Shown here: piece by piece, positions 1 through 64,000 of the stretch
How the letters are laid out: each line of letters begins with the position of its first letter
Position numbering within the stretch: the first letter of the stretch is position 1
NCBI GenBank assembly: GCA_964391015.1
Contig: CAYMKU010000001.1
Span: 148,805-212,804 of the forward strand
Reading direction: 5' to 3'
DNA from: an uncultured Ignavibacteriaceae bacterium
GTDB taxonomy: Bacteria; Bacteroidota; Ignavibacteria; Ignavibacteriales; Ignavibacteriaceae
DNA length: 64,000 nt
The notes under the pieces: model-generated
Databases searched by the model: none
What the model saw: only the letters and a program-made list of their open reading frames with translations
What the model was told of the DNA's origin: nothing
Made by a program: the position numbers and the translations under genes

Positions 1-960
1 AATGCTTAATGTTGTATGATTAGGATTTGTTGTCGAATTAAAATTATTTAGATGACAACTAACACATTGAGTTGACATTTGAGTATAGCCTGTTTGATGG
101 CAATTACTACAATTAACAGAGATGTGCGCTCCTGTTAACGGAAACTGCGTAGTGTTATGATCAAAACTTGCAGGCCTCCAATTTTGAATTACATGGCATT
201 GTTGACATTGTGTCGGGAAGTTGTTGCTTTGGTGAGGTGGATTTGAAGATGTTTCATAATCATTTCGATGACACGAATAACATGTTGTTGATAATCCCTT
301 GAAATTTCCTCCTTGTTCATGACACGAAAAACAATTCTGAATATTATGCCCGCCAACTAACGGGAAAAAATTATGCGCAAATATCTCAGCCGACCATTTG
401 CTCTGCAACATACTATGGCAATCCAAGCAGTTTGTAGAAAATCCCACAAGTGAATGATTTGGATTTTGAGTATTTCGGTATTCATTCTGATGACAATCTA
501 TACAGTTCACTCCTAAGGTCACAAAATTTAAATTCGGATAGCCCGCATGACACTCAATACAATCTGCCTTTAAATGTGAACCTATAAGCGGGAAACGACT
601 TTTCTGATGAAGTTCATTTCGATTTTCAATTAGCCATGTATCTGGTTTATGACATGATGAACAATCCAAGCCAACTGAATTTTGATGAACATCTTTATGA
701 CAAAAATTACAAGATGATTGCGCTTTAGAAAAAATCAAATCTGCATGACATGATGAGCAATTAATTGTGCTATGTTGTCCTGTCAATGAAAATCCTGTTT
801 CCGAATGATCAAAATTAATATGAGCAAGGTTTACCTTCCAATCAGTTGATTGATGACAATTTGCACAATCTAATCCCTTCAAGTCACCATGCGGCGATTG
901 ACCATAAATTGTCAAAACATTTATTGTTAAGACAATAATTATGAATGACAAGCTGCGCAT
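1..960 (-). CDS. multiheme c-type cytochrome, N-terminal part (gene continues past the left window edge)
   Basis: My own minus-strand translation gives ATG at 960-958 (MRSLSFIIIVLTINVLTIYGQSPHGDLKGLDCANCH...). It has a hydrophobic signal-like N-terminus and 12 CxxCH motifs before the edge. It is absent from the ORF track because no stop codon lies inside the window. Its start overlaps the stop of the upstream cytochrome gene by 22 nt. Confidence 0.85.
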   Translation of the reverse strand, partial: MRSLSFIIIVLTINVLTIYGQSPHGDLKGLDCANCHQSTDWKVNLAHINFDHSETGFSLTGQHSTINCSSCHADLIFSKAQSSCNFCHKDVHQNSVGLDCSSCHKPDTWLIENRNELHQKSRFPLIGSHLKADCIECHAGYPNLNFVTLGVNCIDCHQNEYRNTQNPNHSLVGFSTNCLDCHSMLQSKWSAEIFAHNFFPLVGGHNIQNCFSCHEQGGNFKGLSTTCYSCHRNDYETSSNPPHQSNNFPTQCQQCHVIQNWRPASFDHNTTQFPLTGAHISVNCSNCHQTGYTQMSTQCVSCHLNNFNSTTNPNHTTLSI

Positions 961-2585
961 TTAAAATCTTCCAATCTATATTTAATAAAGGTACTGCCGT
1001 TAACTGAAGTGGCTTTATGGCATTGATCACATTTTAGTTTTGAATGAGCGCCTTTAAGTGAGAACTTAGTTTGTTCATGGTCGAACTTTTCCGGTTTCCA
1101 ATTGAAATAAGAATGACATTTCATACAACTTGATGTTCCGTAAACATTAAACTGACCAAAGTGAACATCGCTGTGACAAGTTATGCACTCAGAATTAGAT
1201 GAAACAAATTTAAAAACCTTGCCATCATTAGTTTCAACAGTATGGCATTTTCCGCACCTCGCATTTTGGTGTTTTCCTTCAAGAGAAAAATCCGTTTGGG
1301 AATGATTAAAACTAATAGTATTCCAATTATCAGTAGTGTGACAAGATGTACATTTATGATCTGGAAGATATTTTTGAGTTAATTCGTTACCGTGAACATT
1401 TTTGTGACACTCAAAGCAATCATTTCCAATATTTCGAAAATGCCAGGATTCTTCTTTCATATGACAATTCTGACAAGGGAGCGCAAGATGTGAACCAGAT
1501 AAGATGAACTTAGTTTCATTATGCTGCTGAATAGTAAAAGTAGAAGGAACAAATCCTGATTCGTTATGACAAACTGAGCAATCCCTTATAGAAACTCCCG
1601 AAGTAAGCTCACCTTTATGATAATCAGCATGACAATCAATACATTTTTCATGCTTAAGTTTAGCTGATAAATTTGTCTTATGACAATCATTGCAACGAAC
1701 ACCTCTATGTTTACCAACTAAAGGAAAATTCGTTCTACTGTGATCAAAAGAACCCTGAGCAATTGAGTGGAATGAAGAAGTATTATGACAAGACTGACAA
1801 TCATTCCCAAATTTTCCCTTGTGAATATCTGTATGACATGATTGGCATGAAGTGAACACAATTCCTTTAAACCTTTGAATTTTTTTCCCGTTTCTTTTTT
1901 CACTCTGATGACATTTATTGCAATCCACCTTTTGGTGAGCGCCCGTTAATTTAAATTTGGTATCGTCATGTCTAAAATTAACAGCAGGTTGAAATTTTTC
2001 ATTCCCGTGGCACGTTTCACAATTACTTCCAAGAGTACTTTGGTGAACATCTTCATGGCATGAATAACAGTCAGTTCCCAATCCTAAATAGGAATGCTGT
2101 TTCTTCTTTGATAATTGTGTTTTAATAAATTTATTTTGATGACACTTATCGCATTTCTGATTTGAGTGCGCACCAATCAATTCAAATCCTGTTTTGTTAT
2201 GGTCAAATTTTTCAGAACTGAAATTAATGATGGAAAAACTCCTTCCGTTGTGTTCACTATGGCATTCAAAACAGTTCTTGGACTTTACACCGATATATGA
2301 ATGATAACCTCTTCCCTGTTCTTTCAATTTTTTTATTTCAGTATGACAATCCAAACACTTTGCATTAGTAACTTGTTCGCCTAAGACATGACATTTGGTG
2401 CAATTGCTCATTCCCTCAAGATTTGAATGGGCTTTTGTTAAATCGCCAGGTGATATTTGTGAATATGATTTCATATTAAAAATCAAAATCAAGAAGATAA
2501 TTTTTGATATCAGTACTCTGATGCTTTCTTGTCCTTGTCCGTTTAATATTGCTGGGAAAAACTTCACTAAACAAATAAATTTCAT
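939..2585 (-). CDS. multiheme c-type cytochrome (20 CxxCH motifs)
   Basis: I counted 20 CxxCH motifs in 548 aa. There is a hydrophobic N-terminal segment. A recurring module (F-D/N-H-x2-T-x-F-x-L-x-G-x-H ... CxxCH ... CxxCH-x-D-x-H ... CxxCH) resembles concatenated triheme c7/c3-type units. Confidence 0.9.
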   Translation of the reverse strand: MKFICLVKFFPAILNGQGQESIRVLISKIIFLILIFNMKSYSQISPGDLTKAHSNLEGMSNCTKCHVLGEQVTNAKCLDCHTEIKKLKEQGRGYHSYIGVKSKNCFECHSEHNGRSFSIINFSSEKFDHNKTGFELIGAHSNQKCDKCHQNKFIKTQLSKKKQHSYLGLGTDCYSCHEDVHQSTLGSNCETCHGNEKFQPAVNFRHDDTKFKLTGAHQKVDCNKCHQSEKRNGKKIQRFKGIVFTSCQSCHTDIHKGKFGNDCQSCHNTSSFHSIAQGSFDHSRTNFPLVGKHRGVRCNDCHKTNLSAKLKHEKCIDCHADYHKGELTSGVSIRDCSVCHNESGFVPSTFTIQQHNETKFILSGSHLALPCQNCHMKEESWHFRNIGNDCFECHKNVHGNELTQKYLPDHKCTSCHTTDNWNTISFNHSQTDFSLEGKHQNARCGKCHTVETNDGKVFKFVSSNSECITCHSDVHFGQFNVYGTSSCMKCHSYFNWKPEKFDHEQTKFSLKGAHSKLKCDQCHKATSVNGSTFIKYRLEDFKCAACHS

Positions 2586-2609
2586 GTGATAATTTCTTTG
2601 ACAAAATAT

Positions 2610-3941
2610 TCAGTGCTTTAGAATCGCTTCACCAAATTTTTTAGTGATTTTCACACCGATTTTATCCAGAAAAATTGTTGGCAATTCACCGCCTGCAAAA
2701 ATATAAACAAGATCATTTTTTATTTTTGTTAATTCTTTTTCACCAGTTCTTTCAATGATCACCAAGTCGTCATTAATTTCTTTAACATTAGAATTATAAA
2801 GTGCTTTTACTTTTCCATTCTTAATGTTTTCATTAACTCTTTCAAGATTCATAGGCTTCAATCTTGCAAAGCTTTCTCCTCTGTATGAGAGTGTAACACT
2901 ATTGTTTTCGTCTGCAAGCAGAATTGCTGCTTCAACAGCAGAATCACCACCGCCAACAACCAAAACATTTTGATTGTGGATTAACTCGGGTTCAAGCAAA
3001 CGATATGCAACTTTTTCTTTTTCTTCGCCGGGCACACCTAATTTTCTTGGTGACCCTCGCCTTCCAATTGTAAGAAGCACTGTTTGAGAGGTATAAACTC
3101 TTTTACTTGTTTTAATGACAAAATTTTCTTTTTGTTTTTCAATTGATTCAACTTTTTCCTGTTCATTAATAGTAATTTGATTTTTTGTTAATACAGAATG
3201 CCATAGTGTCAGCAGTTCTAACTTCGTTGTTTCAACAAATTTAATCCTACCGTGGAGTGGAAGGTCCATTGCAGAGGTCATCACGATTTTTGCACGAGGG
3301 AAATTGAATACTGTTCCACCTAATGAATCTTGCTCGATTGTTAAAAATTTTAATTTTAGCTTGGCAGCAGTAAGTGTAGCTGATATTCCAGCAGGTCCAG
3401 CACCAACAATAATAACGTCAAACTCCGCATCAGTTTTAGTTTTTAATTCTTTGGATAAATTCTGAACTGCCTGTTTTCCTTGCTCAACTGCATTTTTTAT
3501 TAATCCCATTCCTCCCAACTCACCTGCTATAAATAAGCCTCGAATGTTTGTTTCAAATTCGGAGGATACATGCGGCAGGTCAACTCCGCGTTTTTCAGTC
3601 CCAATGCACAATGAAATTGCCTGTACCGGACATGCATGAAAACAGGCGCCATGCCCAACGCACCGTGAAGCATTTATTGTCGTTGCTTTTCCGTTTACAA
3701 TTCCGATTATGTCTTTTTCAGGACATGCTTCAATACATGCACCGCTGCCGATACATGATTCTGTGTCTATGACAGGATGCAACGACATTGGTTCATGTAA
3801 CCCAAATTCCTTCGCTTTCTGAATTTTTTTAATATTAATTTCTGAAGTGTTTTTATGGCGTCTCAAATAAAAATAAAGTATAACAAAAATAATTACAGCT
3901 AAAACAGAATAGGTAATAATATTTTCAAGCATTACTTCCAT
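2610..3941 (-). CDS. membrane-anchored ferredoxin-domain / thioredoxin-reductase-type FAD-NAD(P) oxidoreductase fusion
   Basis: N-terminal TM helix followed by RRHK (positive-inside rule places the rest in the cytoplasm). Two ferredoxin-like motifs, CIGSGACIEACP and CVGHGACFHACP. Dinucleotide folds GAGPAGISA and VVGGGDSAVEAA. No CxxC redox disulfide in the TrxR-like part. Confidence 0.75.
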   Translation of the reverse strand: MEVMLENIITYSVLAVIIFVILYFYLRRHKNTSEINIKKIQKAKEFGLHEPMSLHPVIDTESCIGSGACIEACPEKDIIGIVNGKATTINASRCVGHGACFHACPVQAISLCIGTEKRGVDLPHVSSEFETNIRGLFIAGELGGMGLIKNAVEQGKQAVQNLSKELKTKTDAEFDVIIVGAGPAGISATLTAAKLKLKFLTIEQDSLGGTVFNFPRAKIVMTSAMDLPLHGRIKFVETTKLELLTLWHSVLTKNQITINEQEKVESIEKQKENFVIKTSKRVYTSQTVLLTIGRRGSPRKLGVPGEEKEKVAYRLLEPELIHNQNVLVVGGGDSAVEAAILLADENNSVTLSYRGESFARLKPMNLERVNENIKNGKVKALYNSNVKEINDDLVIIERTGEKELTKIKNDLVYIFAGGELPTIFLDKIGVKITKKFGEAILKH

Positions 3942-4134
3942 TTTGAGACAAAGAAATTTTTGATTTGTTTTTTAAATTTTGGAGAATATTTACTTCAATT
4001 ATCGTGCGATGGAAATGTAACAATTTCTCAAAATTCTTTAATTGATTTTTTACAATATCATTTCAATTAGTAATAATAACCTGTTATTATTACTTAAAGG
4101 AAACAATAGTTAATTATTATGAAGAATTTTAAAA

Positions 4135-4755
4135 TTAAAGTCTCAATAAAGATTTTTTTGCCATATCAGCAGAGGAAGAATTCGGTTGTTCCTTAATTAG
4201 CTCTTCCCATATTTCTTTCGCTTTATTCTTATTTCCCCTCAACGCATTTATCGCACCTAAATTGTACAGTGCTTGATGATCTTTGCTGTCTATCTTGAGA
4301 ATTTTATTGATGAATGTTTCTGCCTGATCAAATTCTTGTTTATTGTAGTAGATAAATGAGATAGAAAAAAGCGTTTCTTTATTCTGTGGATTTATTTTCA
4401 AAATCTTCTCATAAATTTTTATTGCCTCATCTAATTGATGTGCAGCAGCAAGGAAATCTCCGTAATCCTTCAACGCTTCTATATTATCAGGATTTTTCTC
4501 TGCCTTTATTTTCAAATCTTCCAATTGCTTTTTAAAATTTGGAGAAACATTCTCTTTGTTCGGAGGAGCTGATCCAAGATTGTTCAATCCGCTATGAATA
4601 CTGTCATGTGGCATTTCGTTTTTCATTTTTTCAGGATTGTTTGACATGGTTTTCTTATCTGAGGTCAGAAAAAACAATGATATACCGATAATAATCACTA
4701 ATGCACTATAAACGTAGATCAATTTAAAATTCATACTTCCTCCTAAAAAATCCAT
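4135..4755 (-). CDS. TPR-repeat protein with N-terminal membrane anchor
   Basis: Hydrophobic N-terminus (LIYVYSALVIIIGISLFFL) followed by TPR-like repeats (AIKIYEKILKINPQN, AETFINKILKIDSKD, YNLG). Overlaps the upstream gene by 13 nt. The start could instead be the second Met at 4734. Confidence 0.6.
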   Translation of the reverse strand: MDFLGGSMNFKLIYVYSALVIIIGISLFFLTSDKKTMSNNPEKMKNEMPHDSIHSGLNNLGSAPPNKENVSPNFKKQLEDLKIKAEKNPDNIEALKDYGDFLAAAHQLDEAIKIYEKILKINPQNKETLFSISFIYYNKQEFDQAETFINKILKIDSKDHQALYNLGAINALRGNKNKAKEIWEELIKEQPNSSSADMAKKSLLRL

Positions 4756-5618
4756 TTGTACCCGAATACAATGGTAACGATTACATGAATAATCATTATA
4801 CCAAACATAACTAAAGCAAAAGGTAAGTGAATTATATGCCAGTATCTAAAAAGCTTATGCATAATTCTTAACATACCAATTCTTCTGCTCAAAACAACTT
4901 TTGATTTAGCTAATTCTTTAATTCTTCTTCTTTTACTTTTTGTAATATTCATCTTATCAATTTCACGATAAATCTCTCGTAAAATTAAAATGGAACTAAA
5001 ATAATCTTTGAAAACCAAAATTATACTTTTTCCGAGCGAAGCATTTTTATAATGATCAAAGAAGTTTATGCTTTCTAATTTAGCAGTTATTTGACCATTT
5101 ATTCCAAACTCAGTTTTTAATCTTGAAGTCAAGTCAAAACTCATAGAATTCAAGTCTTCGATTTCCACTTCATTACCTTGAATTGAACGCGGAATTTGTA
5201 TATAAATAAACCGACCTATAACACCACTAAGCACAACTGCTGTCATACTCCAAAAACTAATTGATACAATTCCGCCAAATTTGAATGCGGTATGGTAAAG
5301 AACCAGTACAGGCCCGACAGAACACAAAAAGATGTGAAACTCCAACCAGTATTTTAAATAACCAAGCCCAAACAATTTCCGGTTCCTTTTTCTAATCATG
5401 TAAGACGCAACACCAAGTATCATCATTAAAGAACCGATTATACCTAATCCATGACCTATAACACCACTTGGCTTGAGCAAATTATGATCTGGATGGAAAA
5501 ACCTCTCTTCCATGGATGTGCCATAATATGAATAACCATTGATGAAAAAAAGAATTGTAACCACCAATCCTGTTATAACAAAAAACCAAACGTAAAGCAC
5601 GTGTAATTTATTATTCAA
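4743..5618 (-). CDS. integral membrane protein, putative di-heme b-type cytochrome
   Basis: Several hydrophobic helices. Two of them carry His pairs spaced exactly 13 residues apart (EFH-IFLCSVGPVLVLY-H and IIH-LPFALVMFGIMII-H). A charged cytoplasmic-looking insert lies between them. That it is a gene is fairly secure, but the function is inference. Confidence 0.55.
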   Translation of the reverse strand: MNNKLHVLYVWFFVITGLVVTILFFINGYSYYGTSMEERFFHPDHNLLKPSGVIGHGLGIIGSLMMILGVASYMIRKRNRKLFGLGYLKYWLEFHIFLCSVGPVLVLYHTAFKFGGIVSISFWSMTAVVLSGVIGRFIYIQIPRSIQGNEVEIEDLNSMSFDLTSRLKTEFGINGQITAKLESINFFDHYKNASLGKSIILVFKDYFSSILILREIYREIDKMNITKSKRRRIKELAKSKVVLSRRIGMLRIMHKLFRYWHIIHLPFALVMFGIMIIHVIVTIVFGYKWIF

Positions 5619-5741
5619 TTATCTATTCATTCAACGTAATTTATAATACATGAATAAGAAATGAGGAACATTTGTAGTCCAAATTAGAACCATCAGTAGC
5701 TGTAGTAATATGGAGACAGTAATTGAATTGTTCAATATGGA

Positions 5742-6044
5742 TTAAACTTCCAATTCGGTCAATACGGTATATTTTGTTGAATGGTTTTCTGTAAAATTTG
5801 CAATTTTATTTATGAGAATGTTGATCCGTTCATTTTGGTCATCTTCAAATTTTTCATAAGCTTCCATTGAGCTAAAAGTATAAATTTCTTGAAACTGATT
5901 TACTTTACCTTTTACTTCATAAACACTATAGTTTTCTAATCCTTCGGCTTTTAACAGATTCTTCAACTCACGAATTACACTTAAATAATCATCTCTCTTG
6001 TTTGGAATAATTTCATATTGAACTGAAAAAATCACTTTTGACAT
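5742..6044 (-). CDS. hypothetical small cytoplasmic protein (100 aa)
   Basis: Clean ORF with intergenic spacing on both sides. No motif I can name. Confidence 0.5.
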   Translation of the reverse strand: MSKVIFSVQYEIIPNKRDDYLSVIRELKNLLKAEGLENYSVYEVKGKVNQFQEIYTFSSMEAYEKFEDDQNERINILINKIANFTENHSTKYTVLTELEV

Positions 6045-6105
6045 TTGTTCTCCATTTTTTGAAAATTAAAATAATAAAATCAACCTTAATCCAACTGTCA
6101 AGCAG

Positions 6106-6969
6106 TTAAAAATCTTTTAAATCGAATTCTCCGGAAAAAACAGTTTTTACTGGTCCAGAAAGGGCAACTTTCTCAAACCTCTCACCGATTCGTTGAAACT
6201 CTACAACAAGTTCATCATTCCCCTTTGTTATTATTTTAATCGGTGATTTCAAATTTTTAATCACGGATGCGATTATAGCTGCTGCAACTGAGCCTGTACC
6301 ACATGCAAGAGTTTCGTTTTCCACTCCTCGTTCATAAGTCCGTATATGCAATGTATCATTTTTAACCTGAATAAAATTTACATTTGCGCCAGATGGTAAA
6401 AAATCTTTGTGATACCTTATTTCTCTTCCGATTTCCGACACAGGAAAGTTTTCAATATTTCTATACCTGCTGTTCAAGTCTTTAGGATGTGCCAATACAT
6501 CCTCAATTTCAATTACTACGTGTGGTGAGCCAGTATCCGCAAAGTTTGATTTAATAAGCTGACTTGATGCTTTAATTCTAAAATTTAATTTAACTCTTGT
6601 AGGTGATTTAAGATCGAACCGTACTAATCCATTTTTTAATACTTCACCACTAAAAATTTCATCATTAGCATTAAATATTGCTTTAGCATTCTTAAATTTA
6701 TCCGAATCTGAGGCATACTGAATAGCACAACGCGCACCATTACCACACAAACTTCCCGAAGAACCATCAGAATTAAAATATTCCATTAAAAAATTGCTGC
6801 TTTTTGAGCTCGAAAGCATTATAACACCATCTGCACCAATACCCTTTCGACGATTACAGAGATTTATAATATTAGTTTTTGTGAAAGAAACAGTTTTATT
6901 TTTTGTTTTATCAATTACAATAAAATCGTTGCCGGCTCCATTCATCTTTGTAAATACTATCTTTTTCAC
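6106..6969 (-). CDS. dapF: diaminopimelate epimerase
   Basis: MNGAGNDFIVID N-terminus plus both catalytic-Cys motifs, CGNGARC and ACGTGSVAAA. The length of 287 aa is typical. Confidence 0.9.
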   Translation of the reverse strand: MKKIVFTKMNGAGNDFIVIDKTKNKTVSFTKTNIINLCNRRKGIGADGVIMLSSSKSSNFLMEYFNSDGSSGSLCGNGARCAIQYASDSDKFKNAKAIFNANDEIFSGEVLKNGLVRFDLKSPTRVKLNFRIKASSQLIKSNFADTGSPHVVIEIEDVLAHPKDLNSRYRNIENFPVSEIGREIRYHKDFLPSGANVNFIQVKNDTLHIRTYERGVENETLACGTGSVAAAIIASVIKNLKSPIKIITKGNDELVVEFQRIGERFEKVALSGPVKTVFSGEFDLKDF

Positions 6970-7110
6970 AGATGTAATTTACTTTAATATGAAGTTCTTA
7001 TCAATAAAAAAATGATTGTGGGATTGAAAGGTTTTTCGTTGTTTGCAATTTATTAATAATTTCCCCACAAAGAATTGACTTCTGGAATTTGATTCTGCTT
7101 CAAAAAAGTG

Positions 7111-7207
7111 TGCCCCTCACACTTTTTTATTTGGCTGCACCTCATCCCTAAATTTCAAATGCCCCTCATCCCATACGGTCTATTGCCGCTCATCTTCAGA
7201 AAATTAT
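7111..7207. repeat. four copies of a 10-nt core TGCNNCTCAY at 24-25 nt period
   Basis: tgcccctcac (7111-7120), tgcacctcat (7136-7145), tgcccctcat (7160-7169), tgccgctcat (7184-7193). Copies 2 and 3 extend to ...CTCATCCC. The spacers between cores are unrelated. Located in the 399-nt dapF/DUF3892 intergenic region. Confidence 0.6.
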
Positions 7208-7368
7208 ATTATTCTAACATCGGCAACTAATCTGGTGTTGAATCCCTTGTTTAAATAATCGTTCTTAAAAAAATTATTCTTTTAGGAAGGTCGAATTAGA
7301 ACCTTTCGTTAATTGTTGAATCATATTTGATCTGTATCATACCGAACTATTTTTATTAACTTTCATTT

Positions 7369-7626
7369 TTAACAACCAGGAAGTTCATCAAGTTTAATTC
7401 CTGATGTATTAACATTCGTTCGCAAATATTTTTCACCTGTTCCATTCGCAACCTCTAACAAAATTTTCTTCCCATCAAAAACAACATAATATCTGTAAAA
7501 AGACTCTTCAATATCATTGATAACTTCGGTTGATGGTCGAGGCGACCACCATTCATGGGGATTACCAACTGCAATAATCTTCCCGGATTCATCTCTTCTT
7601 GTATTGGTAACTTTTCTCTCAATCAT
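7369..7626 (-). CDS. DUF3892-like small protein
   Basis: 85 aa. The pattern (G-x-I-x-AVGNP..W.. S..EVI.DIE ... YYV ... LDELPGC at the C-terminus) matches my recollection of the DUF3892 family. Confidence 0.55.
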   Translation of the reverse strand: MIERKVTNTRRDESGKIIAVGNPHEWWSPRPSTEVINDIEESFYRYYVVFDGKKILLEVANGTGEKYLRTNVNTSGIKLDELPGC

Positions 7627-7700
7627 TTCTATTTTTAATCTGAGTTTACAATTACATACTTATTACTTTGAACACGGGGAAATATAAATTCCATTACATA

Positions 7701-7732
7701 CAAAAAAATCCGTAGTACTACGGATTTTTAAA
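7701..7732. repeat. palindromic terminator-like hairpin, left copy of a 32-nt inverted repeat pair
   Basis: cAAAAAAATCCGTAGTACTACGGATTTTTaaa. It equals the reverse complement of 9907-9938 with one mismatch. No gene ends next to it. Confidence 0.7.
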
Positions 7733-7996
7733 AAAATCTTAAGCAACATTAAATGTTTATAACCATTTGAAATGACTACAATTAGGGAGAATTTTTATTA
7801 ATTCGATAGACAAATTGCTTAAACCGTACAGGATTAATTTTGCAACATTAATTTAATGATAAGAACAAAAATTGTAACAAAGAAGTATATTTCAGAAAGA
7901 CAATATTTTTTTACAGCAGAACTTAGAAAAATTTGATTGTTTTTAAGAAATTTAAATTATCAGATAAAACCCTAAAAGAGTTAATAGTAAAACAGA

Positions 7997-9145
7997 ATGT
8001 TAGCGGCAGATAAGTACAATTCAATCTTTTATGATATTTTAAGAAGTTGGTCTAATCCACTTATTCTAATTATTCTTTTGACGTTAGTGGTACTTGTAAT
8101 TATCTACTTTCTTAACCATTATCTTGTCAAACCATTAGAGCAAAAACATATTCAAGAAAAAAAAGATATCGAGCTAAAAAACAGCAAGTTAATGGCTCAG
8201 TTTGCAGAACTTGATCCTGATCCGGTTCTTAGAGTTGATCATGAAGGTAGAATAAATTTTTTCAATAACGCTGCATACTCTTTATTAAAAATCGAGCGCG
8301 ATGCACAAGTTACAAATGGTATCTTCGAAATTTCACTTGCCGAATTACAAAAAAAAATTGACTCAAATGAAAGTCATTCCTTCGGTTTCAAGTTCGATGG
8401 AGTTCATTACAATGTTTTGTTGAAAGGAAATTCTGATCTTGGAATTGCTCAATTTTATTTTCGTGATATTTCAGCAATAAAAAACCTGGAAATTAAATTG
8501 AAGCAGCTATCCACTTATTTACAAAATCAGATTGATGAAGAACGATTTCGAATTGCTCATGAATTGCATGATGGTATTGTTCAAGATCTATATTTTGTCC
8601 AACTAGGACTAAGGAAAATTACCGATGGATCCGTCGAAGCTATGGATGAATTGCTACAGCCAATTAAATCTCAACTTGAAAATACAACAGAAGAATTAAG
8701 GAGAATCATTTATGACCTTAAACCGAAAGTTCTTGAGGAAATGGGGTTAGAAGCAGCTCTAAAAACACTATGCAATAACATAATTAAAGAAAGCGGAATA
8801 TCCGGTAGTTTTCAAATTATCGGTGTGAATCAGAGATTGGATAAAAAACTTGAAATTTATTTTTATCGGCTTATTCAGGAAGCTTTGACTAACATCGTAA
8901 AACATTCAAATGCAAGTGAATTTAGCGTTATACTTGTAAAGGATGAAGATATTCTACGAACAATTATAACGGATAATGGATGCGGAATAATTAGTAATGA
9001 AAAAATTGAACAAAAAAACAGTGGCTTTGGATTGTTAAATATGAGAGAAAGAACCGAAGGACTCGGAGGTAAATTAAAAATTGATTCTTCCGAATTGAGT
9101 GGCTCAACAATAATAGCTGAAGTTCCTGTTTGGGAGGAATTATAA
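7997..9145 (+). CDS. sensor histidine kinase (HisKA_3 / NarX-DegS type) with TM and PAS-like region
   Basis: N-terminal TM helix. H-box HELHDGIVQDL, N-box EALTNIVKHSNA, G-boxes DNGCGI and GFGLLNMRERTEGLGG. Confidence 0.85.
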   Translation: MLAADKYNSIFYDILRSWSNPLILIILLTLVVLVIIYFLNHYLVKPLEQKHIQEKKDIELKNSKLMAQFAELDPDPVLRVDHEGRINFFNNAAYSLLKIERDAQVTNGIFEISLAELQKKIDSNESHSFGFKFDGVHYNVLLKGNSDLGIAQFYFRDISAIKNLEIKLKQLSTYLQNQIDEERFRIAHELHDGIVQDLYFVQLGLRKITDGSVEAMDELLQPIKSQLENTTEELRRIIYDLKPKVLEEMGLEAALKTLCNNIIKESGISGSFQIIGVNQRLDKKLEIYFYRLIQEALTNIVKHSNASEFSVILVKDEDILRTIITDNGCGIISNEKIEQKNSGFGLLNMRERTEGLGGKLKIDSSELSGSTIIAEVPVWEEL

Positions 9146-9148
9146 AAC

Positions 9149-9829
9149 ATGTTAAATCATACAATCAAAATCCTAATTTCAGATGATCACGAGCTTTTCC
9201 GCAAGGGAATCATCAGTCTTCTCCTCGATGAAAATAAAATTAAAATAGTTGGTGAAGCAAATGATGGAAAAGATTTGATATATAAATATTTTAAGTTGAA
9301 ACCTGATTTAGTCATAACCGACATATCCATGCCTGAATTATCGGGAATTGAAGCAGTACGCATTTTATCAGAGAAAGATTCAAATGCGAAAGTCATATTT
9401 TTATCTATGTACGGCGGTGAGGATTACATATACCATTGTATTAAATCCGGTGGATCAGGATTAATACATAAAAATGTTTCCAAGCAAGAATTACTTCACG
9501 CCATTGAGATGGTATCAAAGGGTAAAAAGTATTTTGGGGGTGAGTATTCTGAAGAACAAATTGAGCAGCTTATCCAAGATTACGAAGCGCATTCACACAA
9601 TCATATTTCAGCAGGGATAGATTTACTAACAAACAAGGAGATGGAAGTACTTTCATTGCTTGCCGATGGGCTTACCAACAATGAGATAGCCGAAAAAATG
9701 TATATAAGCAGAAGAACTGTAGAAACTCATAGGTCTAATATTATGGAAAAATTGAATCTAAAATCCTCCCCTCAATTAATAAAATATGCAATTTCAGTCC
9801 ACGAAACTTTTAAAAAGAAAAATCTTTGA
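9149..9829 (+). CDS. response regulator, NarL/LuxR-family DNA-binding
   Basis: Receiver domain (ISDDHELFRKG, VITDISMPELSG) and C-terminal LuxR HTH (LTNKEMEVLSLLADGLTNNEIAEKMYISRRTVETHRSNIMEKL). Starts 3 nt after the kinase gene. Confidence 0.9.
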   Translation: MLNHTIKILISDDHELFRKGIISLLLDENKIKIVGEANDGKDLIYKYFKLKPDLVITDISMPELSGIEAVRILSEKDSNAKVIFLSMYGGEDYIYHCIKSGGSGLIHKNVSKQELLHAIEMVSKGKKYFGGEYSEEQIEQLIQDYEAHSHNHISAGIDLLTNKEMEVLSLLADGLTNNEIAEKMYISRRTVETHRSNIMEKLNLKSSPQLIKYAISVHETFKKKNL

Positions 9830-9906
9830 TACAGCTTTCTAAAGTTCTAAGTCATTACTTAAAAATCATTTTCTTTCAATTCTAACCAAAAACATACTGT
9901 GTAATC

Positions 9907-9938
9907 TTTAAAAATCCGTAATACTACGGATTTTTTTG
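9907..9938 (+). terminator. rho-independent terminator after the response regulator; right copy of the 32-nt inverted repeat pair
   Basis: tttAAAAATCCGTAATACTACGGATTTTTTTg. Stem ATCCGTA/TACGGAT extended by A/T pairs, followed by a T7 run on the plus strand. Confidence 0.75.
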
Positions 9939-9979
9939 CACAAGGGACATTGTATGTTACAGTAAAAAAAGGAGAAAAA

Positions 9980-10405
9980 ATGAAAAGAACATTATTTGTT
10001 GTTGTAACTATTACTTTAATAAACGTAAGTGTTTTCTCACAGGGAAAAATCTTGAGCAAAGAAAATGCTAACGAAATGTTTGGAGCAGTATTGATTTCAA
10101 ATCAAATCTCCACTGAAACATTAAAGTTGCTAGTAAACAACAGTACAAAAGTAATTATGTTTAATTTTATCAATAATGATGTTTATATTTTAGACAATAA
10201 AAGAAGAGTATTATTACCTGCAGGGTTCTCTGTGAATAGTTCAGAAGTGTTTCATGTATTCGCAACATCAATTGTCAATGAGTTATTAAGCAGTGGAAAT
10301 AACTCCGACACATACATAGAAAAACGTCAAGAAGTACTAACTGTTACAAATGGTAATTATACATTGGAATTTGCATGGTTATGCCCACCTTTTTGTGTTG
10401 ATTAA
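9980..10405 (+). CDS. small secreted hypothetical protein
   Basis: I prefer the internal ATG at 9980, which is preceded by aaaggagaaaaa. MKRTLFVVVTITLINVSVFSQG looks like a signal peptide. The ORF-track start is 9950. Confidence 0.55.
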   Translation: MKRTLFVVVTITLINVSVFSQGKILSKENANEMFGAVLISNQISTETLKLLVNNSTKVIMFNFINNDVYILDNKRRVLLPAGFSVNSSEVFHVFATSIVNELLSSGNNSDTYIEKRQEVLTVTNGNYTLEFAWLCPPFCVD

Positions 10406-10965
10406 TGGAATTAATAAAAAGTATCCAACTCATAAGCACATTCATATGGGTTTTTGTTCCTATAAGACAATTCAGAACGAGATTTTTCTTATTCTTTCTG
10501 GTCTTAGGCTTAATGGATATTGTTTACTTTCTTCTTATACTATCCGTGCGAATAAACAGTCTCTCGTATTATTCAATCGGTATAATTATACTTTTGTATT
10601 CCGCTCTAATCAATGTAAAGCAAAATAATAGAATTATAGTAACAGCAATATCCATGAGCATTGGAATCGTTATAATTTTAATGCTGCCCTCTCAAGCATT
10701 AATCTTTCAAATGGCAATACACTTAATAATTTTTATTTTCTTCATAAAGATATTGGTAGTTTATTTCAGTGAAAACCGCAAGCTTTTACTATTTCATATA
10801 ATGTTAGTTATCTATGAATTTTCATTGTTGCTTAAGTTTTTTGTCTATTATCAGGAGGTAGGAGTCGGTCCAGTTTATTACTCTGTTACAACAACAATTG
10901 AAGTAATAATTGGTATATCTTTTCTTTTCATCAACGAACTAAATAGCCCTAAACTTACTGTGTAG
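10405..10965 (+). CDS. polytopic membrane protein, hypothetical
   Basis: 186 aa, almost entirely hydrophobic helices. Its start overlaps the upstream stop (TAATG), which suggests translational coupling. Confidence 0.6.
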   Translation: MELIKSIQLISTFIWVFVPIRQFRTRFFLFFLVLGLMDIVYFLLILSVRINSLSYYSIGIIILLYSALINVKQNNRIIVTAISMSIGIVIILMLPSQALIFQMAIHLIIFIFFIKILVVYFSENRKLLLFHIMLVIYEFSLLLKFFVYYQEVGVGPVYYSVTTTIEVIIGISFLFINELNSPKLTV

Positions 10966-11007
10966 TTATATTTTCATTACCCTTTCACCAATAAAAATAA
11001 CTACATG

Positions 11008-11360
11008 TGGAGGTGGCGGGAGTCGAACCCGCGTCCGAAGTTAAGACTCAAAGAACCTCTACGCACATAGTCTGTTGTTTTTTAACTTTAAGCTACCTAA
11101 CAGACGAGGATCACTTAAAGTTTGCCTGCTAAAAAATTCGCTTCACCTGCGCAGACAACAGAGTCAGCTATCATACTTAAACGACGTTCATCCAAATTCC
11201 AGTATGAGAAAATTTAGTGAACGGCTACTCAATTAATTAAGCAGCTAAGGCGTAATTATATTCGCCAGTTATTGTTTTTCCCAATTTTTTAACGTGTCTT
11301 TGGGGAACACGATGCGCAGTTCAATGCTTCTTTAACCCCGTCGAAACCAAATTCACCCCC
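11008..11360 (-). ncRNA. ssrA: tmRNA (SsrA)
   Basis: The reverse complement starts GGGGGTGAATTTGGTTTCGACGGGG and ends GGGTTCGACTCCCGCCACCTCCA. The acceptor stem pairs G1-C, G2-C, G3-U. Internal tag ORF: GGC GAA TAT AAT TAC GCC TTA GCT GCT TAA, giving GEYNYALAA. The 3-prime CCA is not encoded (the next bases are CAT). Confidence 0.9.
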
Positions 11361-11410
11361 AAGGTGAACTAACATTTATCAAATCACAAATATCAAACCA
11401 AATTAGAATC

Positions 11411-11959
11411 TTATTTGTTCCATTTGATATCCTGATGACCGGAACATTTGTTTTCATAGCGCGAAAGAACAAAGAAAAGATCGGATAATCTATTTAAAAA
11501 TATAATGATATTACCACCAACCTTCACCCTATTATTTAATGCCACAACTTTTCGTTCTGCTCTTCGACAAATCGTTCTACAAATATGAAGCAAAGCAGCC
11601 GTTCTTGATCCACCAGGCAGTATGAAATTTTTTAATTTTTCTAATTGTGCATCGTAATAGTCAATGGCTTTTTCAATATCCTCATAATATTTTGAAGGTA
11701 CACGTTTAACTTTCAGTCTAGTTGCTTTATCTGTGGTAGGCGTGGCTAAATCAGAGCCTAAATGAAATAGCTGGCTCTGAATTTTATTAAGTAATTTTTT
11801 AATGTTTTTGTTTTGTATTTCAGTGATAGTTAATCCAATGAACGAATTTAGTTCATCAATTGTACCGTATGCTTCTATTCTATCTGATTTTTTTGAAATT
11901 CTTTCACCACCAAAAAGACTTGTTTCCCCCCTATCACCGGTTTTTGTATATATCTTCAC
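11411..11959 (-). CDS. ATP:cob(I)alamin adenosyltransferase, PduO type
   Basis: N-terminus MKIYTKTGDRGETSLFGG..ISK...RIEAYGTIDELNS is the classic PduO/MMAB signature. 182 aa. Confidence 0.85.
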   Translation of the reverse strand: MKIYTKTGDRGETSLFGGERISKKSDRIEAYGTIDELNSFIGLTITEIQNKNIKKLLNKIQSQLFHLGSDLATPTTDKATRLKVKRVPSKYYEDIEKAIDYYDAQLEKLKNFILPGGSRTAALLHICRTICRRAERKVVALNNRVKVGGNIIIFLNRLSDLFFVLSRYENKCSGHQDIKWNK

Positions 11960-13059
11960 TTTTTAAATGGCAGCTTTTTAACGTGAACTTTGATTTGGTT
12001 CCTGTCAGCATTTTTAGCAAACAAAGTTAAACCATCCTCAAAATATTTTCTTTTTACAAAACCGATTCCAATTTGCTTTTTGAATTTGTGTGAATTGATA
12101 TTTGAAGTTATTGTCCCTGCCTCAACATTGGAATCATCGAAAAGAACAAACTTCTCAAATTCATCAACTGTATCTTCGAAAGTGAAACCGCAAAATTTTA
12201 TTTGTACTTTATCATAAGTACCAAGTCGTGCTACAACTTCTTGCCCTATGTAACAACCTTTAGTGTCATTCACAAGGTTTATTAACCCAACTTCGTGCGG
12301 ATTGTGAAGATCATTAATTTCATTTGGTGCAATTGGGATCCCATTCTCAATGCGGTAGTGGTTGTATGCCTCTTCTCCGATCAGATTAAACCCGAATGGT
12401 CCTTTATTTTCCACCATGTATCGGATTAACTTTTGTGCATACGTTGGGTCTGCAAGAATCCAGTAAATCAGTTGTCCATTCAAATCATAATGCTTCATTA
12501 AAAAGAAAATTATCCCCTCTGTATTCATAATTTTAATGGTATTTGGCTGAATATTATTAACAACATTTCCGTTTATCAACGTCATAAATGAATCTGCCTG
12601 CGGACCAAGGACTTCGAACAATGTATATTTTCCATTGATGTTACTCAACTTAACATCATCAGATATCACATACTTTTGAAGCCATATTATCATTTTTTCC
12701 TGATGCTCCTGACTAGAAACCAAAAGCTGATAATCATCCAGATTTATTACAACTGCTGTATCTATTATTTTTCCTTTTTCAGTTATAAAAATTGTTTTTG
12801 TGATTTCTCCTTTTTGTATGTCCCTAACTAAATTCGTGCTGATTCTATTTAGAAAATCAAGAACATCGTTACCTTTTAATTCTATGAATCCACAATTTGA
12901 TATGTCACGAATTCCGACACCCATGTAGAGAGAGTGTAATTCACTCTCCAGCACAGAAAAATTACTTAACCCAGCAACGGTTGAATTGTTGTTTGAATTA
13001 TTATCAATCGAATCTTTCAACTCTGGAAGTTGGTTTGATCCTGTATTTAGTTCTGTCAT
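11956..13059 (-). CDS. folate-binding GcvT-family protein (YgfZ-like)
   Basis: KGCYIGQEVVARL motif and GcvT-like length. I prefer the Met at 13059 (MTELNTGS...) over the ORF-track start at 13122, whose extra 21 aa look non-native. Confidence 0.65.
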   Translation of the reverse strand: MTELNTGSNQLPELKDSIDNNSNNNSTVAGLSNFSVLESELHSLYMGVGIRDISNCGFIELKGNDVLDFLNRISTNLVRDIQKGEITKTIFITEKGKIIDTAVVINLDDYQLLVSSQEHQEKMIIWLQKYVISDDVKLSNINGKYTLFEVLGPQADSFMTLINGNVVNNIQPNTIKIMNTEGIIFFLMKHYDLNGQLIYWILADPTYAQKLIRYMVENKGPFGFNLIGEEAYNHYRIENGIPIAPNEINDLHNPHEVGLINLVNDTKGCYIGQEVVARLGTYDKVQIKFCGFTFEDTVDEFEKFVLFDDSNVEAGTITSNINSHKFKKQIGIGFVKRKYFEDGLTLFAKNADRNQIKVHVKKLPFKK

Positions 13060-13183
13060 AATGTTCCTTAAAATATTAGTAGCTAAACAACGTAAATCAT
13101 GTCTTGCTAAAACACACAGCAATTAAAGATAGTTAAATAATGATTATTAGAAAAATTCTATCAGCGAAATTTTCGGGAAAAGT

Positions 13184-14062
13184 TTAATATGGTCTTGTAT
13201 GTTTTTTATTGAGAAGATTCTGATACATACTATCATTTTGGTTCCACACAAATGGCACAGAATCTCCAGGCGTTATCTTGATTCCATCATCGTAATAAAT
13301 ATGTTCAAAATAATCAGGAAATTTATCATTGTTTATGTTTGCAATCGTCCGCTTAAAATTTATTCCTTCGTATGTCATTAAAAGATGAGGAGGATTTTCA
13401 AGTCCATTAATTAAAAAATAATTGTAGCTGATGTTCCCAATTCCTTGGGCATAATGAAAATTAACTTTAATGAAATCAGCTTTACTGTAACTCCATTTTT
13501 GGAGGGCCAAATAATTAAATCCTCCGTGAGAAGGAATTGGAGCTTCCCACAGTATAGTAAAACCTTCTCCTTCACATCTAAACAAAACAAGGTAGAAAAA
13601 AGCAGTCCCAAGTTTTGTACTGTCAAGATCAATAAAACTTTGGTCATAACCTACAATATTTTTTATCTCAATCAATCTTTCACCTGGTTTTGAACGGGCC
13701 ACCACTCCAAATACATACTTTGAATTACTAGTATAGTACAAAACAGCAGGATTGGGCAATTCATATGTTTCAGTTCTATCTTCACAAACCAAATAAGAGC
13801 CCTCAGAAAAATTGTTTAAAACAAATTCCATTAATGAAATAGTATCACAGGGAAATCTATTCTGAGCTTGTTTTTTCCTAACCTCGATATTATATCGTTG
13901 AATATCAGCATCCTTTTCAGGTGAATATGCTACTTCTTTTGTAAGGGATTTTTCCTTGTCAAGCCTTTTACTTTCCTTTGAACAATAGGCAAAAAGAAAA
14001 ATTATGATTAGAACAGGTAATACATGACTTAAGTTATCAGTAATTGAGCGAATACTTCTCAT
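13184..14062 (-). CDS. hypothetical exported protein or possible lipoprotein
   Basis: Hydrophobic N-terminus ending ...FLFAYCSKES. No recognisable catalytic motif. Directly abuts the upstream peptidase gene. Confidence 0.5.
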   Translation of the reverse strand: MRSIRSITDNLSHVLPVLIIIFLFAYCSKESKRLDKEKSLTKEVAYSPEKDADIQRYNIEVRKKQAQNRFPCDTISLMEFVLNNFSEGSYLVCEDRTETYELPNPAVLYYTSNSKYVFGVVARSKPGERLIEIKNIVGYDQSFIDLDSTKLGTAFFYLVLFRCEGEGFTILWEAPIPSHGGFNYLALQKWSYSKADFIKVNFHYAQGIGNISYNYFLINGLENPPHLLMTYEGINFKRTIANINNDKFPDYFEHIYYDDGIKITPGDSVPFVWNQNDSMYQNLLNKKHTRPY

Positions 14063-15430
14063 TTATGTAACCGAGAATTCCTCGATGAAATTAGCTGAAC
14101 TAATAATACCGAGATGAAAGTGATTTAAATCGAAGTGTTCATTAGGCGAATGTAAGTTTTCAGAATTCAATCCCAATCCCATAAGAACCACTGGTGCTTT
14201 AAGTTTTTTTGCAAATACCGTAACGATGGGAATAGATCCTCCTTCGCGAATGAAAACAGTTTTTTTACCAAATGCTTTTTCCATTGCTTTAGCTGCAGTA
14301 ATAGAAGCTCTGCTATCCAAAGAAGTCATACTCGGAAAACCTCCGTGTAAATTGGAAACTTTTACTTTAACATACTTTGGTGCCAATTTCTTTATGTGTT
14401 TCTCAAACTGCTTAGCCACTTTGTTTGGATCCTGATTGGGAACTAATCTCATACTAATTTTAGCTGTAGCTTTAGATGGAAGAACTGTTTTTGCCCCTTT
14501 ACCTGTAAATCCACCGAAAATTCCATTGCAATCTAATGTAGGTCTTGCCCAAATTCTTTCCAGTGTAGTGAATCCTTGTTCACCATGAAGTTTTGATACA
14601 CCAACCTCTTTAGCAAAATTTTTCTCTGAAAATTTTAACCTTTTATAATTTTCTTGCTCTTTCTTTGTCAGTTTAAGGACATCATTATAAAATCCAGGAA
14701 TCGTAACTTTCCCATTTTTATCATGTAATTTTGAAATCATTTGCGCCAACGTGTTAATCGGATTTCCTACAGCACCTCCAAAGGTACCGGAATGCAAGTC
14801 ACGATCTGGACCAATTACCTCTACTTCCATATAAGCCAAACCTCTTAAACCGTATGTTAATGTAGGAACGCCAGGAGCATAAAGTGATGTATCGGAGATA
14901 AGCACTGCATCACTCTTCAGAAGTTCAAGATTATTGTTGATGAACAGTTCTAGATGTTCGCTTCCAATTTCTTCCTCACCTTCTATTATAAATTTTAAAT
15001 TAAGCGGTAAGCTGCCAACTGTTTTGAAGAATGACTCAACACTTTTAAAATGCATGAAAATTTGTCCTTTATCATCTGTTGCTCCACGCGCATAAATTTT
15101 TCCACTTTTTATTGTAGGTTCAAATGGCGGACTATTCCATAAATCAATTGGGTCAACCGGCTGCACATCATAATGACCATAAACTAAGATTGTAGGTTTA
15201 CCAGGAGCACCAAGCCACTCACCATAGACTAATGGATGCCCTTCTGTTTGAAACAATTCAACACGGCTCATCCCTGCTTGCCTCAATTTTTCCATCACAA
15301 AACTCGCACAGTCGTTAATATCTTTTTTATTTTCCGATAGTGTGCTGATACTAGGAATTCTAAGAAAGTCTTTTAGTTCACTTATAAAAGATTCCTTATT
15401 CGCCTCAATATATTTTAATGTTTCTTCCAT
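14063..15430 (-). CDS. M20-family metallopeptidase (dipeptidase-like)
   Basis: YGHYDVQP, ARGATDDKG and EGEEEIGS metal-binding and catalytic motifs. 455 aa. Confidence 0.85.
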   Translation of the reverse strand: MEETLKYIEANKESFISELKDFLRIPSISTLSENKKDINDCASFVMEKLRQAGMSRVELFQTEGHPLVYGEWLGAPGKPTILVYGHYDVQPVDPIDLWNSPPFEPTIKSGKIYARGATDDKGQIFMHFKSVESFFKTVGSLPLNLKFIIEGEEEIGSEHLELFINNNLELLKSDAVLISDTSLYAPGVPTLTYGLRGLAYMEVEVIGPDRDLHSGTFGGAVGNPINTLAQMISKLHDKNGKVTIPGFYNDVLKLTKKEQENYKRLKFSEKNFAKEVGVSKLHGEQGFTTLERIWARPTLDCNGIFGGFTGKGAKTVLPSKATAKISMRLVPNQDPNKVAKQFEKHIKKLAPKYVKVKVSNLHGGFPSMTSLDSRASITAAKAMEKAFGKKTVFIREGGSIPIVTVFAKKLKAPVVLMGLGLNSENLHSPNEHFDLNHFHLGIISSANFIEEFSVT

Positions 15431-15648
15431 TATTTACCTCCAATTTTATGATGCGAGATTGTCAAACTGAAATTTCTAAAGTTTAATCAGAAAATTTTTA
15501 GGGAGTTCTTAATTTTTTACTCTCTTGATCGAAACTTAATTAAATATGAATTAATTCGGAAAGTAAACCAGTAATGTAATGTGTTAGGAAAAATTATAAA
15601 CTAATATAATTTCTTGTTAAACAATTTAAGCAATGCTATTTTCGCTCT

Positions 15649-17016
15649 ATGCTTTTAATTCGCTACATATTGAGAAGCCACTTTGCTCCTTTTGTATTCT
15701 CGGTATTTACGCTCACTTGTATATTACTTTTGCAATTTTTGATGAAGTTTGCGGACAGATTGGTCGGCAAAGGTTTAGACACCTTTATCGTATTTCAACT
15801 TATAGCATATAATTTAGCATGGATGTTAGTTTTAGTAGTTCCAATGGCTTGCCTCGTTGCAACTCTCATGGCATTTGGTGCAATGTCTCAAAACAATGAG
15901 ATTACAATTATCAAATCATCCGGGGTTAGTTTGTGGAAAATGATGATCGGTCCTTTGATTGCAAGTGCTGTACTCTGCTATCTTTTAATACTATTTAATA
16001 ATCACGTTTTACCTGATGCTAACCATAAAGCAAAGTTGTTAACCTTCGATATAAGCCGAACCAAACCCACTCTTTCATTGGAACCTGGAGTATTTTCTCA
16101 GGAGGTTAATAACTATGCGATACTTGTTCGAAAAATTGACAAGAATAGTAATCAACTTGATGGTGTAACTATTTATGATTACACCAATCCAACAAAAATA
16201 AACGTTGTTACGGCTGAGGGAGGAAAAATATTTTTTTCAAAGGATCAAACTAAGCTGATTATGGAACTCAATAGAGGTGAGATTCATGAATCAGATATGA
16301 TGAGAAAGAATATGTATAGAAAACTTGTGTTTACTAATCACCGGATTACAATGGATGCTGATCAATTCTCTTTCCAGCAGTCAACCCCAGGCGGACCGCG
16401 AGGTGATAGAGAACTCAGTTCAAATGATATGAAATATATTATTGACAGCTTGAGCATAATCAAAAACAAGCAGATTGATAATCTTACAATTGAATCAAAC
16501 AAATTTTTCTTTTCAGATTCAATTTCAACTGAACCTCGACCATACTACCAAAAAAATAACAATGAACTTCTATATGCAAAAGCTATTGAAAAAATAAATA
16601 CGATGAGAAATATTATGATTTCTGATACAAAAAGAGTCCAATTCACACAGGATGAGATTAATAAATACTGGGTTGAAATTCACAAAAAATATTCCATACC
16701 AGCTGCATGCATTATTTTTGTTCTGATTGGAGCGCCACTTGGTGTAATGACTCGCAAGGGTGGTTTTGGAATTGCTGCAAGTATCAGCTTATTTTTCTTT
16801 TTGATTTATTGGGCTTTCCTAATTGGCGGTGAAAAACTTGCAGATAGAAATATGCTTTCTCCTTTCCTAGGAATGTGGACTGCAAATTTCTTAATCGGAG
16901 CCGTTGGTATTTTGCTTACTATGAAATCCGTAAGAGAAACAATTACAATTGAATTTGAATGGATGAAAAAAATTTTTCCAAAAACATGGAGACAACAAGA
17001 ATCTGTTGAAGAATAA
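15649..17016 (+). CDS. LptF/LptG-family LPS export permease
   Basis: N-terminus LIRYILRSHFAPFVFS, TM clusters at both ends around a large periplasmic domain. Paired with a second family member. Confidence 0.8.
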   Translation: MLLIRYILRSHFAPFVFSVFTLTCILLLQFLMKFADRLVGKGLDTFIVFQLIAYNLAWMLVLVVPMACLVATLMAFGAMSQNNEITIIKSSGVSLWKMMIGPLIASAVLCYLLILFNNHVLPDANHKAKLLTFDISRTKPTLSLEPGVFSQEVNNYAILVRKIDKNSNQLDGVTIYDYTNPTKINVVTAEGGKIFFSKDQTKLIMELNRGEIHESDMMRKNMYRKLVFTNHRITMDADQFSFQQSTPGGPRGDRELSSNDMKYIIDSLSIIKNKQIDNLTIESNKFFFSDSISTEPRPYYQKNNNELLYAKAIEKINTMRNIMISDTKRVQFTQDEINKYWVEIHKKYSIPAACIIFVLIGAPLGVMTRKGGFGIAASISLFFFLIYWAFLIGGEKLADRNMLSPFLGMWTANFLIGAVGILLTMKSVRETITIEFEWMKKIFPKTWRQQESVEE

Positions 17017-18102
17017 ATGAAAATACTTGACCGTTATCTTATTAAGCAATATTTATTGACCATCATTTTTGGATTGCTTGCCTTCACAATAATTTTTGTT
17101 GTAATAGATATGATGGAGAACCTTGACGATTTCATAGATCAGAACGTTCCGATAGACATTGTTTTAAATTACTACCTCGTTTTTTCTCCAGAAATAATAA
17201 AGCTGATAACACCAGTTGCTATTTTATTTGCCGCATTATTTACTGTTGGCAAAGCTACAAACCTTAGCGAAGTAACAGCAATTAAAGCTGGCGGGGTCAG
17301 TTTATTTCGTTTTATGCTTCCTTTCCTCATTACGACTTTTTTTATTTCAATTTGCTCAATCTATTTTTCAGGATACGTAGTTCCGCATGCGAACACAGTT
17401 AAAGTGAATCTTGAAAGAAAATATTTAAATAGAGGATTTGTTTTTGCCGGCAGCAATATTTTTTTCAAAGATTCTCCATCCAAAATTGTGAACATTGCTT
17501 ACTTTGATAACTCTCAAAATCAAGCACATAGAGTAAGCATTCAGGAATTTGACGTTTCTGATCCAACAAAAATGATTTCGAGGATTGATGCAACAAAAAT
17601 GACATATGATTCTACTTCCAGAAATTGGATTGCTGAGAACGGGACCAAAAGATTTTTTTCATCCCATAAAGAAGCGGCGGCTTATTTTAATCAGCTTACT
17701 TTATCAGATTTGAATTTCCATCCAGATGACCTTGCATCTAAACAGCAGAAATCTGAAGAAATGAATTTGGGAGACTTGAAAAAATTTATTAATTCACAAG
17801 AAAGAGAAGGAACAGATCCAAGAAGCACATTGATTGAGTACTATTCTAGGTTTTCTTTTTCTTTATCAAGCATTGTTGTTATTCTATTCGGAATTCCTTT
17901 AGCGGCAACAAAACGAAGACGCGGTGGCTTGGCAGTTCAAATTGGAATTAATATCCTGGTGACGTTTATTTATTTGGTATTTATGAAAATCAGCCAGGCA
18001 TTTGGAAAGAACGGGGCGTTGGATCCCATACTAACCGCGTGGTTTGCAAATTTAATTTTCCTTTTTGCAGCGTTGATAAATCTTCCGCGCTTGCGACAAT
18101 AA
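17017..18102 (+). CDS. LptF/LptG-family LPS export permease
   Basis: MKILDRYLIKQYL N-terminus and the same topology. Starts immediately after the upstream stop. Confidence 0.8.
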   Translation: MKILDRYLIKQYLLTIIFGLLAFTIIFVVIDMMENLDDFIDQNVPIDIVLNYYLVFSPEIIKLITPVAILFAALFTVGKATNLSEVTAIKAGGVSLFRFMLPFLITTFFISICSIYFSGYVVPHANTVKVNLERKYLNRGFVFAGSNIFFKDSPSKIVNIAYFDNSQNQAHRVSIQEFDVSDPTKMISRIDATKMTYDSTSRNWIAENGTKRFFSSHKEAAAYFNQLTLSDLNFHPDDLASKQQKSEEMNLGDLKKFINSQEREGTDPRSTLIEYYSRFSFSLSSIVVILFGIPLAATKRRRGGLAVQIGINILVTFIYLVFMKISQAFGKNGALDPILTAWFANLIFLFAALINLPRLRQ

Positions 18103-18103
18103 T

Positions 18104-19540
18104 TCAAAACTTCCACTTCGAACCAACAGCAAATGAAATTTGCTTAGCAGAGTTCGGCGACACAATTGTTTGAAAATATGAAGTTGCAAAATTAAAATCT
18201 ATAACATCCGTGCACATTCCCAACCCTAAAGCCCAAGCAAATCCATCTGCCCCGCCAACCGATAAACCGCTTCTTAAATATGGTATCCAATCATACGACT
18301 TCCACTCAAATCCAAAAGAAACACGGGGAATTTTACTATTACCAGGCAACTCGTTAAATCCTTGATTGTAGTCAAGTCCTAAAAGCAAAGTTCCGGGAAG
18401 AAAATTATCTTCTTCATTTAAGTACCAGCTAAAGCCAAACCTAAACGTGGTGGGTAAACCTGTGGAGAAACTTTCCTTTTTTTGTACATCTCCAATGAAT
18501 TTATTTTTCAATGAATCCAGTTTTTCATTATCAGTTAAGCCATCAATAAATATTTTACCTTCCGCTTTGAACTCAGCAACATTCTTTGTCCAATTAATAC
18601 TTCCAATATCTGTTAAAGCAAAAGATAAATTAAAATTATCTTCTAGATAAAGAGAAATTCCAAAGTCAAATCCTACACCTTTCCCTGCAGGCGGCATGAA
18701 CAAACTGAATCTCGATTCATGTTCTGTTGAATCAAAATCATACCTCACTCCAAAATTATCTGAGAATGCCGTGTAAGCAATTAAATCAGCATTACCTTCA
18801 ATTTGATTATATGCGCCCGTTCCTAAATTTGTACTTACTTTTTCTATCCCCGCGTAATAATAACCATGAACGAGTTTTAAAGTAACCCCAGCAAGAATTT
18901 TTTCAACTGCATCGTCCGGTTCATTTAAAAATTCTTGAGAGTATGAAACACCATAATTGCGAATCCACCAGCTTTTAAATTTCTCATCATTGAAATTATA
19001 ATTTTTGCCCAATTGATTTCCGTTTAATCCCAAATCAACAATTGCTTGGGGTATTGAAAAATTCCCTCCGGCAAAATCATTAATGGAAAATGCAAACGTT
19101 CCCACTTCGATACTCGGTTTCCAAGCAAAATTGAATAGCGCCGCTGAAAAATTTGCAAATACGAAACCACCGCCAGAAAATAAATTATTAAGGTTCTGTT
19201 TATCTTCAGAAGTCAAATTTCTGGCCTTACCATTAACTCCGCCAAAGTAGTAATTAAATTTTTCAACTGAGATGAAATCTGTTCCTGAATGAAACGAAAT
19301 GTAAGGTAATGGAAAAACCGTTGAGAGTTCTATGGAACCCTCCTCCATATTTGAAAGATTTGCAGGATTAATCCCAATTGAATATATCCCAAATGAAGTA
19401 GAATTATAAGTTTTTGCTAAACCCATACTTCTTGCATCGACTGTTCCTGAGGATCCGAATTGTGCAAAAGAGGTTACAGAGAATCCACAGGTTAAAACGA
19501 AAGCAAAAAATAACTTCTTTCCTACAAAAATATATTTCAT
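18104..19540 (-). CDS. outer-membrane beta-barrel protein (FadL/PorV-like N-terminal motif), function unknown
   Basis: Signal peptide ...SFAQ, then ARSMGLAKTY....GINPANL resembling the G-x-A...NPA-x-L motif of FadL/PorV-type barrels. Alternating beta-strand pattern and a C-terminal ...SKWKF. Confidence 0.5.
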   Translation of the reverse strand: MKYIFVGKKLFFAFVLTCGFSVTSFAQFGSSGTVDARSMGLAKTYNSTSFGIYSIGINPANLSNMEEGSIELSTVFPLPYISFHSGTDFISVEKFNYYFGGVNGKARNLTSEDKQNLNNLFSGGGFVFANFSAALFNFAWKPSIEVGTFAFSINDFAGGNFSIPQAIVDLGLNGNQLGKNYNFNDEKFKSWWIRNYGVSYSQEFLNEPDDAVEKILAGVTLKLVHGYYYAGIEKVSTNLGTGAYNQIEGNADLIAYTAFSDNFGVRYDFDSTEHESRFSLFMPPAGKGVGFDFGISLYLEDNFNLSFALTDIGSINWTKNVAEFKAEGKIFIDGLTDNEKLDSLKNKFIGDVQKKESFSTGLPTTFRFGFSWYLNEEDNFLPGTLLLGLDYNQGFNELPGNSKIPRVSFGFEWKSYDWIPYLRSGLSVGGADGFAWALGLGMCTDVIDFNFATSYFQTIVSPNSAKQISFAVGSKWKF

Positions 19541-19542
19541 GA

Positions 19543-21132
19543 TTATTTCCCCTCTGGATTTACATGATATTTCACTTTACCATAGCATTTTAGATTCAGC
19601 CAGTCAGATGATCTAAACTGAACAGTTGGCGGATTGGGATTTTCATTACCAGCGTTTGTCGTACTAACTGTTGTTGATATAATTGCATGATACGCTTTAG
19701 ATAATTGGACAATTTGGGATGAGTTCAGATTAATGGTATTCAAAGTTACTGTCGGAGCAATTATTTGGCCGGTAATACCATTAACCTGAGCACCAAGAAA
19801 CTGAAGCGAATCTACGCCACTCTGATTCTTTGTGAGAGTAAATAGCGGTATATAATTCTCATCAGTTAAAGTCACTTTGAAAAACGCATCAATTGGAATT
19901 GCATTTTCAAGATTAGCATTCAAATCCGCACCAACTCCATCATTAATCTTTTTCCGCTCCTCTTGACTGAAATTAATATCTATGGTGTCGGCATAATATA
20001 TTTGTTTGATAGCAAAAATACTTTTCGTAGTGAACTGAGCGGAAAATGTTATTGAATCTAAATTGGTAATGGTTTTGTTAACCTGATAGTTTAATGGATT
20101 CATAATTACTTCAGATGTTACAACAATTGAGTCCGGGAGAAATGAAATAAATTCTGCCAAATTGCTGTTAGTCTCATCAAGCAAAAGTTCATGCATTCCA
20201 TTGCTTAACCTAAAAGAAATACTTTGCCCATCATTTCTTGTTAAAGATTTTTCCTCATCACTATTTCGAATTCCTTTTATATTAAGATTTGAAATTTCAA
20301 TATCAAAATTATTTTTATGTGCTGACATATATTCAGTTTTAAGATTTAATGCTCCTTCTTTAATAAAAAGTTTACCTCGATAATCAGCTGCATCATTCAA
20401 ATTCAAAGAAGCAGAGGTTCGTTTATTCCCCAACGATGTTCGCGGCAAAACACCGCTAAGACTGCTGAATTTAAAATCATAATCATTAAGTTCAACATTA
20501 ACAAATGCACCGTTTATTGAAGATGATGCTGATGGCACAATCTGTAAACTATTTTGATTCTGAATTGGTTGATCCGGTGGCAGCGAGTAGTAATGATCTT
20601 TTAATTCATATAATATAGAATCTTTACCAAGTGCTGGAACATCCTTTTGAAGAATTAACTCATTTCCGTCGGGCTTTCTAATGCCTGGAATTCGCAGTGA
20701 TGATAGAACACTTGCAGTAGAAGGGTTTTGGATTATAAAAGATATAAATCCACTGCTAAATGTGGCTTGAGTGATTTTGATTCCTTCTGGAAAGAAAATA
20801 AAAATTGGTTGCAATTGTTCATTTGCAGGCAAAATAAAGTTTTGAGAAACTGAATTTTGATTCGTAACGCTTATATAATTTCCTACGTTTGAACTGCTGT
20901 TTATCTTTTCAGTTTGAATCATATAAAAGTCATCGTTTGTCAATGTGCCGGTAAGAGGGTGTTTTGACTCTGGTTTTACCACATCATAAATAGTATAAGT
21001 TTTGTTTATTATGGGAATATTCAAATCAACATCCCATTCAGGTAAAATTATTTCTTCAGGTAAATCAACGCAGCTAATTAGCGATAAGATAAGAAAAGTC
21101 AAAATTCCAAATAATAATCGTAATCTATTCAT
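19543..21132 (-). CDS. hypothetical lipoprotein (529 aa)
   Basis: Signal peptide with lipobox LSLISC. Separated by 2 nt from the downstream barrel gene. No recognisable enzymatic motif. Confidence 0.55.
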   Translation of the reverse strand: MNRLRLLFGILTFLILSLISCVDLPEEIILPEWDVDLNIPIINKTYTIYDVVKPESKHPLTGTLTNDDFYMIQTEKINSSSNVGNYISVTNQNSVSQNFILPANEQLQPIFIFFPEGIKITQATFSSGFISFIIQNPSTASVLSSLRIPGIRKPDGNELILQKDVPALGKDSILYELKDHYYSLPPDQPIQNQNSLQIVPSASSSINGAFVNVELNDYDFKFSSLSGVLPRTSLGNKRTSASLNLNDAADYRGKLFIKEGALNLKTEYMSAHKNNFDIEISNLNIKGIRNSDEEKSLTRNDGQSISFRLSNGMHELLLDETNSNLAEFISFLPDSIVVTSEVIMNPLNYQVNKTITNLDSITFSAQFTTKSIFAIKQIYYADTIDINFSQEERKKINDGVGADLNANLENAIPIDAFFKVTLTDENYIPLFTLTKNQSGVDSLQFLGAQVNGITGQIIAPTVTLNTINLNSSQIVQLSKAYHAIISTTVSTTNAGNENPNPPTVQFRSSDWLNLKCYGKVKYHVNPEGK

Positions 21133-21335
21133 AGTAATTCACTTCCTATATTCAAGTATTTATAGTTCCCTTTTCTCAATACAAGACGACTGAGATTAAT
21201 TATAAAAATTCAATCTGTGTGCCGAAAAAGAGTTTTGAAAGATGGTATTTTGAAAATTGCGAGTGTTAAATTTCTGTAAATCTTACCAATCGTTTTGAGA
21301 TTTCGTAAAAATTACAAAGCGACTTGTCCAGAAAT

Positions 21336-21363
21336 AAAAACCACCTACACAGAGGTGGTTTTT
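21336..21363 (-). terminator. rho-independent terminator (bidirectional shape)
   Basis: AAAAACCACCT-acacag-AGGTGGTTTTT, 25 nt downstream of the DUF3467 gene stop. Confidence 0.75.
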
Positions 21364-21387
21364 AAAAGAAATTGAAATGAAATTTTT

Positions 21388-21714
21388 CTAATTGATTTTT
21401 TCGTCTTTAGTCATTGGAATGAACCCGAAATGTTGGGCTGGAGCTGGTTCCAGACGTATTTCACCGAAACGTGCTTCATATTTATCTATGTTATCTTTTA
21501 GTGCTTTCATCAGCATCTTTGCATGCTGCGGTGTAGAAATGATTCTAGCATGAACCTTCGCTTTAGGTACTCCTGGAACGATTCGTGTAAAATCAATTAT
21601 GAATTCCGCTGGTGAATGAGTAATGATAGCTAAGTTCGAATAAATTCCTTCTGCTTCTTTTTCACCAAGCTCAATATTTATTTGTTGTCCTTGCGGTGGA
21701 TTTGTTTGGTTCAT
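21388..21714 (-). CDS. DUF3467-family protein
   Basis: AEGIYSNLAIITHSPAEFIIDF...ARIISTPQHAKMLMKAL..NIDKYEARFGEI matches my recollection of DUF3467. Confidence 0.6.
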   Translation of the reverse strand: MNQTNPPQGQQINIELGEKEAEGIYSNLAIITHSPAEFIIDFTRIVPGVPKAKVHARIISTPQHAKMLMKALKDNIDKYEARFGEIRLEPAPAQHFGFIPMTKDEKIN

Positions 21715-21737
21715 ATTTATAAATCGTCATTAAATTT

Positions 21738-23012
21738 CTATTTACGTAATTCGTCTGCTTTTTTAAAAGCATTTTCAGCATCCTTCTGCATTCCAAGAAC
21801 GGAATAAACTTTCCCTAAAAGCTCCCACATTGCAGAATCATCTTTTTTATTTTGTACAACCTTCTCTAAATAAGGAAGCGCCTTCTGATATTTATCTTTA
21901 TACTCTTTGTTATTCAAGTCACCTTTTTCATCGGCAATTTTGTTTATGTTGGCTCCCCACTTAACATAAGTTACTGCAAGATTATAGCTTGCATTGTAAT
22001 ATTCTGGATCTACCTCAAGGGCTTTCTTAAATTGTTCTTCTGCACCAGCAAAATCGTTTTTACCTAAAAGCAGAACCCCATAATTGTAACGATAGTACTG
22101 ATTATTAGGATCTTTTGCCACGCCTGCTTTAAAAGCATCAATTGCTACATCAATTTTGTTTGCAGCTATATACGAGTTCGATAAAGTAAGCAATAAATCT
22201 GCATCATCAGGATATTTTTTTCTTCCTTCTTCACCAACACTAATTGCTCTGTCAAAATATTGCATTGCCTCAATGCTATCAGATTTTACTCTATTATTAT
22301 CATATTTATTTTTTTTCTCAACCCCTTTTGAATACAAAATCTCACTTAAGAATTTATAACCATCAAGTGCTTGTTCCTTTTCAATCAACTTTTCTAAAGG
22401 GTCAATTGCATTATCATAATCTTGTGCGCTCATGTATACAAATGCTAAGTTTTTATATGTATCCGCAGAATCTGGTTCAATTCTTATCGCAGAGGTAAAG
22501 GCATCAATTGATTTGTCAAATGAAAGCTTCATACTGTCCTTATCAGCAACTTTAGCTCCCTTCTGATAAAATCCAACACCTTTATTAAATAGATTCGCCC
22601 AGAAATATTTTTTGGAAGAGCTAATATTCTCAGAAAATTTGCTGCTTACAGAAAGTGATTTATTATAAGCATCTATCATTTCAGCATATCTTTCCTTCTC
22701 ACCCAAAACCACACCTAACAAATAATAACCTTCATCACTCTGAGGATTTTTTTGAACCTCTTTTTGCAATGATTCAATTGCTTTATCGTAATTTTTTTGC
22801 TGGATATAGAGTTTTGCACTGGTCAATTCAGTTGAAGAGCATTGATAACCGCTGAAAATGACTCCTATGAACAAGATAAGAACGGGAAAAAGATTTTTGA
22901 TTTGCATAATGTACTCCAAAAGATTCTTATTTATAAAATCAAAGTTACCGTTTTGCACTTGTGAAGTCAAGAAAGTTAACAACTGTCGAGTCATTTTTAT
23001 CTCCTTTTTCAT
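21738..23012 (-). CDS. TPR-repeat protein, exported or anchored
   Basis: Many TPR units (YDKAIESLQKEVQKNPQS, YYLLG, AEEQFKKALEVDPEY ...). The real start is probably Met36 at 22907, because MQIKNLFPVLILFIGVIFSGYQCSS looks like the signal or anchor. Confidence 0.7.
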   Translation of the reverse strand: MKKEIKMTRQLLTFLTSQVQNGNFDFINKNLLEYIMQIKNLFPVLILFIGVIFSGYQCSSTELTSAKLYIQQKNYDKAIESLQKEVQKNPQSDEGYYLLGVVLGEKERYAEMIDAYNKSLSVSSKFSENISSSKKYFWANLFNKGVGFYQKGAKVADKDSMKLSFDKSIDAFTSAIRIEPDSADTYKNLAFVYMSAQDYDNAIDPLEKLIEKEQALDGYKFLSEILYSKGVEKKNKYDNNRVKSDSIEAMQYFDRAISVGEEGRKKYPDDADLLLTLSNSYIAANKIDVAIDAFKAGVAKDPNNQYYRYNYGVLLLGKNDFAGAEEQFKKALEVDPEYYNASYNLAVTYVKWGANINKIADEKGDLNNKEYKDKYQKALPYLEKVVQNKKDDSAMWELLGKVYSVLGMQKDAENAFKKADELRK

Positions 23013-23032
23013 GATAATTCTTCATAAATGCT

Positions 23033-24220
23033 TTGGGTTTAAATTGGTTTTCCAAAAATTATAAGATATTTTTCCTAATAAAATTGAGGTGTTTTTTGAC
23101 TAAAGAAGATATTATCAAAGCTGTCCCAAAAGTTCTTCTTCACGATCATCTTGACGGCGGGTTAAGACCAGAAACTATTATTGAACTCTCCAAAGATTTG
23201 CAGTATAATAAACTTCCCACCAAAGATCCCGGAGAGTTAGCTGAGTGGTTTCATCGTGGTGCAAACAAGGGCAATCTTGTAGAATATTTACAGGGATTTG
23301 AGCATACCATTGCAGTAATGCAAACTAAAGAATCCCTTGAAAGAGTTGCGTACGAAATGATGGAAGATATGAAAAAAGATAATGTTTGTTATGTTGAAAC
23401 TCGATTTGCACCTGTGTTTCACACACAAACTGGACTATGGTACGAAGACATAGTTTCAGCTGTACTTGAAGGGCTTGAAAAAGGTAAAAGAGACTTTGGC
23501 GTTGGCTACGGCTTAATACTTTGCGGAATGCGTAACATGAAAAATACTTTGGAGATTGCCGAGCTTGCGGTAAACTTCAAAAAGCAAGGCGTAATAGGTT
23601 TTGATCTTGCAGGTGAAGAGGGCGGTTATCCACCAAAAAAACATATCGAGGCATTTCAATTTATCCAACGAGCAAATTTCAATATCACCATTCACGCAGG
23701 TGAAGCATTTGGTAAAGAATCCATTTGGCAGGCAATTCAATGGTGCGGTGCTCATCGAATAGGGCATGCAACTCATTTAATTGAAGACTTTACTTTTGAT
23801 AAGGATGGAAATGTGGTTGGTTTTGGTGACCTTGCTCAATACGTTCTGGACAAAAGAATTCCACTTGAAATATGCCTGTTAAGCAATGTTCACACCGGTG
23901 CTGTAGATAAAATAGTAAATCATCCGTTTGGTTTACTGTTCAAAGAGAAATATCGTGTTACTCTGAACACTGACGATAGACTTATGAGCGATACAACAAT
24001 GACTAAAGAATTCCTTGTTGCGATTGATGTCTTTAACTTAAACTTAGAGGATTTAGAAAAAATAACTATCAACTCGATGAAGTCTGCATTCATACCCTAT
24101 AAAGAACGTTTGAATTTTATTTACAATATTATCAAACCAGGTTATCAAAAGATGAAAGACAAATTACTCTCATTCACTTCATATCCGGAGAATCATGAAA
24201 AAACTGTTCACAAACTATAA
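23033..24220 (+). CDS. add: adenosine deaminase
   Basis: LLHDHLDGG, HAGE and NTDD metal and catalytic motifs. The true start may be the TTG at 23096, preceded by gaggtg, because the first 21 aa look non-native. Confidence 0.85.
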   Translation: MGLNWFSKNYKIFFLIKLRCFLTKEDIIKAVPKVLLHDHLDGGLRPETIIELSKDLQYNKLPTKDPGELAEWFHRGANKGNLVEYLQGFEHTIAVMQTKESLERVAYEMMEDMKKDNVCYVETRFAPVFHTQTGLWYEDIVSAVLEGLEKGKRDFGVGYGLILCGMRNMKNTLEIAELAVNFKKQGVIGFDLAGEEGGYPPKKHIEAFQFIQRANFNITIHAGEAFGKESIWQAIQWCGAHRIGHATHLIEDFTFDKDGNVVGFGDLAQYVLDKRIPLEICLLSNVHTGAVDKIVNHPFGLLFKEKYRVTLNTDDRLMSDTTMTKEFLVAIDVFNLNLEDLEKITINSMKSAFIPYKERLNFIYNIIKPGYQKMKDKLLSFTSYPENHEKTVHKL

Positions 24221-24530
24221 CTTTGAATTTGATAAAAATGAGAAGAAACTGCTTGCAACCTTCTGTAAACAAACTCTTAAACAAACAGTGGGAGATTCAA
24301 AATTCTTCGCTGAATCTAAAGCATTTAATTCAATTTTAGAAAAACTTAACGGCGGTTCTGATCCTGTCAAACTCACCAAAGATGAACGAACCCGCTTAGA
24401 ACATCAACTCGTTGAGAATGTAAAATTTCTTAAAAAGGATTTTGGCAAAAGCGGATTTATAAAAAAATTTCTTTATAGATCCATGATTAAACAATACGAA
24501 AATATTCTTGACAAACATTTTAAAGATTGA
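24195..24530 (+). CDS. hypothetical small helical protein (111 aa)
   Basis: ORF overlapping the end of add by 26 nt. No motif recognised. Confidence 0.4.
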
Positions 24531-24531
24531 A

Positions 24532-26196
24532 ATGATTTCTGAAAGTGAAAAAATAAAAATCAAAGCACCGCACGGAATTAAATTATCTTGTAAGGGCTGG
24601 ATACAAGAAGCAGCAATGCGTATGCTTATGAATAACCTCGATCCTCAAGTTGCAGAAAACTCTGCGGAGCTAATAGTATATGGTGGCAAAGGAAAAGCAG
24701 CAAGAAATTGGGAATGTTACGAAGCAATCCTCAAATCACTCAAAGGATTAGAAAATGATGAAACTTTATTAATTCAATCGGGAAAACCAGTCGCTATTTT
24801 TACAACACATGAAATCGCTCCAAGAGTTATCATTTCTAATTCTATGTTAGTACCTGATTGGGCAAACTGGGATGAGTTCAGACGGCTTGAATCGCTTGGA
24901 TTAACAATGTATGGACAAATGACTGCCGGAAGCTGGATTTACATCGGCACACAAGGAATTCTACAAGGTACTTACGAAACTTTTGCAGAATGTGCCCGTA
25001 AATATTTTGATGGAACTCTGAAAGGAAAATTTCTTTTAACTGCTGGATTAGGTGGAATGGGTGGCGCTCAACCACTTGCTGCTACAATGAATGGTGCTGC
25101 CTTTCTTGGAATTGATGTTGATAAAACCAGATTGGAAAAAAGAATTGAAACTGGTTATCTCGATAAAATGACAGATAATCTTGATGAAGCACTTAAGCTT
25201 GTACTTAATGCAAAGACTAATAAAATCCCATTATCAGTTGGGCTATTAGGAAATGCTGGTGAAGTTCTCCCAGATATTTTAAAAAGAAATATTATCCCTG
25301 ATATACTAACCGATCAAACTTCCGCTCATGATACATTGAACGGCTATGTTCCAATGGGAATGTCATTCGAACAAGCGAAAGATCTAAGAAGAAGTAATCC
25401 ACAAGAGTATATTAAGCTCGCTAAGATGACAATTGTAAAACATGTTGAGGCGATGCTAGAATTTCAAAAACGTGGTTCAACAACTTTTGATTATGGAAAC
25501 AATATCCGTGGAGAAGCAAAAGATAATGGTGTTAAAAATGCATTTGATATTCCCGGTTTTGTTCCTGAATTTATTCGTCCACTTTTCTGCGATGGAAAGG
25601 GTCCATTCAGATGGGTCGCTTTATCCGGTGATCCCAATGATATTTTTGTAACAGATGAAGCAGTCAAAAAAACTTTTCCCGAAAATAAGTCATTATGCAA
25701 TTGGATTGACTTAGCACAAAAGAAAGTTCACTTTCAAGGATTACCTGCTCGCATTTGTTGGCTTGGTTACGGTGAACGCGCTAAGATGGGAAAAATCTTT
25801 AACCGGCTTGTAGCAGATAAAAAAGTTAAAGCCCCAATTGTTATTGGGCGAGACCATCTCGACTGCGGTTCTGTTGCATCTCCAAACCGCGAGACAGAAG
25901 CAATGAAAGACGGTAGCGATGCTATTGCAGATTGGCCAATTTTAAATGCTCTACTAAATGCGATTGGCGGAGCAAGCTGGGTTTCAGTTCATCATGGCGG
26001 TGGAGTTGGAATAGGCAAATCTATTCATGCTGGAATGGTTGTAGTAGCGGATGGAACTGAGGAAGCAGAGAAAAGAATAGAAAGAGTTCTAACTTACGAT
26101 CCAGGTATGGGCATTGTTCGACATGCCGATGCAAATTATGAGCAAGCAATTGAAAATGCAAAAAAGTGGAATGTAAAAATTCCAATGTTGAAATGA
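24532..26196 (+). CDS. hutU: urocanate hydratase
   Basis: [13 protein letters not shown]-binding motif, [16 protein letters not shown] and the typical length. I prefer the ATG at 24532 over the TTG at 24508. Confidence 0.9.
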
Positions 26197-26208
26197 ACCA
26201 ATGCCTCT

Positions 26209-28260
26209 ATGAAAGAACTTGAAGATTTAAAAAGTTACCTCCTTAGTAAGAGCACTTCAAAATCTATTGATCATTTTGTCTTTCCACTATTCCAGAAATT
26301 ATTTTCAGATAAATTCAAGAAAGAAAACGATGCCCAAGGAGCTGATGGTTATGTCGAAGGTAAGTTAGTTATCGAATTGAAATCAGATACTGATGATTTC
26401 CTTCCAGGGTATTATCAAGCACTTCATTATGAAAAGAAAGGATTGAGTTTTTCTTCTCTCTGCGTAATTGCTCATAAATTTATTGGTGTTTGGAAAATTA
26501 AAGATTTACCTAAGGGAGTAAGGGAACTTGTAAAGAAAGCTGAACCCTTAAAAGCACCAAATGAAATCGGAAGAATCAATGCTAATAAAACAAATAAAGC
26601 GCTCAAAAAAGATATACTCGATTCAGCGATATTTCTTTTAGGTCCAACTGATTTGGAAGGTTTTTTTGAAAGTGGAAGTAACACACATTTAAATCAATTT
26701 GTACAGGTTTTAAAGAACCTTGATGCTGATAGAATTCAGATAGCACCACACAATTTTATTAGTAAAATCGAACTAATGAAAGATTTTTTTGATGATCCAC
26801 TACAAGCTATACATTCCTTCTATGCAATAGTTGGTTATTGGAATGCCACATCAAAAGTTATCCAAGTTGGTGATGGTGATTATATAAATGTTACTGAATA
26901 TTTAACCAACAGGGCGAGTGAGCCGATTTTTATTAAACCGAGGCAACGAGAAAAATTCAAAAAGTTTGTTGAAAGTCATTATGTTTTTGCTAACGAAGGA
27001 AGCGGCTTAACCGTTGATTATTATTTCAGCCGCTTCGATGAAGTAATTACAAAAATAAAACCTGAATATGCAATTCAGCACGGAATATTTTTTACCGATA
27101 ATAACCTTAGCAAGTTTGCTTTGTGGTTTGTACATAATTATTATGAAAAGAAGTTAAGCGATAAATATATAGTCCTTGACCCTGCTGGTGGTTCAGGTAA
27201 CCTTGTCACAAGCTGGCGGGGACATATTAAACATAAAATTGTTTCTGAACTCCAACCTGATTTACTAAGAACAATTGAAAGACGAATGAAGCTTGATAGC
27301 GAAGAGGTTCAAGCGGGATTTACAATTATTCCAAAGACAAGTGAAAACAAAGGATTAAACTTCCTTGATAAATCAGCTGAAGGATATGTTAGCGACTTAA
27401 TGAAAGAACTCAATCTTAAAAACATTAAGCTTGATAAACCTATTGCGTTCCTCTTAAACCCGCCTTACAAAAATACCGATGAGAACCTAAAAGAGAGAAT
27501 TAAAGGTGATGCTGTTTATGATATTCATAAATCTATTCTCGACATTACTGGTAATGATGCAGGCAAAGAGAGGTATCTAGCTTTTCTTGGTCAGATATTG
27601 AATATATCAAAACTTCAAATGGGTCAGTTAGATATAAAGACTCTAAACTTTGATAATGTTACTATTCCTAAACCTCTTGATAAAAAAATAAAAGAAACTC
27701 CTATTGTTTTACTTTTTAGTCCAACATCATGGTTAATTCCAAGACCAACTTATATCAATTTCAGAATGGAATGGGATAATTATTTTGTTTATGAAGATGG
27801 ATTTATTTTTTTAGGAAATGAGTTTTTCAAGATTACTGGAAGATTTCCCATTTCCTTTACCATATGGAGATACAAATACAATAAAAGTGGTAATAAAAAT
27901 ATCGTTCGGGTTAGAGATTTAACGCACATTACAAAGAAAGATTTAGAAAAGATTAACTGGGCAGCACTACTTGGTGATTTGAAAAAAGATTTAAGTGAAT
28001 ATGTTAGTAGGACAAGAACTATAAGGTTGGATAATTCAAGAGGAGATATCAGAAATACATTGCCTTTATTGCTATCGAATAAAGGAATTTTAATTCAACA
28101 ACCGAGGTACGACTACAGTACTGCTAAAAAAGAGCATGAGCATAATAAACTCATAAGCGGTTTTCCACTAAGAGATAAAAAAATCATTTTGAACTTAAGC
28201 GCAAGTGTGGAACGCCAGTGGGAAACTATGTTGGTTTTTATGATGATAATACACCTGTAA
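26209..28260 (+). CDS. MmeI-like PD-(D/E)xK nuclease head fused to a gamma-class N6-adenine DNA methyltransferase (Type IIG/IIL-like), upstream part of a frameshifted gene
   Basis: ADGYVEGKLVIELKSDTDDFLPGYYQALHY (D...ExK followed by QAxxY). GIFFTDNNL (motif X-like), IVLDPAGGSGNLV (SAM motif I), FLLNPPYKNT (motif IV). After an A7 tract at 28177-28183 the last 25 codons look out of frame. Confidence 0.7.
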   Translation: MKELEDLKSYLLSKSTSKSIDHFVFPLFQKLFSDKFKKENDAQGADGYVEGKLVIELKSDTDDFLPGYYQALHYEKKGLSFSSLCVIAHKFIGVWKIKDLPKGVRELVKKAEPLKAPNEIGRINANKTNKALKKDILDSAIFLLGPTDLEGFFESGSNTHLNQFVQVLKNLDADRIQIAPHNFISKIELMKDFFDDPLQAIHSFYAIVGYWNATSKVIQVGDGDYINVTEYLTNRASEPIFIKPRQREKFKKFVESHYVFANEGSGLTVDYYFSRFDEVITKIKPEYAIQHGIFFTDNNLSKFALWFVHNYYEKKLSDKYIVLDPAGGSGNLVTSWRGHIKHKIVSELQPDLLRTIERRMKLDSEEVQAGFTIIPKTSENKGLNFLDKSAEGYVSDLMKELNLKNIKLDKPIAFLLNPPYKNTDENLKERIKGDAVYDIHKSILDITGNDAGKERYLAFLGQILNISKLQMGQLDIKTLNFDNVTIPKPLDKKIKETPIVLLFSPTSWLIPRPTYINFRMEWDNYFVYEDGFIFLGNEFFKITGRFPISFTIWRYKYNKSGNKNIVRVRDLTHITKKDLEKINWAALLGDLKKDLSEYVSRTRTIRLDNSRGDIRNTLPLLLSNKGILIQQPRYDYSTAKKEHEHNKLISGFPLRDKKIILNLSASVERQWETMLVFMMIIHL

Positions 28261-29003
28261 GAATATCACAAGATAACTATTTTAGGATGTCAAATAGACC
28301 AGACAAGGTATGGTTCAGATTAGATAACGTTCTTATTAATGTTAATCAAACTAGAATTCAATCTGGCGCACCCGATAAATATGGTTTCTGTGCTTATGAC
28401 TTGGGAAGTGCAATCGCTACATTTTCTTGGTTTGCCATAACAAAAGCCATTAATGGCCGTTATCCGATTTGGGCAAATCAATATGACATTTGGAAACCAA
28501 AGATTACAAAAGAACTCGAGAGAGAATTTTACTCATTATGCTTTGCTTTTAGTTTAGTCGAGAACAGATGTGTCGTCACAAAGTTTGAAAAGGATAATCC
28601 GGTTAAAGATGCTCCAGAAGTATTTGTTGACAATCCGTTATGTCCTACAAATTCAGAATCATTTTGGTCAACAACTTTGGAACCATATGTGAAAGAAACG
28701 GGAAGTACACTTTCACTTCAGTTAATAGATTTAGTAAAAGATTTATATAAACTATGGAATATGAAATTCTGTAAAAGCGCATTTTTGTACAATGCTGGAT
28801 TAGAGAATGAAACATACTTCAAATACTTTGATTATGAAGATTTTCTAACGCCCTATTCTGGTTTAATACAAATTAGAAGATACGCTGAAATAAATTCAAA
28901 GACTGATTTATTAAATCTGTTTGACCAAGTTTCTGACAAAGCTAAAAATGTTAAAAATAAAATTTATGATTTACTTACAACCGAATTTAAATATTTCGAT
29001 TAA
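28218..29003 (+). CDS. C-terminal continuation (putative target-recognition region) of the Type IIG-like enzyme, in the -1 frame
   Basis: This frame is open from 28179, right after a TAA at 28176-28178, so it opens inside the A7 tract. Joining at the tract gives ...PLRDKK-NHFELKRKCGTPVGNYVGFYDD... and about 930 aa in total. The ORF-track start is a GTG with no obvious RBS. Confidence 0.55.
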   Translation: MGNYVGFYDDNTPVRISQDNYFRMSNRPDKVWFRLDNVLINVNQTRIQSGAPDKYGFCAYDLGSAIATFSWFAITKAINGRYPIWANQYDIWKPKITKELEREFYSLCFAFSLVENRCVVTKFEKDNPVKDAPEVFVDNPLCPTNSESFWSTTLEPYVKETGSTLSLQLIDLVKDLYKLWNMKFCKSAFLYNAGLENETYFKYFDYEDFLTPYSGLIQIRRYAEINSKTDLLNLFDQVSDKAKNVKNKIYDLLTTEFKYFD

Positions 29004-29021
29004 AAAGAAAGGATAAACTAA

Positions 29022-30212
29022 ATGAAACTAAAAGTATTAATTGCAGATAAATTTCCAGAAAAATATATTCAACAAATGAGGGACCTTGATCTGGATGTCA
29101 TTTATCAGCCAAAACTTGGGGAAAAGGATTTACCCGAAGCGGCAAAAGATGTTGACATTCTCATAGTCCGTTCAACCATTGTAAATGAAGAAACTATTTC
29201 ATCAAGCAAAAAATTAAATCTAATCATTCGTGCCGGCTCAGGTGTAAATAACATTGCAATTTCTGCTGCAAATAAAAAAGGAATTTATGTAACTAATTGC
29301 CCCGGTATGAATGCAGTGGCAGTTGCCGAATTAGCTTTTGGCTTGATGATTGCACTTGACCGTTTTATTCCTGACAATGTAATTGATTTCAGAAATGGAG
29401 TTTGGAATAAAGATAAATATTCAAAAGGCATGGGACTTAAAGGCAAAACTTTGGGATTAATTGGAGTTGGAAATATAGGTAAAGAAGTTGCGAAGCGTGC
29501 ACTCGCATTTGAAATGAATGTTTATGGGAAAGATATTACCCGGATTGAAGGAGTTCAGATTAAAGATTTCAACGAAATGGATCAGCTTCTTCCTTTGTGT
29601 GATATTGTTACCATCCACCTACCGGCTACTCCACAAACCAAAGGACTGTTCAACAAGCAAATGCTCAGTCACATGAAAAACGGCGCCTTGCTTATCAATA
29701 CATCAAGACATGATGTAATTGTTGAAGATGATCTTCTTGAAGCAATCAAAGAAAAAAATCTTCGTGTAGCCGTAGATGTTTTTAAGGGAGAGCCAGAAGG
29801 AAAAGCAGGAGAAGTTAAATCCAAGCTGCAAGATAATCCGAATATTTATGTAACTCATCATATTGGTGCTTCAACTGAACAAGCACAGGATGCTGTTGCA
29901 GAAGAAACTGTAAACATAATCAAACACTATGTCCACAGCGGAGTAATTGACCACTGGGTTAACAAAGCAAAAATTATTGATGCGAAATATCAACTTGTTG
30001 TTAAGCATTACGATAAACCTGGAGTGCTTGCAGGAGTGCTTGATGTTATAAGAAGCGGTAATATTAATATTGAGGAAATCGAGAATATTATTTTTGAAGG
30101 CGGTATTGCAGCTTGCTGCACAATGAAATTACAAAGTACAGTTACTGCGGATATGCTGAAAAAGATGAGCGAAAATCCAAATGTGATTAGCGTTAGCCAC
30201 GTAGAAATTTAA
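29022..30212 (+). CDS. serA: D-3-phosphoglycerate dehydrogenase-type 2-hydroxyacid dehydrogenase with C-terminal ACT domain
   Basis: NAD fold GLIGVGNIGKEVAKRA, catalytic-region HHIGAST, and an ACT-like tail (LVVKHYDKPGVLAGVLDVIRSGNINIEE). Confidence 0.8.
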   Translation: MKLKVLIADKFPEKYIQQMRDLDLDVIYQPKLGEKDLPEAAKDVDILIVRSTIVNEETISSSKKLNLIIRAGSGVNNIAISAANKKGIYVTNCPGMNAVAVAELAFGLMIALDRFIPDNVIDFRNGVWNKDKYSKGMGLKGKTLGLIGVGNIGKEVAKRALAFEMNVYGKDITRIEGVQIKDFNEMDQLLPLCDIVTIHLPATPQTKGLFNKQMLSHMKNGALLINTSRHDVIVEDDLLEAIKEKNLRVAVDVFKGEPEGKAGEVKSKLQDNPNIYVTHHIGASTEQAQDAVAEETVNIIKHYVHSGVIDHWVNKAKIIDAKYQLVVKHYDKPGVLAGVLDVIRSGNINIEEIENIIFEGGIAACCTMKLQSTVTADMLKKMSENPNVISVSHVEI

Positions 30213-30219
30213 AACCCAA

Positions 30220-30248
30220 ACCTCCGAGGTTTCTAAAACCTCGGAGGT
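30220..30248. terminator. perfect 12-bp hairpin between convergent genes
   Basis: ACCTCCGAGGTT-tctaa-AACCTCGGAGGT. It lies between the serA stop (30212) and the stop of the minus-strand gene (30268). Confidence 0.7.
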
Positions 30249-30267
30249 CTCATAATTACCGAACTAT

Positions 30268-31026
30268 TCACACAAACTTCACATCAATCATATCTTGAAT
30301 TATTCCGTGGAAGTACGGCAATTCTAAAAGTCGTTTGATTCCTTCTAGATCCTGCTCATCAAAATTGAATACAACATGCTGCAAATGATCGGTAAGATAT
30401 TTCCTGGAATTCAAAAAAAATACTTGATTCATTCCCTCAAATATTGTCAACGGATCCATAGATGTCATTATTTCTTGATACTTTGAGTGAACCAGCTTCA
30501 ATAAATCCTCAGACTCGCTTGCAAAAACGAAATTAACATACGGTGCAGAAATCAATTCAATCATTTCTTCGGTAAAACTAATCGCAGAATCAAGATTTCC
30601 TTCCTCAAAATTTCTATCTCCAACAACAACCCGATTTTTATTTGACACTTCACTATTTATTTTTTCGAGTGACAGCTGAGCATCCATGTTGTAGATTTCA
30701 TTAAAAAGAATCTTCGTAAGTATCCCTTCATTGGTCGAAGTATCTCCTGCAAGCGTTATTTCACGAATTAATTTTTCTTTAGGATCGAAATAAATATATG
30801 AGTTACTAATTGATTCATCGAATGAAACACCCAAGCTTTTAGAAATGAAAAAATCTTTATGATTTAACAAATCCATTAGTGGGATTAATCCAACTGCACA
30901 TTTATTATTAGTTATATGCTTTGACAGCAAAGATGATGGAAGAAATTTGAGGTTAGTTTTATCTTCTACAGTTAAAGTAGAAGAAATTATTCGAGCAAAA
31001 ATATTATCTGGTAAAAAAATCTCCAT
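30268..31026 (-). CDS. MqnA/MqnD-like (futalosine-pathway) binding-fold protein, tentative
   Basis: 252 aa. The pattern ...CAVGLIPLMDLL....FISKSLGVS....SNSYIYF...I.EITLAGDTSTNEGILTKILF resembles my recollection of the VitK2-biosynthesis (MqnA) family. Weak call. Confidence 0.35.
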   Translation of the reverse strand: MEIFLPDNIFARIISSTLTVEDKTNLKFLPSSLLSKHITNNKCAVGLIPLMDLLNHKDFFISKSLGVSFDESISNSYIYFDPKEKLIREITLAGDTSTNEGILTKILFNEIYNMDAQLSLEKINSEVSNKNRVVVGDRNFEEGNLDSAISFTEEMIELISAPYVNFVFASESEDLLKLVHSKYQEIMTSMDPLTIFEGMNQVFFLNSRKYLTDHLQHVVFNFDEQDLEGIKRLLELPYFHGIIQDMIDVKFV

Positions 31027-31034
31027 TGCAAAAT

Positions 31035-31059
31035 AAAAAAGCCGCTTGCACAGCGGCTT
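31035..31059 (-). terminator. rho-independent terminator ending the long rpsP...rplS transcription unit
   Basis: Minus strand reads AAGCCGCT-gtgca-AGCGGCTTTTTTATTTT, 19 nt past the rplS stop. Confidence 0.8.
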
Positions 31060-31077
31060 ACATAAATATTTATCGAA

Positions 31078-31422
31078 TTACGTGGTTTTACCTTTAATTC
31101 TTGCAGCTTTACCGGATAAATTTCTTAAGTAGTAAAGCTTTGCTCTTCTAACGTGACCTTCCCGTATCATTTCAATCTTAGAAATTTTGGGGGAGTTATA
31201 TGGGAAAATTCTCTCAACACCAACACCGCTTGAAAGTTTTCTAACAGTAAATGTTTTGTTGAGTCCTGAACCGCGAATGCTGATTACATCACCTTCAAAC
31301 GGTTGAATTCTTTCCTTATCACCTTCAATTACTTTTACGTGAATTTTTATTCTGTCGCCTGGATTAAATTTGGGATAATCCATTTTTAATTGATCGGCTA
31401 ATATTTTACTTGCATCTATCAT
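31078..31422 (-). CDS. rplS: 50S ribosomal protein L19
   Basis: [29 protein letters not shown], and its position after trmD. Confidence 0.95.
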
Positions 31423-31433
31423 TTTTTTATCCT

Positions 31434-32111
31434 TTAATTATTAAAATTTTTCCATCTCTCAGTTAAAAATTTGGATCGTTCTTCTTTCCAACTTTTTATT
31501 TGTTTTTCATTACCAGATAAAAGAACTTCCGGAACCCTCATCCCTTTATATTCTGCTGGACGAGTGTAAGATGGAGATTCCATTATATCCCCATCCTGGA
31601 ATGAATCATTTAGTGCAGATTCACTATCATTGAGAACTCCAGGAATAACACGAACAATGGCATCAATAATCACAAGTGATGGAAGTTCACCACCAGTAAG
31701 CACAAAGTTTCCAAGGGATATTTCATCCGTTGCGAATTTTTCTCTGACCCTATCATCAATATCTTTATAATGCCCTGCTATAAATATTATATTATCCTTC
31801 AGAGAAAGCTGATTTGCTAGCTTTTGTGTGAAAATTTTCCCTTTCGGTGTTGTGAAAATAACATGTTCGTACTTTCTCTCACTTTGAAGTTTCTCAATGC
31901 ATTCAAAGAACGGTTCAGGTTTTAAGACCATTCCAGGTCCGCCGCCGAACGGCTTATCATCAATTTGTTTGTGCTTATTATATGCATAGTCCCGAACATT
32001 ATGAATAAAGATTTTAATCTTTCCTTTATCCTGAGCCCGTCTTATTATACTTGAATTTAGTGGGCCTGTAAAAACATCTGGAACAGCAGTCAAAATATCA
32101 ATTCTCATCAT
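31434..32111 (-). CDS. trmD: tRNA (guanine37-N1)-methyltransferase
   Basis: [13 protein letters not shown]..., [24 protein letters not shown] prefer the ATG at 32111 or 32108 over the GTG at 32129. Confidence 0.9.
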
Positions 32112-32616
32112 CTTCGTAAAAATCTTCACCGGGTTTTAACACTATGACTTTATTCGCAATATTAACATTGTCTATGAATTCTCGTACAGCAGGAATTAGA
32201 ATTTCCTCGCCGGTCACTTTTCTAATTACATAAACATCATTTGCATTTAATGAATAAACATCTACAACCTTACCAAGTTCAACATTATTGCGAGTAACTT
32301 TACAACCCACAATATCATGAATATAAAAACGACCTTCTGGCAGTTGAATCAAATCACCACTATCAATAAACACATCTTTACCTACTAACATCTCAACAGA
32401 CACCTTGTCGTCAAAATCCCTAAATTTAATTATGATGTTCTCTTTCTTCCTTTTAACAAATTGGAGCGAAAACATCTTTTTTTCTCCCCAGAAATCCAGA
32501 TAGACCTTTTTTAGACTATAAAATCTTTCCGGAGAGTCGGCATAAGACTCTATTTTTAGGAAACCTTTGTCGCCTTCGATAGCAATAATTTGAGCAACAA
32601 GAAAAAAATCAATCAC
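32098..32616 (-). CDS. rimM: 16S rRNA processing protein RimM
   Basis: 172 aa in the canonical rpsP-KH-rimM-trmD-rplS order. PRC-barrel-like C-terminus. Confidence 0.8.
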   Translation of the reverse strand: MIDFFLVAQIIAIEGDKGFLKIESYADSPERFYSLKKVYLDFWGEKKMFSLQFVKRKKENIIIKFRDFDDKVSVEMLVGKDVFIDSGDLIQLPEGRFYIHDIVGCKVTRNNVELGKVVDVYSLNANDVYVIRKVTGEEILIPAVREFIDNVNIANKVIVLKPGEDFYEDDEN

Positions 32617-32637
32617 TAAAAATAATTTTGCTCAATC

Positions 32638-32871
32638 CTAATCTAGAATTTCCAGAACAGCTCTTTTTCCATGTTTAGCCGCGACAGCAGTAAGAAGTAC
32701 TCTCATAGCTGCTGCCGTTTTACCCTGCTTGCCAATAACTTTTCCAACATCATTTTGGCTTACTTTAAGTGCAAGTAAAATTTTCTTATCCTCGTCAACT
32801 TTTTCATCGATTATAACACCATCAGGGTTATCTACAAGCTGCTTTGCGATATACTCAATGAACTCTTTCAT
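32638..32871 (-). CDS. KH-domain RNA-binding protein (YlqC-like)
   Basis: 77 aa with VGKVIGKQGKTA (the GxxG KH motif). Canonical position after rpsP. Confidence 0.85.
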   Translation of the reverse strand: MKEFIEYIAKQLVDNPDGVIIDEKVDEDKKILLALKVSQNDVGKVIGKQGKTAAAMRVLLTAVAAKHGKRAVLEILD

Positions 32872-32951
32872 AGGAAGACGCCTCCTTAATAGAGTATGGA
32901 TGCATGAGAAATAATGTACAGAAAATTATCTACGTAAATTTCTAAAAATAT

Positions 32952-33404
32952 TTACACAGATTTTTCTTCAGAAGCTGCACCCTTAACTTCTGCTGTACCT
33001 TCAGAAACCGTTTCTTGCTTCTTCTCTTCCGAAGCCTTACCACTTTTCTTTTTCTTTCTCGGCTTTACTGCATTAGACTTAGCTTCGCGAAGCTTTTGGA
33101 AATTCTCTTTCTCTTCTCTGATTTTTTCTACCGATGCACCTTTTTTTATCAGATGTCTTTCAAGAAGAATTCCCTTTTGACTTAATAAATTTTTTACTGT
33201 ATCGGTTGGTTGAGCCCCGTTATTTAACCAATATAACGCTCTATCTTCTTTAATATCTAAAGTTGATGGATGTGTCAATGGATTATACAGCCCGATAGCT
33301 TCAATGAATTTGCCGTCTCTTGGGGAACGGGAATCTGCTGCAACCACTTTATAGATCGGTTGTTTCTTTTTACCCAATCTTCTTAATCTTAACTTAACTG
33401 CCAA
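32952..33404 (-). CDS. rpsP: 30S ribosomal protein S16 with Lys/Glu-rich C-terminal extension
   Basis: [40 protein letters not shown]. It is 150 aa, against roughly 80-90 aa for the core protein. Confidence 0.95.
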
Positions 33405-33437
33405 CTTAAATAACCTCCGTATAGTTAATCATTTTAA

Positions 33438-34763
33438 TCAATTGAATTTTAAATTTTTAAATGACGTATTACCAAAACCTTTTTTGCTGAATTGACTCAT
33501 CATCCTTTGCATTTCACTAAATTGTTTTAATAACCTATTTACTTCCTGAATTGAAGTTCCACTGCCTCTTGCAATTCTCATTCTTCGGCTACCATTCAGT
33601 ATTTTTGGTTTTCGTCTTTCCTGAATGGTCATTGAATTTATAATTGCTTCTGTTTTAATTAGTGCATTGTCATCAACTTTCAAATTTTTTACTTGCGCAC
33701 CGACACCTGGAAGCATTCCAATCAGCGATGACAATGAACCCATTTTCTTTATGGCTTTAATTTGCTTAAGAAAATCTTCAAAATCAAATTCATTTTTACG
33801 TAATTTTTCTTCCAATTTCTCTGCTTCAACATCTTCATAGCTCTCTTGTACCTTCTCAACTAAGGAAATAACATCTCCCTTTCCCAAAATTCGTGAGGCC
33901 AATCGTTCTGGGAAAAAAGCTTCTAATTGGTTTAGTTTTTCACCATTACTGATGAATTTGATCGGTTTACCCACCACAGAACGAACCGACAGAGCAGCAC
34001 CACCTCTTGCATCACCATCAAGCTTGGTGAGAACGATACCATCAAAATTCAATCTATCATTAAATATTTTCGCTGAGTTTACCGCATCTTGACCAGTCAT
34101 TGCATCAACAACATATAAAATTTCTGTTGGATTTACCAGGTTTTTAATATGCTCAATTTCTGCCATCATTTCTTCATCAACATGAAGGCGCCCGGCTGTA
34201 TCTATGATGACAGCATTAAAATTGTTTTCTTTGGCGTACTCGATAGAATTCTTAACAGCCTTTATTGCATCTTTTTCTTCTAATGAAAAAACTGGAATAT
34301 CAATTTGCTGCCCCAATAATTGTAGCTGTTTGATGGCTGCCGGACGATAAACATCTGCCGCTACTAAAAGAACTCTTAGCTGATTACCCTTCAGTTTCTT
34401 CGCAAGTTTAGCACTGAATGTAGTTTTCCCCGAACCCTGAAGTCCAGAGATTAAAACCGTAGTAATACCTGATGCATTTAGTTTGATTTCACTTTGACTA
34501 CCACCAAGAACACGGACCAATTCATCATAAATAATTTTTGTAATAAGCTGCCCAGGAGTGATCGAAGTTAGAACCTCTCTCCCCAATGCTTTAATTTTTA
34601 CATCTTCAATAAAATCTTTTGCTACTTTAAAATTAACATCAGCATCAAGAAGAATTCTTCTGATTTCCCGAAGAGTATCAGAAATATTATTCTCCGTTAG
34701 CTTACCTTGACCTCTAACCTTTTTAAGAGCTGATTCTAATTTTAAAGTTAAATCTTCAAACAC
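33438..34763 (-). CDS. ffh: signal recognition particle protein Ffh
   Basis: GLQGSGKTT, DTAGR, TKLDGDARGG and a Met-rich M domain. Confidence 0.95.
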   Translation of the reverse strand: MFEDLTLKLESALKKVRGQGKLTENNISDTLREIRRILLDADVNFKVAKDFIEDVKIKALGREVLTSITPGQLITKIIYDELVRVLGGSQSEIKLNASGITTVLISGLQGSGKTTFSAKLAKKLKGNQLRVLLVAADVYRPAAIKQLQLLGQQIDIPVFSLEEKDAIKAVKNSIEYAKENNFNAVIIDTAGRLHVDEEMMAEIEHIKNLVNPTEILYVVDAMTGQDAVNSAKIFNDRLNFDGIVLTKLDGDARGGAALSVRSVVGKPIKFISNGEKLNQLEAFFPERLASRILGKGDVISLVEKVQESYEDVEAEKLEEKLRKNEFDFEDFLKQIKAIKKMGSLSSLIGMLPGVGAQVKNLKVDDNALIKTEAIINSMTIQERRKPKILNGSRRMRIARGSGTSIQEVNRLLKQFSEMQRMMSQFSKKGFGNTSFKNLKFN

Positions 34764-34807
34764 TGCTTAATCTAATTCTCTATAAATCTAATAGTGATTG
34801 GGGATAG

Positions 34808-35680
34808 TTAGTTGGCTTTCAGGGCATTCGCACCAGCAACAATTTCCAATAATTCTTTAGTAATCGCAGCTTGTCTTTCTTTATTATATCTTAGCTGTAA
34901 AGTTCTTATCAATTCCTTAGCATTTGTAGATGCATTATCCATAGCAGTCATTCTTGCACCTAGTTCAGACGCATTCGATTCTAAAAGAATTCGCCAAATT
35001 TGTGCTTTAAGATGTTTGGGAAGCATATAATCAAAAATGAATTTTTGATCTGGCTCATAAATGTAATTAGGCAGATTTTTTTTATCAGTCTGCTCAGTTA
35101 CTAAAGTAATAGGTAAAAATTGTTCGATAACAATTTTTTGTTGAATGATGGATTTAAACTCATTATAAATTATGATTACTTTATCGAATGTTCCGTCAAG
35201 ATATTCTGAAATTATTTTCTGAGTAATATTTAGGGCTTCAGAATATTTGAGTGACGAAAACAAACCGAGATTTTTGGCGTAAAGATTATAGTTCCTTTTC
35301 GAGAAATAATCATAACCCTTTTTTCCAATACTGTACAATGAAACATTGGAACCGTCGTTTAATTCTTCATTGATATATCTGACTGCTTCTCTAATTATAT
35401 TGGAGTTAAAAGCCCCACAAAGTCCTCTATCGGCAGTAACAACCACAAAAGCAATATTCTTGATTTCACGCTGAACAAAAAATGGATTTGTATTTAGATC
35501 ATTCTCAGTAGCAAGGTGTGAAAGAGTTTGCCAAATATCTTTAGCATAAGGACGAGCATTAACTACATTCTCCTGAGCACGGCGTAGTTTTGCAGCAGCA
35601 ACCATCTTCATTGCTTTAGTAATCTGTTGAGTGCTTTTTACACCTTTAATCCTGCTTTTTATGTCCCGGAGTGTTGCCAC
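34808..35680 (-). CDS. atpG: F-type ATP synthase subunit gamma
   Basis: MATLRDIKSRIKGVKSTQQITKAMKMVAAAKLRRAQ ... ITKELLEIVAGANAL. Confidence 0.95.
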   Translation of the reverse strand: MATLRDIKSRIKGVKSTQQITKAMKMVAAAKLRRAQENVVNARPYAKDIWQTLSHLATENDLNTNPFFVQREIKNIAFVVVTADRGLCGAFNSNIIREAVRYINEELNDGSNVSLYSIGKKGYDYFSKRNYNLYAKNLGLFSSLKYSEALNITQKIISEYLDGTFDKVIIIYNEFKSIIQQKIVIEQFLPITLVTEQTDKKNLPNYIYEPDQKFIFDYMLPKHLKAQIWRILLESNASELGARMTAMDNASTNAKELIRTLQLRYNKERQAAITKELLEIVAGANALKAN

Positions 35681-35693
35681 TATAATTTAGTCT

Positions 35694-37244
35694 TTACAAA
35701 CTTTTCTTAAATGTTGGTAAAAATTCATCTGCCGCTTTCTTAATTTTCTCTGTGGTCCGCAGACTTAAATCTTTTTCTTTTTTAATTGTTTCGAGAATAT
35801 CATTGTGCTTTACTTCAAAATACTCTAGCGCTTCCTTCTCAAATCTTTTTACGTCATGAATTGATATAGTTTCAAGATAACTATTTGTTCCGAGAAAGAT
35901 ACTTACTACTTGTCTTTCAACTCCAACTGGGGAGTACTGCCCTTGTTTTAATAACTCAACTAATCTTGCTCCTTTGGCAAGAGTTTTTAATGTTGATTTA
36001 TCCAAATCCGAACCAAACTTAGCAAATGCTTCAAGCTCTCGATATTGTGCAAGATCAAGTTTAAGTGTTCCAGCAACTTTTTTCATTGCTTTGATCTGTG
36101 CATTTCCACCTACTCTTGATACCGAGATACCAACGTTGATTGCTGGACGAACGCCTGCATTGAATAGACTAGATTCAAGATAAATCTGTCCATCAGTAAT
36201 TGAAATAACATTTGTCGGAATGTAAGCAGCAACGTCGCCTTGTTGAGTTTCTATAATAGGCAAAGCAGTCAAACTCCCGCCGCCAAGATCTTCGCTTAAT
36301 TTTGATGCCCGCTCAAGCAATCGTGAATGCAAATAGAAAACATCACCAGGATAAGCTTCACGTCCTGGTGGTCTTCTAAGAAGTAACGACAATTCACGGT
36401 ATGCGGCAGCTTGTTTAGAAAGATCATCATAAATAACCAACGCATGCCTTCCGTTATCTCTAAAATATTCACCAAGAGTTGCACCGCAATAGGGGGCAAT
36501 AAATTGAAGCGGTGAAGGTTCCGAAGCAGATGCAGAAATTACAGTTGTGTAGCCCATCGCACCATGTTCATGAAGTTTTGCTACAACTTGTGCAATTGTA
36601 GAACTCTTTTGTCCAATTGCAACATAAACACAATAAACAGGTTTAATTCCAAGATTTTTTGCTTCTTCTGAATGAGTATATTTTTGGTTGATTATTGTGT
36701 CAATTGCAACTGCAGTTTTACCAGTTTGTCTGTCACCAATAATGAGCTCTCTCTGGCCACGACCAATCGGAATCATTGCATCAATAGCAGTAATTCCTGT
36801 TTGAAGTGGTTCTTTAACCGGCTGTCGTTGAATTACTCCCAATGCCTTTCTTTCAATCGGCAAGAATTGTTTTGTGTTTATCGGACCTTTACCATCAACC
36901 GGCAATCCAAGCGGAGTAATAACCCGTCCGAGCATTTCTTCACCAACTGGTAACGATGCAACCCGTTTAGTTCTTTTAACTAAATCACCTTCTTTAACTA
37001 AAGATGAGTCCCCAAAAAGGACACAACCAACACTGTCTTCTTCCAAATTCAAAACCATTCCAAAAACGTCATTCGGAAATTCAACGAGTTCGCTTGCCAT
37101 AACTTGAGATAAGCCATAGACTCGTGCAATCCCATCTCCTACTTGTAGGACAGTGCCAACTTCGTAAATATCAGTTTCACTTTCAAACCCCGAGAGTTGT
37201 TTTCTTAAGATTGCAGTTACTTCGTCTGGTCGCACTTCAGCCAT
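35694..37244 (-). CDS. atpA: F-type ATP synthase subunit alpha
   Basis: Walker [10 protein letters not shown] and alpha-subunit conservation throughout. Confidence 0.95.
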
Positions 37245-37271
37245 AATTTTTTCCTTACTAATTTCTAAATC

Positions 37272-37820
37272 TTATAACGGATTTGCTTCAACTAATTGCT
37301 TTCTCAGTAAATCCAATTGATGTTTAATTGATGCATTGTAAACTGTATCGCCTGCCTGAACAATAAACCCACCGAGGATACTATTATTTATTTGATAATT
37401 CATTCTTACTTTTTTCTTGAGCATATTTTGTAGTCTATTCTGAAGATCCTTTTTTTGCGAATCTGTAAATTCAGAGGCAACTAGTACATTAACATTTACA
37501 AATCCTAGTTTCATATCTCTAAGCTCTATAAATTTTTCAATTATACTAGTGAGAATTTCTTCGCGTTTTTTCTTCACAACAAATAAAAGAAAATCCATCG
37601 TTTCAGAATTGATTTTATTCTTGAATATTTCTTCAATTATGGAAGACTTTAATTCCGTTCTTATGACAGGGTTTTCAAGCATTCTGCTAAGATTCGGATT
37701 TTGTTTTAAAACAGAAGAAACAAGCTCAACATCATTAGAGATTGCATCAAGCATATTCTTTTGAACCGACAATTCCAAAAGCGATGATGCATATCGTGCA
37801 GATACTCTTTGTTCAGCCAT
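37272..37820 (-). CDS. atpH: F-type ATP synthase subunit delta (OSCP)
   Basis: RYASSLLELS N-terminus, 182 aa, positioned between atpF and atpA. Confidence 0.85.
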   Translation of the reverse strand: MAEQRVSARYASSLLELSVQKNMLDAISNDVELVSSVLKQNPNLSRMLENPVIRTELKSSIIEEIFKNKINSETMDFLLFVVKKKREEILTSIIEKFIELRDMKLGFVNVNVLVASEFTDSQKKDLQNRLQNMLKKKVRMNYQINNSILGGFIVQAGDTVYNASIKHQLDLLRKQLVEANPL

Positions 37821-37822
37821 GC

Positions 37823-38362
37823 TTAGTTCTTGGATATCTCGTTAATGTATTTATCTGCAATTTTTTTGTGAATATTTGGGTCTACTGTTTCGCCTAATAC
37901 TTTTTCGGTAGTTTGTATTACCAAATCAGCAATCTGTGATTTAAGTTCACCAAAAGCAGCTTCTTTCTTTCTCTCAATTTCTGCAGAAGCTTCGCTCAAC
38001 ATTTTCTGACCTTGCTCTTTGCTTTCCTTAAGCATTTGTTCTTTTAATCTCTCAGCATAGATTCTTGCTTGCTCAATTATCTTTTTTGATTCTTCTTCCG
38101 CTTTGATCAAGTTTGCTTGGTTTTCAAAAAGTATTTTTTGTGCTTCTTCCTTGGCTTTTTCTGCTCTTTCCAAAGATTCTTTAATTGCAGTTTCCCTCTG
38201 ATCCAAAGCAGTTAAAATGGGTTCCCATGCAATCTTTTTAAGTATTACCAAGAGTAATAAAAAAGTGATAAAAGTCCAGAAAATAAGCCCTGGATTAATA
38301 TCGATTAAGCTGCCACCACCTTCAGAACTTAAAGCCAGTAGCACAAGTGTCGCTGCAAGCAT
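37823..38362 (-). CDS. atpF: F-type ATP synthase subunit b
   Basis: Single N-terminal TM helix followed by a long charged coiled coil. Operon position agrees. Confidence 0.85.
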
Positions 38363-38392
38363 GATTGGTTACCTTTAATTTTAAAAAGTTGA

Positions 38393-38614
38393 TTACGCTT
38401 TAACTGCTAAAAGAATACATACCACCAACGCAAAGAAGGCAACACCTTCGATAAGTGCTGCAGCAATAATCATTGCAGTTCTAATTGGACCGGCTGCTTC
38501 AGGTTGTCTTCCCATTGACTCTAACGCTGAGCTTGCAAGTTTTCCAATTCCTAATCCAGCTCCTATTACTGCTATGCCTGCGCCAATTCCTGCTCCTAAG
38601 AATCCTAAATCCAT
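38393..38614 (-). CDS. atpE: F-type ATP synthase subunit c
   Basis: Hairpin of two Gly/Ala-rich helices, an RQPE loop, and the carboxylate in ALIEGVAFF. Confidence 0.95.
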   Translation of the reverse strand: MDLGFLGAGIGAGIAVIGAGLGIGKLASSALESMGRQPEAAGPIRTAMIIAAALIEGVAFFALVVCILLAVKA

Positions 38615-38645
38615 TTTATTTATACTCCTTTTTTAATAATAATGA

Positions 38646-39488
38646 TTAATGATCTTGATGAATTGCCATCCCAATAAATAATGAGGATAACATTGTAAAA
38701 ATATATGCTTGAATTAGTGCAACTAAAAGTTCCAGAAAATAAATAAACAACGCGAAGCCAATAGATACCGGAGCTATAAAGTATGTTTTCATGATAAAAA
38801 TCAATCCTATAAGAGATAGGATTACCACGTGCCCGGCTGTCATGTTAGCAAAAAGACGAATACATAATGCAAAAGGTTTGGTAAATAATCCAAAAATTTC
38901 AACAAGTACAATCAGTGGCAATAAAGCAACAGGCATTCCGGGAGGAATTAGTCCTTTAAAGTATCCGATTGGTCCATGATGAATAATTCCGCCAATTTGT
39001 GTTGCAATAAAAGTTAAACCAGCTAAAGTGGCTGTAACAGCAATGTTGCTTGTGACAGTAGCTGTCCACGGAATTAAACCAATTAAGTTGCTAAACAGAA
39101 TGAAAAAAAAAGCTGTTAGCAAATAAGGTAAAAACTTTTCATAACCATGCCCAATTGAAGGTTTCACAACCTCATCACGAACAAATAGTATTATTGTCTC
39201 AATTAAATTTGAGAATCCGTGGGGAATTAGCGATTTTTTGTAGGTTTTTGAAACTAATAAAAAAGTCAAGATCAATAATGCAGCAACCACCCAAATAAAA
39301 ACCACGTGACGCGTTATTGAAATATCCAATCCGAATAATTGAAGGTGTGGAAGATAAACTTTCCCAACTGGAGGAAAATCAAGGTAATTTCCATCCATAA
39401 CATGATGCAATATCCAGTCCCCACCGCTGCCAGAGTGTTTCGTGGTTTCTTGAGTCAGCGCATCTGTAAAATCAGAGCTAAAAAACAT
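38646..39488 (-). CDS. atpB: F-type ATP synthase subunit a
   Basis: Polytopic membrane protein with the conserved RLFANM stator arginine. Confidence 0.9.
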   Translation of the reverse strand: MFFSSDFTDALTQETTKHSGSGGDWILHHVMDGNYLDFPPVGKVYLPHLQLFGLDISITRHVVFIWVVAALLILTFLLVSKTYKKSLIPHGFSNLIETIILFVRDEVVKPSIGHGYEKFLPYLLTAFFFILFSNLIGLIPWTATVTSNIAVTATLAGLTFIATQIGGIIHHGPIGYFKGLIPPGMPVALLPLIVLVEIFGLFTKPFALCIRLFANMTAGHVVILSLIGLIFIMKTYFIAPVSIGFALFIYFLELLVALIQAYIFTMLSSLFIGMAIHQDH

Positions 39489-39497
39489 TAAAATTGC

Positions 39498-39875
39498 TTA
39501 ATTTTGATTAAGATTAAGGTAAATGATCTCTGTAATTAAGTAAAAAATGTAAAAAAATAGGATTGAAAATATAAAACTTATCCGATTTAATTCCAAAAAA
39601 ACAAGTGTTAAAACCAATAAAATCAGAGTTAAAAATAACCTAACTACAATACCACCAAATATTCTTCGGAAAAATATTTTTTCAGGTTTGTTTATTCCAC
39701 TTTTAATTGAAATAATTCCAATTACAGCGTTAAAAGAAGTGATTAGTCCCGCAGTAATTATTGATTTAAAATATTCTTTCGAGAGAATATTTGTGAAGTA
39801 GAAGAGGGTTATGATTAAAAAAATTGTTGCAGTTAAAGTAGATGTGATAAGAAAAAATTTTTTATGGGATGTCAT
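39498..39875 (-). CDS. ATP synthase protein I-like small membrane protein
   Basis: 125 aa with four hydrophobic helices, immediately upstream of atpB. Confidence 0.5.
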   Translation of the reverse strand: MTSHKKFFLITSTLTATIFLIITLFYFTNILSKEYFKSIITAGLITSFNAVIGIISIKSGINKPEKIFFRRIFGGIVVRLFLTLILLVLTLVFLELNRISFIFSILFFYIFYLITEIIYLNLNQN

Positions 39876-40108
39876 TTATCATGTTTCATAACCGACTTAA
39901 TAAAATGATACATCCCCGTAAAAACTCCAAGAAGTGAAAAAGTTAATGTTAAGTACGGAGAAGTCTCACATTTTCCATCAAGCCAAATACCAAAAAATGC
40001 CATTAACGCAATAGTAGCTGCAAGCTGAATACCTAAACCAAGGTAGGGAGCATAATCTTTAAAAAGATCAGAATTTAAGGGATTTCTATCTTTCCCCTCA
40101 TTAATCAT
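39872..40108 (-). CDS. AtpZ/AtpI-family small membrane protein
   Basis: 78 aa. APYLGLGIQLAATIALMAFFGIWLDGK resembles the ATPase_gene1 family. 4-nt overlap with the downstream gene. Confidence 0.6.
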   Translation of the reverse strand: MINEGKDRNPLNSDLFKDYAPYLGLGIQLAATIALMAFFGIWLDGKCETSPYLTLTFSLLGVFTGMYHFIKSVMKHDK

Positions 40109-40496
40109 CGTTAATCAAGGATGAGCCGGTCGCTGTAAAAGTTGAACCTTTATCAGACATTTTACTATTTCCGTCGAATATTGCTCCAGCTTCGACAACC
40201 AGAATTTTTGTTATTATATCACCCTGAAGTGCAGCTTTAGATTCAAGCACAGCTTTTTCTTTAGCAATAATGCTACCCAAAACTCTGCCTCCAATACTTA
40301 TTACTTCGGCTTTAATTTCGCCTGTTATTTCTCCAGATTCACCAACAGTAACATTTCCATTCGCAGTTATATCTCCATTAATTGATCCATCAACTCTTAT
40401 GTTACCATTGCTCGATAGCTTACCTTCTAATACTACTCCCGCCCCAATTATAGTTACTTCATCTTTACCAATGTTTTCATTTTTATATTTCATCAA
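40101..40496 (-). CDS. bactofilin
   Basis: Repetitive beta-helix pattern (IIGAGVVLEGKLSSNGNIRVDGSINGDITANGNVTVGESGEITGEIKAEVISIGGRVLGSI...). 131 aa. Confidence 0.85.
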   Translation of the reverse strand: MMKYKNENIGKDEVTIIGAGVVLEGKLSSNGNIRVDGSINGDITANGNVTVGESGEITGEIKAEVISIGGRVLGSIIAKEKAVLESKAALQGDIITKILVVEAGAIFDGNSKMSDKGSTFTATGSSLINDD

Positions 40497-40510
40497 TTTA
40501 ATTCTCCTTA

Positions 40511-41344
40511 TTAATTAATAATAAATAGCTTTTCAGGATTTACTGGTTGACCATATTTCCAAATTTCAAAATGAAGATGCGGACCATGTGACTTATTTCC
40601 TGTATTCCCGCTAAGCGCTATCATTTCGTTCTGAACGATCTCTTCTCTTTTTTGCTTCAAGAGGGATGCGCAATGTTTGTACACCGAAATATAATCATTT
40701 GGATGAATAATTATAATCATATAGCCATCATCCACAGTAAAATCTGAAAACACAACAAAGCCACTGGCTGCCGCATAAACTGGTGTTCCGTTTTTGGCAA
40801 CTATATCTATACCAAAATGACCTTGTTCGGGATTAAATTCTTGACTGATGAAACCATTGATGGGTCGTGTAAAAAAATTATCATTTTTGCTGTGTGAAAA
40901 AATTTTATTCCACAAATCTCGAAAAATTAGTAGAATATTCCCCTGGATTTTTGTTTTTAGCTTTTTATTATGATTTTCTAAGGAATCATGTTCCAAAATT
41001 AACAAGCTTGAGTCCCCAAGCATTATGGCATACTTTAATCGTTCATTTGTTGTTTTTAATTTTTCAATTTCTCGAGAAAGAAAAAGTATTTTCTTATTTA
41101 GTTCAAGGATTTTTACTTGTTCATCTTTCTGATAAAAATTTTTATTTAGAGGCATTAAATTGATAATAAGAAAACCGGCGACAAACATTAAAAGTGAGTA
41201 GAGAAATAAACTAATTAACATTTTTTTTGCTGATACATTGAACTGCAAGCTTTCGGACGAAGATTTGTCAGAAGAAGTAATAATAAGAAAGTTTTTAATA
41301 TTTCTAAAATCTTTAAATTTCAATTTAATATTATATCGGGGCAA
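40511..41344 (-). CDS. M23-family (LytM-type) peptidoglycan metalloendopeptidase with TM anchor and coiled coil
   Basis: HFGIDI and GNTGNKSHGPHLHFEI zinc-ligand motifs. N-terminal TM helix and a coiled-coil stretch. Confidence 0.85.
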   Translation of the reverse strand: MPRYNIKLKFKDFRNIKNFLIITSSDKSSSESLQFNVSAKKMLISLFLYSLLMFVAGFLIINLMPLNKNFYQKDEQVKILELNKKILFLSREIEKLKTTNERLKYAIMLGDSSLLILEHDSLENHNKKLKTKIQGNILLIFRDLWNKIFSHSKNDNFFTRPINGFISQEFNPEQGHFGIDIVAKNGTPVYAAASGFVVFSDFTVDDGYMIIIIHPNDYISVYKHCASLLKQKREEIVQNEMIALSGNTGNKSHGPHLHFEIWKYGQPVNPEKLFIIN

Positions 41345-41980
41345 TTATTTATACTTATTGGTCAATTCTTCAAACTTAATTTTACCTTCACGTATTAATT
41401 TCATTTCCGGTCCTGTCAGATCTATTAAGGTAGATGCTTTACTAAAATACTTTTTATTAGAGTAAAAAATTCCTGAAACCTCTGATGAGAATTCTTGTTG
41501 AATGATCTCTGGATGATTAATAGGCAGAGAATCCGATCTATTGACACTGGTTGAAATTACCGGCATTTTTAATTCTGCTGCCAGTCTCTGGCAAAAACGG
41601 TGGTTCGGTATCCGAAATGCTGATGTATTGCTCTTCAAGATTCCGCTTGTCTTTTTATTCAAATTCAGTATAACTGAAATCGGATTAGGCCATATTGAAA
41701 GAAGAAAATCTAAATGCTTTTCAGAGTTAAGCTCAACATATCCGGAAAGTGTTTCTATACTATCAATCAATAATATATAACTCTTTCCTTCTTTCCTCCC
41801 CTTTATTTCATTAACTTTATCAAGCGCATCTTCATTAAAGGGATTCGCTCCTAAACCATAAATAGTATCTGTTGGATAAACAAATACCCCCCCCTCAAGA
41901 TAAATCTTTTTTGCTTTGAGGATCGAGTTTTCAAAATCATCTTCAATGCAGATGAAATCTATTTCTTTAGCTCTGATCAC
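41345..41980 (-). CDS. tsaC: L-threonylcarbamoyladenylate synthase (TsaC/YrdC family)
   Basis: YPTDTIYGLGANP, SANRS-like SVNRS. 211 aa. Confidence 0.8.
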   Translation of the reverse strand: MIRAKEIDFICIEDDFENSILKAKKIYLEGGVFVYPTDTIYGLGANPFNEDALDKVNEIKGRKEGKSYILLIDSIETLSGYVELNSEKHLDFLLSIWPNPISVILNLNKKTSGILKSNTSAFRIPNHRFCQRLAAELKMPVISTSVNRSDSLPINHPEIIQQEFSSEVSGIFYSNKKYFSKASTLIDLTGPEMKLIREGKIKFEELTNKYK

Positions 41981-42992
41981 TTAGCATCTTTTCCATTTTC
42001 GAAATAATAATTTGAGGTTTTAACTTTTCTCCGCAATCAAATATTTTTATGGGACATATTTCATAGCCATGAATTCCACATGGTTTACATTTTAAATCAT
42101 CATAACTAATGTACGAACTTTTTTTATTATACGGATAAAAACCAAATTCTGGTATGGTAGAGCAGTAAATAGTCAAAACGGGAATATTTGCACAAACTCC
42201 CAAATGTGTAGGGGCACTATCATTCGTCAACAGAAGATTGGCAATTTTTAGAAGTTGAATAGTTTCGGTAATAGAAAATTTACCGGCAGTTGAAAAAACA
42301 TTATTAACATAACCTCGCGCAAGTCGCTCACATAATTCCTTATCTGCGTCACTGCCAATCACCAAAACATTATACGAAAGCTTTGTGAAATGCTTGATCA
42401 CTTCGTATAAATATTTCTCAGGATATTTTTTTGTTTTCCAAATACTTCCAGGTGCTATTGCAATTACTTTATCATTAAGATTATTTAATGATATGTACTC
42501 ATCTATTTTCTTAATAGATGATTCTTCAATTTTTATATGGGGAATTATTCGCCAGTTTTCGGAAGTATATTCATAACCAATTAAATCCAGATTTCGCTGG
42601 ACTTCATGAATATCGGATTTATATTCCACCACATTTTTATATGTGTGAAATAATGCTGAGTTGGAAAAACCATATGTCTCGCGAACACCTGACTGCATTA
42701 CAATAAAAGTAGTACGGAAAGATTTATGTGGTGAAAATATCTTTGTATAATTACGTTTTTTAATATCACTGGCAAATGCATAAATCTGATAAAGCGATTT
42801 GTGCGATTTTTTTTTATCCATTACCAATACTTCACTTACAAATGGTGAACTAGAAAAAATTTCCTCAGTTGTAGGTATACATAATACATCAATTTCACTG
42901 GATTGAAATTTTTCTTTCAGTTTTTCAATCATCGGCAATGTTAAAACAGCATCACCAATAAAAGCTGTCTGTATTACTAATATTCTATCCAT
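41967..42992 (-). CDS. glycosyltransferase family 9 (LPS heptosyltransferase-like)
   Basis: ILVIQTAFIGDAVLTLP N-terminus and the TNDSAPTHLG motif. Confidence 0.8.
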   Translation of the reverse strand: MDRILVIQTAFIGDAVLTLPMIEKLKEKFQSSEIDVLCIPTTEEIFSSSPFVSEVLVMDKKKSHKSLYQIYAFASDIKKRNYTKIFSPHKSFRTTFIVMQSGVRETYGFSNSALFHTYKNVVEYKSDIHEVQRNLDLIGYEYTSENWRIIPHIKIEESSIKKIDEYISLNNLNDKVIAIAPGSIWKTKKYPEKYLYEVIKHFTKLSYNVLVIGSDADKELCERLARGYVNNVFSTAGKFSITETIQLLKIANLLLTNDSAPTHLGVCANIPVLTIYCSTIPEFGFYPYNKKSSYISYDDLKCKPCGIHGYEICPIKIFDCGEKLKPQIIISKMEKMLSDQS

Positions 42993-42995
42993 TTT

Positions 42996-43865
42996 TTAGT
43001 ATTTCCAAAAATTATGCATCCATAACCATTGCTCAGGATTCTTTCTTATTGCAGCTTCTAAAACTACCATATGTCTTTGGCTTACTTCTCTTACTTGTTC
43101 TTCTTCACCTTCAGGAAGATTTTGCAGGCTTATTTCGGATATTTGTGTTACATAAGTATTATCCGGTTGCCTAACAGTTATTCCATACAGAATTGGTACC
43201 TTGGTTTTAATTGCTAATTGAGCTGGCCCAGGATAAATCGAGGACTGCCTTCCAAAAAAATTCACACGCAACCCATCGGACGGACCTCTTTGGTCAGCAA
43301 CCATAGCAATAATATTTTTTTCTTTTAATTCTGAATAAATTTTCCTTATTGAAACACCTAAAGGAACAATTTTATTAATCCATCTAGTCCGCGCACGATT
43401 AAGATAAGCATCCACATAAGGATTTCTTTGTGATTTAACCACCACATGAAATGGAATATTAATTTTAGTGCTTACGGACAGGGCAATATACTCCCAGTTC
43501 CCAAAGTGTCCAGATAATACAATCAATCCCTTCTTTTGATTATAATAATCTTTAACTAATTCAGCATTTTTGCATACTACTGCATTTTCAATCTGCTTCT
43601 TTGTCATAAACGGAATAAATAAAATTTCAATCAAAGTTATAGAAAAACTTTTATAGCTTCCAAAAGCAATTTTTTTTATTTCGCTATCGGAATATTCAGG
43701 GAACGCTATCCGAAGATTCTTTAGTGTTACTTGTTTGCGAATTGGAATTACATAAAAAAATATGACAGCAATTACTATTGATAAGCGCCTCGAAAAAGGT
43801 AATCCTAAAATTCTTACAACTCCAGCAAGGATTAGAAAAAGAATAAATTCTAAAATATTCTTCAT
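42996..43865 (-). CDS. lipid A biosynthesis (LpxL/HtrB-type) lysophospholipid acyltransferase
   Basis: N-terminal TM helix, the HFGNWE catalytic motif, and 289 aa. Confidence 0.8.
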   Translation of the reverse strand: MKNILEFILFLILAGVVRILGLPFSRRLSIVIAVIFFYVIPIRKQVTLKNLRIAFPEYSDSEIKKIAFGSYKSFSITLIEILFIPFMTKKQIENAVVCKNAELVKDYYNQKKGLIVLSGHFGNWEYIALSVSTKINIPFHVVVKSQRNPYVDAYLNRARTRWINKIVPLGVSIRKIYSELKEKNIIAMVADQRGPSDGLRVNFFGRQSSIYPGPAQLAIKTKVPILYGITVRQPDNTYVTQISEISLQNLPEGEEEQVREVSQRHMVVLEAAIRKNPEQWLWMHNFWKY

Positions 43866-43973
43866 TATAGGATGGAAAGTTTTATTAGTCGAATAAAATG
43901 TTTTTTCCGGCTCAAAACTAATTATTTGGTTGGTATTCTAATAATCGAAATATACAATGCCACTTTAAGAAAA

Positions 43974-45353
43974 TTAAAAACTGCTTATCCTCCTCGACCA
44001 GTTATCATCGCGAAGTTCACCCCGAAGGGTTGAATGTAAAAGTGTATAGTCAGAAAATCCTGTCAGATCGCCAAATACAAAAATTACTCCACCTTCCAAC
44101 TCATTATAGTACCAAATTTCGTACGGTTTCGTGTCAACTTGATTTGGATAACGTTCAATTTCACTTGGCTCACCATAAATAATAAAAACTCTTCCACGAT
44201 CCGATTTCCACCCCACCCGGGAAAGCGAACCGTATCTTTGGTTACTTAAGTTAATTCTAATCAAATAATTTTTGTAGTACTCATTCTCAGTCGTCGATAA
44301 ATCATTATCCTTATCTTTCCAAAAGTTATATAAAAATTCCCTCTTTCCTTCAACACTATTTATCTTCTTGAACTTTTCAACCTCCACTGCTGAAGCAATA
44401 TATTTCGATTTATCAAACAGATCGTCAAGTTCTTCATCAGACATGACTCCAAACTCGCTTGCTAAAACACCAGATGTTTGTCCTGAAACAGTATCAACAG
44501 CGCTTGTTGACGGATTATAGACGTAAAATTTCTTTGTAGAAGATACACCGTAATTTGAAGCACTATCTATTAGCGCAAGTACAAAGGTATAAGTATCCGT
44601 TGGAAATTTATTTACTATAATCGAACCGACTTCTACTTTTGACTCATAATTTCTGCTAACAGGTCTCGATTTAGAAAGCACGGCTTTGTCTTTGCTATTA
44701 TAAACTGTAGAAATAAGTTTAAGCGGTTCTGCAGTTTTTCCCTTAAGCAAATTATATAATTCCGAATAATAAAAAACAACTGGTTGACTTTCCCCAAAAA
44801 CAGAATTCGGGATAGGATAAATTTCCATACTGTTTTTGTAAAAAATTGATTCTTTGTTAGGGCTATCCTGAATAATTCTTGAGGCAAGCTGGATATCACT
44901 AATTGAAATATTTTCAGAGATGAATCTTTTTACTGTTATATATTCAGTAAACTCTTTTCGATTCCTTTCATTTTTAGTATCTCTGCCACCTATCATACAT
45001 TTATATGTTGCGTGCGGAACAATAAACCCTACTACTCCGATAAGATATTTACTCCCAGTTGCAACTGAATCAACTACTTGATGAGAAACTCTCCATTCCT
45101 TTTCAACAATTTTTTGATGGGATATCGTATCCTCAACCAAAATTGAGAGAATACCCTCAACAACCTGGACAGAATCAGATGCGAATATACTCATTGAGTT
45201 TTGGTTAAAAGAATAATAGAATTCTACATAATTTGAACTGGAGTCATAGCCGAATTGAGCGTAGTCGAATTCAAAAAGATTTTGAGACTTCCCAGAAGAA
45301 AAATAAAGTAGAGTAAAAATTAAAATAAGCTGGATAGGCGTTAATAACTTCAT
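43974..45353 (-). CDS. GWxTD-domain protein (secreted)
   Basis: C-terminal VGWKSDRGRVFIIYGEPSEIERYP. I trimmed the start to MKLLTPIQLILIF... (45353) because the 21 extra codons of the ORF-track call contain the terminator hairpin of the upstream gene. Confidence 0.75.
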   Translation of the reverse strand: MKLLTPIQLILIFTLLYFSSGKSQNLFEFDYAQFGYDSSSNYVEFYYSFNQNSMSIFASDSVQVVEGILSILVEDTISHQKIVEKEWRVSHQVVDSVATGSKYLIGVVGFIVPHATYKCMIGGRDTKNERNRKEFTEYITVKRFISENISISDIQLASRIIQDSPNKESIFYKNSMEIYPIPNSVFGESQPVVFYYSELYNLLKGKTAEPLKLISTVYNSKDKAVLSKSRPVSRNYESKVEVGSIIVNKFPTDTYTFVLALIDSASNYGVSSTKKFYVYNPSTSAVDTVSGQTSGVLASEFGVMSDEELDDLFDKSKYIASAVEVEKFKKINSVEGKREFLYNFWKDKDNDLSTTENEYYKNYLIRINLSNQRYGSLSRVGWKSDRGRVFIIYGEPSEIERYPNQVDTKPYEIWYYNELEGGVIFVFGDLTGFSDYTLLHSTLRGELRDDNWSRRISSF

Positions 45354-45373
45354 AATGACCTCAAATAAAAAAC

Positions 45374-45402
45374 AAAGGCGTCTCAGATGTGAAGACGCCT
45401 TT
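45374..45402 (-). terminator. rho-independent terminator after the PorV-like gene
   Basis: Minus strand reads AAAGGCGTCT-tcacatctg-AGACGCCTTTGTTTTTTATTT. Confidence 0.75.
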
Positions 45403-45421
45403 AAGAGAATAAACAAAATAG

Positions 45422-46441
45422 CTATTTAAAAGCAAGTTTGATGGTAAATACATGATTTGCAGTCGGAAAATCCTTTATGTCTCTAAATGCATAGTCAAAT
45501 ACTAGTCCAATATCTTCTGCAAATTGATAATCAACCCCAGCACCAGCAGTAAAACCATAAATTGATTGATCATTATTTTCCATTTGGAAATTATAGCCGC
45601 CTCTAACGAAAAAGGTATTTAAATAACTATATTCCAATCCCAGATTTAGTCTGTCCTCAAGCGCATTATTTGCAGTGAAAGCTGATCCCAGCTGAAGATT
45701 ATTCTGCTCATCCAACATATACTTATATGAAAGTCCTAACTCAAAATAGCTGGGTATCTGAAATGGTTCAGCAACAATTTCATAAGTTCCGTTTGGAGCT
45801 CCTATATTAGAATTTGGAACTGAAGTTCGGGCTTGCAAATCTGAACCAGAGTAAACCATATTTGATCCTATATTTTTAATAACCGCAGCCAGGGAAAGTT
45901 GGGGGTTGAATCTGTACTGAACACCAACATCCACCGCAAGTCCCGTAGCACTTGTATTTTCGATGGATTCACTAATCAGTTTAAAATTAGTTCCAACCGA
46001 AATCCTATCCGTAATAACCTTGGAGTATGTTAACCCAATAGTTAAAAAAGATGGAGAATAAGTTTTACCTGTTCCGTCAGGATAATCAGTTGTTGTAACA
46101 GGTATATCACCAAAATCGAAGGTCTTAAGACTAAATGCGAGTGAGCCAAGATCACCTAAAATGGAAGATACAGCAAAATATGAAACATTTATATCAGCTA
46201 TATAAGTCATATAACTAAACACAGCTTCTGTGCTTTGTGCTAAATCCAAACCTGCTGGATTATAATAAATAGACTCTAAACCATACAAGCTGGCATGAAA
46301 CGCACCGCCAGTAGCAATTCCCCGCGCACCAACTGGTATAAGAAGTTGATCAGCTCCCGTAGAGCCCTTTCTCGATACATCACCAGCAAAAATAGAAGTG
46401 GTAATTATTGAAAGAGTAATTAGTATTAGTATTTTTTTCAT
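45422..46441 (-). CDS. PorV/PorQ-family outer-membrane beta-barrel (T9SS-associated)
   Basis: Signal peptide, then GADQLLIPVGARGIATGGAF.......IYYNPAGL, which matches my recollection of the PorV/LptO family. Beta-strand periodicity and a C-terminal ...KLAFK. Confidence 0.6.
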   Translation of the reverse strand: MKKILILITLSIITTSIFAGDVSRKGSTGADQLLIPVGARGIATGGAFHASLYGLESIYYNPAGLDLAQSTEAVFSYMTYIADINVSYFAVSSILGDLGSLAFSLKTFDFGDIPVTTTDYPDGTGKTYSPSFLTIGLTYSKVITDRISVGTNFKLISESIENTSATGLAVDVGVQYRFNPQLSLAAVIKNIGSNMVYSGSDLQARTSVPNSNIGAPNGTYEIVAEPFQIPSYFELGLSYKYMLDEQNNLQLGSAFTANNALEDRLNLGLEYSYLNTFFVRGGYNFQMENNDQSIYGFTAGAGVDYQFAEDIGLVFDYAFRDIKDFPTANHVFTIKLAFK

Positions 46442-46477
46442 CTTTTAAGCTCCTGGTATTTTAAAATTTTCATTTAT

Positions 46478-46504
46478 GGGCGGTCAAAATAAAATCAACC
46501 GCCC
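46478..46504 (-). terminator. possible weak terminator or attenuator hairpin
   Basis: GGGCGGT-13 nt-ACCGCCC between the 1180-aa gene and the PorV-like gene. The trailing sequence is A/T-rich but not a clean T run. Confidence 0.3.
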
Positions 46505-46517
46505 AGTTTCAAAATTC

Positions 46518-49500
46518 TTAATAACGTTGCAACTGTTTCTGAGGCATAATAATCGAAAACTTAAGAACTTTGTCTCCATATTTTGGAGATGAGACAATTG
46601 CTAAATACAAACCGGAAGCGACCCTTATTCCATTCTCATTCTGTAAATTCCAGTTTAAGAATGGAGATGTGGGAGAAGTTTTATCTCCCTGATCTAATGT
46701 TCTTATCAATGTTCCGGACAGAGAATATATTTTAATAGTAACTTCCTCAGGCAAGTTTGAAAAAGTTACAAATGGTTCATCAGAGGGACTATTTGTATAG
46801 CTTGTTGCAACGTTAAACCCGTACAAAGGATTAGGAAAGACGTTTACTCTATTGAATAACGCTTTTTCTTCCTCAGCACTGAGCACTCCGCCTTTTACAG
46901 TTTTAAAAACAAATTCATCACTTGGCGTATATGGATATGTACTAATCGGAACTACCATTTTATCACCGGCAGAGTAAAACTGCGTACTATTTATTCTTTC
47001 TAAGGCGACAACATACAAAGCATCAAAATAAGGAGATGCCGCTATCTTTCTCTCATCGTTTGATACTGTGGCACCTGTCGGAATGTTGTAATTTGAACCA
47101 CCTCTCAGGTCAGCCCAGATAGTATTGGTTCCAGATACAAAACCGCCTTTGTAAATTTGTTGATTTCCATTTGGATCATAAGTTTGATTAAAGATCAAAA
47201 TGAATTCACCAGTCGTATCAATGCTGGCTCCGGGATCCCAAATCCCATCAGGTTTTCCACCTTCACCTCGAGCTTTCTCAATAAACCCAACTGCAAGCTG
47301 TCTCGTCTCTCCAAAGCCGCCGGTCTCTGTTGCGTAATCTTGAACCCATACCGTAAATGGAACATCAACATAGCCAACACCAAATTGTCCCAGGGGTCCT
47401 TTTCCAACAGTATCGGAAGCTAAAATTCCTTCTGCATAAACATAACTATTTTTTCTGCTGATTACTGTTCCCTTATATCCATTTATGTATCTATATGCTT
47501 TGCCATTTTCACCAAACCTAATTTCTATTCTTCGCAACTTATCAGCACGAATATATTTCCCATTTAAGACTGACAAACCTGGCAGGGAACCAATTTTTTG
47601 AGATATACCTGAATCAGAGGAAACATAATATACTTTCGAGTGTGTTGTATTATACCAAGCAGTAGATGTTTGACCCGATAAAGTTCCAACGGCAGGAATT
47701 TTTTCTGGCAACTTAACAATAAATCCATCGGTAATCTTTTTTGCAACCGTAGGATCATCTCCGATATAATCTTTTGAGGACTCTATAAGTGTGATTCCTG
47801 TAGTAGTATTTTTCAACTTCCAAAACGGTGAATATGGAGCTTGTGTGCTGTCTATTCCAAAAGTTACTTTATATTCATCTCCTGTTAATAATTCCTTATC
47901 CACAATATCATATTTTAATTTTGCTCCGCTTCCTCCTTTTGTACTAACGCTAAGTGCTTCAACTGGAGGAGTATATTCATCTTCTGCAAAGGTTACTGTA
48001 AATATTCTTGGAACGTTCTCAACTTCACCTACAAATGAACTTGATGACAGATAGTAATCACTAAAAATGAATGCAGAAGTATCAACCGATTTATTCACTA
48101 ATGCATCATGATTTACTGCATATGAAGTTATTGCGAAATAATATGGCTTACCTTTTATCAGATTTCCGCCGGTGAATGGATCCTTAGTAATCCTAAGTCT
48201 GATCCTTCCAGTTTCGTCGCTCCTATAAGTAGTAGAATCTAATTTAGTTGAGCTTGCTGGATACAACAGCTCGATCCCACCAGTATTACCATTTTCCTTA
48301 TACAAATTGTTAATAAAATCATTCACCTGATATGTTGCAACGGTGGTCTTATTCTGCAACCCGCTTATTTGATCTGCAGTTGAATTGGTTTTATAAGCAA
48401 AGACATTATATCCTTTGAATTTGATGTCATACGTAGCCGTCTTTCTTTGATAACTCACCTGATCTTTAGTTTTCCACGTCAGATCAATAAAATTTTCACT
48501 TGTACTGGTTTCAACAGTTACTGGAGGCGGAGAAGATGGAGCAACAAAGTTATTATCAAAAATATTCTGAGCACCATCGTCAATTCTTCTGGCTACAGTA
48601 ATAGAGTTAAGTGCATCTGAACCTTGACCGAAAACATAAGCAACTACGATTTCTTTTTCGTCACCCTTCGTAAGAGTGAAAGGACCAGTGTTTGACATCA
48701 TTCTGTAATCACCTTCAAGAGTATTGATCCACCCTCTATTCGTAACAGGATCTCCCGAAAACCACAATGTTGGATTCACAGTATTGCAGTCCACACCACC
48801 TCTCACCTCACCATAAGAAAAAGTACAAGGATTCGGTGCATCACCCAATCTTGTTTTACCGATTGTATAGTATCTTGCCTCAGTAGCATTGCTGGGATCA
48901 TTAACGACAGGATCCCCATTTATATACATTACAAAAGAGGAAATTCCTAAATTCTTTGCTCCAGGGTAGTTTTTTATACCCTTAACTTGTCCTCTCACAC
49001 TATGCGCAGTATCAATAGGTGTATCTATTCCATCATCGTACGTTCCGTTTCCATTCACATCTGTATATGTTTCACCAGCTATATACGAAAGTGGGCCCTG
49101 AAAGAAGTCAATTAAAAACGCTGGTGGCTGCGTACCATACTGTTGATGATCATCTGGTCCATTATTATAAACAAAACCAGAGTTTCGAGGAACATCACAG
49201 CCGACAAAATCATCGGCAGAGTTTCCTATGTCTGGATCAGCCCATACACCAAAATAACAATCTGTTAAGGTGTTAGGTTCGTTTGCATTGCCAAGCCCTA
49301 CGTACTTAAATCTATACCTGACAAAGAGGATGTTCCCGATAGCTCCAGCAGAAGCGAATGCAAAAACGGTTTGTCTAATTTCCATACCTAACGGTGCAAT
49401 TGTGTTCCAACGACGTTGAGGGGTTGGAGTACCATCCCAATAAACACACCAAACAGTCTCATCTCCAATTAAGTCTGGTCTATCTTCATCAGCATCCCAG

Positions 49501-50060
49501 ATACTGTTACCATTTTTATCTACAGGATTGTAAATTCCATCATTATCACCATCATAAAAATCAGCACCTAAATCTACCGCATCTTTCCAATCAATCCAGC
49601 TTTCACCGAAAGGAATATCGGAAGCTTTTAAAACATATATTTGAGACCGCGGGTCGGTCTGCCCATGAGCAACATCACCAGCCACATAATCTTGTACTAA
49701 GGTGGAGGGTGCAACTGCATTTACAAACATATTGCCTCCAGCCATACCACTTAGGAAAAATCCTCCTGAGAAAAGAGCCACGTCACCAGCAAATTTTCCA
49801 CCCGCACCACTAATAATGGGATTGGGATCGGGAATATTCACTTCACCTAAAGCCCCAACTCTATTCATAGGCATATTTACATTGTTTATGTATAACCTAT
49901 AGGCATCTCCAGCTTTTCCAGATTGAATTTTACTAAGCTGAGATGAATTTGGTTGAAAGGTTTTAGTACCTTTCTTGTCGTCTCCCCCGTAAGCAACCAC
50001 GAATAAAAGGAGTACTAATATCACAACCGAATAAATGTTTGAAATTATTTTTATTCTCAT
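46518..50060 (-). CDS. very large secreted protein (1180 aa) with a T9SS C-terminal sorting domain
   Basis: Signal peptide. C-terminus VNVFPNPLYG...IKIYSLSGTLIRTL...GLYLAIVSS...KFSIIM has the T9SS CTD pattern. Acidic D-x-D-x-D-G-type loops (DGDNDGIYNPVDKNGNSIWDADED, DVNGNGTYDDGIDTPID). Confidence 0.75.
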   Translation of the reverse strand: MRIKIISNIYSVVILVLLLFVVAYGGDDKKGTKTFQPNSSQLSKIQSGKAGDAYRLYINNVNMPMNRVGALGEVNIPDPNPIISGAGGKFAGDVALFSGGFFLSGMAGGNMFVNAVAPSTLVQDYVAGDVAHGQTDPRSQIYVLKASDIPFGESWIDWKDAVDLGADFYDGDNDGIYNPVDKNGNSIWDADEDRPDLIGDETVWCVYWDGTPTPQRRWNTIAPLGMEIRQTVFAFASAGAIGNILFVRYRFKYVGLGNANEPNTLTDCYFGVWADPDIGNSADDFVGCDVPRNSGFVYNNGPDDHQQYGTQPPAFLIDFFQGPLSYIAGETYTDVNGNGTYDDGIDTPIDTAHSVRGQVKGIKNYPGAKNLGISSFVMYINGDPVVNDPSNATEARYYTIGKTRLGDAPNPCTFSYGEVRGGVDCNTVNPTLWFSGDPVTNRGWINTLEGDYRMMSNTGPFTLTKGDEKEIVVAYVFGQGSDALNSITVARRIDDGAQNIFDNNFVAPSSPPPVTVETSTSENFIDLTWKTKDQVSYQRKTATYDIKFKGYNVFAYKTNSTADQISGLQNKTTVATYQVNDFINNLYKENGNTGGIELLYPASSTKLDSTTYRSDETGRIRLRITKDPFTGGNLIKGKPYYFAITSYAVNHDALVNKSVDTSAFIFSDYYLSSSSFVGEVENVPRIFTVTFAEDEYTPPVEALSVSTKGGSGAKLKYDIVDKELLTGDEYKVTFGIDSTQAPYSPFWKLKNTTTGITLIESSKDYIGDDPTVAKKITDGFIVKLPEKIPAVGTLSGQTSTAWYNTTHSKVYYVSSDSGISQKIGSLPGLSVLNGKYIRADKLRRIEIRFGENGKAYRYINGYKGTVISRKNSYVYAEGILASDTVGKGPLGQFGVGYVDVPFTVWVQDYATETGGFGETRQLAVGFIEKARGEGGKPDGIWDPGASIDTTGEFILIFNQTYDPNGNQQIYKGGFVSGTNTIWADLRGGSNYNIPTGATVSNDERKIAASPYFDALYVVALERINSTQFYSAGDKMVVPISTYPYTPSDEFVFKTVKGGVLSAEEEKALFNRVNVFPNPLYGFNVATSYTNSPSDEPFVTFSNLPEEVTIKIYSLSGTLIRTLDQGDKTSPTSPFLNWNLQNENGIRVASGLYLAIVSSPKYGDKVLKFSIIMPQKQLQRY

Positions 50061-50099
50061 TTTTTCGCCTTATTCTTTTTCAAAAAAAATTCAGAATTA

Positions 50100-52964
50100 T
50101 TATAAAGGTATGGTTGAGAAGTTGACTCTCAATCCCAACCTTATTGTTCTTGGAATACCGAAATTTGCTGGGTTTCTCTCATAACTCATATAATCCTGAC
50201 GATAACCTTCTCCGTTATTTGCAATAATTGCTTTTCCTTCATCCGTATTTAACCAGCCAGTAGTATAAGGGCTTCCGGTTGATCTATAAACGGTAACTAT
50301 ATTATCTGCATCGAGCAGATTCTCAATCCAGATATATGGAGAGATTCTGAAATTTTCGAACACAAAAGATTTTTCGACCTTCATATCAATTCTGAACGAA
50401 CTTGGACCATATGTTGAATTTATATAACCTCTTGTTGAAGAGATTAATCCGTTATCACCCAACAAATTCCATTTATCCATTGGAGTATAGGGTCGTCCGC
50501 TATTGTAAGATAGAACGAAGTTAGCATTAAATAGTTCAAGGAAACCAAGTTCACCTTCCGGAACATAGAAATCAAGATTAACTACCGCTGTGTGTCGTTG
50601 ATCGAAAGTTAAAGGAGCAATAACTTTGGGCGCTAATCTATCCGTGTTTCTAAAAACTGATGTTGAACTAGAACTAGTTGATGAACCCGTACCTTCAGCA
50701 AGCGAATAAGTATATTGAGCAGAAATACTTAAATAGTTTAATCTGCTTATATCCAATGAAAATGCCAACCCTTTTGTAGTTCCAAAATCAGTATTTTGGC
50801 TGTAGTAAGCATTAAGGATTTGACCGCCTCCTGTACGTCTAAATTGTGCATTCGCATCATTGACTAAACCAACAATGTTTTTATAAAACAACGTAATATT
50901 TAAGGCAGCTACATTTCCAAGTATTTGTCTGAAGCCAACTTCATACTGCGTTGTTTCTTCACTATTTAATCCACCATTTTGTGCACCTTGAGGTTCATAG
51001 GTCGTCCAATCATTATAATCATAAGGTCCAGCATACATATCATTCAACTCTGGCAACTGAATAAATTTTCCATACTGAGCGTGAAATACTGTTGATTGAG
51101 TAACTGGAAAACCAAGACCAAGCCGCGGTGAAAATTTTAGTTCAGCTTTTTTCAAAACGAAATCTTCATTGTCCCATCCATTTGGATCTAAACCACCTGC
51201 ATATGGAAGTGAAGGATTTTTCCATTCATAAGACTTAACATCGAAATAATCCATTCTAATGCCAGCGTTAATTACTAAATCTTCCAGCTCGTATCTATCT
51301 TGAATATAAGCATAAGCTATCAATGGATTGCGTGGCCTCTGAAGCAGGTAAGGGAAATTTGGATCGTCTGAAGTATAGTCTAATCCAACCTTGTTCTGAC
51401 CCGTAACATCATATCCATAAACAAAAGGTGATAAGTTTGCATACTTTTGGACATCAGTTAAGCTATCAGCTTGCTCAATAAGAAGCTGGGGATAAATTCC
51501 ATAACCACGAACCATAGTGTATGTTAACCCGCCACCCAGTTCTAATAAATGATTTTCAACCTGGGAAGTAAAATCAAAATCTCCTGTAAATGCATCATTC
51601 TCTCGATGTTGATACAAGCCAGTACTGTATCCATAAGGTCTGAAAACACCATTATTATCTACTGTTCTAGTCCGTTGACCATTACCAAGTAAGGTTACAC
51701 CAAGTTCATTAGCCCAACGAGCGCTGTCACCATAAGCGAAAAGATCATTTTTAAAGAAAGGATTATATCTTTCGTAATCGAAAGTTCTGTAACCTAAACT
51801 CAGGTTCCAAAAAGTTGAACCGCTTATAGTCTGAGATATTTTAGAACTAAGAGAAAGGTTATCTTCGGTAAACTCATCAAAAAACTTGGAATCATTTTTA
51901 GTTAATCTAAAATCAAAAACTTTAGCTAATCGTGTATTATAGATACCGCCAAAATTTAATGTGAATTCTCCCATCCTATGATTTGTTTTACCACTTATTC
52001 TCCAAACTGATGCAGAATTATTTGGTAAAGTTTCATATGTTTTATTAATCGAAGGAAAATCTAGCGTTATGGCGCTTCTATCGGCATCTTTGTACCAGCC
52101 GCGTTCAGCAGAAATAAAGAAAGTGTGTTCAGGAATGTCGGGAATAATTGGACCACTTATCGTCGCTGAATACTCATTAAATCCATATTTATCCGGGAAT
52201 TTTTCTGTAAGCGAGGAAGCAACTATATCAGCTAAAACATTATAATTTGGCTTTCCAGATTTTGTAGTTACATTTATGATACCAGATTGAGCTTGTCCAT
52301 ACTTAGCTTCATACCCACCAACCTGAAAAGAGATTTGTTCAATCGCAGAATTGCTAACTTGAGCAACTGTACCTCTATTATATAAATTATTTTGAGGAAC
52401 TCCGTCAACTATGTAAAGTACTTCACTGCCTCGCCCACCGCGAATATTTATGCTTGCATTACCTTCAACACCGCCGCTACCTTCTTGAATAACAACACCG
52501 GATTGAAGTGATGCAATATTCTGAACACCTTTTACAGGTATTCTGGAAATCTGATCCGCATCAATAACCTTAACAGTATTAGTCGCCTTTTCCTCAAAGA
52601 ATTTTTTATCCTCAACTACAATTTCAGGTAAGCTGAAATCAGTAGAAAGCTCTACGTTCAATTCATATGTAATACCCGCAACAACCCTAACTTCTTTTAT
52701 TGTTTTAGGGGCATAACCAACATAACTTACCTTAACATTGTAAGTTCCGGGAGTAATATTAAGAACGAAATACTCTCCATCAACATTAGTTGCAGCACCT
52801 TGGTCGGTATTTAATATAACTATGTTAGCACCAATGAGTGCTTCACGTGTATTTGCGTCAATTACTTTGCCGCTTAATTTACCAACGCCGGTTTGTGCAA
52901 AAACAGGAGATCCTAACATTAGCACCAATATTGTGCTAAGAAATTTAATAGTAAGATTTTTCAT
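50100..52964 (-). CDS. TonB-dependent receptor-like outer-membrane protein with a carboxypeptidase-regulatory-like N-domain
   Basis: Signal peptide, GKLSGKVIDANTREALIGANIVI...GTYNVKVSYVGY (CarbopepD_reg-like), a plug-like segment (VKVIDADQISRIPVKGVQNIASLQSGV), and a long beta-barrel. Confidence 0.8.
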   Translation of the reverse strand: MKNLTIKFLSTILVLMLGSPVFAQTGVGKLSGKVIDANTREALIGANIVILNTDQGAATNVDGEYFVLNITPGTYNVKVSYVGYAPKTIKEVRVVAGITYELNVELSTDFSLPEIVVEDKKFFEEKATNTVKVIDADQISRIPVKGVQNIASLQSGVVIQEGSGGVEGNASINIRGGRGSEVLYIVDGVPQNNLYNRGTVAQVSNSAIEQISFQVGGYEAKYGQAQSGIINVTTKSGKPNYNVLADIVASSLTEKFPDKYGFNEYSATISGPIIPDIPEHTFFISAERGWYKDADRSAITLDFPSINKTYETLPNNSASVWRISGKTNHRMGEFTLNFGGIYNTRLAKVFDFRLTKNDSKFFDEFTEDNLSLSSKISQTISGSTFWNLSLGYRTFDYERYNPFFKNDLFAYGDSARWANELGVTLLGNGQRTRTVDNNGVFRPYGYSTGLYQHRENDAFTGDFDFTSQVENHLLELGGGLTYTMVRGYGIYPQLLIEQADSLTDVQKYANLSPFVYGYDVTGQNKVGLDYTSDDPNFPYLLQRPRNPLIAYAYIQDRYELEDLVINAGIRMDYFDVKSYEWKNPSLPYAGGLDPNGWDNEDFVLKKAELKFSPRLGLGFPVTQSTVFHAQYGKFIQLPELNDMYAGPYDYNDWTTYEPQGAQNGGLNSEETTQYEVGFRQILGNVAALNITLFYKNIVGLVNDANAQFRRTGGGQILNAYYSQNTDFGTTKGLAFSLDISRLNYLSISAQYTYSLAEGTGSSTSSSSTSVFRNTDRLAPKVIAPLTFDQRHTAVVNLDFYVPEGELGFLELFNANFVLSYNSGRPYTPMDKWNLLGDNGLISSTRGYINSTYGPSSFRIDMKVEKSFVFENFRISPYIWIENLLDADNIVTVYRSTGSPYTTGWLNTDEGKAIIANNGEGYRQDYMSYERNPANFGIPRTIRLGLRVNFSTIPL

Positions 52965-53059
52965 CTTTTCTCCACCATTTTGTTAATTAAAACTTTTGTC
53001 GAACTCTTTATCAACAATTAATAATAATTACATTTACAAAATCTATTTAAATCAAAAAA

Positions 53060-53090
53060 GGCGGATTACCTTTACTCAAGATTATCCGCC
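53060..53090 (-). terminator. probable terminator after the BNR-repeat gene
   Basis: Minus strand reads GGCGGAT-17 nt loop-ATCCGCCTTTTTTGAT. The large loop lowers confidence. Confidence 0.4.
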
Positions 53091-53116
53091 CGCAAAAAAC
53101 ATAATCTAACTCACGC

Positions 53117-54967
53117 TTACTTCATCAACATCATTTTCTTTGATGCAGTAAAGCTGCCAGCGTTAATCATATAAACATAAAGTCCTGAAGCTAAATTTGA
53201 TGCATCAAAAACAACTTCATGAGAACCAGCATCTTTTGTTGTATTTAATAAGTCAGCAACTTCTCTACCAAGTACATCAAAAACCTTTATTGATACATTT
53301 GATTTCTCAGCCAATGTATAAGAGATTTTTGTTGAAGGGTTAAATGGGTTCGGATAATTTTGAGATAACTCAAAGCTATTTACAGTTAAGTTTCCATCAT
53401 TTATACCAGACGGTATTGGAATAGCCAATCTCTCATAATTCCATGAACTATTGTTATTTCCAGTATTGTTGGTTGCAAATAAGCTTGTTCCTGGAATATC
53501 ATCAATCATGTATAAGAAGTTAACTATCATTGAGTCTGAATTGGTAGTGCTGATTTCAAGTAAATTGTTCGGACATGGATATGATTCCTGAACATGTTGA
53601 CGGCTTGCATTTGGTACTAAAGCCGGTGCAGACCAATTCACTCCGCCATCAATAGAATAGGCATAATAAAGATCTGTATATACTATTGGAGTTGGATCTG
53701 TAGCAGTCGGTGTCCAAAAATTCATTGTACTTGAACCAGGCGTTCCAGAATATTCGGGACCCTGCCATAGTACGACAATTTTTGATCCATCTGTACTAAT
53801 ACAAGGAACTGGATAAGCATTACCAATTCCATTACCAGGGCGATTAGTAACCGGATCACCCGGATTAGCATCTATATCTAACTCAACTGCTGTACTTGTT
53901 AAAGCAATCCAATGTTTATCTCGGCTATTCCAGTATAATGCAGGAAATGCAAAACCAGTATCTGCTTGAGCCCTGTACGCATATCCATTGATAGTTACGT
54001 GTTTCACACCATTGTTATCTACAGCACCATTCATCTGCGCGAAATTTTCGAATATTGGATAATATCCTGTTCTATTGAAGACAGGCGTCAATCCATCTTT
54101 TCCAAGTAATTCAAACTGCCATGTGCTGCCTTGATCAGTTGATGACTTAATTCCAACGAAATCGGCGGAATCAGCAGCAACCCCACCTAATCCACCATTT
54201 CCACCAAATCCCCAGCATTGTGCTGTAAACAGATGGTTACCATTCGGAGATTTTCGAAAAGTATATTCCAAATTTAATCCAGCATCTAGATATGGCTGAG
54301 TTGTTGGATTTAACGATCCAAAAGAACTCCAAGTTACACCTTGATCAGTTGATTTATACAAAAGACCACAACTTGCACCAGCAGGGTTGGTTGAAGTTGT
54401 TGCCAAAATAGTCCCATTGTCCAAATAAACAAATTCTGGATATAAGTTAGCTAATGTCGCTGTACCAAAGGTAGGCGTTAATGTGGTCATATCAACAGTA
54501 GAGACATAAGTACTTGGGCTTCTATGATATAATACAATTGCTTTTCCTGATAGTGGGCCTGTCTCGCCAACTTGCACACTTCCCCAACCTGCACTCGTTC
54601 CAGATGAAACTTCAAAATCTGTAAAACCATCAACTCTGTTTCCAACAATCATCTTTATTTTTCTACTAGATGCCACAGCATCAAACCTTTGCATTGCAAC
54701 TGCAACAAGATCCTTTTTTCCATCTGCAGTAAAATCATACATGTAAACCATGTTGGGGATGGAATTGTTACCAGCATAATCATATTCAGTGAATATGAGC
54801 TGATCGCTAGTAGGTTTGCTGTAATGTTGAGGAGCATCAACAAAATTGTTGATCTCATTTACAGAATTTGGATCTATATGAATAGCTTTCAGTGGTTTCT
54901 GTTGGGAAAATCCAACTCCTGAGATGAAAACCAACAAAGCCAAAACTGTGAAAGATTTTTTTAGCAT
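53117..54967 (-). CDS. BNR/Asp-box repeat protein with a T9SS C-terminal sorting domain
   Basis: Three SxDxGxTW-type Asp-boxes (STDQGVTWS, STDQGSTWQ, SIDGGVNWS). C-terminal LSQNYPNPFNPSTKISYTL...GLYVYMINAGSFTASKKMMLMK. Confidence 0.8.
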   Translation of the reverse strand: MLKKSFTVLALLVFISGVGFSQQKPLKAIHIDPNSVNEINNFVDAPQHYSKPTSDQLIFTEYDYAGNNSIPNMVYMYDFTADGKKDLVAVAMQRFDAVASSRKIKMIVGNRVDGFTDFEVSSGTSAGWGSVQVGETGPLSGKAIVLYHRSPSTYVSTVDMTTLTPTFGTATLANLYPEFVYLDNGTILATTSTNPAGASCGLLYKSTDQGVTWSSFGSLNPTTQPYLDAGLNLEYTFRKSPNGNHLFTAQCWGFGGNGGLGGVAADSADFVGIKSSTDQGSTWQFELLGKDGLTPVFNRTGYYPIFENFAQMNGAVDNNGVKHVTINGYAYRAQADTGFAFPALYWNSRDKHWIALTSTAVELDIDANPGDPVTNRPGNGIGNAYPVPCISTDGSKIVVLWQGPEYSGTPGSSTMNFWTPTATDPTPIVYTDLYYAYSIDGGVNWSAPALVPNASRQHVQESYPCPNNLLEISTTNSDSMIVNFLYMIDDIPGTSLFATNNTGNNNSSWNYERLAIPIPSGINDGNLTVNSFELSQNYPNPFNPSTKISYTLAEKSNVSIKVFDVLGREVADLLNTTKDAGSHEVVFDASNLASGLYVYMINAGSFTASKKMMLMK

Positions 54968-55352
54968 AACGTTCTCCTTTTTTGATGAAATAAAATATTA
55001 ATTATCAATAAAATCCTGAGAATTATTTACACTACATCAATTAATACACAACTTTTTATATTTGTTTTATTAAAACACGCTTAAAATTACCATTCATGCA
55101 GTTTATTGTCAAGTTTTTCAATGATTTTCAACAATTACGAAATTATATCATTTCATCTGAAAGTCAAGATGTAAATTAACCACTAAAATTATTTTTGCAC
55201 CAAGCAAATATTATCAACGCCGTCTATCAGCAATTTCATAAAGAACTCTTTAGCAATCAACCGCACTGTTTCTATCAATCGGATAGAAACAAGATTTCTC
55301 ACTTGAATTGAATAGCCATAGAAAAAAGTAATAGAACCTTTATCTACCCAAA

Positions 55353-55673
55353 TTATAAAGTTGCATTAATCTTTTGAACAATTTGTGCTTTTGGAACAGC
55401 ACCAACTATTGTATTACTAACTTTTCCGTCTTTAAATATTAACAGTGTTGGTATACTTCTCACGCCATAATTAATGGCAGTTTGCTGATTATTATCTACA
55501 TCTACTTTCCCAATTTTTACCTTACCATCATATTCACTGGCCAACTGTTCAATAATAGGAGCAATTGCTTTACAAGGTCCACACCATGTTGCCCAAAAAT
55601 CAATTAATACTGGAACTTCAGATTTGAGAACTTCGTTTTCAAAATTTGCATCGGTTATAGTAACAGGTTTCAT
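55353..55673 (-). CDS. trxA: thioredoxin
   Basis: WATWCGPCK active site. 106 aa. Confidence 0.95.
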   Translation of the reverse strand: MKPVTITDANFENEVLKSEVPVLIDFWATWCGPCKAIAPIIEQLASEYDGKVKIGKVDVDNNQQTAINYGVRSIPTLLIFKDGKVSNTIVGAVPKAQIVQKINATL

Positions 55674-55690
55674 CTATTGTCCTTTTTAAT

Positions 55691-56560
55691 TTATAATTTT
55701 GTCGGCTCACCCTGACCAACATAATTTACAATATCTTCTCCGCCATCTGCATTTATAATTCCGCCTGAAATCCATTCTGCACCATCGTGGCATAGAATAG
55801 AAATTACTTTTGCAACATCCTCTGGATTTGTTAGGCGACTCCGTGGGTTTTTTCTTTTTGCCACGTCAATCATCTCTGTATTTCCAGGAATTTTTCTCAA
55901 AGCAGGCGTATCAGTCACTCCCGCCATGATTGCATTAACAGATGCGTTTAAAAATCCAAGCTCGGCTGCTAATTGCCGTACGTGAGATTCAAGAGCAGCT
56001 TTTGCAGCAGAAACAGCACCATAATATGGAATAGCCGAATGACTTCCAGAACTCGTCATAGCAAATATTCTAGCTTTCTGAGCAAGAAGATTATTCGCGG
56101 CAAGATCCTGAACCCAATAGACAAGCGAATGTGCCATTACATCTAATGTCATTTCCATTTGTGCTTTGGTAATAGGTTGCTCATCATCTTTACCGACAAA
56201 ACTTTTTAACGTACCAAATGCAAGTGAATGCATCACAACTTTAACTATTGGTTTTCCGTGGGACAGGGATTTAAGTTGATCAATAACTTCCCTTCGTTTA
56301 CTTTCATCGGCAGCATTGCCGTTAAAAAAAACATGTTTTGATCCAACCGCTCTAATTGAGGTCATAATTCGCTCAACATTATGCATAGTTGCTTGGCGGT
56401 CAAGATGTACCCCAATTATATTAAATCCATCTTCGGCAAGTTTTAACGCAGTTGCTTCTCCAAATCCTGACGAAGCTCCAAGAATCAATGCCCAATAATT
56501 CTGATTGTCTTTCTGCTTCATAAACCTTAAATGATTTTTATTATAGATGAAATTATACAA
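55691..56560 (-). CDS. SDR-family oxidoreductase, enoyl-ACP-reductase-like (Y-x6-K)
   Basis: LILGASSGFGEATA dinucleotide fold. The catalytic region YYGAVSAAK gives Y-x6-K spacing rather than the classical YxxxK. The start may be the Met at 56521. Confidence 0.6.
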   Translation of the reverse strand: MYNFIYNKNHLRFMKQKDNQNYWALILGASSGFGEATALKLAEDGFNIIGVHLDRQATMHNVERIMTSIRAVGSKHVFFNGNAADESKRREVIDQLKSLSHGKPIVKVVMHSLAFGTLKSFVGKDDEQPITKAQMEMTLDVMAHSLVYWVQDLAANNLLAQKARIFAMTSSGSHSAIPYYGAVSAAKAALESHVRQLAAELGFLNASVNAIMAGVTDTPALRKIPGNTEMIDVAKRKNPRSRLTNPEDVAKVISILCHDGAEWISGGIINADGGEDIVNYVGQGEPTKL

Positions 56561-56681
56561 AATTGAGTTAAGTTATACAATTGGTTCGTGTGAGAATTGA
56601 GTGAGTAATAATTCGATGATTGATTGATAAGATTATAATGATAATGACAAGTTAAGCTACCTTACAAATATTTTTATAATT

Positions 56682-59600
56682 TTACTTCAAATTAAAAATA
56701 ATCGAGTCTTCTCCAAGAAGATTAATTATCGAAGCAACCAGCTCATCAGAAATCTTTACTCTAAGGTCTTTCAAAAAATAAATATGCGGGTTTCTTCCAT
56801 TATTACCATTAAGTACATGTACAAATATTGGAAGATTGCCAGAGTTTTCTGCAAGTATATTTTTTAGAGATAAAATTATTTCCGGAGTATGTTTTTCAGG
56901 ATCAAGATAGATTTTCATGCTGCCAAACAATTTGTCTCTAATCTCGGAAGGAGAATAAGCTTCCTCAATCTGTAACTTTATTGAGTCACCGCTGCTTTCC
57001 GGTTTGCCTATGATAAAAATACATTCCTCTTCACCAATTATTTTCTGATACTTGTCATAAGTTTTTGAAAACATGATTGCTTCACAAGAACCAGTAAAAT
57101 CATCAAGTGTGAAGAACGCCATGTTTTTTCCCGACCTATCAATCTTCGTTTTTAATCCTGTAATCACACCGCCGACACGGACAATATCCAAATTTTCAAG
57201 TTGTTCTGTTTCACCAAGGTGTATAGTAGTAAAAGATTTATAATCCAAATCAAACTTTCTGAGAGGATGTTCAGATACATAAAACCCAATTACTTCACGT
57301 TCTTTAGCAAGTTGATACTTTTGTGTCCAAGGTTGACATGTTTGCGGTTTAGGTTCAACTACTTTTACTTCCTCAATACCACCAAATAAACTATTTTCAG
57401 TTGAAAGTTTCGAATTCTTCAACTTATAAGCATGTGAAAGAGCAACCTCAACCACGTTATTTAGTGATGCTCTATTTTTATTAATAGAATCAAATGCGCC
57501 TGCAAATATTAAGCTCTCAATGCATCTTTTATTTATGATGCGTGTGTCAACATTATAACAAAAATCAAAAATGCTATTAAAGTTCCTATCCAAAGCAACT
57601 TTACTATGAATGATTTCCTCCACTGCGTTCACACCAACATTCTTAATGGATGATAATCCAAATTTTATTTTACCTGCCTCAACATCAAAATAAACAGAAG
57701 GATTGTTTACATCCGGAGGATGAACTGAAATTTTGAGTTTGCGGCAGTCTTCAAGAAATGTCGTTACTTTGTTAATATCATCAAATTCATTTTTAAGATT
57801 AGCAGCAAGAAATTCAGCAGTGTAATAAGCTTTTAAATATGCAGTTTGATATGCAAGCAGGCTATATGCCACAGAATGACTTTTGTTAAACCCATAATTG
57901 GCAAACTTATTTATTGAGTCAAATATTTCTTCAGCAATTTTGGGATGAATATTATTTGCTTTCGCTCCATTGATGAACTTCTCTTTTTGTTGCTTCATTG
58001 CAACAAGATCTTTCTTACCCATTGCTCGCCGTAAAATATCTGCTTCAGCTAAACTCATCTTACCAACTATGTTTGCTATCTGAATTACCTGTTCTTGGTA
58101 TACAATTATCCCATATGTTTCTTTTAAAATATTTTCAAGAACTGGATGAAGGTACTCGACTTTTTTAGCACCTTGCTTTCTATCTATAAAATCATCAATA
58201 AAATCCATTGGACCGGGACGATACAAGGCGTTCATTGCAGAAAGATCATTTATGCTTGTAGGTTTAAGCTTTTTAAGATACTCTCTCATCGGGGCAGATT
58301 CAAATTGAAATATGCCAGTAGTTTGTCCTTTCCAAAAAAGTTGATAAACTTTTTCATCGCCCAGATCAATTTTGTCAATATCTATTTTCACTCCGTGATT
58401 TTTTTGCACAAGCGAAATAGTATCTCTGATAATCGTTAAAGTTCTAAGTCCCAAAAAATCCATCTTAAGCAAACCAGCATATTCAAGATCTTTCATGTTG
58501 AACTGAGTAACAATATCAGATTGTGAAACTGCATTTGCTAAAGGGACATAATCACTGACTTCGCCTGGTGTAATCACTATACCAGCAGCATGTTTTGACG
58601 CATTTCTATTCATCCCTTCAAGCACTTTTGCATACTTAATCAAGTTTTGAATTTCCGGTTCTTTTGAATCGCGAACCCATTTTAATTCTGGAACTTCTTT
58701 CAATGCTTGATCAATTGTAAAAACTTTTCCAAACTTGGACGGAATCCACTTTGTAATTTTATTCACTGTGGGAATTGGAATCTTTAAAACTCGCGCAACA
58801 TCTCGTATCACCGCTTTTGAAGAAAGACGGTTAAAAGTAATTATTTGGCTTACAGAATTTAATCCATACTTTTGCCGAACGTAATCTATAACCTCACCAC
58901 GCTTATCATCCGCAAAATCAACATCTATATCCGGCATTGATTTTCTCTCTGGATTTAAAAAGCGCTCAAAGAGAAGACTATATTTTAACGGATCGATTTC
59001 TGTAATTCCTAAAGTAAATGCAACAAGACTTCCTGCAACACTTCCTCTCCCAGGTCCAACGGGTATATTGGAATTTTTCGCTGAATTAATAAAATCCTGT
59101 ACGATTAAGAAATATCCAGAAAAACCCATTTTCTTAATTGTATTTATTTCAAACTCGAATCTCTGTGTTATTTCTGTTGTAGGATTGGAAAATTTTTTCT
59201 TTAAGCCTTCACGAGCAAGCAGTTCAAAATAATCATCAAGAGATTTTGCTTTTAAATCCGTAGGGATTGGAAATTGAGGAAAGTGATAATCATTGAAATT
59301 AAGTTCAACATTTATTTTCGATTCGATTTCTAATGTGTTCTCAATTGCTCCTTTATATTTTTTAAATAGCTTTATCATCGCATCCGCAGACTTGAAATAA
59401 ATCTGATCAGTACCATATCTTAATTGATTATAATCAGCTCCATTTTTATCTGATAACAATAAAAGAATGTTATGGGGGATGGCATGCTCGGGTTCTATGT
59501 AATGGCAATCATTGGTCGCTACTAATTTTATATTCAATTCTTTAGATAGCTTTGGCATTCCTTCCAGAACAGCTTTCTCAATCTCCATTCCATGATCTTG

Positions 59601-60143
59601 AATTTCTAAGTAAAAATCGTCCTCAAATATTTCTTTGTAAATTTTTGCAGTTTGTTTTGCTTTATCATAATCATTATTAACCAAATGAGTAGCTACAATT
59701 CCACCCGCACATGCTGAACTACAAATCAAACCATTCCTATATTTTTTCAAGAGTTCAAGATCGATTCTTGGACGATAATAATATCCTTCGGTATGACCAA
59801 GAGTTGAAAGCTTGGTAAGGTTTTTATAGCCCTCATTATTTTTTGCCAAGAGAAGCAAGTGGTAATAGGTCCTAGGTCTTTTTTTATTTGAAAAATCTTC
59901 TTTTCCTCTTTCAAATCTGCTACCATCTTTGACAATGTATGCTTCTGTACCGATAATCGGTTTTATACCTTCCTTCTTTGCTTTCCTATAAAATTCCGAT
60001 ATACCGTACATAACTCCATGATCAGTAAGTGCGACGGCTTTCATATTGTTTCTTTTGGCTGCTTCGATAAGGCCGTCAACAGTACATGCACCATCCTGGA
60101 GACTGTAATGTGTGTGGTTATGTAGATGAATAAATTCTGACAT
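56682..60143 (-). CDS. dnaE: DNA polymerase III subunit alpha
   Basis: PHP domain FIHLHNHTHYSLQDG, GPGRGSVAGSLVAF, PDIDVDF. 1153 aa. Confidence 0.95.
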   Translation of the reverse strand: MSEFIHLHNHTHYSLQDGACTVDGLIEAAKRNNMKAVALTDHGVMYGISEFYRKAKKEGIKPIIGTEAYIVKDGSRFERGKEDFSNKKRPRTYYHLLLLAKNNEGYKNLTKLSTLGHTEGYYYRPRIDLELLKKYRNGLICSSACAGGIVATHLVNNDYDKAKQTAKIYKEIFEDDFYLEIQDHGMEIEKAVLEGMPKLSKELNIKLVATNDCHYIEPEHAIPHNILLLLSDKNGADYNQLRYGTDQIYFKSADAMIKLFKKYKGAIENTLEIESKINVELNFNDYHFPQFPIPTDLKAKSLDDYFELLAREGLKKKFSNPTTEITQRFEFEINTIKKMGFSGYFLIVQDFINSAKNSNIPVGPGRGSVAGSLVAFTLGITEIDPLKYSLLFERFLNPERKSMPDIDVDFADDKRGEVIDYVRQKYGLNSVSQIITFNRLSSKAVIRDVARVLKIPIPTVNKITKWIPSKFGKVFTIDQALKEVPELKWVRDSKEPEIQNLIKYAKVLEGMNRNASKHAAGIVITPGEVSDYVPLANAVSQSDIVTQFNMKDLEYAGLLKMDFLGLRTLTIIRDTISLVQKNHGVKIDIDKIDLGDEKVYQLFWKGQTTGIFQFESAPMREYLKKLKPTSINDLSAMNALYRPGPMDFIDDFIDRKQGAKKVEYLHPVLENILKETYGIIVYQEQVIQIANIVGKMSLAEADILRRAMGKKDLVAMKQQKEKFINGAKANNIHPKIAEEIFDSINKFANYGFNKSHSVAYSLLAYQTAYLKAYYTAEFLAANLKNEFDDINKVTTFLEDCRKLKISVHPPDVNNPSVYFDVEAGKIKFGLSSIKNVGVNAVEEIIHSKVALDRNFNSIFDFCYNVDTRIINKRCIESLIFAGAFDSINKNRASLNNVVEVALSHAYKLKNSKLSTENSLFGGIEEVKVVEPKPQTCQPWTQKYQLAKEREVIGFYVSEHPLRKFDLDYKSFTTIHLGETEQLENLDIVRVGGVITGLKTKIDRSGKNMAFFTLDDFTGSCEAIMFSKTYDKYQKIIGEEECIFIIGKPESSGDSIKLQIEEAYSPSEIRDKLFGSMKIYLDPEKHTPEIILSLKNILAENSGNLPIFVHVLNGNNGRNPHIYFLKDLRVKISDELVASIINLLGEDSIIFNLK

Positions 60144-60299
60144 GAAGGGGACTAATCCTCGAACTAAAATTTTATTAATGATTTGAAAAAGAAAAGTATA
60201 ATACGTGCGGTGGAAGTATAAAGATTTTTGTGGCTAAAAAAAATGTTTGCGAGATTAATTTTTTTGTTGTAATAATAAAAAATTTTTTACGGAAGTTCT

Positions 60300-60758
60300 T
60301 CAGTTTTTACCTGTATGACCAAACCCGCCCTTACCACGTTCACTATGATTTAGATCATTCGATTGAGTCAATTTTGCAGTATAAACTTTTGAAACGATTA
60401 ATTGAGCAATTCGATCTCCTCGCTTAATGGTAAACTTTTCTTTGCCAAGGTTTACCAAAACAATTTTTATCTCCCCACGGTAATCAGAGTCAATCGTTCC
60501 TGGGGAATTAAGAATCCCGATTCCATGATTTGCCGCAAGTCCGCTACGAGGTCTTACTTGAATTTCATATCCATTTGGAATTTCTACAGAAAGATTTGTT
60601 GGAACTAACACAATGTTGCTCGGTTCAATAACTATCTCGCTTTCAACTGCAGCACGAATATCCATCCCGGCACATTCTGATGTTGCATAATGTGGAATAG
60701 GTATATCATCATACTCTCGTCTGAGTTTTTTAATTTTTATTTCTACAACTTCGTTCAT
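60300..60758 (-). CDS. dut: dUTP diphosphatase
   Basis: AGMDIRA, RPRSGLA, GTIDSDYRGEI, and the C-terminal RGKGGFGHTG motif. Confidence 0.9.
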   Translation of the reverse strand: MNEVVEIKIKKLRREYDDIPIPHYATSECAGMDIRAAVESEIVIEPSNIVLVPTNLSVEIPNGYEIQVRPRSGLAANHGIGILNSPGTIDSDYRGEIKIVLVNLGKEKFTIKRGDRIAQLIVSKVYTAKLTQSNDLNHSERGKGGFGHTGKN

Positions 60759-62239
60759 TGAATATCTTGAATTTTACTTCGTAGAGACTTGTTTGCAAAT
60801 TTGTTTTTCAAGATTATGATTTCATTTTTATCGAACACAACCAATGAAGTTACCAGCACGAAAAAAATGAACATTATGCTTTTAAAGAAAATATTCATCA
60901 CGTCAAGCGACTGTAACCAATAATAAATCATTCCAGTTAAAAATATTATTGCAAAAATGCTGAATACCTTTACTAATTCATATTCAATTTTATAAAACTT
61001 CTGCGTCACAGAATATAACCCCAAAGCCATAACGACATAGCTTGTAAGGGTAGCCAATGCAGCGCCGACTATTCCAAGCAACGGGATCAATAAAAAATTA
61101 ACACCTATATTTACTAATGCTCCAATTCCAGTTACCAAAGGCACATAGATGCTTTTTTCTTCAATGTAAATTCCGGCAGTAAATACGACATACAAACCAT
61201 TAAATAAATATCCAAGAAGAATTATTGGCACAATTACCAATCCACTCCAATAAGCAGAACCAATTAAAGTTATGCCACCAAAATTTATCTTAACAATATC
61301 ATCAATAAATAAAGAGACGAGAATCAAAATTAGACTTGCCACAAAAGTAAAATATGTAAGAATCTTTGAAAATATTTTCTTTGCTTCTTTTTCAGCTGCT
61401 TGCTGAAGAAAAAACGGCTGCCATGCGTACTGAAACATATTCACAACAAGCATCATAAATATTCCGAGCTTATAATTGGCATTATAAATTCCGACTGTAT
61501 TTAAATCGGTCAATTGAGTAAGAATTGGTCGGTCAATACCTTGAATCAACATTGAACCCAAACCAGCAGGAAGATATGGCAATCCAAATTTTAATAATCT
61601 TTGAAACAGTGAAACATTTATTACTGGTTTTAAGTTTTTAATGATTTCGGGCAAGAACAATAATAAGTTCAGAAATGATGCAATAATATTACTAACAAGG
61701 ACAGCTTCAATTCCCCACTTGAAATAAAGAACAAGTAATAGATTAAAAAAAACGTTAGTAAGAATATTTATAATCTTAAGTGCAGCAAATCTTTTGGCTT
61801 TTCTTTCAATCCTTAATTTAATAAAAGGGATAACACAAAGAGCATCGATAAAAAGAATAAGCGAGGTATAAAATATAAGATAGGAATATTTTGCTGGTAC
61901 ATTTAGAATCGAGCTAATACTTCCTTGGACGAGAATTATAAACAGGGAAAGAAACAGTGAAACAGACATCACCGCAAAATATGGTGTTGAGAAATTATCC
62001 TTCTCGTTTGCTGTAGTTCTGTGCGATGCAAACTTTAAATAAGCGGCATCCATTCCAAAAATGTAAATGATATTGAAGATAGCGATAAAGATGTAGAGGT
62101 TTGCTATAACACCGTAATCTTCTGGCGAAAAAATATTTGTATAGAACGGGACAAGCAGAAAAGTAAGAAATCTGCCAACGATTGTACTTACTCCGTAAAT
62201 AGCAGTGTCTTTAGTAAGCTGTTTAATTTTATCGAACAT
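60755..62239 (-). CDS. MOP-superfamily oligosaccharide/polysaccharide flippase
   Basis: 494 aa with about 12-14 TM helices. The N-terminus TAIYGVSTIVGRFLTFLLVPFYT is typical of Wzx-like flippases. Confidence 0.65.
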   Translation of the reverse strand: MFDKIKQLTKDTAIYGVSTIVGRFLTFLLVPFYTNIFSPEDYGVIANLYIFIAIFNIIYIFGMDAAYLKFASHRTTANEKDNFSTPYFAVMSVSLFLSLFIILVQGSISSILNVPAKYSYLIFYTSLILFIDALCVIPFIKLRIERKAKRFAALKIINILTNVFFNLLLVLYFKWGIEAVLVSNIIASFLNLLLFLPEIIKNLKPVINVSLFQRLLKFGLPYLPAGLGSMLIQGIDRPILTQLTDLNTVGIYNANYKLGIFMMLVVNMFQYAWQPFFLQQAAEKEAKKIFSKILTYFTFVASLILILVSLFIDDIVKINFGGITLIGSAYWSGLVIVPIILLGYLFNGLYVVFTAGIYIEEKSIYVPLVTGIGALVNIGVNFLLIPLLGIVGAALATLTSYVVMALGLYSVTQKFYKIEYELVKVFSIFAIIFLTGMIYYWLQSLDVMNIFFKSIMFIFFVLVTSLVVFDKNEIIILKNKFANKSLRSKIQDIQ

Positions 62240-62241
62240 TT

Positions 62242-63090
62242 TTACTTGATCAGCTTTAGTTCAAGAGAGATATCCAAAGCTTTTACGCTATGCGTTATAG
62301 CTCCAACAGAAATAAAGTCAACACCGGTTTCAGCAATTGGTCTTACGGTTTCTAAATTTACATTCCCTGATGCTTCAATTAAAGATTTGCCGTTAATTAA
62401 TTCTACTGCCTTTTTCATTTCGGATAAACCAAAATTATCCAGCATGATTATTTCAACATCGCTATCAAGAGCTTCCTTAACTTGTTGGAGATTCGTTGTC
62501 TCAACTTCAATTTTATAATTAAGTTTATTTTTGCTTCTATATTTTTTACACAGCTCAATTGCTTTTGATACTGAACCTGCAGCTTCAACATGATTATCCT
62601 TGATTAAAAACATATCATACAAACCATAACGATGATTTGAGCACCCGCTTAACTTAACCGCAAGCTTATCAATCATACGTAAACCAGGAACTGTTTTTCG
62701 CGTGTCTATTATCTTAGCTTTAGTATGAGAAATTTTATTCTGAAAGAGATGACACATCGTTGCAATGCCGCTCATTCTTTGTAGAAAATTTAGCGCTGTT
62801 CTTTCAACTGTTAAAATAGAAAATGATTTACCCTTTACAATCGCTATAATAGTTTTTGCAGAAACGCTGTCGCCATCCTTGGCAAATAAGGTCAGTTGTA
62901 GTAATGAATCAAACAAACCAAAAATCTTTTTCAGAACATCAAACCCAACCACAACCCCATCTTGTTTAACTAAAAATTCTCCATGAGCTAAAATATTAGG
63001 ATCAATAGTAGCTAATGTGGTTATATCTCCATTTCCGATATCTTCTGCTAACGCATCTTTAATTATTTGGTTTAAGCTTCGCTCTATCAT
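62242..63090 (-). CDS. nadC: nicotinate-nucleotide diphosphorylase (carboxylating)
   Basis: ALAEDIG.GDITT N-terminus, ERTALNFLQRMSGIAT, TRKT.PGLR, IMLDN. Confidence 0.9.
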   Translation of the reverse strand: MIERSLNQIIKDALAEDIGNGDITTLATIDPNILAHGEFLVKQDGVVVGFDVLKKIFGLFDSLLQLTLFAKDGDSVSAKTIIAIVKGKSFSILTVERTALNFLQRMSGIATMCHLFQNKISHTKAKIIDTRKTVPGLRMIDKLAVKLSGCSNHRYGLYDMFLIKDNHVEAAGSVSKAIELCKKYRSKNKLNYKIEVETTNLQQVKEALDSDVEIIMLDNFGLSEMKKAVELINGKSLIEASGNVNLETVRPIAETGVDFISVGAITHSVKALDISLELKLIK

Positions 63091-63506
63091 TTGTTTTGAT
63101 TATAAAATCGTTTAATAGCATTTATAAAAAACTCTGGAGGACGAACAGCTTTCTTCGTATCCCTTTTCATGAAAACATGTTCAGTAAAACCTTCAGCAAC
63201 CAAAATTTCCCCTTCATTTCTATGAACAGAATATTTAATATGAATTTTTAGTGCCGGGAAATCTGGTGTAAATGCACGAACATATAGAAGATCGTCGTAT
63301 AAAGCTGGATTTTTATATTTTACACTTACCTCTAACACAGGCAACATAAATCCATTCTCTTCTACTTTGTTGTAGGGCAATCCAATATTTCTCATCATTT
63401 CGGTTCGTGCAACCTCAAAGTACTCAACGTACTTCCCGTTATAAACAAATTGCATTTGATCAGTATCGGCATAGCGAACTCTGATTTGTGTTGTATGATC
63501 TAACAT
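63087..63506 (-). CDS. acyl-CoA thioesterase, 4HBT/YbgC family
   Basis: IRVRYADTDQMQFVYNGKYVEYFEVARTEMMR hot-dog-fold signature. 139 aa. Confidence 0.8.
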   Translation of the reverse strand: MLDHTTQIRVRYADTDQMQFVYNGKYVEYFEVARTEMMRNIGLPYNKVEENGFMLPVLEVSVKYKNPALYDDLLYVRAFTPDFPALKIHIKYSVHRNEGEILVAEGFTEHVFMKRDTKKAVRPPEFFINAIKRFYNQNK

Positions 63507-63643
63507 TAATCTATTAGGATTTTTTACAATTTAAAACTAAATAATTGAGTGGAAATAAACAGATTAATTTGGGGGCAAAATTAAAATCTATTCACAAAGT
63601 AGTTTGTGATAACCCAGACTTTAGTAAAGATATGATTCTCTTG

Positions 63644-64000
63644 TTACTCAATAAACTCACCCATACTTCCAAATTTTTCAAGACGGTTTTCGATCAACTT
63701 ATCGGGCTTGATCTTTATCAAATGAGATAATTCTTCCTTCAAAACTGTCTTCAACATTTTCGCCGCTTCTTGCGGATCTTTATGTGCACCACCTAAAGGT
63801 TCAGGAATTATCCTGTCAATTATTTTTTGCTTGAGTAAATCTGGAGCAGTTAATTTTAATGCTTCAGCAGCCTGTTCTTTATAATCCCAACTCCGCCATA
63901 AAATGCTTGAGCAGGATTCTGGACTAATTACGGAGTACCAACAATTTTCAAGCATCAAAATTCTATCACCCACACCAATACCTAATGCACCCCCACTTGC
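63644..64000 (-). CDS. accA: acetyl-CoA carboxylase carboxyltransferase subunit alpha (C-terminal part; gene continues past the right edge)
   Basis: My translation past the ORF-track Met continues upstream as ...[35 protein letters not shown]... Also GGAHKDP. Confidence 0.9.

What the first reader, a model, noticed from the sequence alone, without database searches (positions are those of the whole stretch)
1..5618. Candidate trans-membrane electron conduit linking a cytoplasmic Fd/FAD-NAD(P) module to 32 or more periplasmic c-hemes
Five co-directional minus-strand genes, tightly packed apart from one 193-nt gap (3942-4134): (1) a membrane protein with two H-x13-H helices; (2) a TPR protein overlapping it by 13 nt; (3) after the gap, a TM-anchored protein whose ferredoxin-like and TrxR-like FAD/NAD(P) domains should face the cytoplasm (RRHK follows the anchor); (4) a 20-heme cytochrome; (5) a cytochrome with at least 12 hemes whose start overlaps the previous stop by 22 nt. 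Inference: the domain inventory (NAD(P)H/FAD dehydrogenase plus a di-heme membrane bundle) resembles a NOX/ferric-reductase-type architecture split into separate polypeptides and extended by a long periplasmic multiheme wire. That would suit extracellular or periplasmic metal or electrode respiration, or electron uptake in the reverse direction. I do not recognise this combination as a described named system. The window edge also cuts the module, so outer-membrane components may lie further left.
Basis: inference. Interest (0 to 1): 0.62.

Follow-up and report, generated by a model that had tools for sequence, protein, structure and literature searches.

The report
NAD(P)H-linked porin-cytochrome (PCC3-type) electron conduit
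An activated-sludge Ignavibacteria genome encodes what looks like a complete electron wire, running from a cytoplasmic NAD(P)H-flavin-iron-sulfur enzyme through a two-heme membrane protein and two giant multi-heme cytochromes to the cell surface; four parts match the published but functionally untested 'PCC3' system, and the cytoplasmic enzyme is a conserved partner not described for it.

Summary
The five minus-strand genes are a membrane protein (MEM), a TPR protein, a TM-anchored ferredoxin/FAD-NAD(P) enzyme (FDOX), a 20-heme cytochrome and a cytochrome cut by the window edge. The order MEM-(TPR)-FDOX-20-heme MHC-long MHC is conserved in nearly all of 80 Ignavibacteria species loci. A ~540-aa putative outer-membrane protein follows, lying just beyond the window edge.

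MEM has no Pfam family. It matches the motifs published for the inner-membrane protein of the predicted porin-cytochrome complex "PCC3" (He et al. 2017): about 300 aa, 5 TM helices, W-x3-H-x13-H on TM3 and TM5, and SGxxG on TM4. The four His are conserved down to 30% identity. Relatives give weak, consistent hits to the heme-b families DUF4405, Ferric_reduct and Ni_hydr_CYTB.

So the cluster is a PCC3-type conduit, not an undescribed system. What I did not find described is FDOX. It stays linked to MEM in two gene orders across contigs of 31-73% GC and on a plasmid of the cultured Emticicia oligotrophica. Short proteobacterial MEM relatives pair with an unrelated FNR-type NAD-FAD-[2Fe-2S] reductase.

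Best reading: a quinone-independent, split-NOX-like export of NAD(P)H electrons to extracellular acceptors. No experiment supports it yet.

The parts
4743..5618 (-). MEM: 291-aa inner-membrane protein with 5 TM helices and a ~110-aa cytoplasmic helical insert between TM4 and TM5. Predicted di-heme-b transmembrane relay, matching the PCC3 'IMP' type.
   Evidence: ORF. AF2 model with 107 sequences: pLDDT 89, pTM 0.81, helices 3-33, 53-78, 88-109, 117-141, 227-284. W91-x3-H95-x13-H109, S131-G-x-x-G135 and W260-x3-H264-x13-H278 are conserved. These are the motifs given for PCC3/PCC4 IMPs in PMC5566968. Sub-threshold DUF4405, Ferric_reduct and Ni_hydr_CYTB hits occur in relatives.
5292..5336 (-). 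TM3 heme-ligand pair His95 ... His109 (H-x13-H).
   Evidence: Read from the sequence. His109 is invariant and His95 at least 90% conserved in 107 sequences.
4785..4829 (-). TM5 heme-ligand pair His264 ... His278 (H-x13-H), preceded by invariant Trp260.
   Evidence: All three are invariant in 107 sequences.
4135..4755 (-). Membrane-anchored TPR protein (206 aa; probable start at 4734). Optional accessory, possibly a CcmI/NrfG-like apocytochrome chaperone.
   Evidence: TPR families; PF23914 TPR_CcmH_CycH scores 34 bits against a cut-off of 42; weak NrfG hit. Present between MEM and FDOX in 48 of 69 loci and absent in 21.
3942..4134 (-). 193-nt AT-rich intergenic gap between the TPR gene and FDOX.
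   Evidence: Promoter and terminator scans found nothing above the shuffled background. The length of this gap varies in relatives.
2610..3941 (-). FDOX: N-terminal TM anchor, two-cluster ferredoxin domain, and a YpdA/TrxR-like FAD + NAD(P)H domain. Predicted cytoplasmic electron donor to MEM.
   Evidence: Pfam Pyr_redox_3 4e-48 and Fer4 families. Closest solved structures are YpdA/Bdr 7A76 and 7A7B. Motifs; conservation in 75 homologues.
3627..3755 (-). FDOX iron-sulfur motifs: C63-x2-S66-x2-C69-x3-C73-P and C94-x2-H97-x2-C100-x3-C104-P.
   Evidence: Cys and His97 are invariant in 75/75 homologues and Ser66 in 71/75. The same motifs occur in Emticicia.
2937..3404 (-). FDOX dinucleotide motifs: GAGPAG (FAD, residues 180-185) and GGGDSA (NAD(P)H, residues 330-335).
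   Evidence: In the alignment to YpdA, GGGPCG corresponds to GAGPAG, so YpdA's Cys14 is Ala here.
939..2585 (-). MHC20: secreted 20-heme c-type cytochrome built from c7-like modules. Predicted periplasm-spanning wire, the counterpart of the PCC3 periplasmic MHC.
   Evidence: 20 CxxCH motifs, 27 aa per heme. Cytochrome_C7 matched in 7 stretches. A 20-CxxCH MHC follows MEM or FDOX in most loci across 31-73% GC.
1..960 (-). MHC2, 5' part: long repeat-built multiheme cytochrome cut by the window edge. Predicted outer-membrane or extracellular wire.
   Evidence: 12 CxxCH in the window; at least 27 in at least 693 aa on L001. Relatives carry 16-46 hemes, or 40-73 in other phyla, and are followed by the ~540-aa putative outer-membrane protein.
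5742..6044 (-). 100-aa ORF between dapF and MEM. A conserved neighbour in Ignavibacteriaceae, not part of the core module.
   Evidence: 56-73% identical upstream of MEM in most Ignavibacteriaceae loci, but absent in Melioribacter-type and other loci that keep the module. No family hit.

Best explanation
The window holds the inner-membrane and periplasmic half of a PCC3-type, envelope-spanning electron conduit.

Proposed path:
1. NAD(P)H is oxidised in the cytoplasm by FDOX, which is anchored by one TM helix and carries FAD and two Fe-S clusters. One cluster has an invariant His ligand.
2. Electrons cross the inner membrane through two stacked b-hemes in MEM. One heme would be held by His95/His264 near the cytoplasm, the other by His109/His278 near the periplasm.
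3. They enter the 20-heme cytochrome, which is long enough to bridge the periplasm.
4. They leave through the long repeat-built cytochrome, threaded through or docked on the ~540-aa outer-membrane protein encoded just beyond the window edge.
5. They reach an extracellular acceptor such as Fe(III)/Mn(IV) minerals, humics, electrodes or partner cells.

The TPR protein is an optional helper, probably for maturing these very large cytochromes.

The logic is that of a NOX/ferric reductase split into separate polypeptides, with a TrxR-fold flavoprotein plus ferredoxin in place of the FNR-fold domain. Because electrons move outward with the membrane potential and bypass quinones, the pathway would vent reducing equivalents rather than pump protons.

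Shown: gene content, conservation, motifs, synteny. Inferred: cofactor binding, topology, the FDOX-MEM contact, the direction of flow and the acceptor.
For: Synteny in Ignavibacteria:
- FDOX lies within 1.2 kb downstream of MEM in 69/73 species loci, MHC20 follows in 62/65, and the putative outer-membrane protein in 47/51.

The same parts in other lineages:
- They recur in two gene orders, MEM-FDOX-MHC20-MHCn-POR and MEM-MHC20-MHCn-POR-FDOX, on metagenome contigs of 31-73% GC. By my reading of the table, 12 of the 14 loci with 8 kb downstream carry FDOX.
- MEM relatives of about 30% identity are still linked to FDOX.
- A complete copy, preceded by a fused ccsBA gene, lies on plasmid pEMTOL02 of the cultured Emticicia oligotrophica.

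MEM as a di-heme relay:
- The four His, both Trp and SGxxG are conserved in 107 sequences.
- The AF2 model is confident and shows 5 TM helices.
- At E<=0.01, 28, 11 and 6 of 107 relatives hit DUF4405, Ferric_reduct and Ni_hydr_CYTB, against 1-2 for any unrelated family.
- The Ferric_reduct match covers TM2-TM3, and the DUF4405/Ni_hydr_CYTB matches cover TM5.
- The motif set is the one published for PCC3/PCC4 IMPs.

FDOX as an electron-transfer enzyme:
- FAD and NAD(P) motifs are intact.
- There is no CxxC, and YpdA's Cys14 is replaced by Ala, so it is not a disulfide reductase.
- The TM anchor has acidic residues before it and basic residues after it.

An independent parallel:
- Short MEM relatives on proteobacterial plasmids are preceded, with overlapping stop and start, by a TM-anchored FAD_binding_6 + NAD_binding_1 + Fer2 reductase, and followed by a heptaheme cytochrome.
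- So a MEM-type protein is paired with a different NAD(P)H-flavin-FeS enzyme. This is what is expected if the partner's job is to feed it electrons.
Against: - There are no experimental data, and no RNA runs were found.
- The window's own MEM gives no Pfam hit. Relatives' hits are all below gathering scores.
- Foldseek with the confident model found nothing in the PDB, with the best E-value 0.8. hhalign against E. coli MsrQ was not significant at E 0.2.
- I could not measure His-His geometry in the model or run a multimer prediction, so the FDOX-MEM contact rests on gene linkage alone.
- The beta-barrel nature of the ~540-aa protein is unproven. It has no family, and a crude strand-alternation statistic gave z of about 1.5.
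- The PCC3 papers I read describe four genes without FDOX and propose a quinone-reactive IMP. Two Ignavibacteria loci have MEM without FDOX.
- Exporting electrons from NAD(P)H costs membrane potential, so the physiological benefit is an inference.
Confidence: 0.55

Rival explanations
1. Quinol-fed PCC3, the published model. MEM is a quinone-reactive cytochrome b that exchanges electrons between the menaquinone pool and the periplasmic MHC. FDOX is not its direct donor: it could be an NAD(P)H:quinone reductase feeding the pool locally, or an unrelated neighbour.
For: He et al. 2017 proposed this for the PCC3/PCC4 IMPs. Ni_hydr_CYTB-type and cytochrome bc-type di-heme proteins are quinone-reactive (established knowledge), and 6-23 MEM relatives hit Ni_hydr_CYTB weakly. 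The Sideroxydans PCC3 clusters are described as four genes without FDOX.
Against: FDOX keeps its linkage to MEM through two different gene orders and a wide GC range. An unrelated NAD(P)H-flavin-FeS reductase occupies the same position beside short MEM relatives. No quinone-site motif was identified, though none was specifically searched for.
Confidence: 0.22
2. Inward electron uptake. The conduit takes electrons from Fe(II), cathodes or partner cells, and FDOX reduces NAD(P)+ or a ferredoxin-like acceptor in the cytoplasm.
For: PCC3 was first found in Fe(II) oxidisers and proposed for electron uptake. Multiheme conduits are reversible in principle.
Against: Inward flow runs against the membrane potential, and from Fe(II)-range donors to the NAD(P)+ couple at about -320 mV it is strongly uphill with no coupling site visible (inference from standard potentials). 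Ignavibacteria are known as fermenters, as Fe(III)/As(V)/nitrate reducers and as anode-biofilm members. PCC3 in S. lithotrophicus ES-1 was down-regulated on Fe(II).
Confidence: 0.08
3. Maturation or maintenance role. MEM, FDOX and TPR supply reductant or handle heme for assembling the giant cytochromes, in the manner of a CcdA/DsbD-type or CcsBA-type function, rather than carrying respiratory current.
For: The TPR protein resembles CcmI/NrfG-type TPR domains. FDOX's closest solved relatives are thiol-disulfide flavoenzymes. In Emticicia a ccsBA gene lies directly upstream.
Against: MEM has no conserved Cys pair and no WWD motif; its invariant residues are four TM His plus Trp and Gly. FDOX lacks both the TrxR CxxC and YpdA's Cys14. 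The TPR gene is absent from 21 of 69 loci while MEM and FDOX stay.
Confidence: 0.05
4. Periplasmic or surface detoxification. The chain reduces toxic metals or oxidants at the envelope and is not a catabolic electron sink.
For: The short proteobacterial MEM relatives lie in copper and heavy-metal resistance islands, and their reductase has a Met/His-rich N-terminal segment.
Against: The window-type clusters have no resistance genes nearby. Their cytochromes of 16 to 73 hemes and the outer-membrane protein point to long-range transfer beyond the cell.
Confidence: 0.06

Closest known systems
PCC3, the predicted porin-cytochrome c complex 3 (He et al. 2017, PMC5566968; Hoover et al. 2023, PMC10734462)
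   Same: Same parts list: a ~300-aa inner-membrane protein with 5 TM helices, SGxxG on TM4 and W-x3-H-x13-H on TM3 and TM5; a periplasmic MHC of about 21 hemes proposed to span the periplasm; a second MHC with a large and variable heme count; and an outer-membrane protein. The low ratio of amino acids per heme (26-27 here) and the repeat-built sequence also match.
   Different: PCC3 was described in Alpha-, Beta- and Gammaproteobacteria as four genes, with a quinone-linked model and Fe(II) oxidation in mind. Here the host is Ignavibacteria, and relatives include Bacteroidota, Krumholzibacteriia and Schekmanbacteria. A fifth conserved gene (FDOX) and an optional TPR gene are present. Sequence homology to the reference proteins Slit_0867-0870 could not be tested.
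NOX / ferric reductase (FRD domain, PF01794) and the split MsrQ-Fre system of E. coli
   Same: Two bis-His b-hemes on TM3 and TM5 with H-x13-H spacing, N-terminus inside, and electrons passing from a cytoplasmic NAD(P)H flavoenzyme to the outer face. MsrQ-Fre is a precedent for a NOX split into two proteins (own knowledge; PMC5566968 makes the FRD comparison). There are weak Ferric_reduct hits over TM2-TM3.
   Different: MEM has 5 TM helices rather than 6, a 110-aa insert in the TM4-TM5 loop, and does not reach the Pfam threshold. The dehydrogenase has a TrxR/YpdA fold plus a two-cluster ferredoxin domain, not an FNR fold. The acceptor is a multiheme cytochrome chain, not O2, Fe(III) chelates or MsrP.
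Hmc/Tmc-type transmembrane complexes of sulfate reducers
   Same: A periplasmic multiheme cytochrome, a membrane cytochrome b and a cytoplasmic Fe-S protein encoded together, moving electrons across the inner membrane without an obligatory quinone step (own knowledge). MHC20 gives a weak NCBIfam hit to HmcA.
   Different: The membrane and cytoplasmic subunits belong to different families (NarI/HdrE-like and HdrD-like in Hmc/Tmc). Those complexes have no flavoprotein, no outer-membrane part, and the usual direction is inward.
MtrCAB and Geobacter Pcc (OmbB-OmaB-OmcB) with their inner-membrane quinol dehydrogenases (CymA, ImcH, CbcL, CbcBA)
   Same: Overall purpose and layout: periplasmic plus extracellular MHCs and an outer-membrane sheath.
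   Different: Those pathways start from menaquinol oxidation by NapC/NirT-type or bc-type cytochromes. None of those families is in this cluster. The I. album pcc cluster published by Shi et al. 2014 (IALB_1837-1840; 14-heme, 400 aa) does not match the gene sizes found here, so it is probably a different locus.
YpdA/Bdr bacillithiol-disulfide reductase and TrxR-type ferredoxin-NADP+ reductases
   Same: The FDOX flavin domain aligns over about 265 residues with YpdA structures 7A76 and 7A7B (E 4e-34), with intact FAD and NAD(P)H motifs.
   Different: The score is far below the TIGR04018 cut-off (179 against 340). Cys14 is Ala and there is no CxxC. FDOX also has an N-terminal TM anchor and ferredoxin domain.

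Membership tests
PCC3 cluster (He et al. 2017) | Inner-membrane protein of about 300 aa with five TM helices | tested here: met
   291 aa. The AF2 model (pLDDT 89) has five membrane-length helices. Hydropathy agrees.
PCC3 cluster (He et al. 2017) | Two W-x3-H-x13-H motifs, on TM3 and TM5 | tested here: met
   W91/H95/H109 and W260/H264/H278. All are invariant or at least 90% conserved in 107 sequences. Definition.
PCC3 cluster (He et al. 2017) | SGxxG motif on TM4 | tested here: met
   S131-G132-V-I-G135. G135 is invariant; S131 and G132 are at least 90% conserved.
PCC3 cluster (He et al. 2017) | Adjacent periplasmic MHC with about 21 hemes | tested here: met
   20 CxxCH and a signal peptide. 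20 CxxCH in most relatives. Periplasmic location is inferred.
PCC3 cluster (He et al. 2017) | Second (extracellular) MHC with a large, variable heme number | tested here: met
   At least 27 CxxCH on L001, and 16-73 in relatives. Extracellular location was not tested.
PCC3 cluster (He et al. 2017) | Outer-membrane beta-barrel porin gene in the cluster | tested here: inconclusive
   The gene is not in the window because of the edge. A ~540-aa secreted protein ending in an invariant ...RF follows MHC2 in 47/51 relatives. It has no Pfam or PDB match, and the strand-alternation statistic was not significant. No structure-prediction quota was left.
PCC3 cluster (He et al. 2017) | Sequence homology to the reference proteins (S. 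lithotrophicus Slit_0867-0870) | not testable with these tools
Ferric reductase / NOX transmembrane domain (PF01794) | Reaches the Pfam gathering score | tested here: not met
   The window protein gives no hit. Relatives score 16-20 bits against a cut-off of 28. 11/107 relatives hit at E<=0.01.
Ferric reductase / NOX transmembrane domain (PF01794) | Bis-His heme ligands on TM3 and TM5 | tested here: met
   Heme binding itself was not tested.
Ferric reductase / NOX transmembrane domain (PF01794) | Six TM helices with an FNR-fold FAD/NADPH dehydrogenase | tested here: not met
   MEM has five TM helices. The partner here has a TrxR/YpdA fold. An FNR-fold partner occurs only beside the short proteobacterial relatives.
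YpdA/Bdr (TIGR04018) | Score above the family cut-off and the active-site Cys in GGGPCG | tested here: not met
   179 bits against 339.9. GAGPAG, Ala in 72/75 and Ser in 3/75 homologues.
Thioredoxin reductase (TIGR01292) | Redox-active CxxC in the NADPH domain | tested here: not met
   All seven Cys lie at residues 63-112, in the ferredoxin domain. Score is 104 against a cut-off of 343.
CcmI/CycH/NrfG-type TPR (PF23914) | Reaches the gathering score | tested here: inconclusive
   34 bits against a cut-off of 42, E 3e-8. NrfG E 6e-8, far below its cut-off.

The most novel reading that the evidence does not exclude
FDOX-MEM is a widespread, previously unrecognised two-protein 'prokaryotic split NOX'. 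It injects cytoplasmic NAD(P)H electrons directly, without quinones, into a periplasm-spanning 20-heme cytochrome. This would make it the missing inner-membrane entry point of PCC3-type conduits in the FCB group and other phyla. It would define a fourth kind of inner-membrane EET gateway besides the NapC/NirT-type, the ImcH-type and the bc-type (Cbc) quinol dehydrogenases. MEM-family proteins would be generic adaptors that accept electrons from interchangeable NAD(P)H-flavin-FeS reductases, either the TrxR fold with [4Fe-4S] clusters or the FNR fold with [2Fe-2S].
Probability: 0.4. Interest if true: 0.8.

Novelty: new variant of a known kind. Interest (0 to 1): 0.6.

Why it matters
PCC3 has been in the literature since 2017 as a large, widespread, predicted electron conduit with no tested function and no known cytoplasmic connection. 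Its inner-membrane protein is still annotated 'hypothetical' and has no Pfam family.

A conserved, membrane-anchored NAD(P)H-flavin-FeS partner gives a concrete and falsifiable model for where the electrons come from. If correct, some bacteria can wire cytoplasmic NAD(P)H straight to the outside of the cell without using the quinone pool. That would be a mode of redox balancing relevant to fermentative Ignavibacteria and Bacteroidota in sludge, sediments and anode biofilms, and a compact five-gene module for engineering electroactive strains.

The copy on an Emticicia oligotrophica plasmid puts the module in a cultured isolate where experiments could be attempted.

Tried and rejected
Tried, with no useful result:
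- AF2 of MEM with 34 close homologues gave a poor model (pLDDT 67) and meaningless Foldseek hits. This was fixed by using a 107-sequence alignment.
- Foldseek against the PDB with the good model: best E-value 0.8.
- A profile of 63 MEM sequences against PDB sequences matched only coiled-coil noise on the cytoplasmic insert.
- hhalign of the MEM profile against the single E. coli MsrQ sequence gave E 0.2, not significant. It did align H264/H278 with MsrQ H151/H164.
- The putative porin had no Pfam, NCBIfam-independent or PDB match, and a crude beta-strand alternation test gave z of about 1.5.
- The promoter and terminator scan was at background level.
- No RNA-seq runs were found.
- An exact-protein look-up of the 256-aa alternative MEM call found nothing.
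- Literature searches on Melioribacter/Ignavibacteria EET, on 20-heme cytochromes, on DUF4405 with multiheme, on the Desulfuromonadia cytochromome, on peat EET clusters and on Desulfobacterota EET pathways turned up no description of the MEM-FDOX pairing.

Considered and rejected:
- FDOX as a thioredoxin or bacillithiol-disulfide reductase, because it lacks the catalytic Cys residues.
- MEM as a CcdA/DsbD-like or CcsA-like protein, because it has no Cys pair and no WWD motif.
- Identity with the published I. album pcc cluster IALB_1837-1840, because the gene sizes do not fit.
- The 100-aa ORF and dapF upstream as module members, because they are lost in Melioribacter-type loci.
- P0142, an apparent MEM-cytochrome-FDOX fusion, as evidence. 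It looks like a frameshifted or chimeric gene call.

Full report
**1. What is in the window**

The region has about 32% GC.
- MEM, 4743-5618, 291 aa.
- A TPR protein, 4135-4755, 206 aa.
- A 193-nt gap.
- FDOX, 2610-3941, 443 aa.
- A 548-aa cytochrome with exactly 20 CxxCH motifs, 939-2585.
- A second cytochrome, 1-960, with 12 CxxCH, cut by the window edge.

A Logan contig identical to the window (L001, from an activated-sludge run) extends the second cytochrome to at least 693 aa and 27 CxxCH, still without a stop. These are the only heme-motif ORFs in the 64 kb. MEM homologues are labelled Ignavibacteriaceae or Ignavibacteriales.

**2. The module is conserved and continues past the window edge**

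I examined 80 loci, one per GTDB species, all Ignavibacteria including Melioribacter-type genomes:
- FDOX starts within 1.2 kb downstream of MEM in 69 of 73 loci with room.
- The TPR gene lies between them in 48 of those 69 and is missing in 21.
- The 20-heme cytochrome follows in 62 of 65.
- A ~540-aa protein follows the second cytochrome in 47 of 51.

The second cytochrome varies from 16 to 46 hemes (421-1136 aa), while the first nearly always has 20. The closest relative with a full cluster is L082, with 75% MEM identity.

The ~540-aa protein has a signal peptide, no hydrophobic helix, and a composition rich in Ser, Asn, Thr, Tyr and Gly. It ends in an invariant ...Arg-Phe. That fits an outer-membrane barrel, but it matched no Pfam or PDB family, and my crude strand test was not significant. 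'Porin' therefore remains an inference.

**3. MEM**

MEM gives no Pfam or NCBIfam hit. Its family is large: 2,648 clusters at 50% identity with E<=0.001.

In 107 sequences, down to 27% identity, the conserved positions are as follows:
- Invariant: H109, H264, H278, W260, G59, Y73, G135.
- At least 90% conserved: H95, W91, H261, S131, G132, R136, Y139, P143.

A first AF2 run with close homologues was poor. A run with the diverse alignment gave pLDDT 89 and pTM 0.81. It shows five membrane helices and a ~110-residue helical insert between TM4 and TM5.

Basic residues cluster after TM2 (RKRNRK) and in the insert. This gives an N-in, C-out topology, with H95 and H264 toward the cytoplasm and H109 and H278 toward the periplasm. 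That is my reading of the sequence, and it is the geometry of a two-heme transmembrane relay.

Scanning family members one by one against Pfam gave recurrent sub-threshold hits to three heme-b membrane families:
- DUF4405: 28 of 107 at E<=0.01, best 5.7e-6.
- Ferric_reduct: 11 of 107.
- Ni_hydr_CYTB: 6 of 107.
- Any unrelated family: 1-2.

The Ferric_reduct match covers TM2-TM3, and the DUF4405 and Ni_hydr_CYTB matches cover TM5. Foldseek, a PDB sequence profile and hhalign against E. coli MsrQ gave nothing significant.

**4. This is the published PCC3 architecture**

He et al. 2017 (PMC5566968) defined 'PCC3' as a cluster encoding four parts:
- a porin;
- an extracellular MHC (median 34 hemes);
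- a periplasmic MHC (median 21 hemes);
- a conserved ~300-aa inner-membrane protein with five TM helices, SGxxG on TM4 and W-x3-H-x13-H on TM3 and TM5.

They compared the inner-membrane protein to the ferric-reductase domain and proposed that it carries two b-hemes and talks to the quinone pool. MEM fits every listed motif (section 3), and the neighbouring genes fit the parts list.

Later papers keep the four-gene description. They model the 21-27-heme cytochrome as spanning the periplasm and state that the function is unverified. In S. lithotrophicus ES-1 the clusters were down-regulated on Fe(II).

I could not fetch the Sideroxydans reference proteins, so membership rests on motifs and architecture, not on direct sequence comparison.

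**5. FDOX is the part I did not find described**

None of the PCC3 papers read, and none of the other searches, mentions a ferredoxin/FAD-NAD(P) protein in these clusters. The linkage is nevertheless robust:
- I scanned 80 metagenome loci chosen around a distant, high-GC MEM relative. Their GC ranges from 31% to 73%. MEM is followed by a 20-CxxCH cytochrome almost everywhere.
- FDOX is either directly after MEM or at the far end after the putative porin. By my reading of the table, 12 of the 14 loci with 8 kb downstream contain it.
- Named relatives include Bacteroidota, Candidatus Krumholzibacteriia and Candidatus Schekmanbacteria.
- A complete copy lies on plasmid pEMTOL02 of the cultured Emticicia oligotrophica DSM 17448. 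It comprises fused ccsBA, MEM (46% identity), FDOX, a 23-heme MHC, a 40-heme MHC and a 538-aa protein.

**6. What FDOX is**

- Residues 1-28 form one TM helix, with Glu residues before it and RRHK after it. There is no twin-arginine motif, so the cofactor domains should be cytoplasmic (inferred).
- The flavin domain aligns with YpdA/Bdr structures (E 4e-34) and has GAGPAG and GGGDSA dinucleotide motifs.
- YpdA's catalytic Cys is Ala here, and there is no CxxC. All seven Cys lie in the ferredoxin domain. It is therefore an electron-transfer flavoprotein, not a disulfide reductase.
- The two cluster motifs are unusual and conserved: CxxSxxCxxxCP (Ser in 71/75) and CxxHxxCxxxCP (His in 75/75).
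- From general knowledge, a His-ligated [4Fe-4S] is typical of the 'distal' exit cluster in hydrogenases, and a three-Cys motif often means [3Fe-4S]. Both would suit a downhill hand-over to heme. This point is a lead, not a result.

**7. An independent parallel**

Short MEM relatives occur on proteobacterial plasmids in copper and heavy-metal islands (Qipengyuania citrea, Methylophaga pinxianii). They are 241-252 aa and about 25% identical to MEM, with H-x13-H on TM3, W-x3-H-x13-H on TM5, and SGxxG.

Each is immediately preceded by a 612-659-aa protein. This has a Met/His-rich N-terminal part, one TM helix, and FAD_binding_6 + NAD_binding_1 + Fer2 domains. Each is followed by a heptaheme cytochrome.

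So a different, non-homologous NAD(P)H-flavin-FeS reductase sits beside the same kind of membrane protein. That is what one expects if MEM-type proteins are fed from cytoplasmic NAD(P)H. It is also literally the NOX-type (FNR-fold) dehydrogenase encoded as a separate polypeptide.

**8. Mechanism and direction**

I propose this path: NAD(P)H to FAD, to two Fe-S clusters (FDOX), to two b-hemes (MEM), to 20 c-hemes across the periplasm, to the long cytochrome at the outer membrane, to an external acceptor.

In NOX structures the cytoplasmic loops between TM2-3 and TM4-5 dock the dehydrogenase (own knowledge). In MEM the TM4-5 loop is expanded into a conserved helical platform, which would suit docking a separate enzyme.

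Outward electron movement goes with the membrane potential and starts from about -320 mV, so it is favourable. The reverse direction, from Fe(II)-range donors, is strongly uphill with no coupling device in sight. The pathway would therefore dissipate rather than build proton-motive force. It would act as an electron vent that lets a fermenter re-oxidise NAD(P)H. This fits reports of Ignavibacteria rich in large MHCs in anode biofilms. This paragraph is inference.

**9. The TPR protein**

It is anchored by one helix. It scores below threshold on the CcmH/CycH TPR family and on NrfG and is dispensable. In Emticicia its place beside MEM is taken by a cytochrome-c biogenesis gene. A role as a chaperone for maturing 20- to 40-heme apocytochromes is the simplest reading. 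A structural adaptor role is not excluded.

**10. Rivals**

- The published quinone-linked model for the IMP remains the main alternative. It cannot be excluded without biochemistry, and it could even coexist with an FDOX input.
- Inward uptake, a maturation role and envelope detoxification are less likely, for the reasons given in the rival entries.

**11. Verdict**

The cluster is a new lineage and variant of a known, predicted kind (PCC3). Its conserved extra component changes the mechanistic model and makes it testable.

My confidence, by claim:
- That this is a PCC3-type envelope conduit: about 0.85.
- That MEM is a di-heme relay: about 0.8.
- That FDOX feeds it directly and electrons flow outward: about 0.55.

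Noticed in passing
window 3627-3755 (FDOX residues 63-105): Both ferredoxin motifs lack the second Cys. They read CxxSxxCxxxCP and CxxHxxCxxxCP, with His97 invariant in 75/75 homologues and Ser66 in 71/75. This suggests one His-ligated [4Fe-4S] cluster and one [3Fe-4S] or Ser-ligated cluster.
   Followed up: partly
L171 9929-13773 (Qipengyuania citrea plasmid NZ_CP098496.1); L172 10073-13850 (Methylophaga pinxianii plasmid NZ_CP095734.1): In copper and heavy-metal resistance islands there is a four-gene set: a protein with a Met/His-rich N-terminus, one TM helix and FAD_binding_6 + NAD_binding_1 + Fer2 domains; a short MEM-like di-His membrane protein; a heptaheme cytochrome c; and a DUF1622 protein. 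It looks like a separate, smaller 'split NOX to cytochrome c' system, possibly for periplasmic metal reduction.
   Followed up: partly
L170 8899-21483 (Emticicia oligotrophica DSM 17448 plasmid pEMTOL02, NC_018749.1): The whole module (MEM, FDOX, a 23-heme MHC, a 40-heme MHC and the 538-aa putative outer-membrane protein) is plasmid-borne in a cultured Bacteroidota isolate. It is preceded by a fused 1028-aa CcsB-CcsA cytochrome-c biogenesis gene and followed by a GW-domain protein. This hints at horizontal transfer as a self-sufficient unit.
   Followed up: partly
window 1-960 and L001 6720-8800: From residue ~134 on, the CxxCH spacing in the long cytochrome repeats as roughly 15-19, 23-25 and 32-35 residues. 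That is a ~73-aa three-heme unit repeated about nine times. The heme count in relatives (16 to 73) probably varies by gain and loss of this unit.
   Followed up: partly
window 5742-6044 and 6106-6969: A 100-aa ORF with no family hit is conserved (56-73% identity) between dapF and MEM across Ignavibacteriaceae. It is absent from Melioribacter-type and non-Ignavibacteria loci. Its function is unknown.
   Followed up: partly
L003 19676-20722; L075 17134-18180; L088 11712-12758: A 348-aa PHP-domain protein follows the putative porin gene in 33 of the loci (67-100% identity to one another). It is unclear whether it belongs to the module.
   Followed up: no
window 4743-5618: The public gene call for this protein (P0001, 256 aa) starts at an internal codon and loses TM1. 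The TTG start at 5618 is supported by the conserved N-terminus (MNKxLH..., His6 invariant among Ignavibacteria).
   Followed up: yes
P0142 (418 aa, metagenome protein): An apparent fusion of the MEM N-terminal half, a cytochrome-like segment and the FDOX C-terminal half from a high-GC organism. It is most likely a frameshifted or chimeric gene call, not a natural fusion.
   Followed up: no
L035 and L065 (Ignavibacteriaceae loci): These two loci have MEM plus the TPR gene but no FDOX, MHC20 or porin within 8-10 kb. They may be a second paralogous copy or a rearranged cluster.
   Followed up: no
window 7997-9829: A sensor histidine kinase (382 aa) and a 226-aa ORF lie on the opposite strand, about 2.4 kb upstream of MEM beyond dapF and an 85-aa ORF. 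The pair did not appear beside the cluster in the relatives whose upstream genes were listed.
   Followed up: no

Follow-up and report, generated by a model that had tools for sequence, protein, structure and literature searches.

The locus

The window is the whole 64-kb stretch of DNA that was analysed. Within it, two overlapping reading frames lie between hutU and a serA-type dehydrogenase gene (Table 1). The gap to hutU is 12 nt (26197-26208) and the gap to serA is 18 nt (29004-29021). An earlier note, made from the sequence alone, had proposed a nuclease-methyltransferase fusion at this place. Everything it quoted is present where it was said to be: the frames, both gaps and the strings ADGYVEGKLVIELKSDTDDFLPGYYQALHY, GIFFTDNNL, IVLDPAGGSGNLV and FLLNPPYKNT.

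The gene is read in frame 1 before a run of seven A's and in frame 0 beyond it, and its stop codon is at 29001-29003. ORF1 runs on for 24 out-of-frame codons past the A7 run and stops at 28258-28260. Adding one A at 28177-28183 turns A7 into A8 and joins the ORFs into a 931-aa protein, in line with the length of about 930 aa expected for the joined product. A relative that is ~88% identical at the nucleotide level has A8 where the window has A7. The restored protein aligns with homologues of 907-974 aa at 53-83% identity and 100% coverage, and the junction (..SGFPLRDKKNHFELKRKCG..) is aligned unbroken. Intact homologues of about 920-935 aa number in the hundreds. Each is one ORF of ~930 aa, which bears out the proposed fusion of nuclease and methyltransferase in a single chain. 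Cultured sources of intact members include Dyadobacter sp. CY356 and Cognataquiflexum nitidum LQ15W. Judged by these alignments, ORF1 and ORF2 are a single gene, split through loss of one A from an A8 run.

Table 1. Features of the gene and its flanks, in window coordinates
Feature	Coordinates	Strand	Residues or length	Basis or remark
hutU (urocanase), upstream flank, marks insertion junction	24508..26196	+		three Urocanase Pfam domains, E 1e-60 to 1e-96
Whole gene (pseudogene or OFF allele), putative single-chain nuclease-methyltransferase-TRD enzyme	26209..29003	+	931 aa	homologue alignment end to end
ORF1	26209..28260	+	683 aa	frame differs from ORF2
Putative N-terminal PD-(D/E)xK-type nuclease domain	26209..26544	+	~1-112	AF2 secondary structure
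Nuclease catalytic motif (putative), D46-x9-E56-x-K58 ... Q70-x3-Y74	26341..26430	+	45-74	conservation, MmeI alignment
Spacer/connector between nuclease and methyltransferase	26545..27063	+	~113-285	AF2 pLDDT mostly 80-95
Predicted gamma-class N6-adenine methyltransferase domain	27064..27933	+	~286-575	motifs, Foldseek, sub-threshold models
Motif X, GIFFTDNNL	27082-27108	+	292-300	
Motif I, IVLDPAGGSGNLV	27169-27207	+	321-333	
Motif IV, FLLNPPYKNT	27448-27477	+	414-423	
Variable mosaic core of putative target-recognition domain	27964..28412	+	~586-735	column entropy, identity uncoupling
Frameshift site, A7 run (GAT AAA AAA ATC)	28177..28183	+		A8 in intact relative
ORF2	28218..29003	+	261 aa	overlaps ORF1
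Conserved distal part of recognition/DNA-clamp region	28413..28652	+	~736-815	alignment, column entropy
Predicted C-terminal helical bundle	28653..29000	+	816-931	AF2 helices
serA-type D-2-hydroxyacid dehydrogenase with ACT domain, downstream flank, marks junction	29022..30212	+		domain match, synteny

Domain structure

The nuclease domain has a predicted topology of alpha-beta-beta-beta-alpha-beta-beta-alpha. D46 lies immediately before beta-2 and E56/K58 are at the end of beta-3 in the AF2 model. MmeI has the same order of secondary structure and the same placement of the D and the E/K (PMC2731913). When a profile of the family is aligned with MmeI (PDB chain 5hr4), D46/E56/K58/Q70/Y74 fall on D70/E80/K82/Q94/Y98 with identical spacing, but the match is sub-threshold (E = 0.13). 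The MmeI-type head proposed earlier must therefore be called a resemblance, as a sub-threshold match is no proof of homology. What stands is the residue spacing, and the fact that MmeI is among the two PDB profile matches. The MmeI strings given in the note are real, since chain 5hr4 reads ..VDLFWPGILLIEMKSRGKDLDKAYDQALDY.. and ..FFDPACGCGNF...

D46, E56, K58, Q70 and Y74 are shared by 124 of 124 aligned relatives, so the proposed nuclease residues do hold up in homologues. The D/E/K residues are also kept in clades that are 29-37% identical. We argue from this invariance that the putative nuclease has retained its catalytic site. A Foldseek search with the isolated N-terminus gave no significant match. 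Its nearest matches were BpuSI (E 0.08) and 3ijm (E 0.41), the latter with a restriction-endonuclease-like fold. What supports a nuclease is thus the motif, the spacing, the topology and the conservation.

In the central domain DPAGGSGNL (324-332) comes ahead of NPPY (417-420), which is the gamma-class order. NPPY is unchanged in at least 123 of the 124 aligned members, and so is the DPAGGSG core. Foldseek matches to this region include DrdV, BpuSI, HsdM, M.BseCI and CamA, and the N6_Mtase, MmeI_Mtase, Eco57I and TIGR02987 models match it below threshold. [quoted passage not shown]

The C-terminal half, which could not be named from the sequence alone, is built like that of MmeI, with a mosaic recognition module followed by a helical bundle. 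Residues ~586-735 have the highest column entropy of the protein. Identity in this core is uncoupled from identity elsewhere (r = 0.21). For protein pairs with 88-95% identity elsewhere the value in the core drops to 34-43%, and for pairs with 55% elsewhere it can be as high as 72%. The core has two sub-blocks (~600-675 and ~706-735) flanking a conserved GF(M/Y)DDxTPVR segment. There are at least four cassette types, and breakpoint profiles place their breakpoints sharply. One MAG has paralogues with different cassettes, and in two Cytophagales loci the gene is followed by a second TRD and C-terminus that lack a start. The cassettes probably read different DNA sequences. The frameshift falls within this core. 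The distal part of the region holds invariant ENRCVVTKFE..DNP and NPL motifs. Behind it are predicted helices at 819-831, 834-855, 886-895 and 899-926 (AF2, pLDDT about 90-97).

Outside the recognition module the scaffold keeps at least 50% identity across phyla. This is above our expectation for most restriction-enzyme families, and we count it against a restriction-modification reading. The predicted layout has five parts, as in MmeI, DrdV and BpuSI: nuclease, spacer, methyltransferase, recognition module and helical bundle.

Genomic context and distribution

The gene had been suspected to be an accessory element, and the synteny of hutU and serA agrees. Of 64 such junctions in relatives, 62 are without the gene and only 1 carries it. 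The closest relatives, with hutU about 90% identical, have a 139-nt spacer in its place. Because 62 of the 64 related junctions are without it, the gene is an insertion at this locus. The family is sporadic and is found in 145 of 185,579 species representatives across many phyla. The contexts of the homologues are unrelated to one another, and one locus is beside a phage-type integrase. The most frequent neighbour cluster is present in 4 of 85 family loci, so there is no conserved partner among them and the gene is solitary, as had been claimed. Its layout, with no linked methyltransferase, specificity or helicase gene, makes it appear self-sufficient.

Family models and structure searches

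No model in Pfam, NCBIfam or PADLOC (PADLOC-DB v2) reaches threshold for the protein. The best NCBIfam match (E 5e-4) and the best PADLOC match (a weak MTase_II, E 0.01) are both far under their cut-offs. Pfam gives nothing for the window protein, and none of its MmeI_* models reaches cut-off in that protein or in 43 relatives; the best score is 20.2 bits for MmeI_Mtase against a cut-off of 27. The homologues are annotated as "hypothetical" in every source. When the family profile was run against 177,635 distinct PDB sequences, only BpuSI (E 0.013) and MmeI had E <= 10.

The full-length AlphaFold model has a pLDDT of 82. DrdV is the best structural match in the PDB (E 3e-9), followed by LlaBIII (1e-8), BpuSI (8e-8), LlaGI (1e-7), HsdM (7e-6), BrxX (1.5e-5), BsaXI and MmeI (3e-3). 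These matches agree with the Type IIG/IIL class proposed earlier. TM-scores are low (0.2-0.3), as expected of multi-domain proteins with mobile domains, and demonstrate only local similarity.

What the gene is

The gene combines a conserved D/E/K, gamma-class methyltransferase motifs, a mosaic TRD and no linked partner, which are Type IIG/IIL features. We argue that it is very probably a disrupted copy of a Type IIG/IIL-like single-chain restriction-modification enzyme, with cleavage, methylation and a defence role suggested by sequence, model and analogy. This is a familiar kind of putative anti-phage enzyme. Its sequence family has no name in any library.

The A7 run is reproduced by two independent Logan assemblies from separate runs (SRR14932634 and SRR14932511). 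They are 100% identical to the window over 5,051 and 4,159 nt, A7 included. This reproduction argues that the window copy is truly disrupted, or phase-OFF. What the sampled population encodes is then a 683-aa truncated protein plus a remnant of 261 aa, and the system is predicted to be OFF or dead in the sampled genome.

One can imagine that the gene is instead phase-variable or recoded: the A-run would be a contingency tract, and full-length enzyme would still be produced in some amount. Possible routes are reversion to A8 in part of the population, transcriptional slippage and -1 ribosomal slippage on GAT AAA AAA ATC. A homopolymer in a restriction-modification gene is a classic place for phase variation, and the frameshift is within one. 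A -1 shift or one extra A restores the homologue-like ancestral ..DKKNHFELK.. exactly. Apart from the missing A there is no further decay, with both halves open and the conserved residues intact. However, the A-run is not conserved, as a 79%-identical syntenic homologue reads GAC AAT AAG AAT there. A7 or A8 is also short for efficient slippage, and two read sets assemble to A7 with no sign of A8. We give this scenario a small chance.

It is unlikely that we are dealing with an orphan DNA adenine methyltransferase whose role is epigenetic or regulatory and whose nuclease-like head is vestigial or for DNA binding only. Such a protein would fit an N-terminal fold that has no significant structural match in isolation, a scaffold unusually conserved across phyla, and a gene within a same-strand string of metabolic genes. 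It does not fit the conservation of D/E/K throughout the family and in distant clades. The one clear degenerate member (P0178) has lost its nuclease and methyltransferase motifs together, which also counts against an idle head. Regulation fits worse than defence with a sporadic, HGT-like distribution, with sister loci that mostly have no such gene and with the swapping of cassettes.

A sequencing or assembly error that splits an intact gene is very unlikely. Homopolymer length errors are common in some technologies and a single base in an A8 run would suffice, but both Logan assemblies agree with the window. No second split gene is evident on the ORF map of the 64-kb window either, despite 70 A or T runs of at least 7 inside it.

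We consider it highly improbable that the protein belongs to a multi-gene system (BREX PglX-like, Type I HsdM-like or Type ISP-like) and serves as its methyltransferase/recognition subunit, with the partners encoded elsewhere. The Foldseek matches to BrxX/PglX, HsdM and LlaGI/LlaBIII are what one would expect of it. Yet no neighbour recurs (the best cluster is in 4 of 85 loci), PADLOC finds no system components beyond the weak MTase_II match, 931 aa leaves no room for a helicase/ATPase domain, and the protein itself supplies both a nuclease motif and a recognition module. A non-DNA methyltransferase, for RNA or protein, fused to unrelated domains is hardly credible: NPPY is also found in some RNA and protein methyltransferases and there is one weak Foldseek match to the rRNA methyltransferase 7pnt (E 0.03), but all 17 Foldseek matches with E <= 1e-3 are DNA adenine methyltransferases of restriction-type systems, the only PDB sequence matches are BpuSI and MmeI, and housekeeping RNA or protein methyltransferases show neither a recognition module that can be swapped nor a sporadic distribution.

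Proposed mechanism and significance

If the gene does derive from a Type IIG/IIL-like enzyme, the intact form may work as follows, by analogy with MmeI, DrdV and BpuSI. The C-terminal recognition module would read a short DNA sequence. The gamma-class methyltransferase would flip out the site adenine and methylate it with S-adenosylmethionine, so that host DNA is marked as self. At unmethylated sites in phage or other foreign DNA, the N-terminal PD-(D/E)xK nuclease, distanced by the spacer, would cut to one side. Cleavage probably needs two enzyme molecules. One recognition module would be common to both activities, and a module swap would change restriction and protection together. Such a shared module would explain the cassette-like mosaic of the family. 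In the sampled genome the gene entered the hutU-serA junction of an Ignavibacteriaceae-like chromosome and later lost one A of the A8 run in its recognition module.

A more speculative idea, with perhaps a slim chance of being right, is that the family is a distinct class of single-protein defence enzyme. Here a rigid scaffold would have its specificity exchanged as cassettes, in some genomes from a silent spare copy behind the gene, and the cleavage mode or substrate would differ from those of MmeI and BpuSI. For example, the cut geometry could be different, modified or structured DNA could be required, or the nuclease could be coupled to something besides unmethylated sites.

If the restriction-modification reading is true, this is a compact, widespread and unannotated family, with ~145 species representatives and hundreds of metagenomic homologues. 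An annotation gap would be closed for proteins that are labelled "hypothetical protein" and missed by all three libraries. The MmeI family became useful for finding and engineering DNA specificities because it joins a strongly conserved scaffold to a small recognition module that can be exchanged, and the window family has the same combination. From intact members one could thus gain new recognition sequences as well as a second scaffold for engineering. For the sampled genome the result is ordinary: a probable accessory defence gene between two metabolic genes, switched off by a one-base deletion.

Comparison with known systems

Type I HsdM can be rejected because HsdS and HsdR genes are absent beside the gene in the window and in 85 other loci. 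BREX PglX/BrxX shares a gamma-class adenine methyltransferase with a fused recognition region (Foldseek E 1.5e-5 to 2e-4). However, PglX has no nuclease head and operates in a conserved multi-gene BREX operon, whereas the window family keeps its D/E/K head, has no conserved neighbours in 85 loci and gives no PADLOC BREX matches. We reject this assignment too.

The Type ISP enzymes LlaGI and LlaBIII are also one chain, with an N-terminal Mrr/PD-ExK nuclease, a gamma-class adenine methyltransferase and a C-terminal TRD, and their structural matches to the window protein are strong (E 1e-8 to 1e-7). In these enzymes of ~1,500 aa a large SF2 helicase-like ATPase separates the nuclease from the methyltransferase. 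The window protein has only ~170 residues there, with no helicase/ATPase Pfam match and no RecA-like domains in the AF2 model, so Type ISP is rejected.

BpuSI (Type IIG, PDB 3s1s) is an 878-aa chain with the same N-terminal PD-(D/E)xK nuclease, spacer, gamma-class methyltransferase and TRD. It is the best PDB sequence match, the residue numbers of its motifs X and I (290-337) agree with those of the window protein, and it shares a DPAAGSGNL-type motif I. It matches the full model well and is the top, non-significant match of the isolated N-terminus. Its sequence likeness to the window protein is limited to short motifs, with the Eco57I and N6_Mtase Pfam models sub-threshold, and it lacks the long conserved C-terminal helical bundle that the window protein and MmeI have.

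Membership of the MmeI family proper is defined by full-length sequence similarity to MmeI at E < 1e-20 (Morgan et al. 2009, PMC2731913). We reject it for the window family, for which the profile match to MmeI has E 0.13 and no MmeI_* Pfam model reaches cut-off. Together with the failure of all library models this upholds the suggestion of a divergent or new subfamily. MmeI and the window family have no significant sequence similarity. Motif I is DPAGGSGNL in the window family, DPACGSGNL in a distant clade and DPACGCGNF in MmeI, and motif IV in the window protein is NPPY. The nuclease domain is ~40 residues shorter than that of MmeI. In other respects the MmeI family (Type IIL), including DrdV, is much like the window protein. 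Its members are one chain of about 920-1010 aa. MmeI is divided into nuclease (1-155), helical spacer (156-300), methyltransferase (301-620), TRD (621-825) and helical bundle (826-919). The window protein has the same order at about 1-112, 113-285, 286-575, 576-815 and 816-931, and its spacer takes the position of the MmeI one. The D-x9-E-x-K-x11-Q-x3-Y spacing is identical in both. MmeI homologues too have no second methyltransferase and no conserved neighbour (PMC2731913). In both families the TRD diversifies upon a conserved scaffold.

The split gene and its frameshift

The gene under study is split between two ORFs in different frames that overlap by 43 nt. The pair lies 12 nt from hutU and 18 nt from serA, as an earlier note made from the sequence alone had described, and the four peptide strings quoted there are all found (residues 45-74, 292-300, 321-333 and 414-423). 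The two frames can only be joined between the frame-0 stop at 28176-28178 and the ORF1 stop at 28258-28260. A run of seven A (A7) lies within this interval at 28177-28183, and adding one A gives a protein of 931 aa. The joined length had been put at about 930 aa, which agrees with the homologues. There are 647 relatives in a search of 5.8 billion proteins, and the best 120 of these are almost all 907-974 aa, with 53-83% identity and 100% query coverage.

Features of the window and parts of the joined protein (window coordinates unless given as residues)
Feature	Coordinates	Strand	Length	Remarks
Conserved ORF	24195-24530	+	111 aa	no Pfam match; in relatives always flanked by the adenosine deaminase gene and hutU
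hutU	24508..26196			three Urocanase Pfam domains
ORF1	26209..28260	+	683 aa	
ORF2	28218..29003	+	261 aa	
serA-type 2-hydroxyacid dehydrogenase	29022..30212			ACT domain
Conserved ORF	30268-31026	-	252 aa	no Pfam match; between serA and rplS
ORF	46518-50069	-	1,183 aa	no Pfam match; adjoins the TonB-dependent receptor, also neighbours the BNR protein
TonB-dependent receptor	50100-52982			
T9SS-sorted BNR protein	53117-54997			
DnaE	56682-60233			
Nuclease unit (predicted)	residues ~1-112			alpha-beta-beta-beta-alpha-beta-beta-alpha (model)
Spacer	residues ~113-285			
Gamma-class adenine methyltransferase	residues ~286-575			invariant DPAGGSGNL and NPPY
Alpha/beta region	residues ~576-815			core ~586-735 varies more than any other part
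Helical bundle	residues 816-931			

The homologue alignment passes unbroken across the ORF junction (..SGFPLRDKKNHFELKRKCG..), and exactly where the window has A7, a relative that is ~88% identical in nucleotides has A8. One could propose that phase variation or slippage still gives some full-length enzyme, which we consider less likely than a plain loss of one base. The A-run is not conserved in the syntenic 79% homologue, which has GAC AAT AAG AAT at that position, so it is not a family-wide recoding signal and a programmed frameshift is ruled out as a feature of the family. It is also less likely that the split is an assembly error, since two independent Logan assemblies, each from its own run (SRR14932634 and SRR14932511), match the window at 100% identity over 5.1 and 4.2 kb, with the A7 included. 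That makes an artefact unlikely. No second split gene is seen in the rest of the window, despite 70 A or T runs of at least seven. We take the frameshift to be a real allele. Since it falls within the recognition module, the 683-aa product should be without target recognition.

Domain organization

Five parts were defined from AlphaFold2 models and conservation (see the table). The mean pLDDT is 82 for the full protein and 87 for a model of residues 1-270. In the model D46 is just ahead of beta-2 and E56/K58 are at the end of beta-3. The nuclease residues picked out in the earlier note are kept by the homologues: all 124 relatives compared have D46, E56, K58, Q70 and Y74, and the D/E/K residues are retained even in clades at only 29-37% identity. 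The methyltransferase motifs of the distant clade are DPACGSGNL and NPPYR. Nuclease and methyltransferase motifs stand in one chain of ~930 aa, as had been proposed, and this chain aligns end to end with its homologues. One might instead read the protein as an orphan methyltransferase with a vestigial head. Foldseek with the isolated N-terminal 270 residues gives no match at E <= 1e-3 (BpuSI is best, E 0.08), so we claim no fold-level match for the nuclease, and the call rests on motif, spacing, topology and invariance. We consider the vestigial head the less likely reading. It must be mentioned that P0178, a metagenomic representative of 881 aa, keeps the conserved C-terminal half and is without the D/E/K residues, motif I and NPPY. 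It is presumably an inactive, degenerate paralogue.

A mosaic, probable recognition module

Across 124 proteins, identity in residues 600-735 is only weakly related to identity elsewhere (r = 0.21). Pairs that are 88-95% identical elsewhere are 34-43% identical in this stretch, and pairs that are 55% identical elsewhere reach 72%. P0011 and P0034 are one example of a pair with more than 88% identity outside the variable core. There are at least four cassette types in the variable core. Sliding-window comparisons give sharp breakpoints and two semi-independent sub-blocks. Such a mosaic is expected where one recognition domain serves restriction and modification and is exchanged to alter specificity. 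We argue from these alignments that the variable core acts as an exchangeable recognition module would.

The Bacteroidales MAG GMC5.concoct.141 holds three gene copies in one bin (loci L039, L042 and L074). Two of these share their cassette and are 96% identical, while the third is 77% identical elsewhere and only 43% in the recognition core. Two Cytophagales MAG loci, L067 (4344-5507) and L069 (9054-10103), have a partial second copy directly 3' of a full-length homologue. This copy comprises the last ~320-355 codons and lacks an evident start codon. Over its 3' 880 nt it is 83-86% identical to the 3' end of the gene itself, but its recognition part is unrelated. A silent spare cassette for specificity is one possibility. 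Many other representatives of 400-750 aa (P0158, P0162, P0165, P0179, P0192, P0194 and others) share just the C-terminal half with the family, followed by at least 200 further residues. Possible explanations are that they are fragments, that gene calling picked up spare cassettes, or that the recognition/C-terminal part has been fused to other domains.

Distribution and insertion at hutU-serA

The family gene is found in 145 of 185,579 species representatives, spread over Bacteroidota, Ignavibacteriota, WOR-3, Verrucomicrobia, Spirochaetota, Nitrospirota, Planctomycetota, Desulfobacterota and other phyla. Dyadobacter sp. CY356 (L054) and Cognataquiflexum nitidum LQ15W (L081) are among the species with an intact homologue. 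It is on one of 2.9 million viral contigs, which rules out a phage gene. None of 72,556 plasmids has a match by tblastn with P0002, the closest intact full-length homologue with long context (79% identity). Genomic contexts run from housekeeping operons to an integrase-bearing island. In locus L004 (3570-7452) the homologue is just 3' of a phage-type integrase, an HTH_17 excisionase-like gene and several small unknown ORFs, which points to carriage on an integrative element. In the Leptospiraceae loci L011-L013 (1-3800) a variable block lies 5' of the homologue and resembles the surroundings of a defence island: two samples have SLFN/AlbA_2-HATPase_c_4 genes in it, and another has AAA_21 together with HNH genes. 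One could still suppose that the protein is a subunit of a multi-gene system. However, when all flanking ORFs were clustered no family occurred in more than 4 of 85 loci, so this is less likely and the gene is solitary as first described. A single-chain enzyme remains our preferred reading.

The window host is Ignavibacteriaceae-like, and we surveyed 64 related metagenomic loci that have hutU then serA. The spacing is 4-687 nt in 60 of them, and three hold other inserts of about 1-1.3 kb. Only one has the family gene, on the contig of the 79% homologue. The closest relatives (hutU ~90% identical) have a 139-nt spacer, which is wholly replaced by the gene in the window. Since the junction is without the gene in nearly all related loci, the gene is best taken as an insertion at a small variable junction. 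The synteny comparison suggested in the earlier note thus comes out in favour of insertion. No target duplication or mobility gene is seen there. The empty spacers of the closest relatives (L098 7663-7801, L095 2699-2836) contain several short CTTTGTG/CACAAAG-type repeats in both orientations. Two of the three other inserts, in close relatives (L096 7663-8931 and L097), are a ~400-aa P-loop ORF (..GEYGIGKSS..), and L121 has the other one of ~1 kb. Foreign base composition was rejected, as GC is 32.3% in the gene and 34.3% in the window, and the GC3 of the gene matches that of its neighbours.

An isolated family

A Pfam scan of the two ORFs gave nothing relevant, and no model is above threshold in the window protein, 33 close relatives or 9 distant relatives. 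N6_Mtase, MmeI_Mtase, Eco57I, PDDEXK_3 and MmeI_N recur just under threshold. The best 120 of the 647 relatives have no Pfam domain and every source labels them "hypothetical". With both ORFs, NCBIfam gives only TIGR02987 (E 5e-4, 19 bits against a cut-off of 353) and PADLOC gives MTase_II (E 0.01). Searched with a family profile, 1.84 billion cluster representatives gave only 393 matches, with ~15 full-length clusters and no spill into other methyltransferase families. By these searches the family is isolated at the sequence level. We argue it is a new, unannotated sequence family within a known kind of enzyme, and the suggestion of a divergent or new subfamily holds.

Comparison with known enzymes

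We consider it quite probable that the gene encodes a single-chain restriction-modification enzyme working like MmeI, DrdV and BpuSI, and that a one-base deletion has inactivated the system in the source genome. The recognition module would read a DNA site, the methyltransferase would mark host adenines, and the tethered PD-(D/E)xK nuclease would cut unmarked DNA beside the site. The window locus is then a broken copy, and new specificities might be found in the family itself.

When the full model was compared with the PDB by Foldseek, it matched DrdV (type IIL, E 3e-9), LlaBIII (type ISP, 1e-8), BpuSI (type IIG, 8e-8), LlaGI (type ISP, 1e-7), HsdM (type I, 7e-6), BrxX (BREX, 1.5e-5), BsaXI (type IIB, 1.5e-4), M.BseCI (Type II MTase, 4.6e-4) and MmeI (type IIL, 3e-3). 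A non-DNA substrate for the methyltransferase is a less likely reading than the restriction-modification enzyme. A profile of 34 close homologues found only noise among PDB sequences (eL38, MLKL), and BpuSI and MmeI came up only with a broader profile that took in the clade at 29-37% identity. These two are the sole matches of that profile at E <= 10 among 177,635 distinct PDB sequences. In BpuSI (E 0.013) motifs X and I have the residue numbers that they have in the family. The MmeI-type head of the earlier note fits as a resemblance in motif, spacing and predicted topology. However, the profile E for MmeI is only 0.13, and by sequence test the protein falls outside the MmeI family proper. 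By every computable criterion it belongs to the broader Type IIG/IIL kind. The nuclease motif of MmeI aligns residue for residue with the family, and its catalytic D is just before beta-2 with E/K at the end of beta-3, as in our model (PMC2731913). The published boundaries of MmeI (1-155, 156-300, 301-620, 621-825, 826-919; PMC4833311) parallel the five parts of the window protein.
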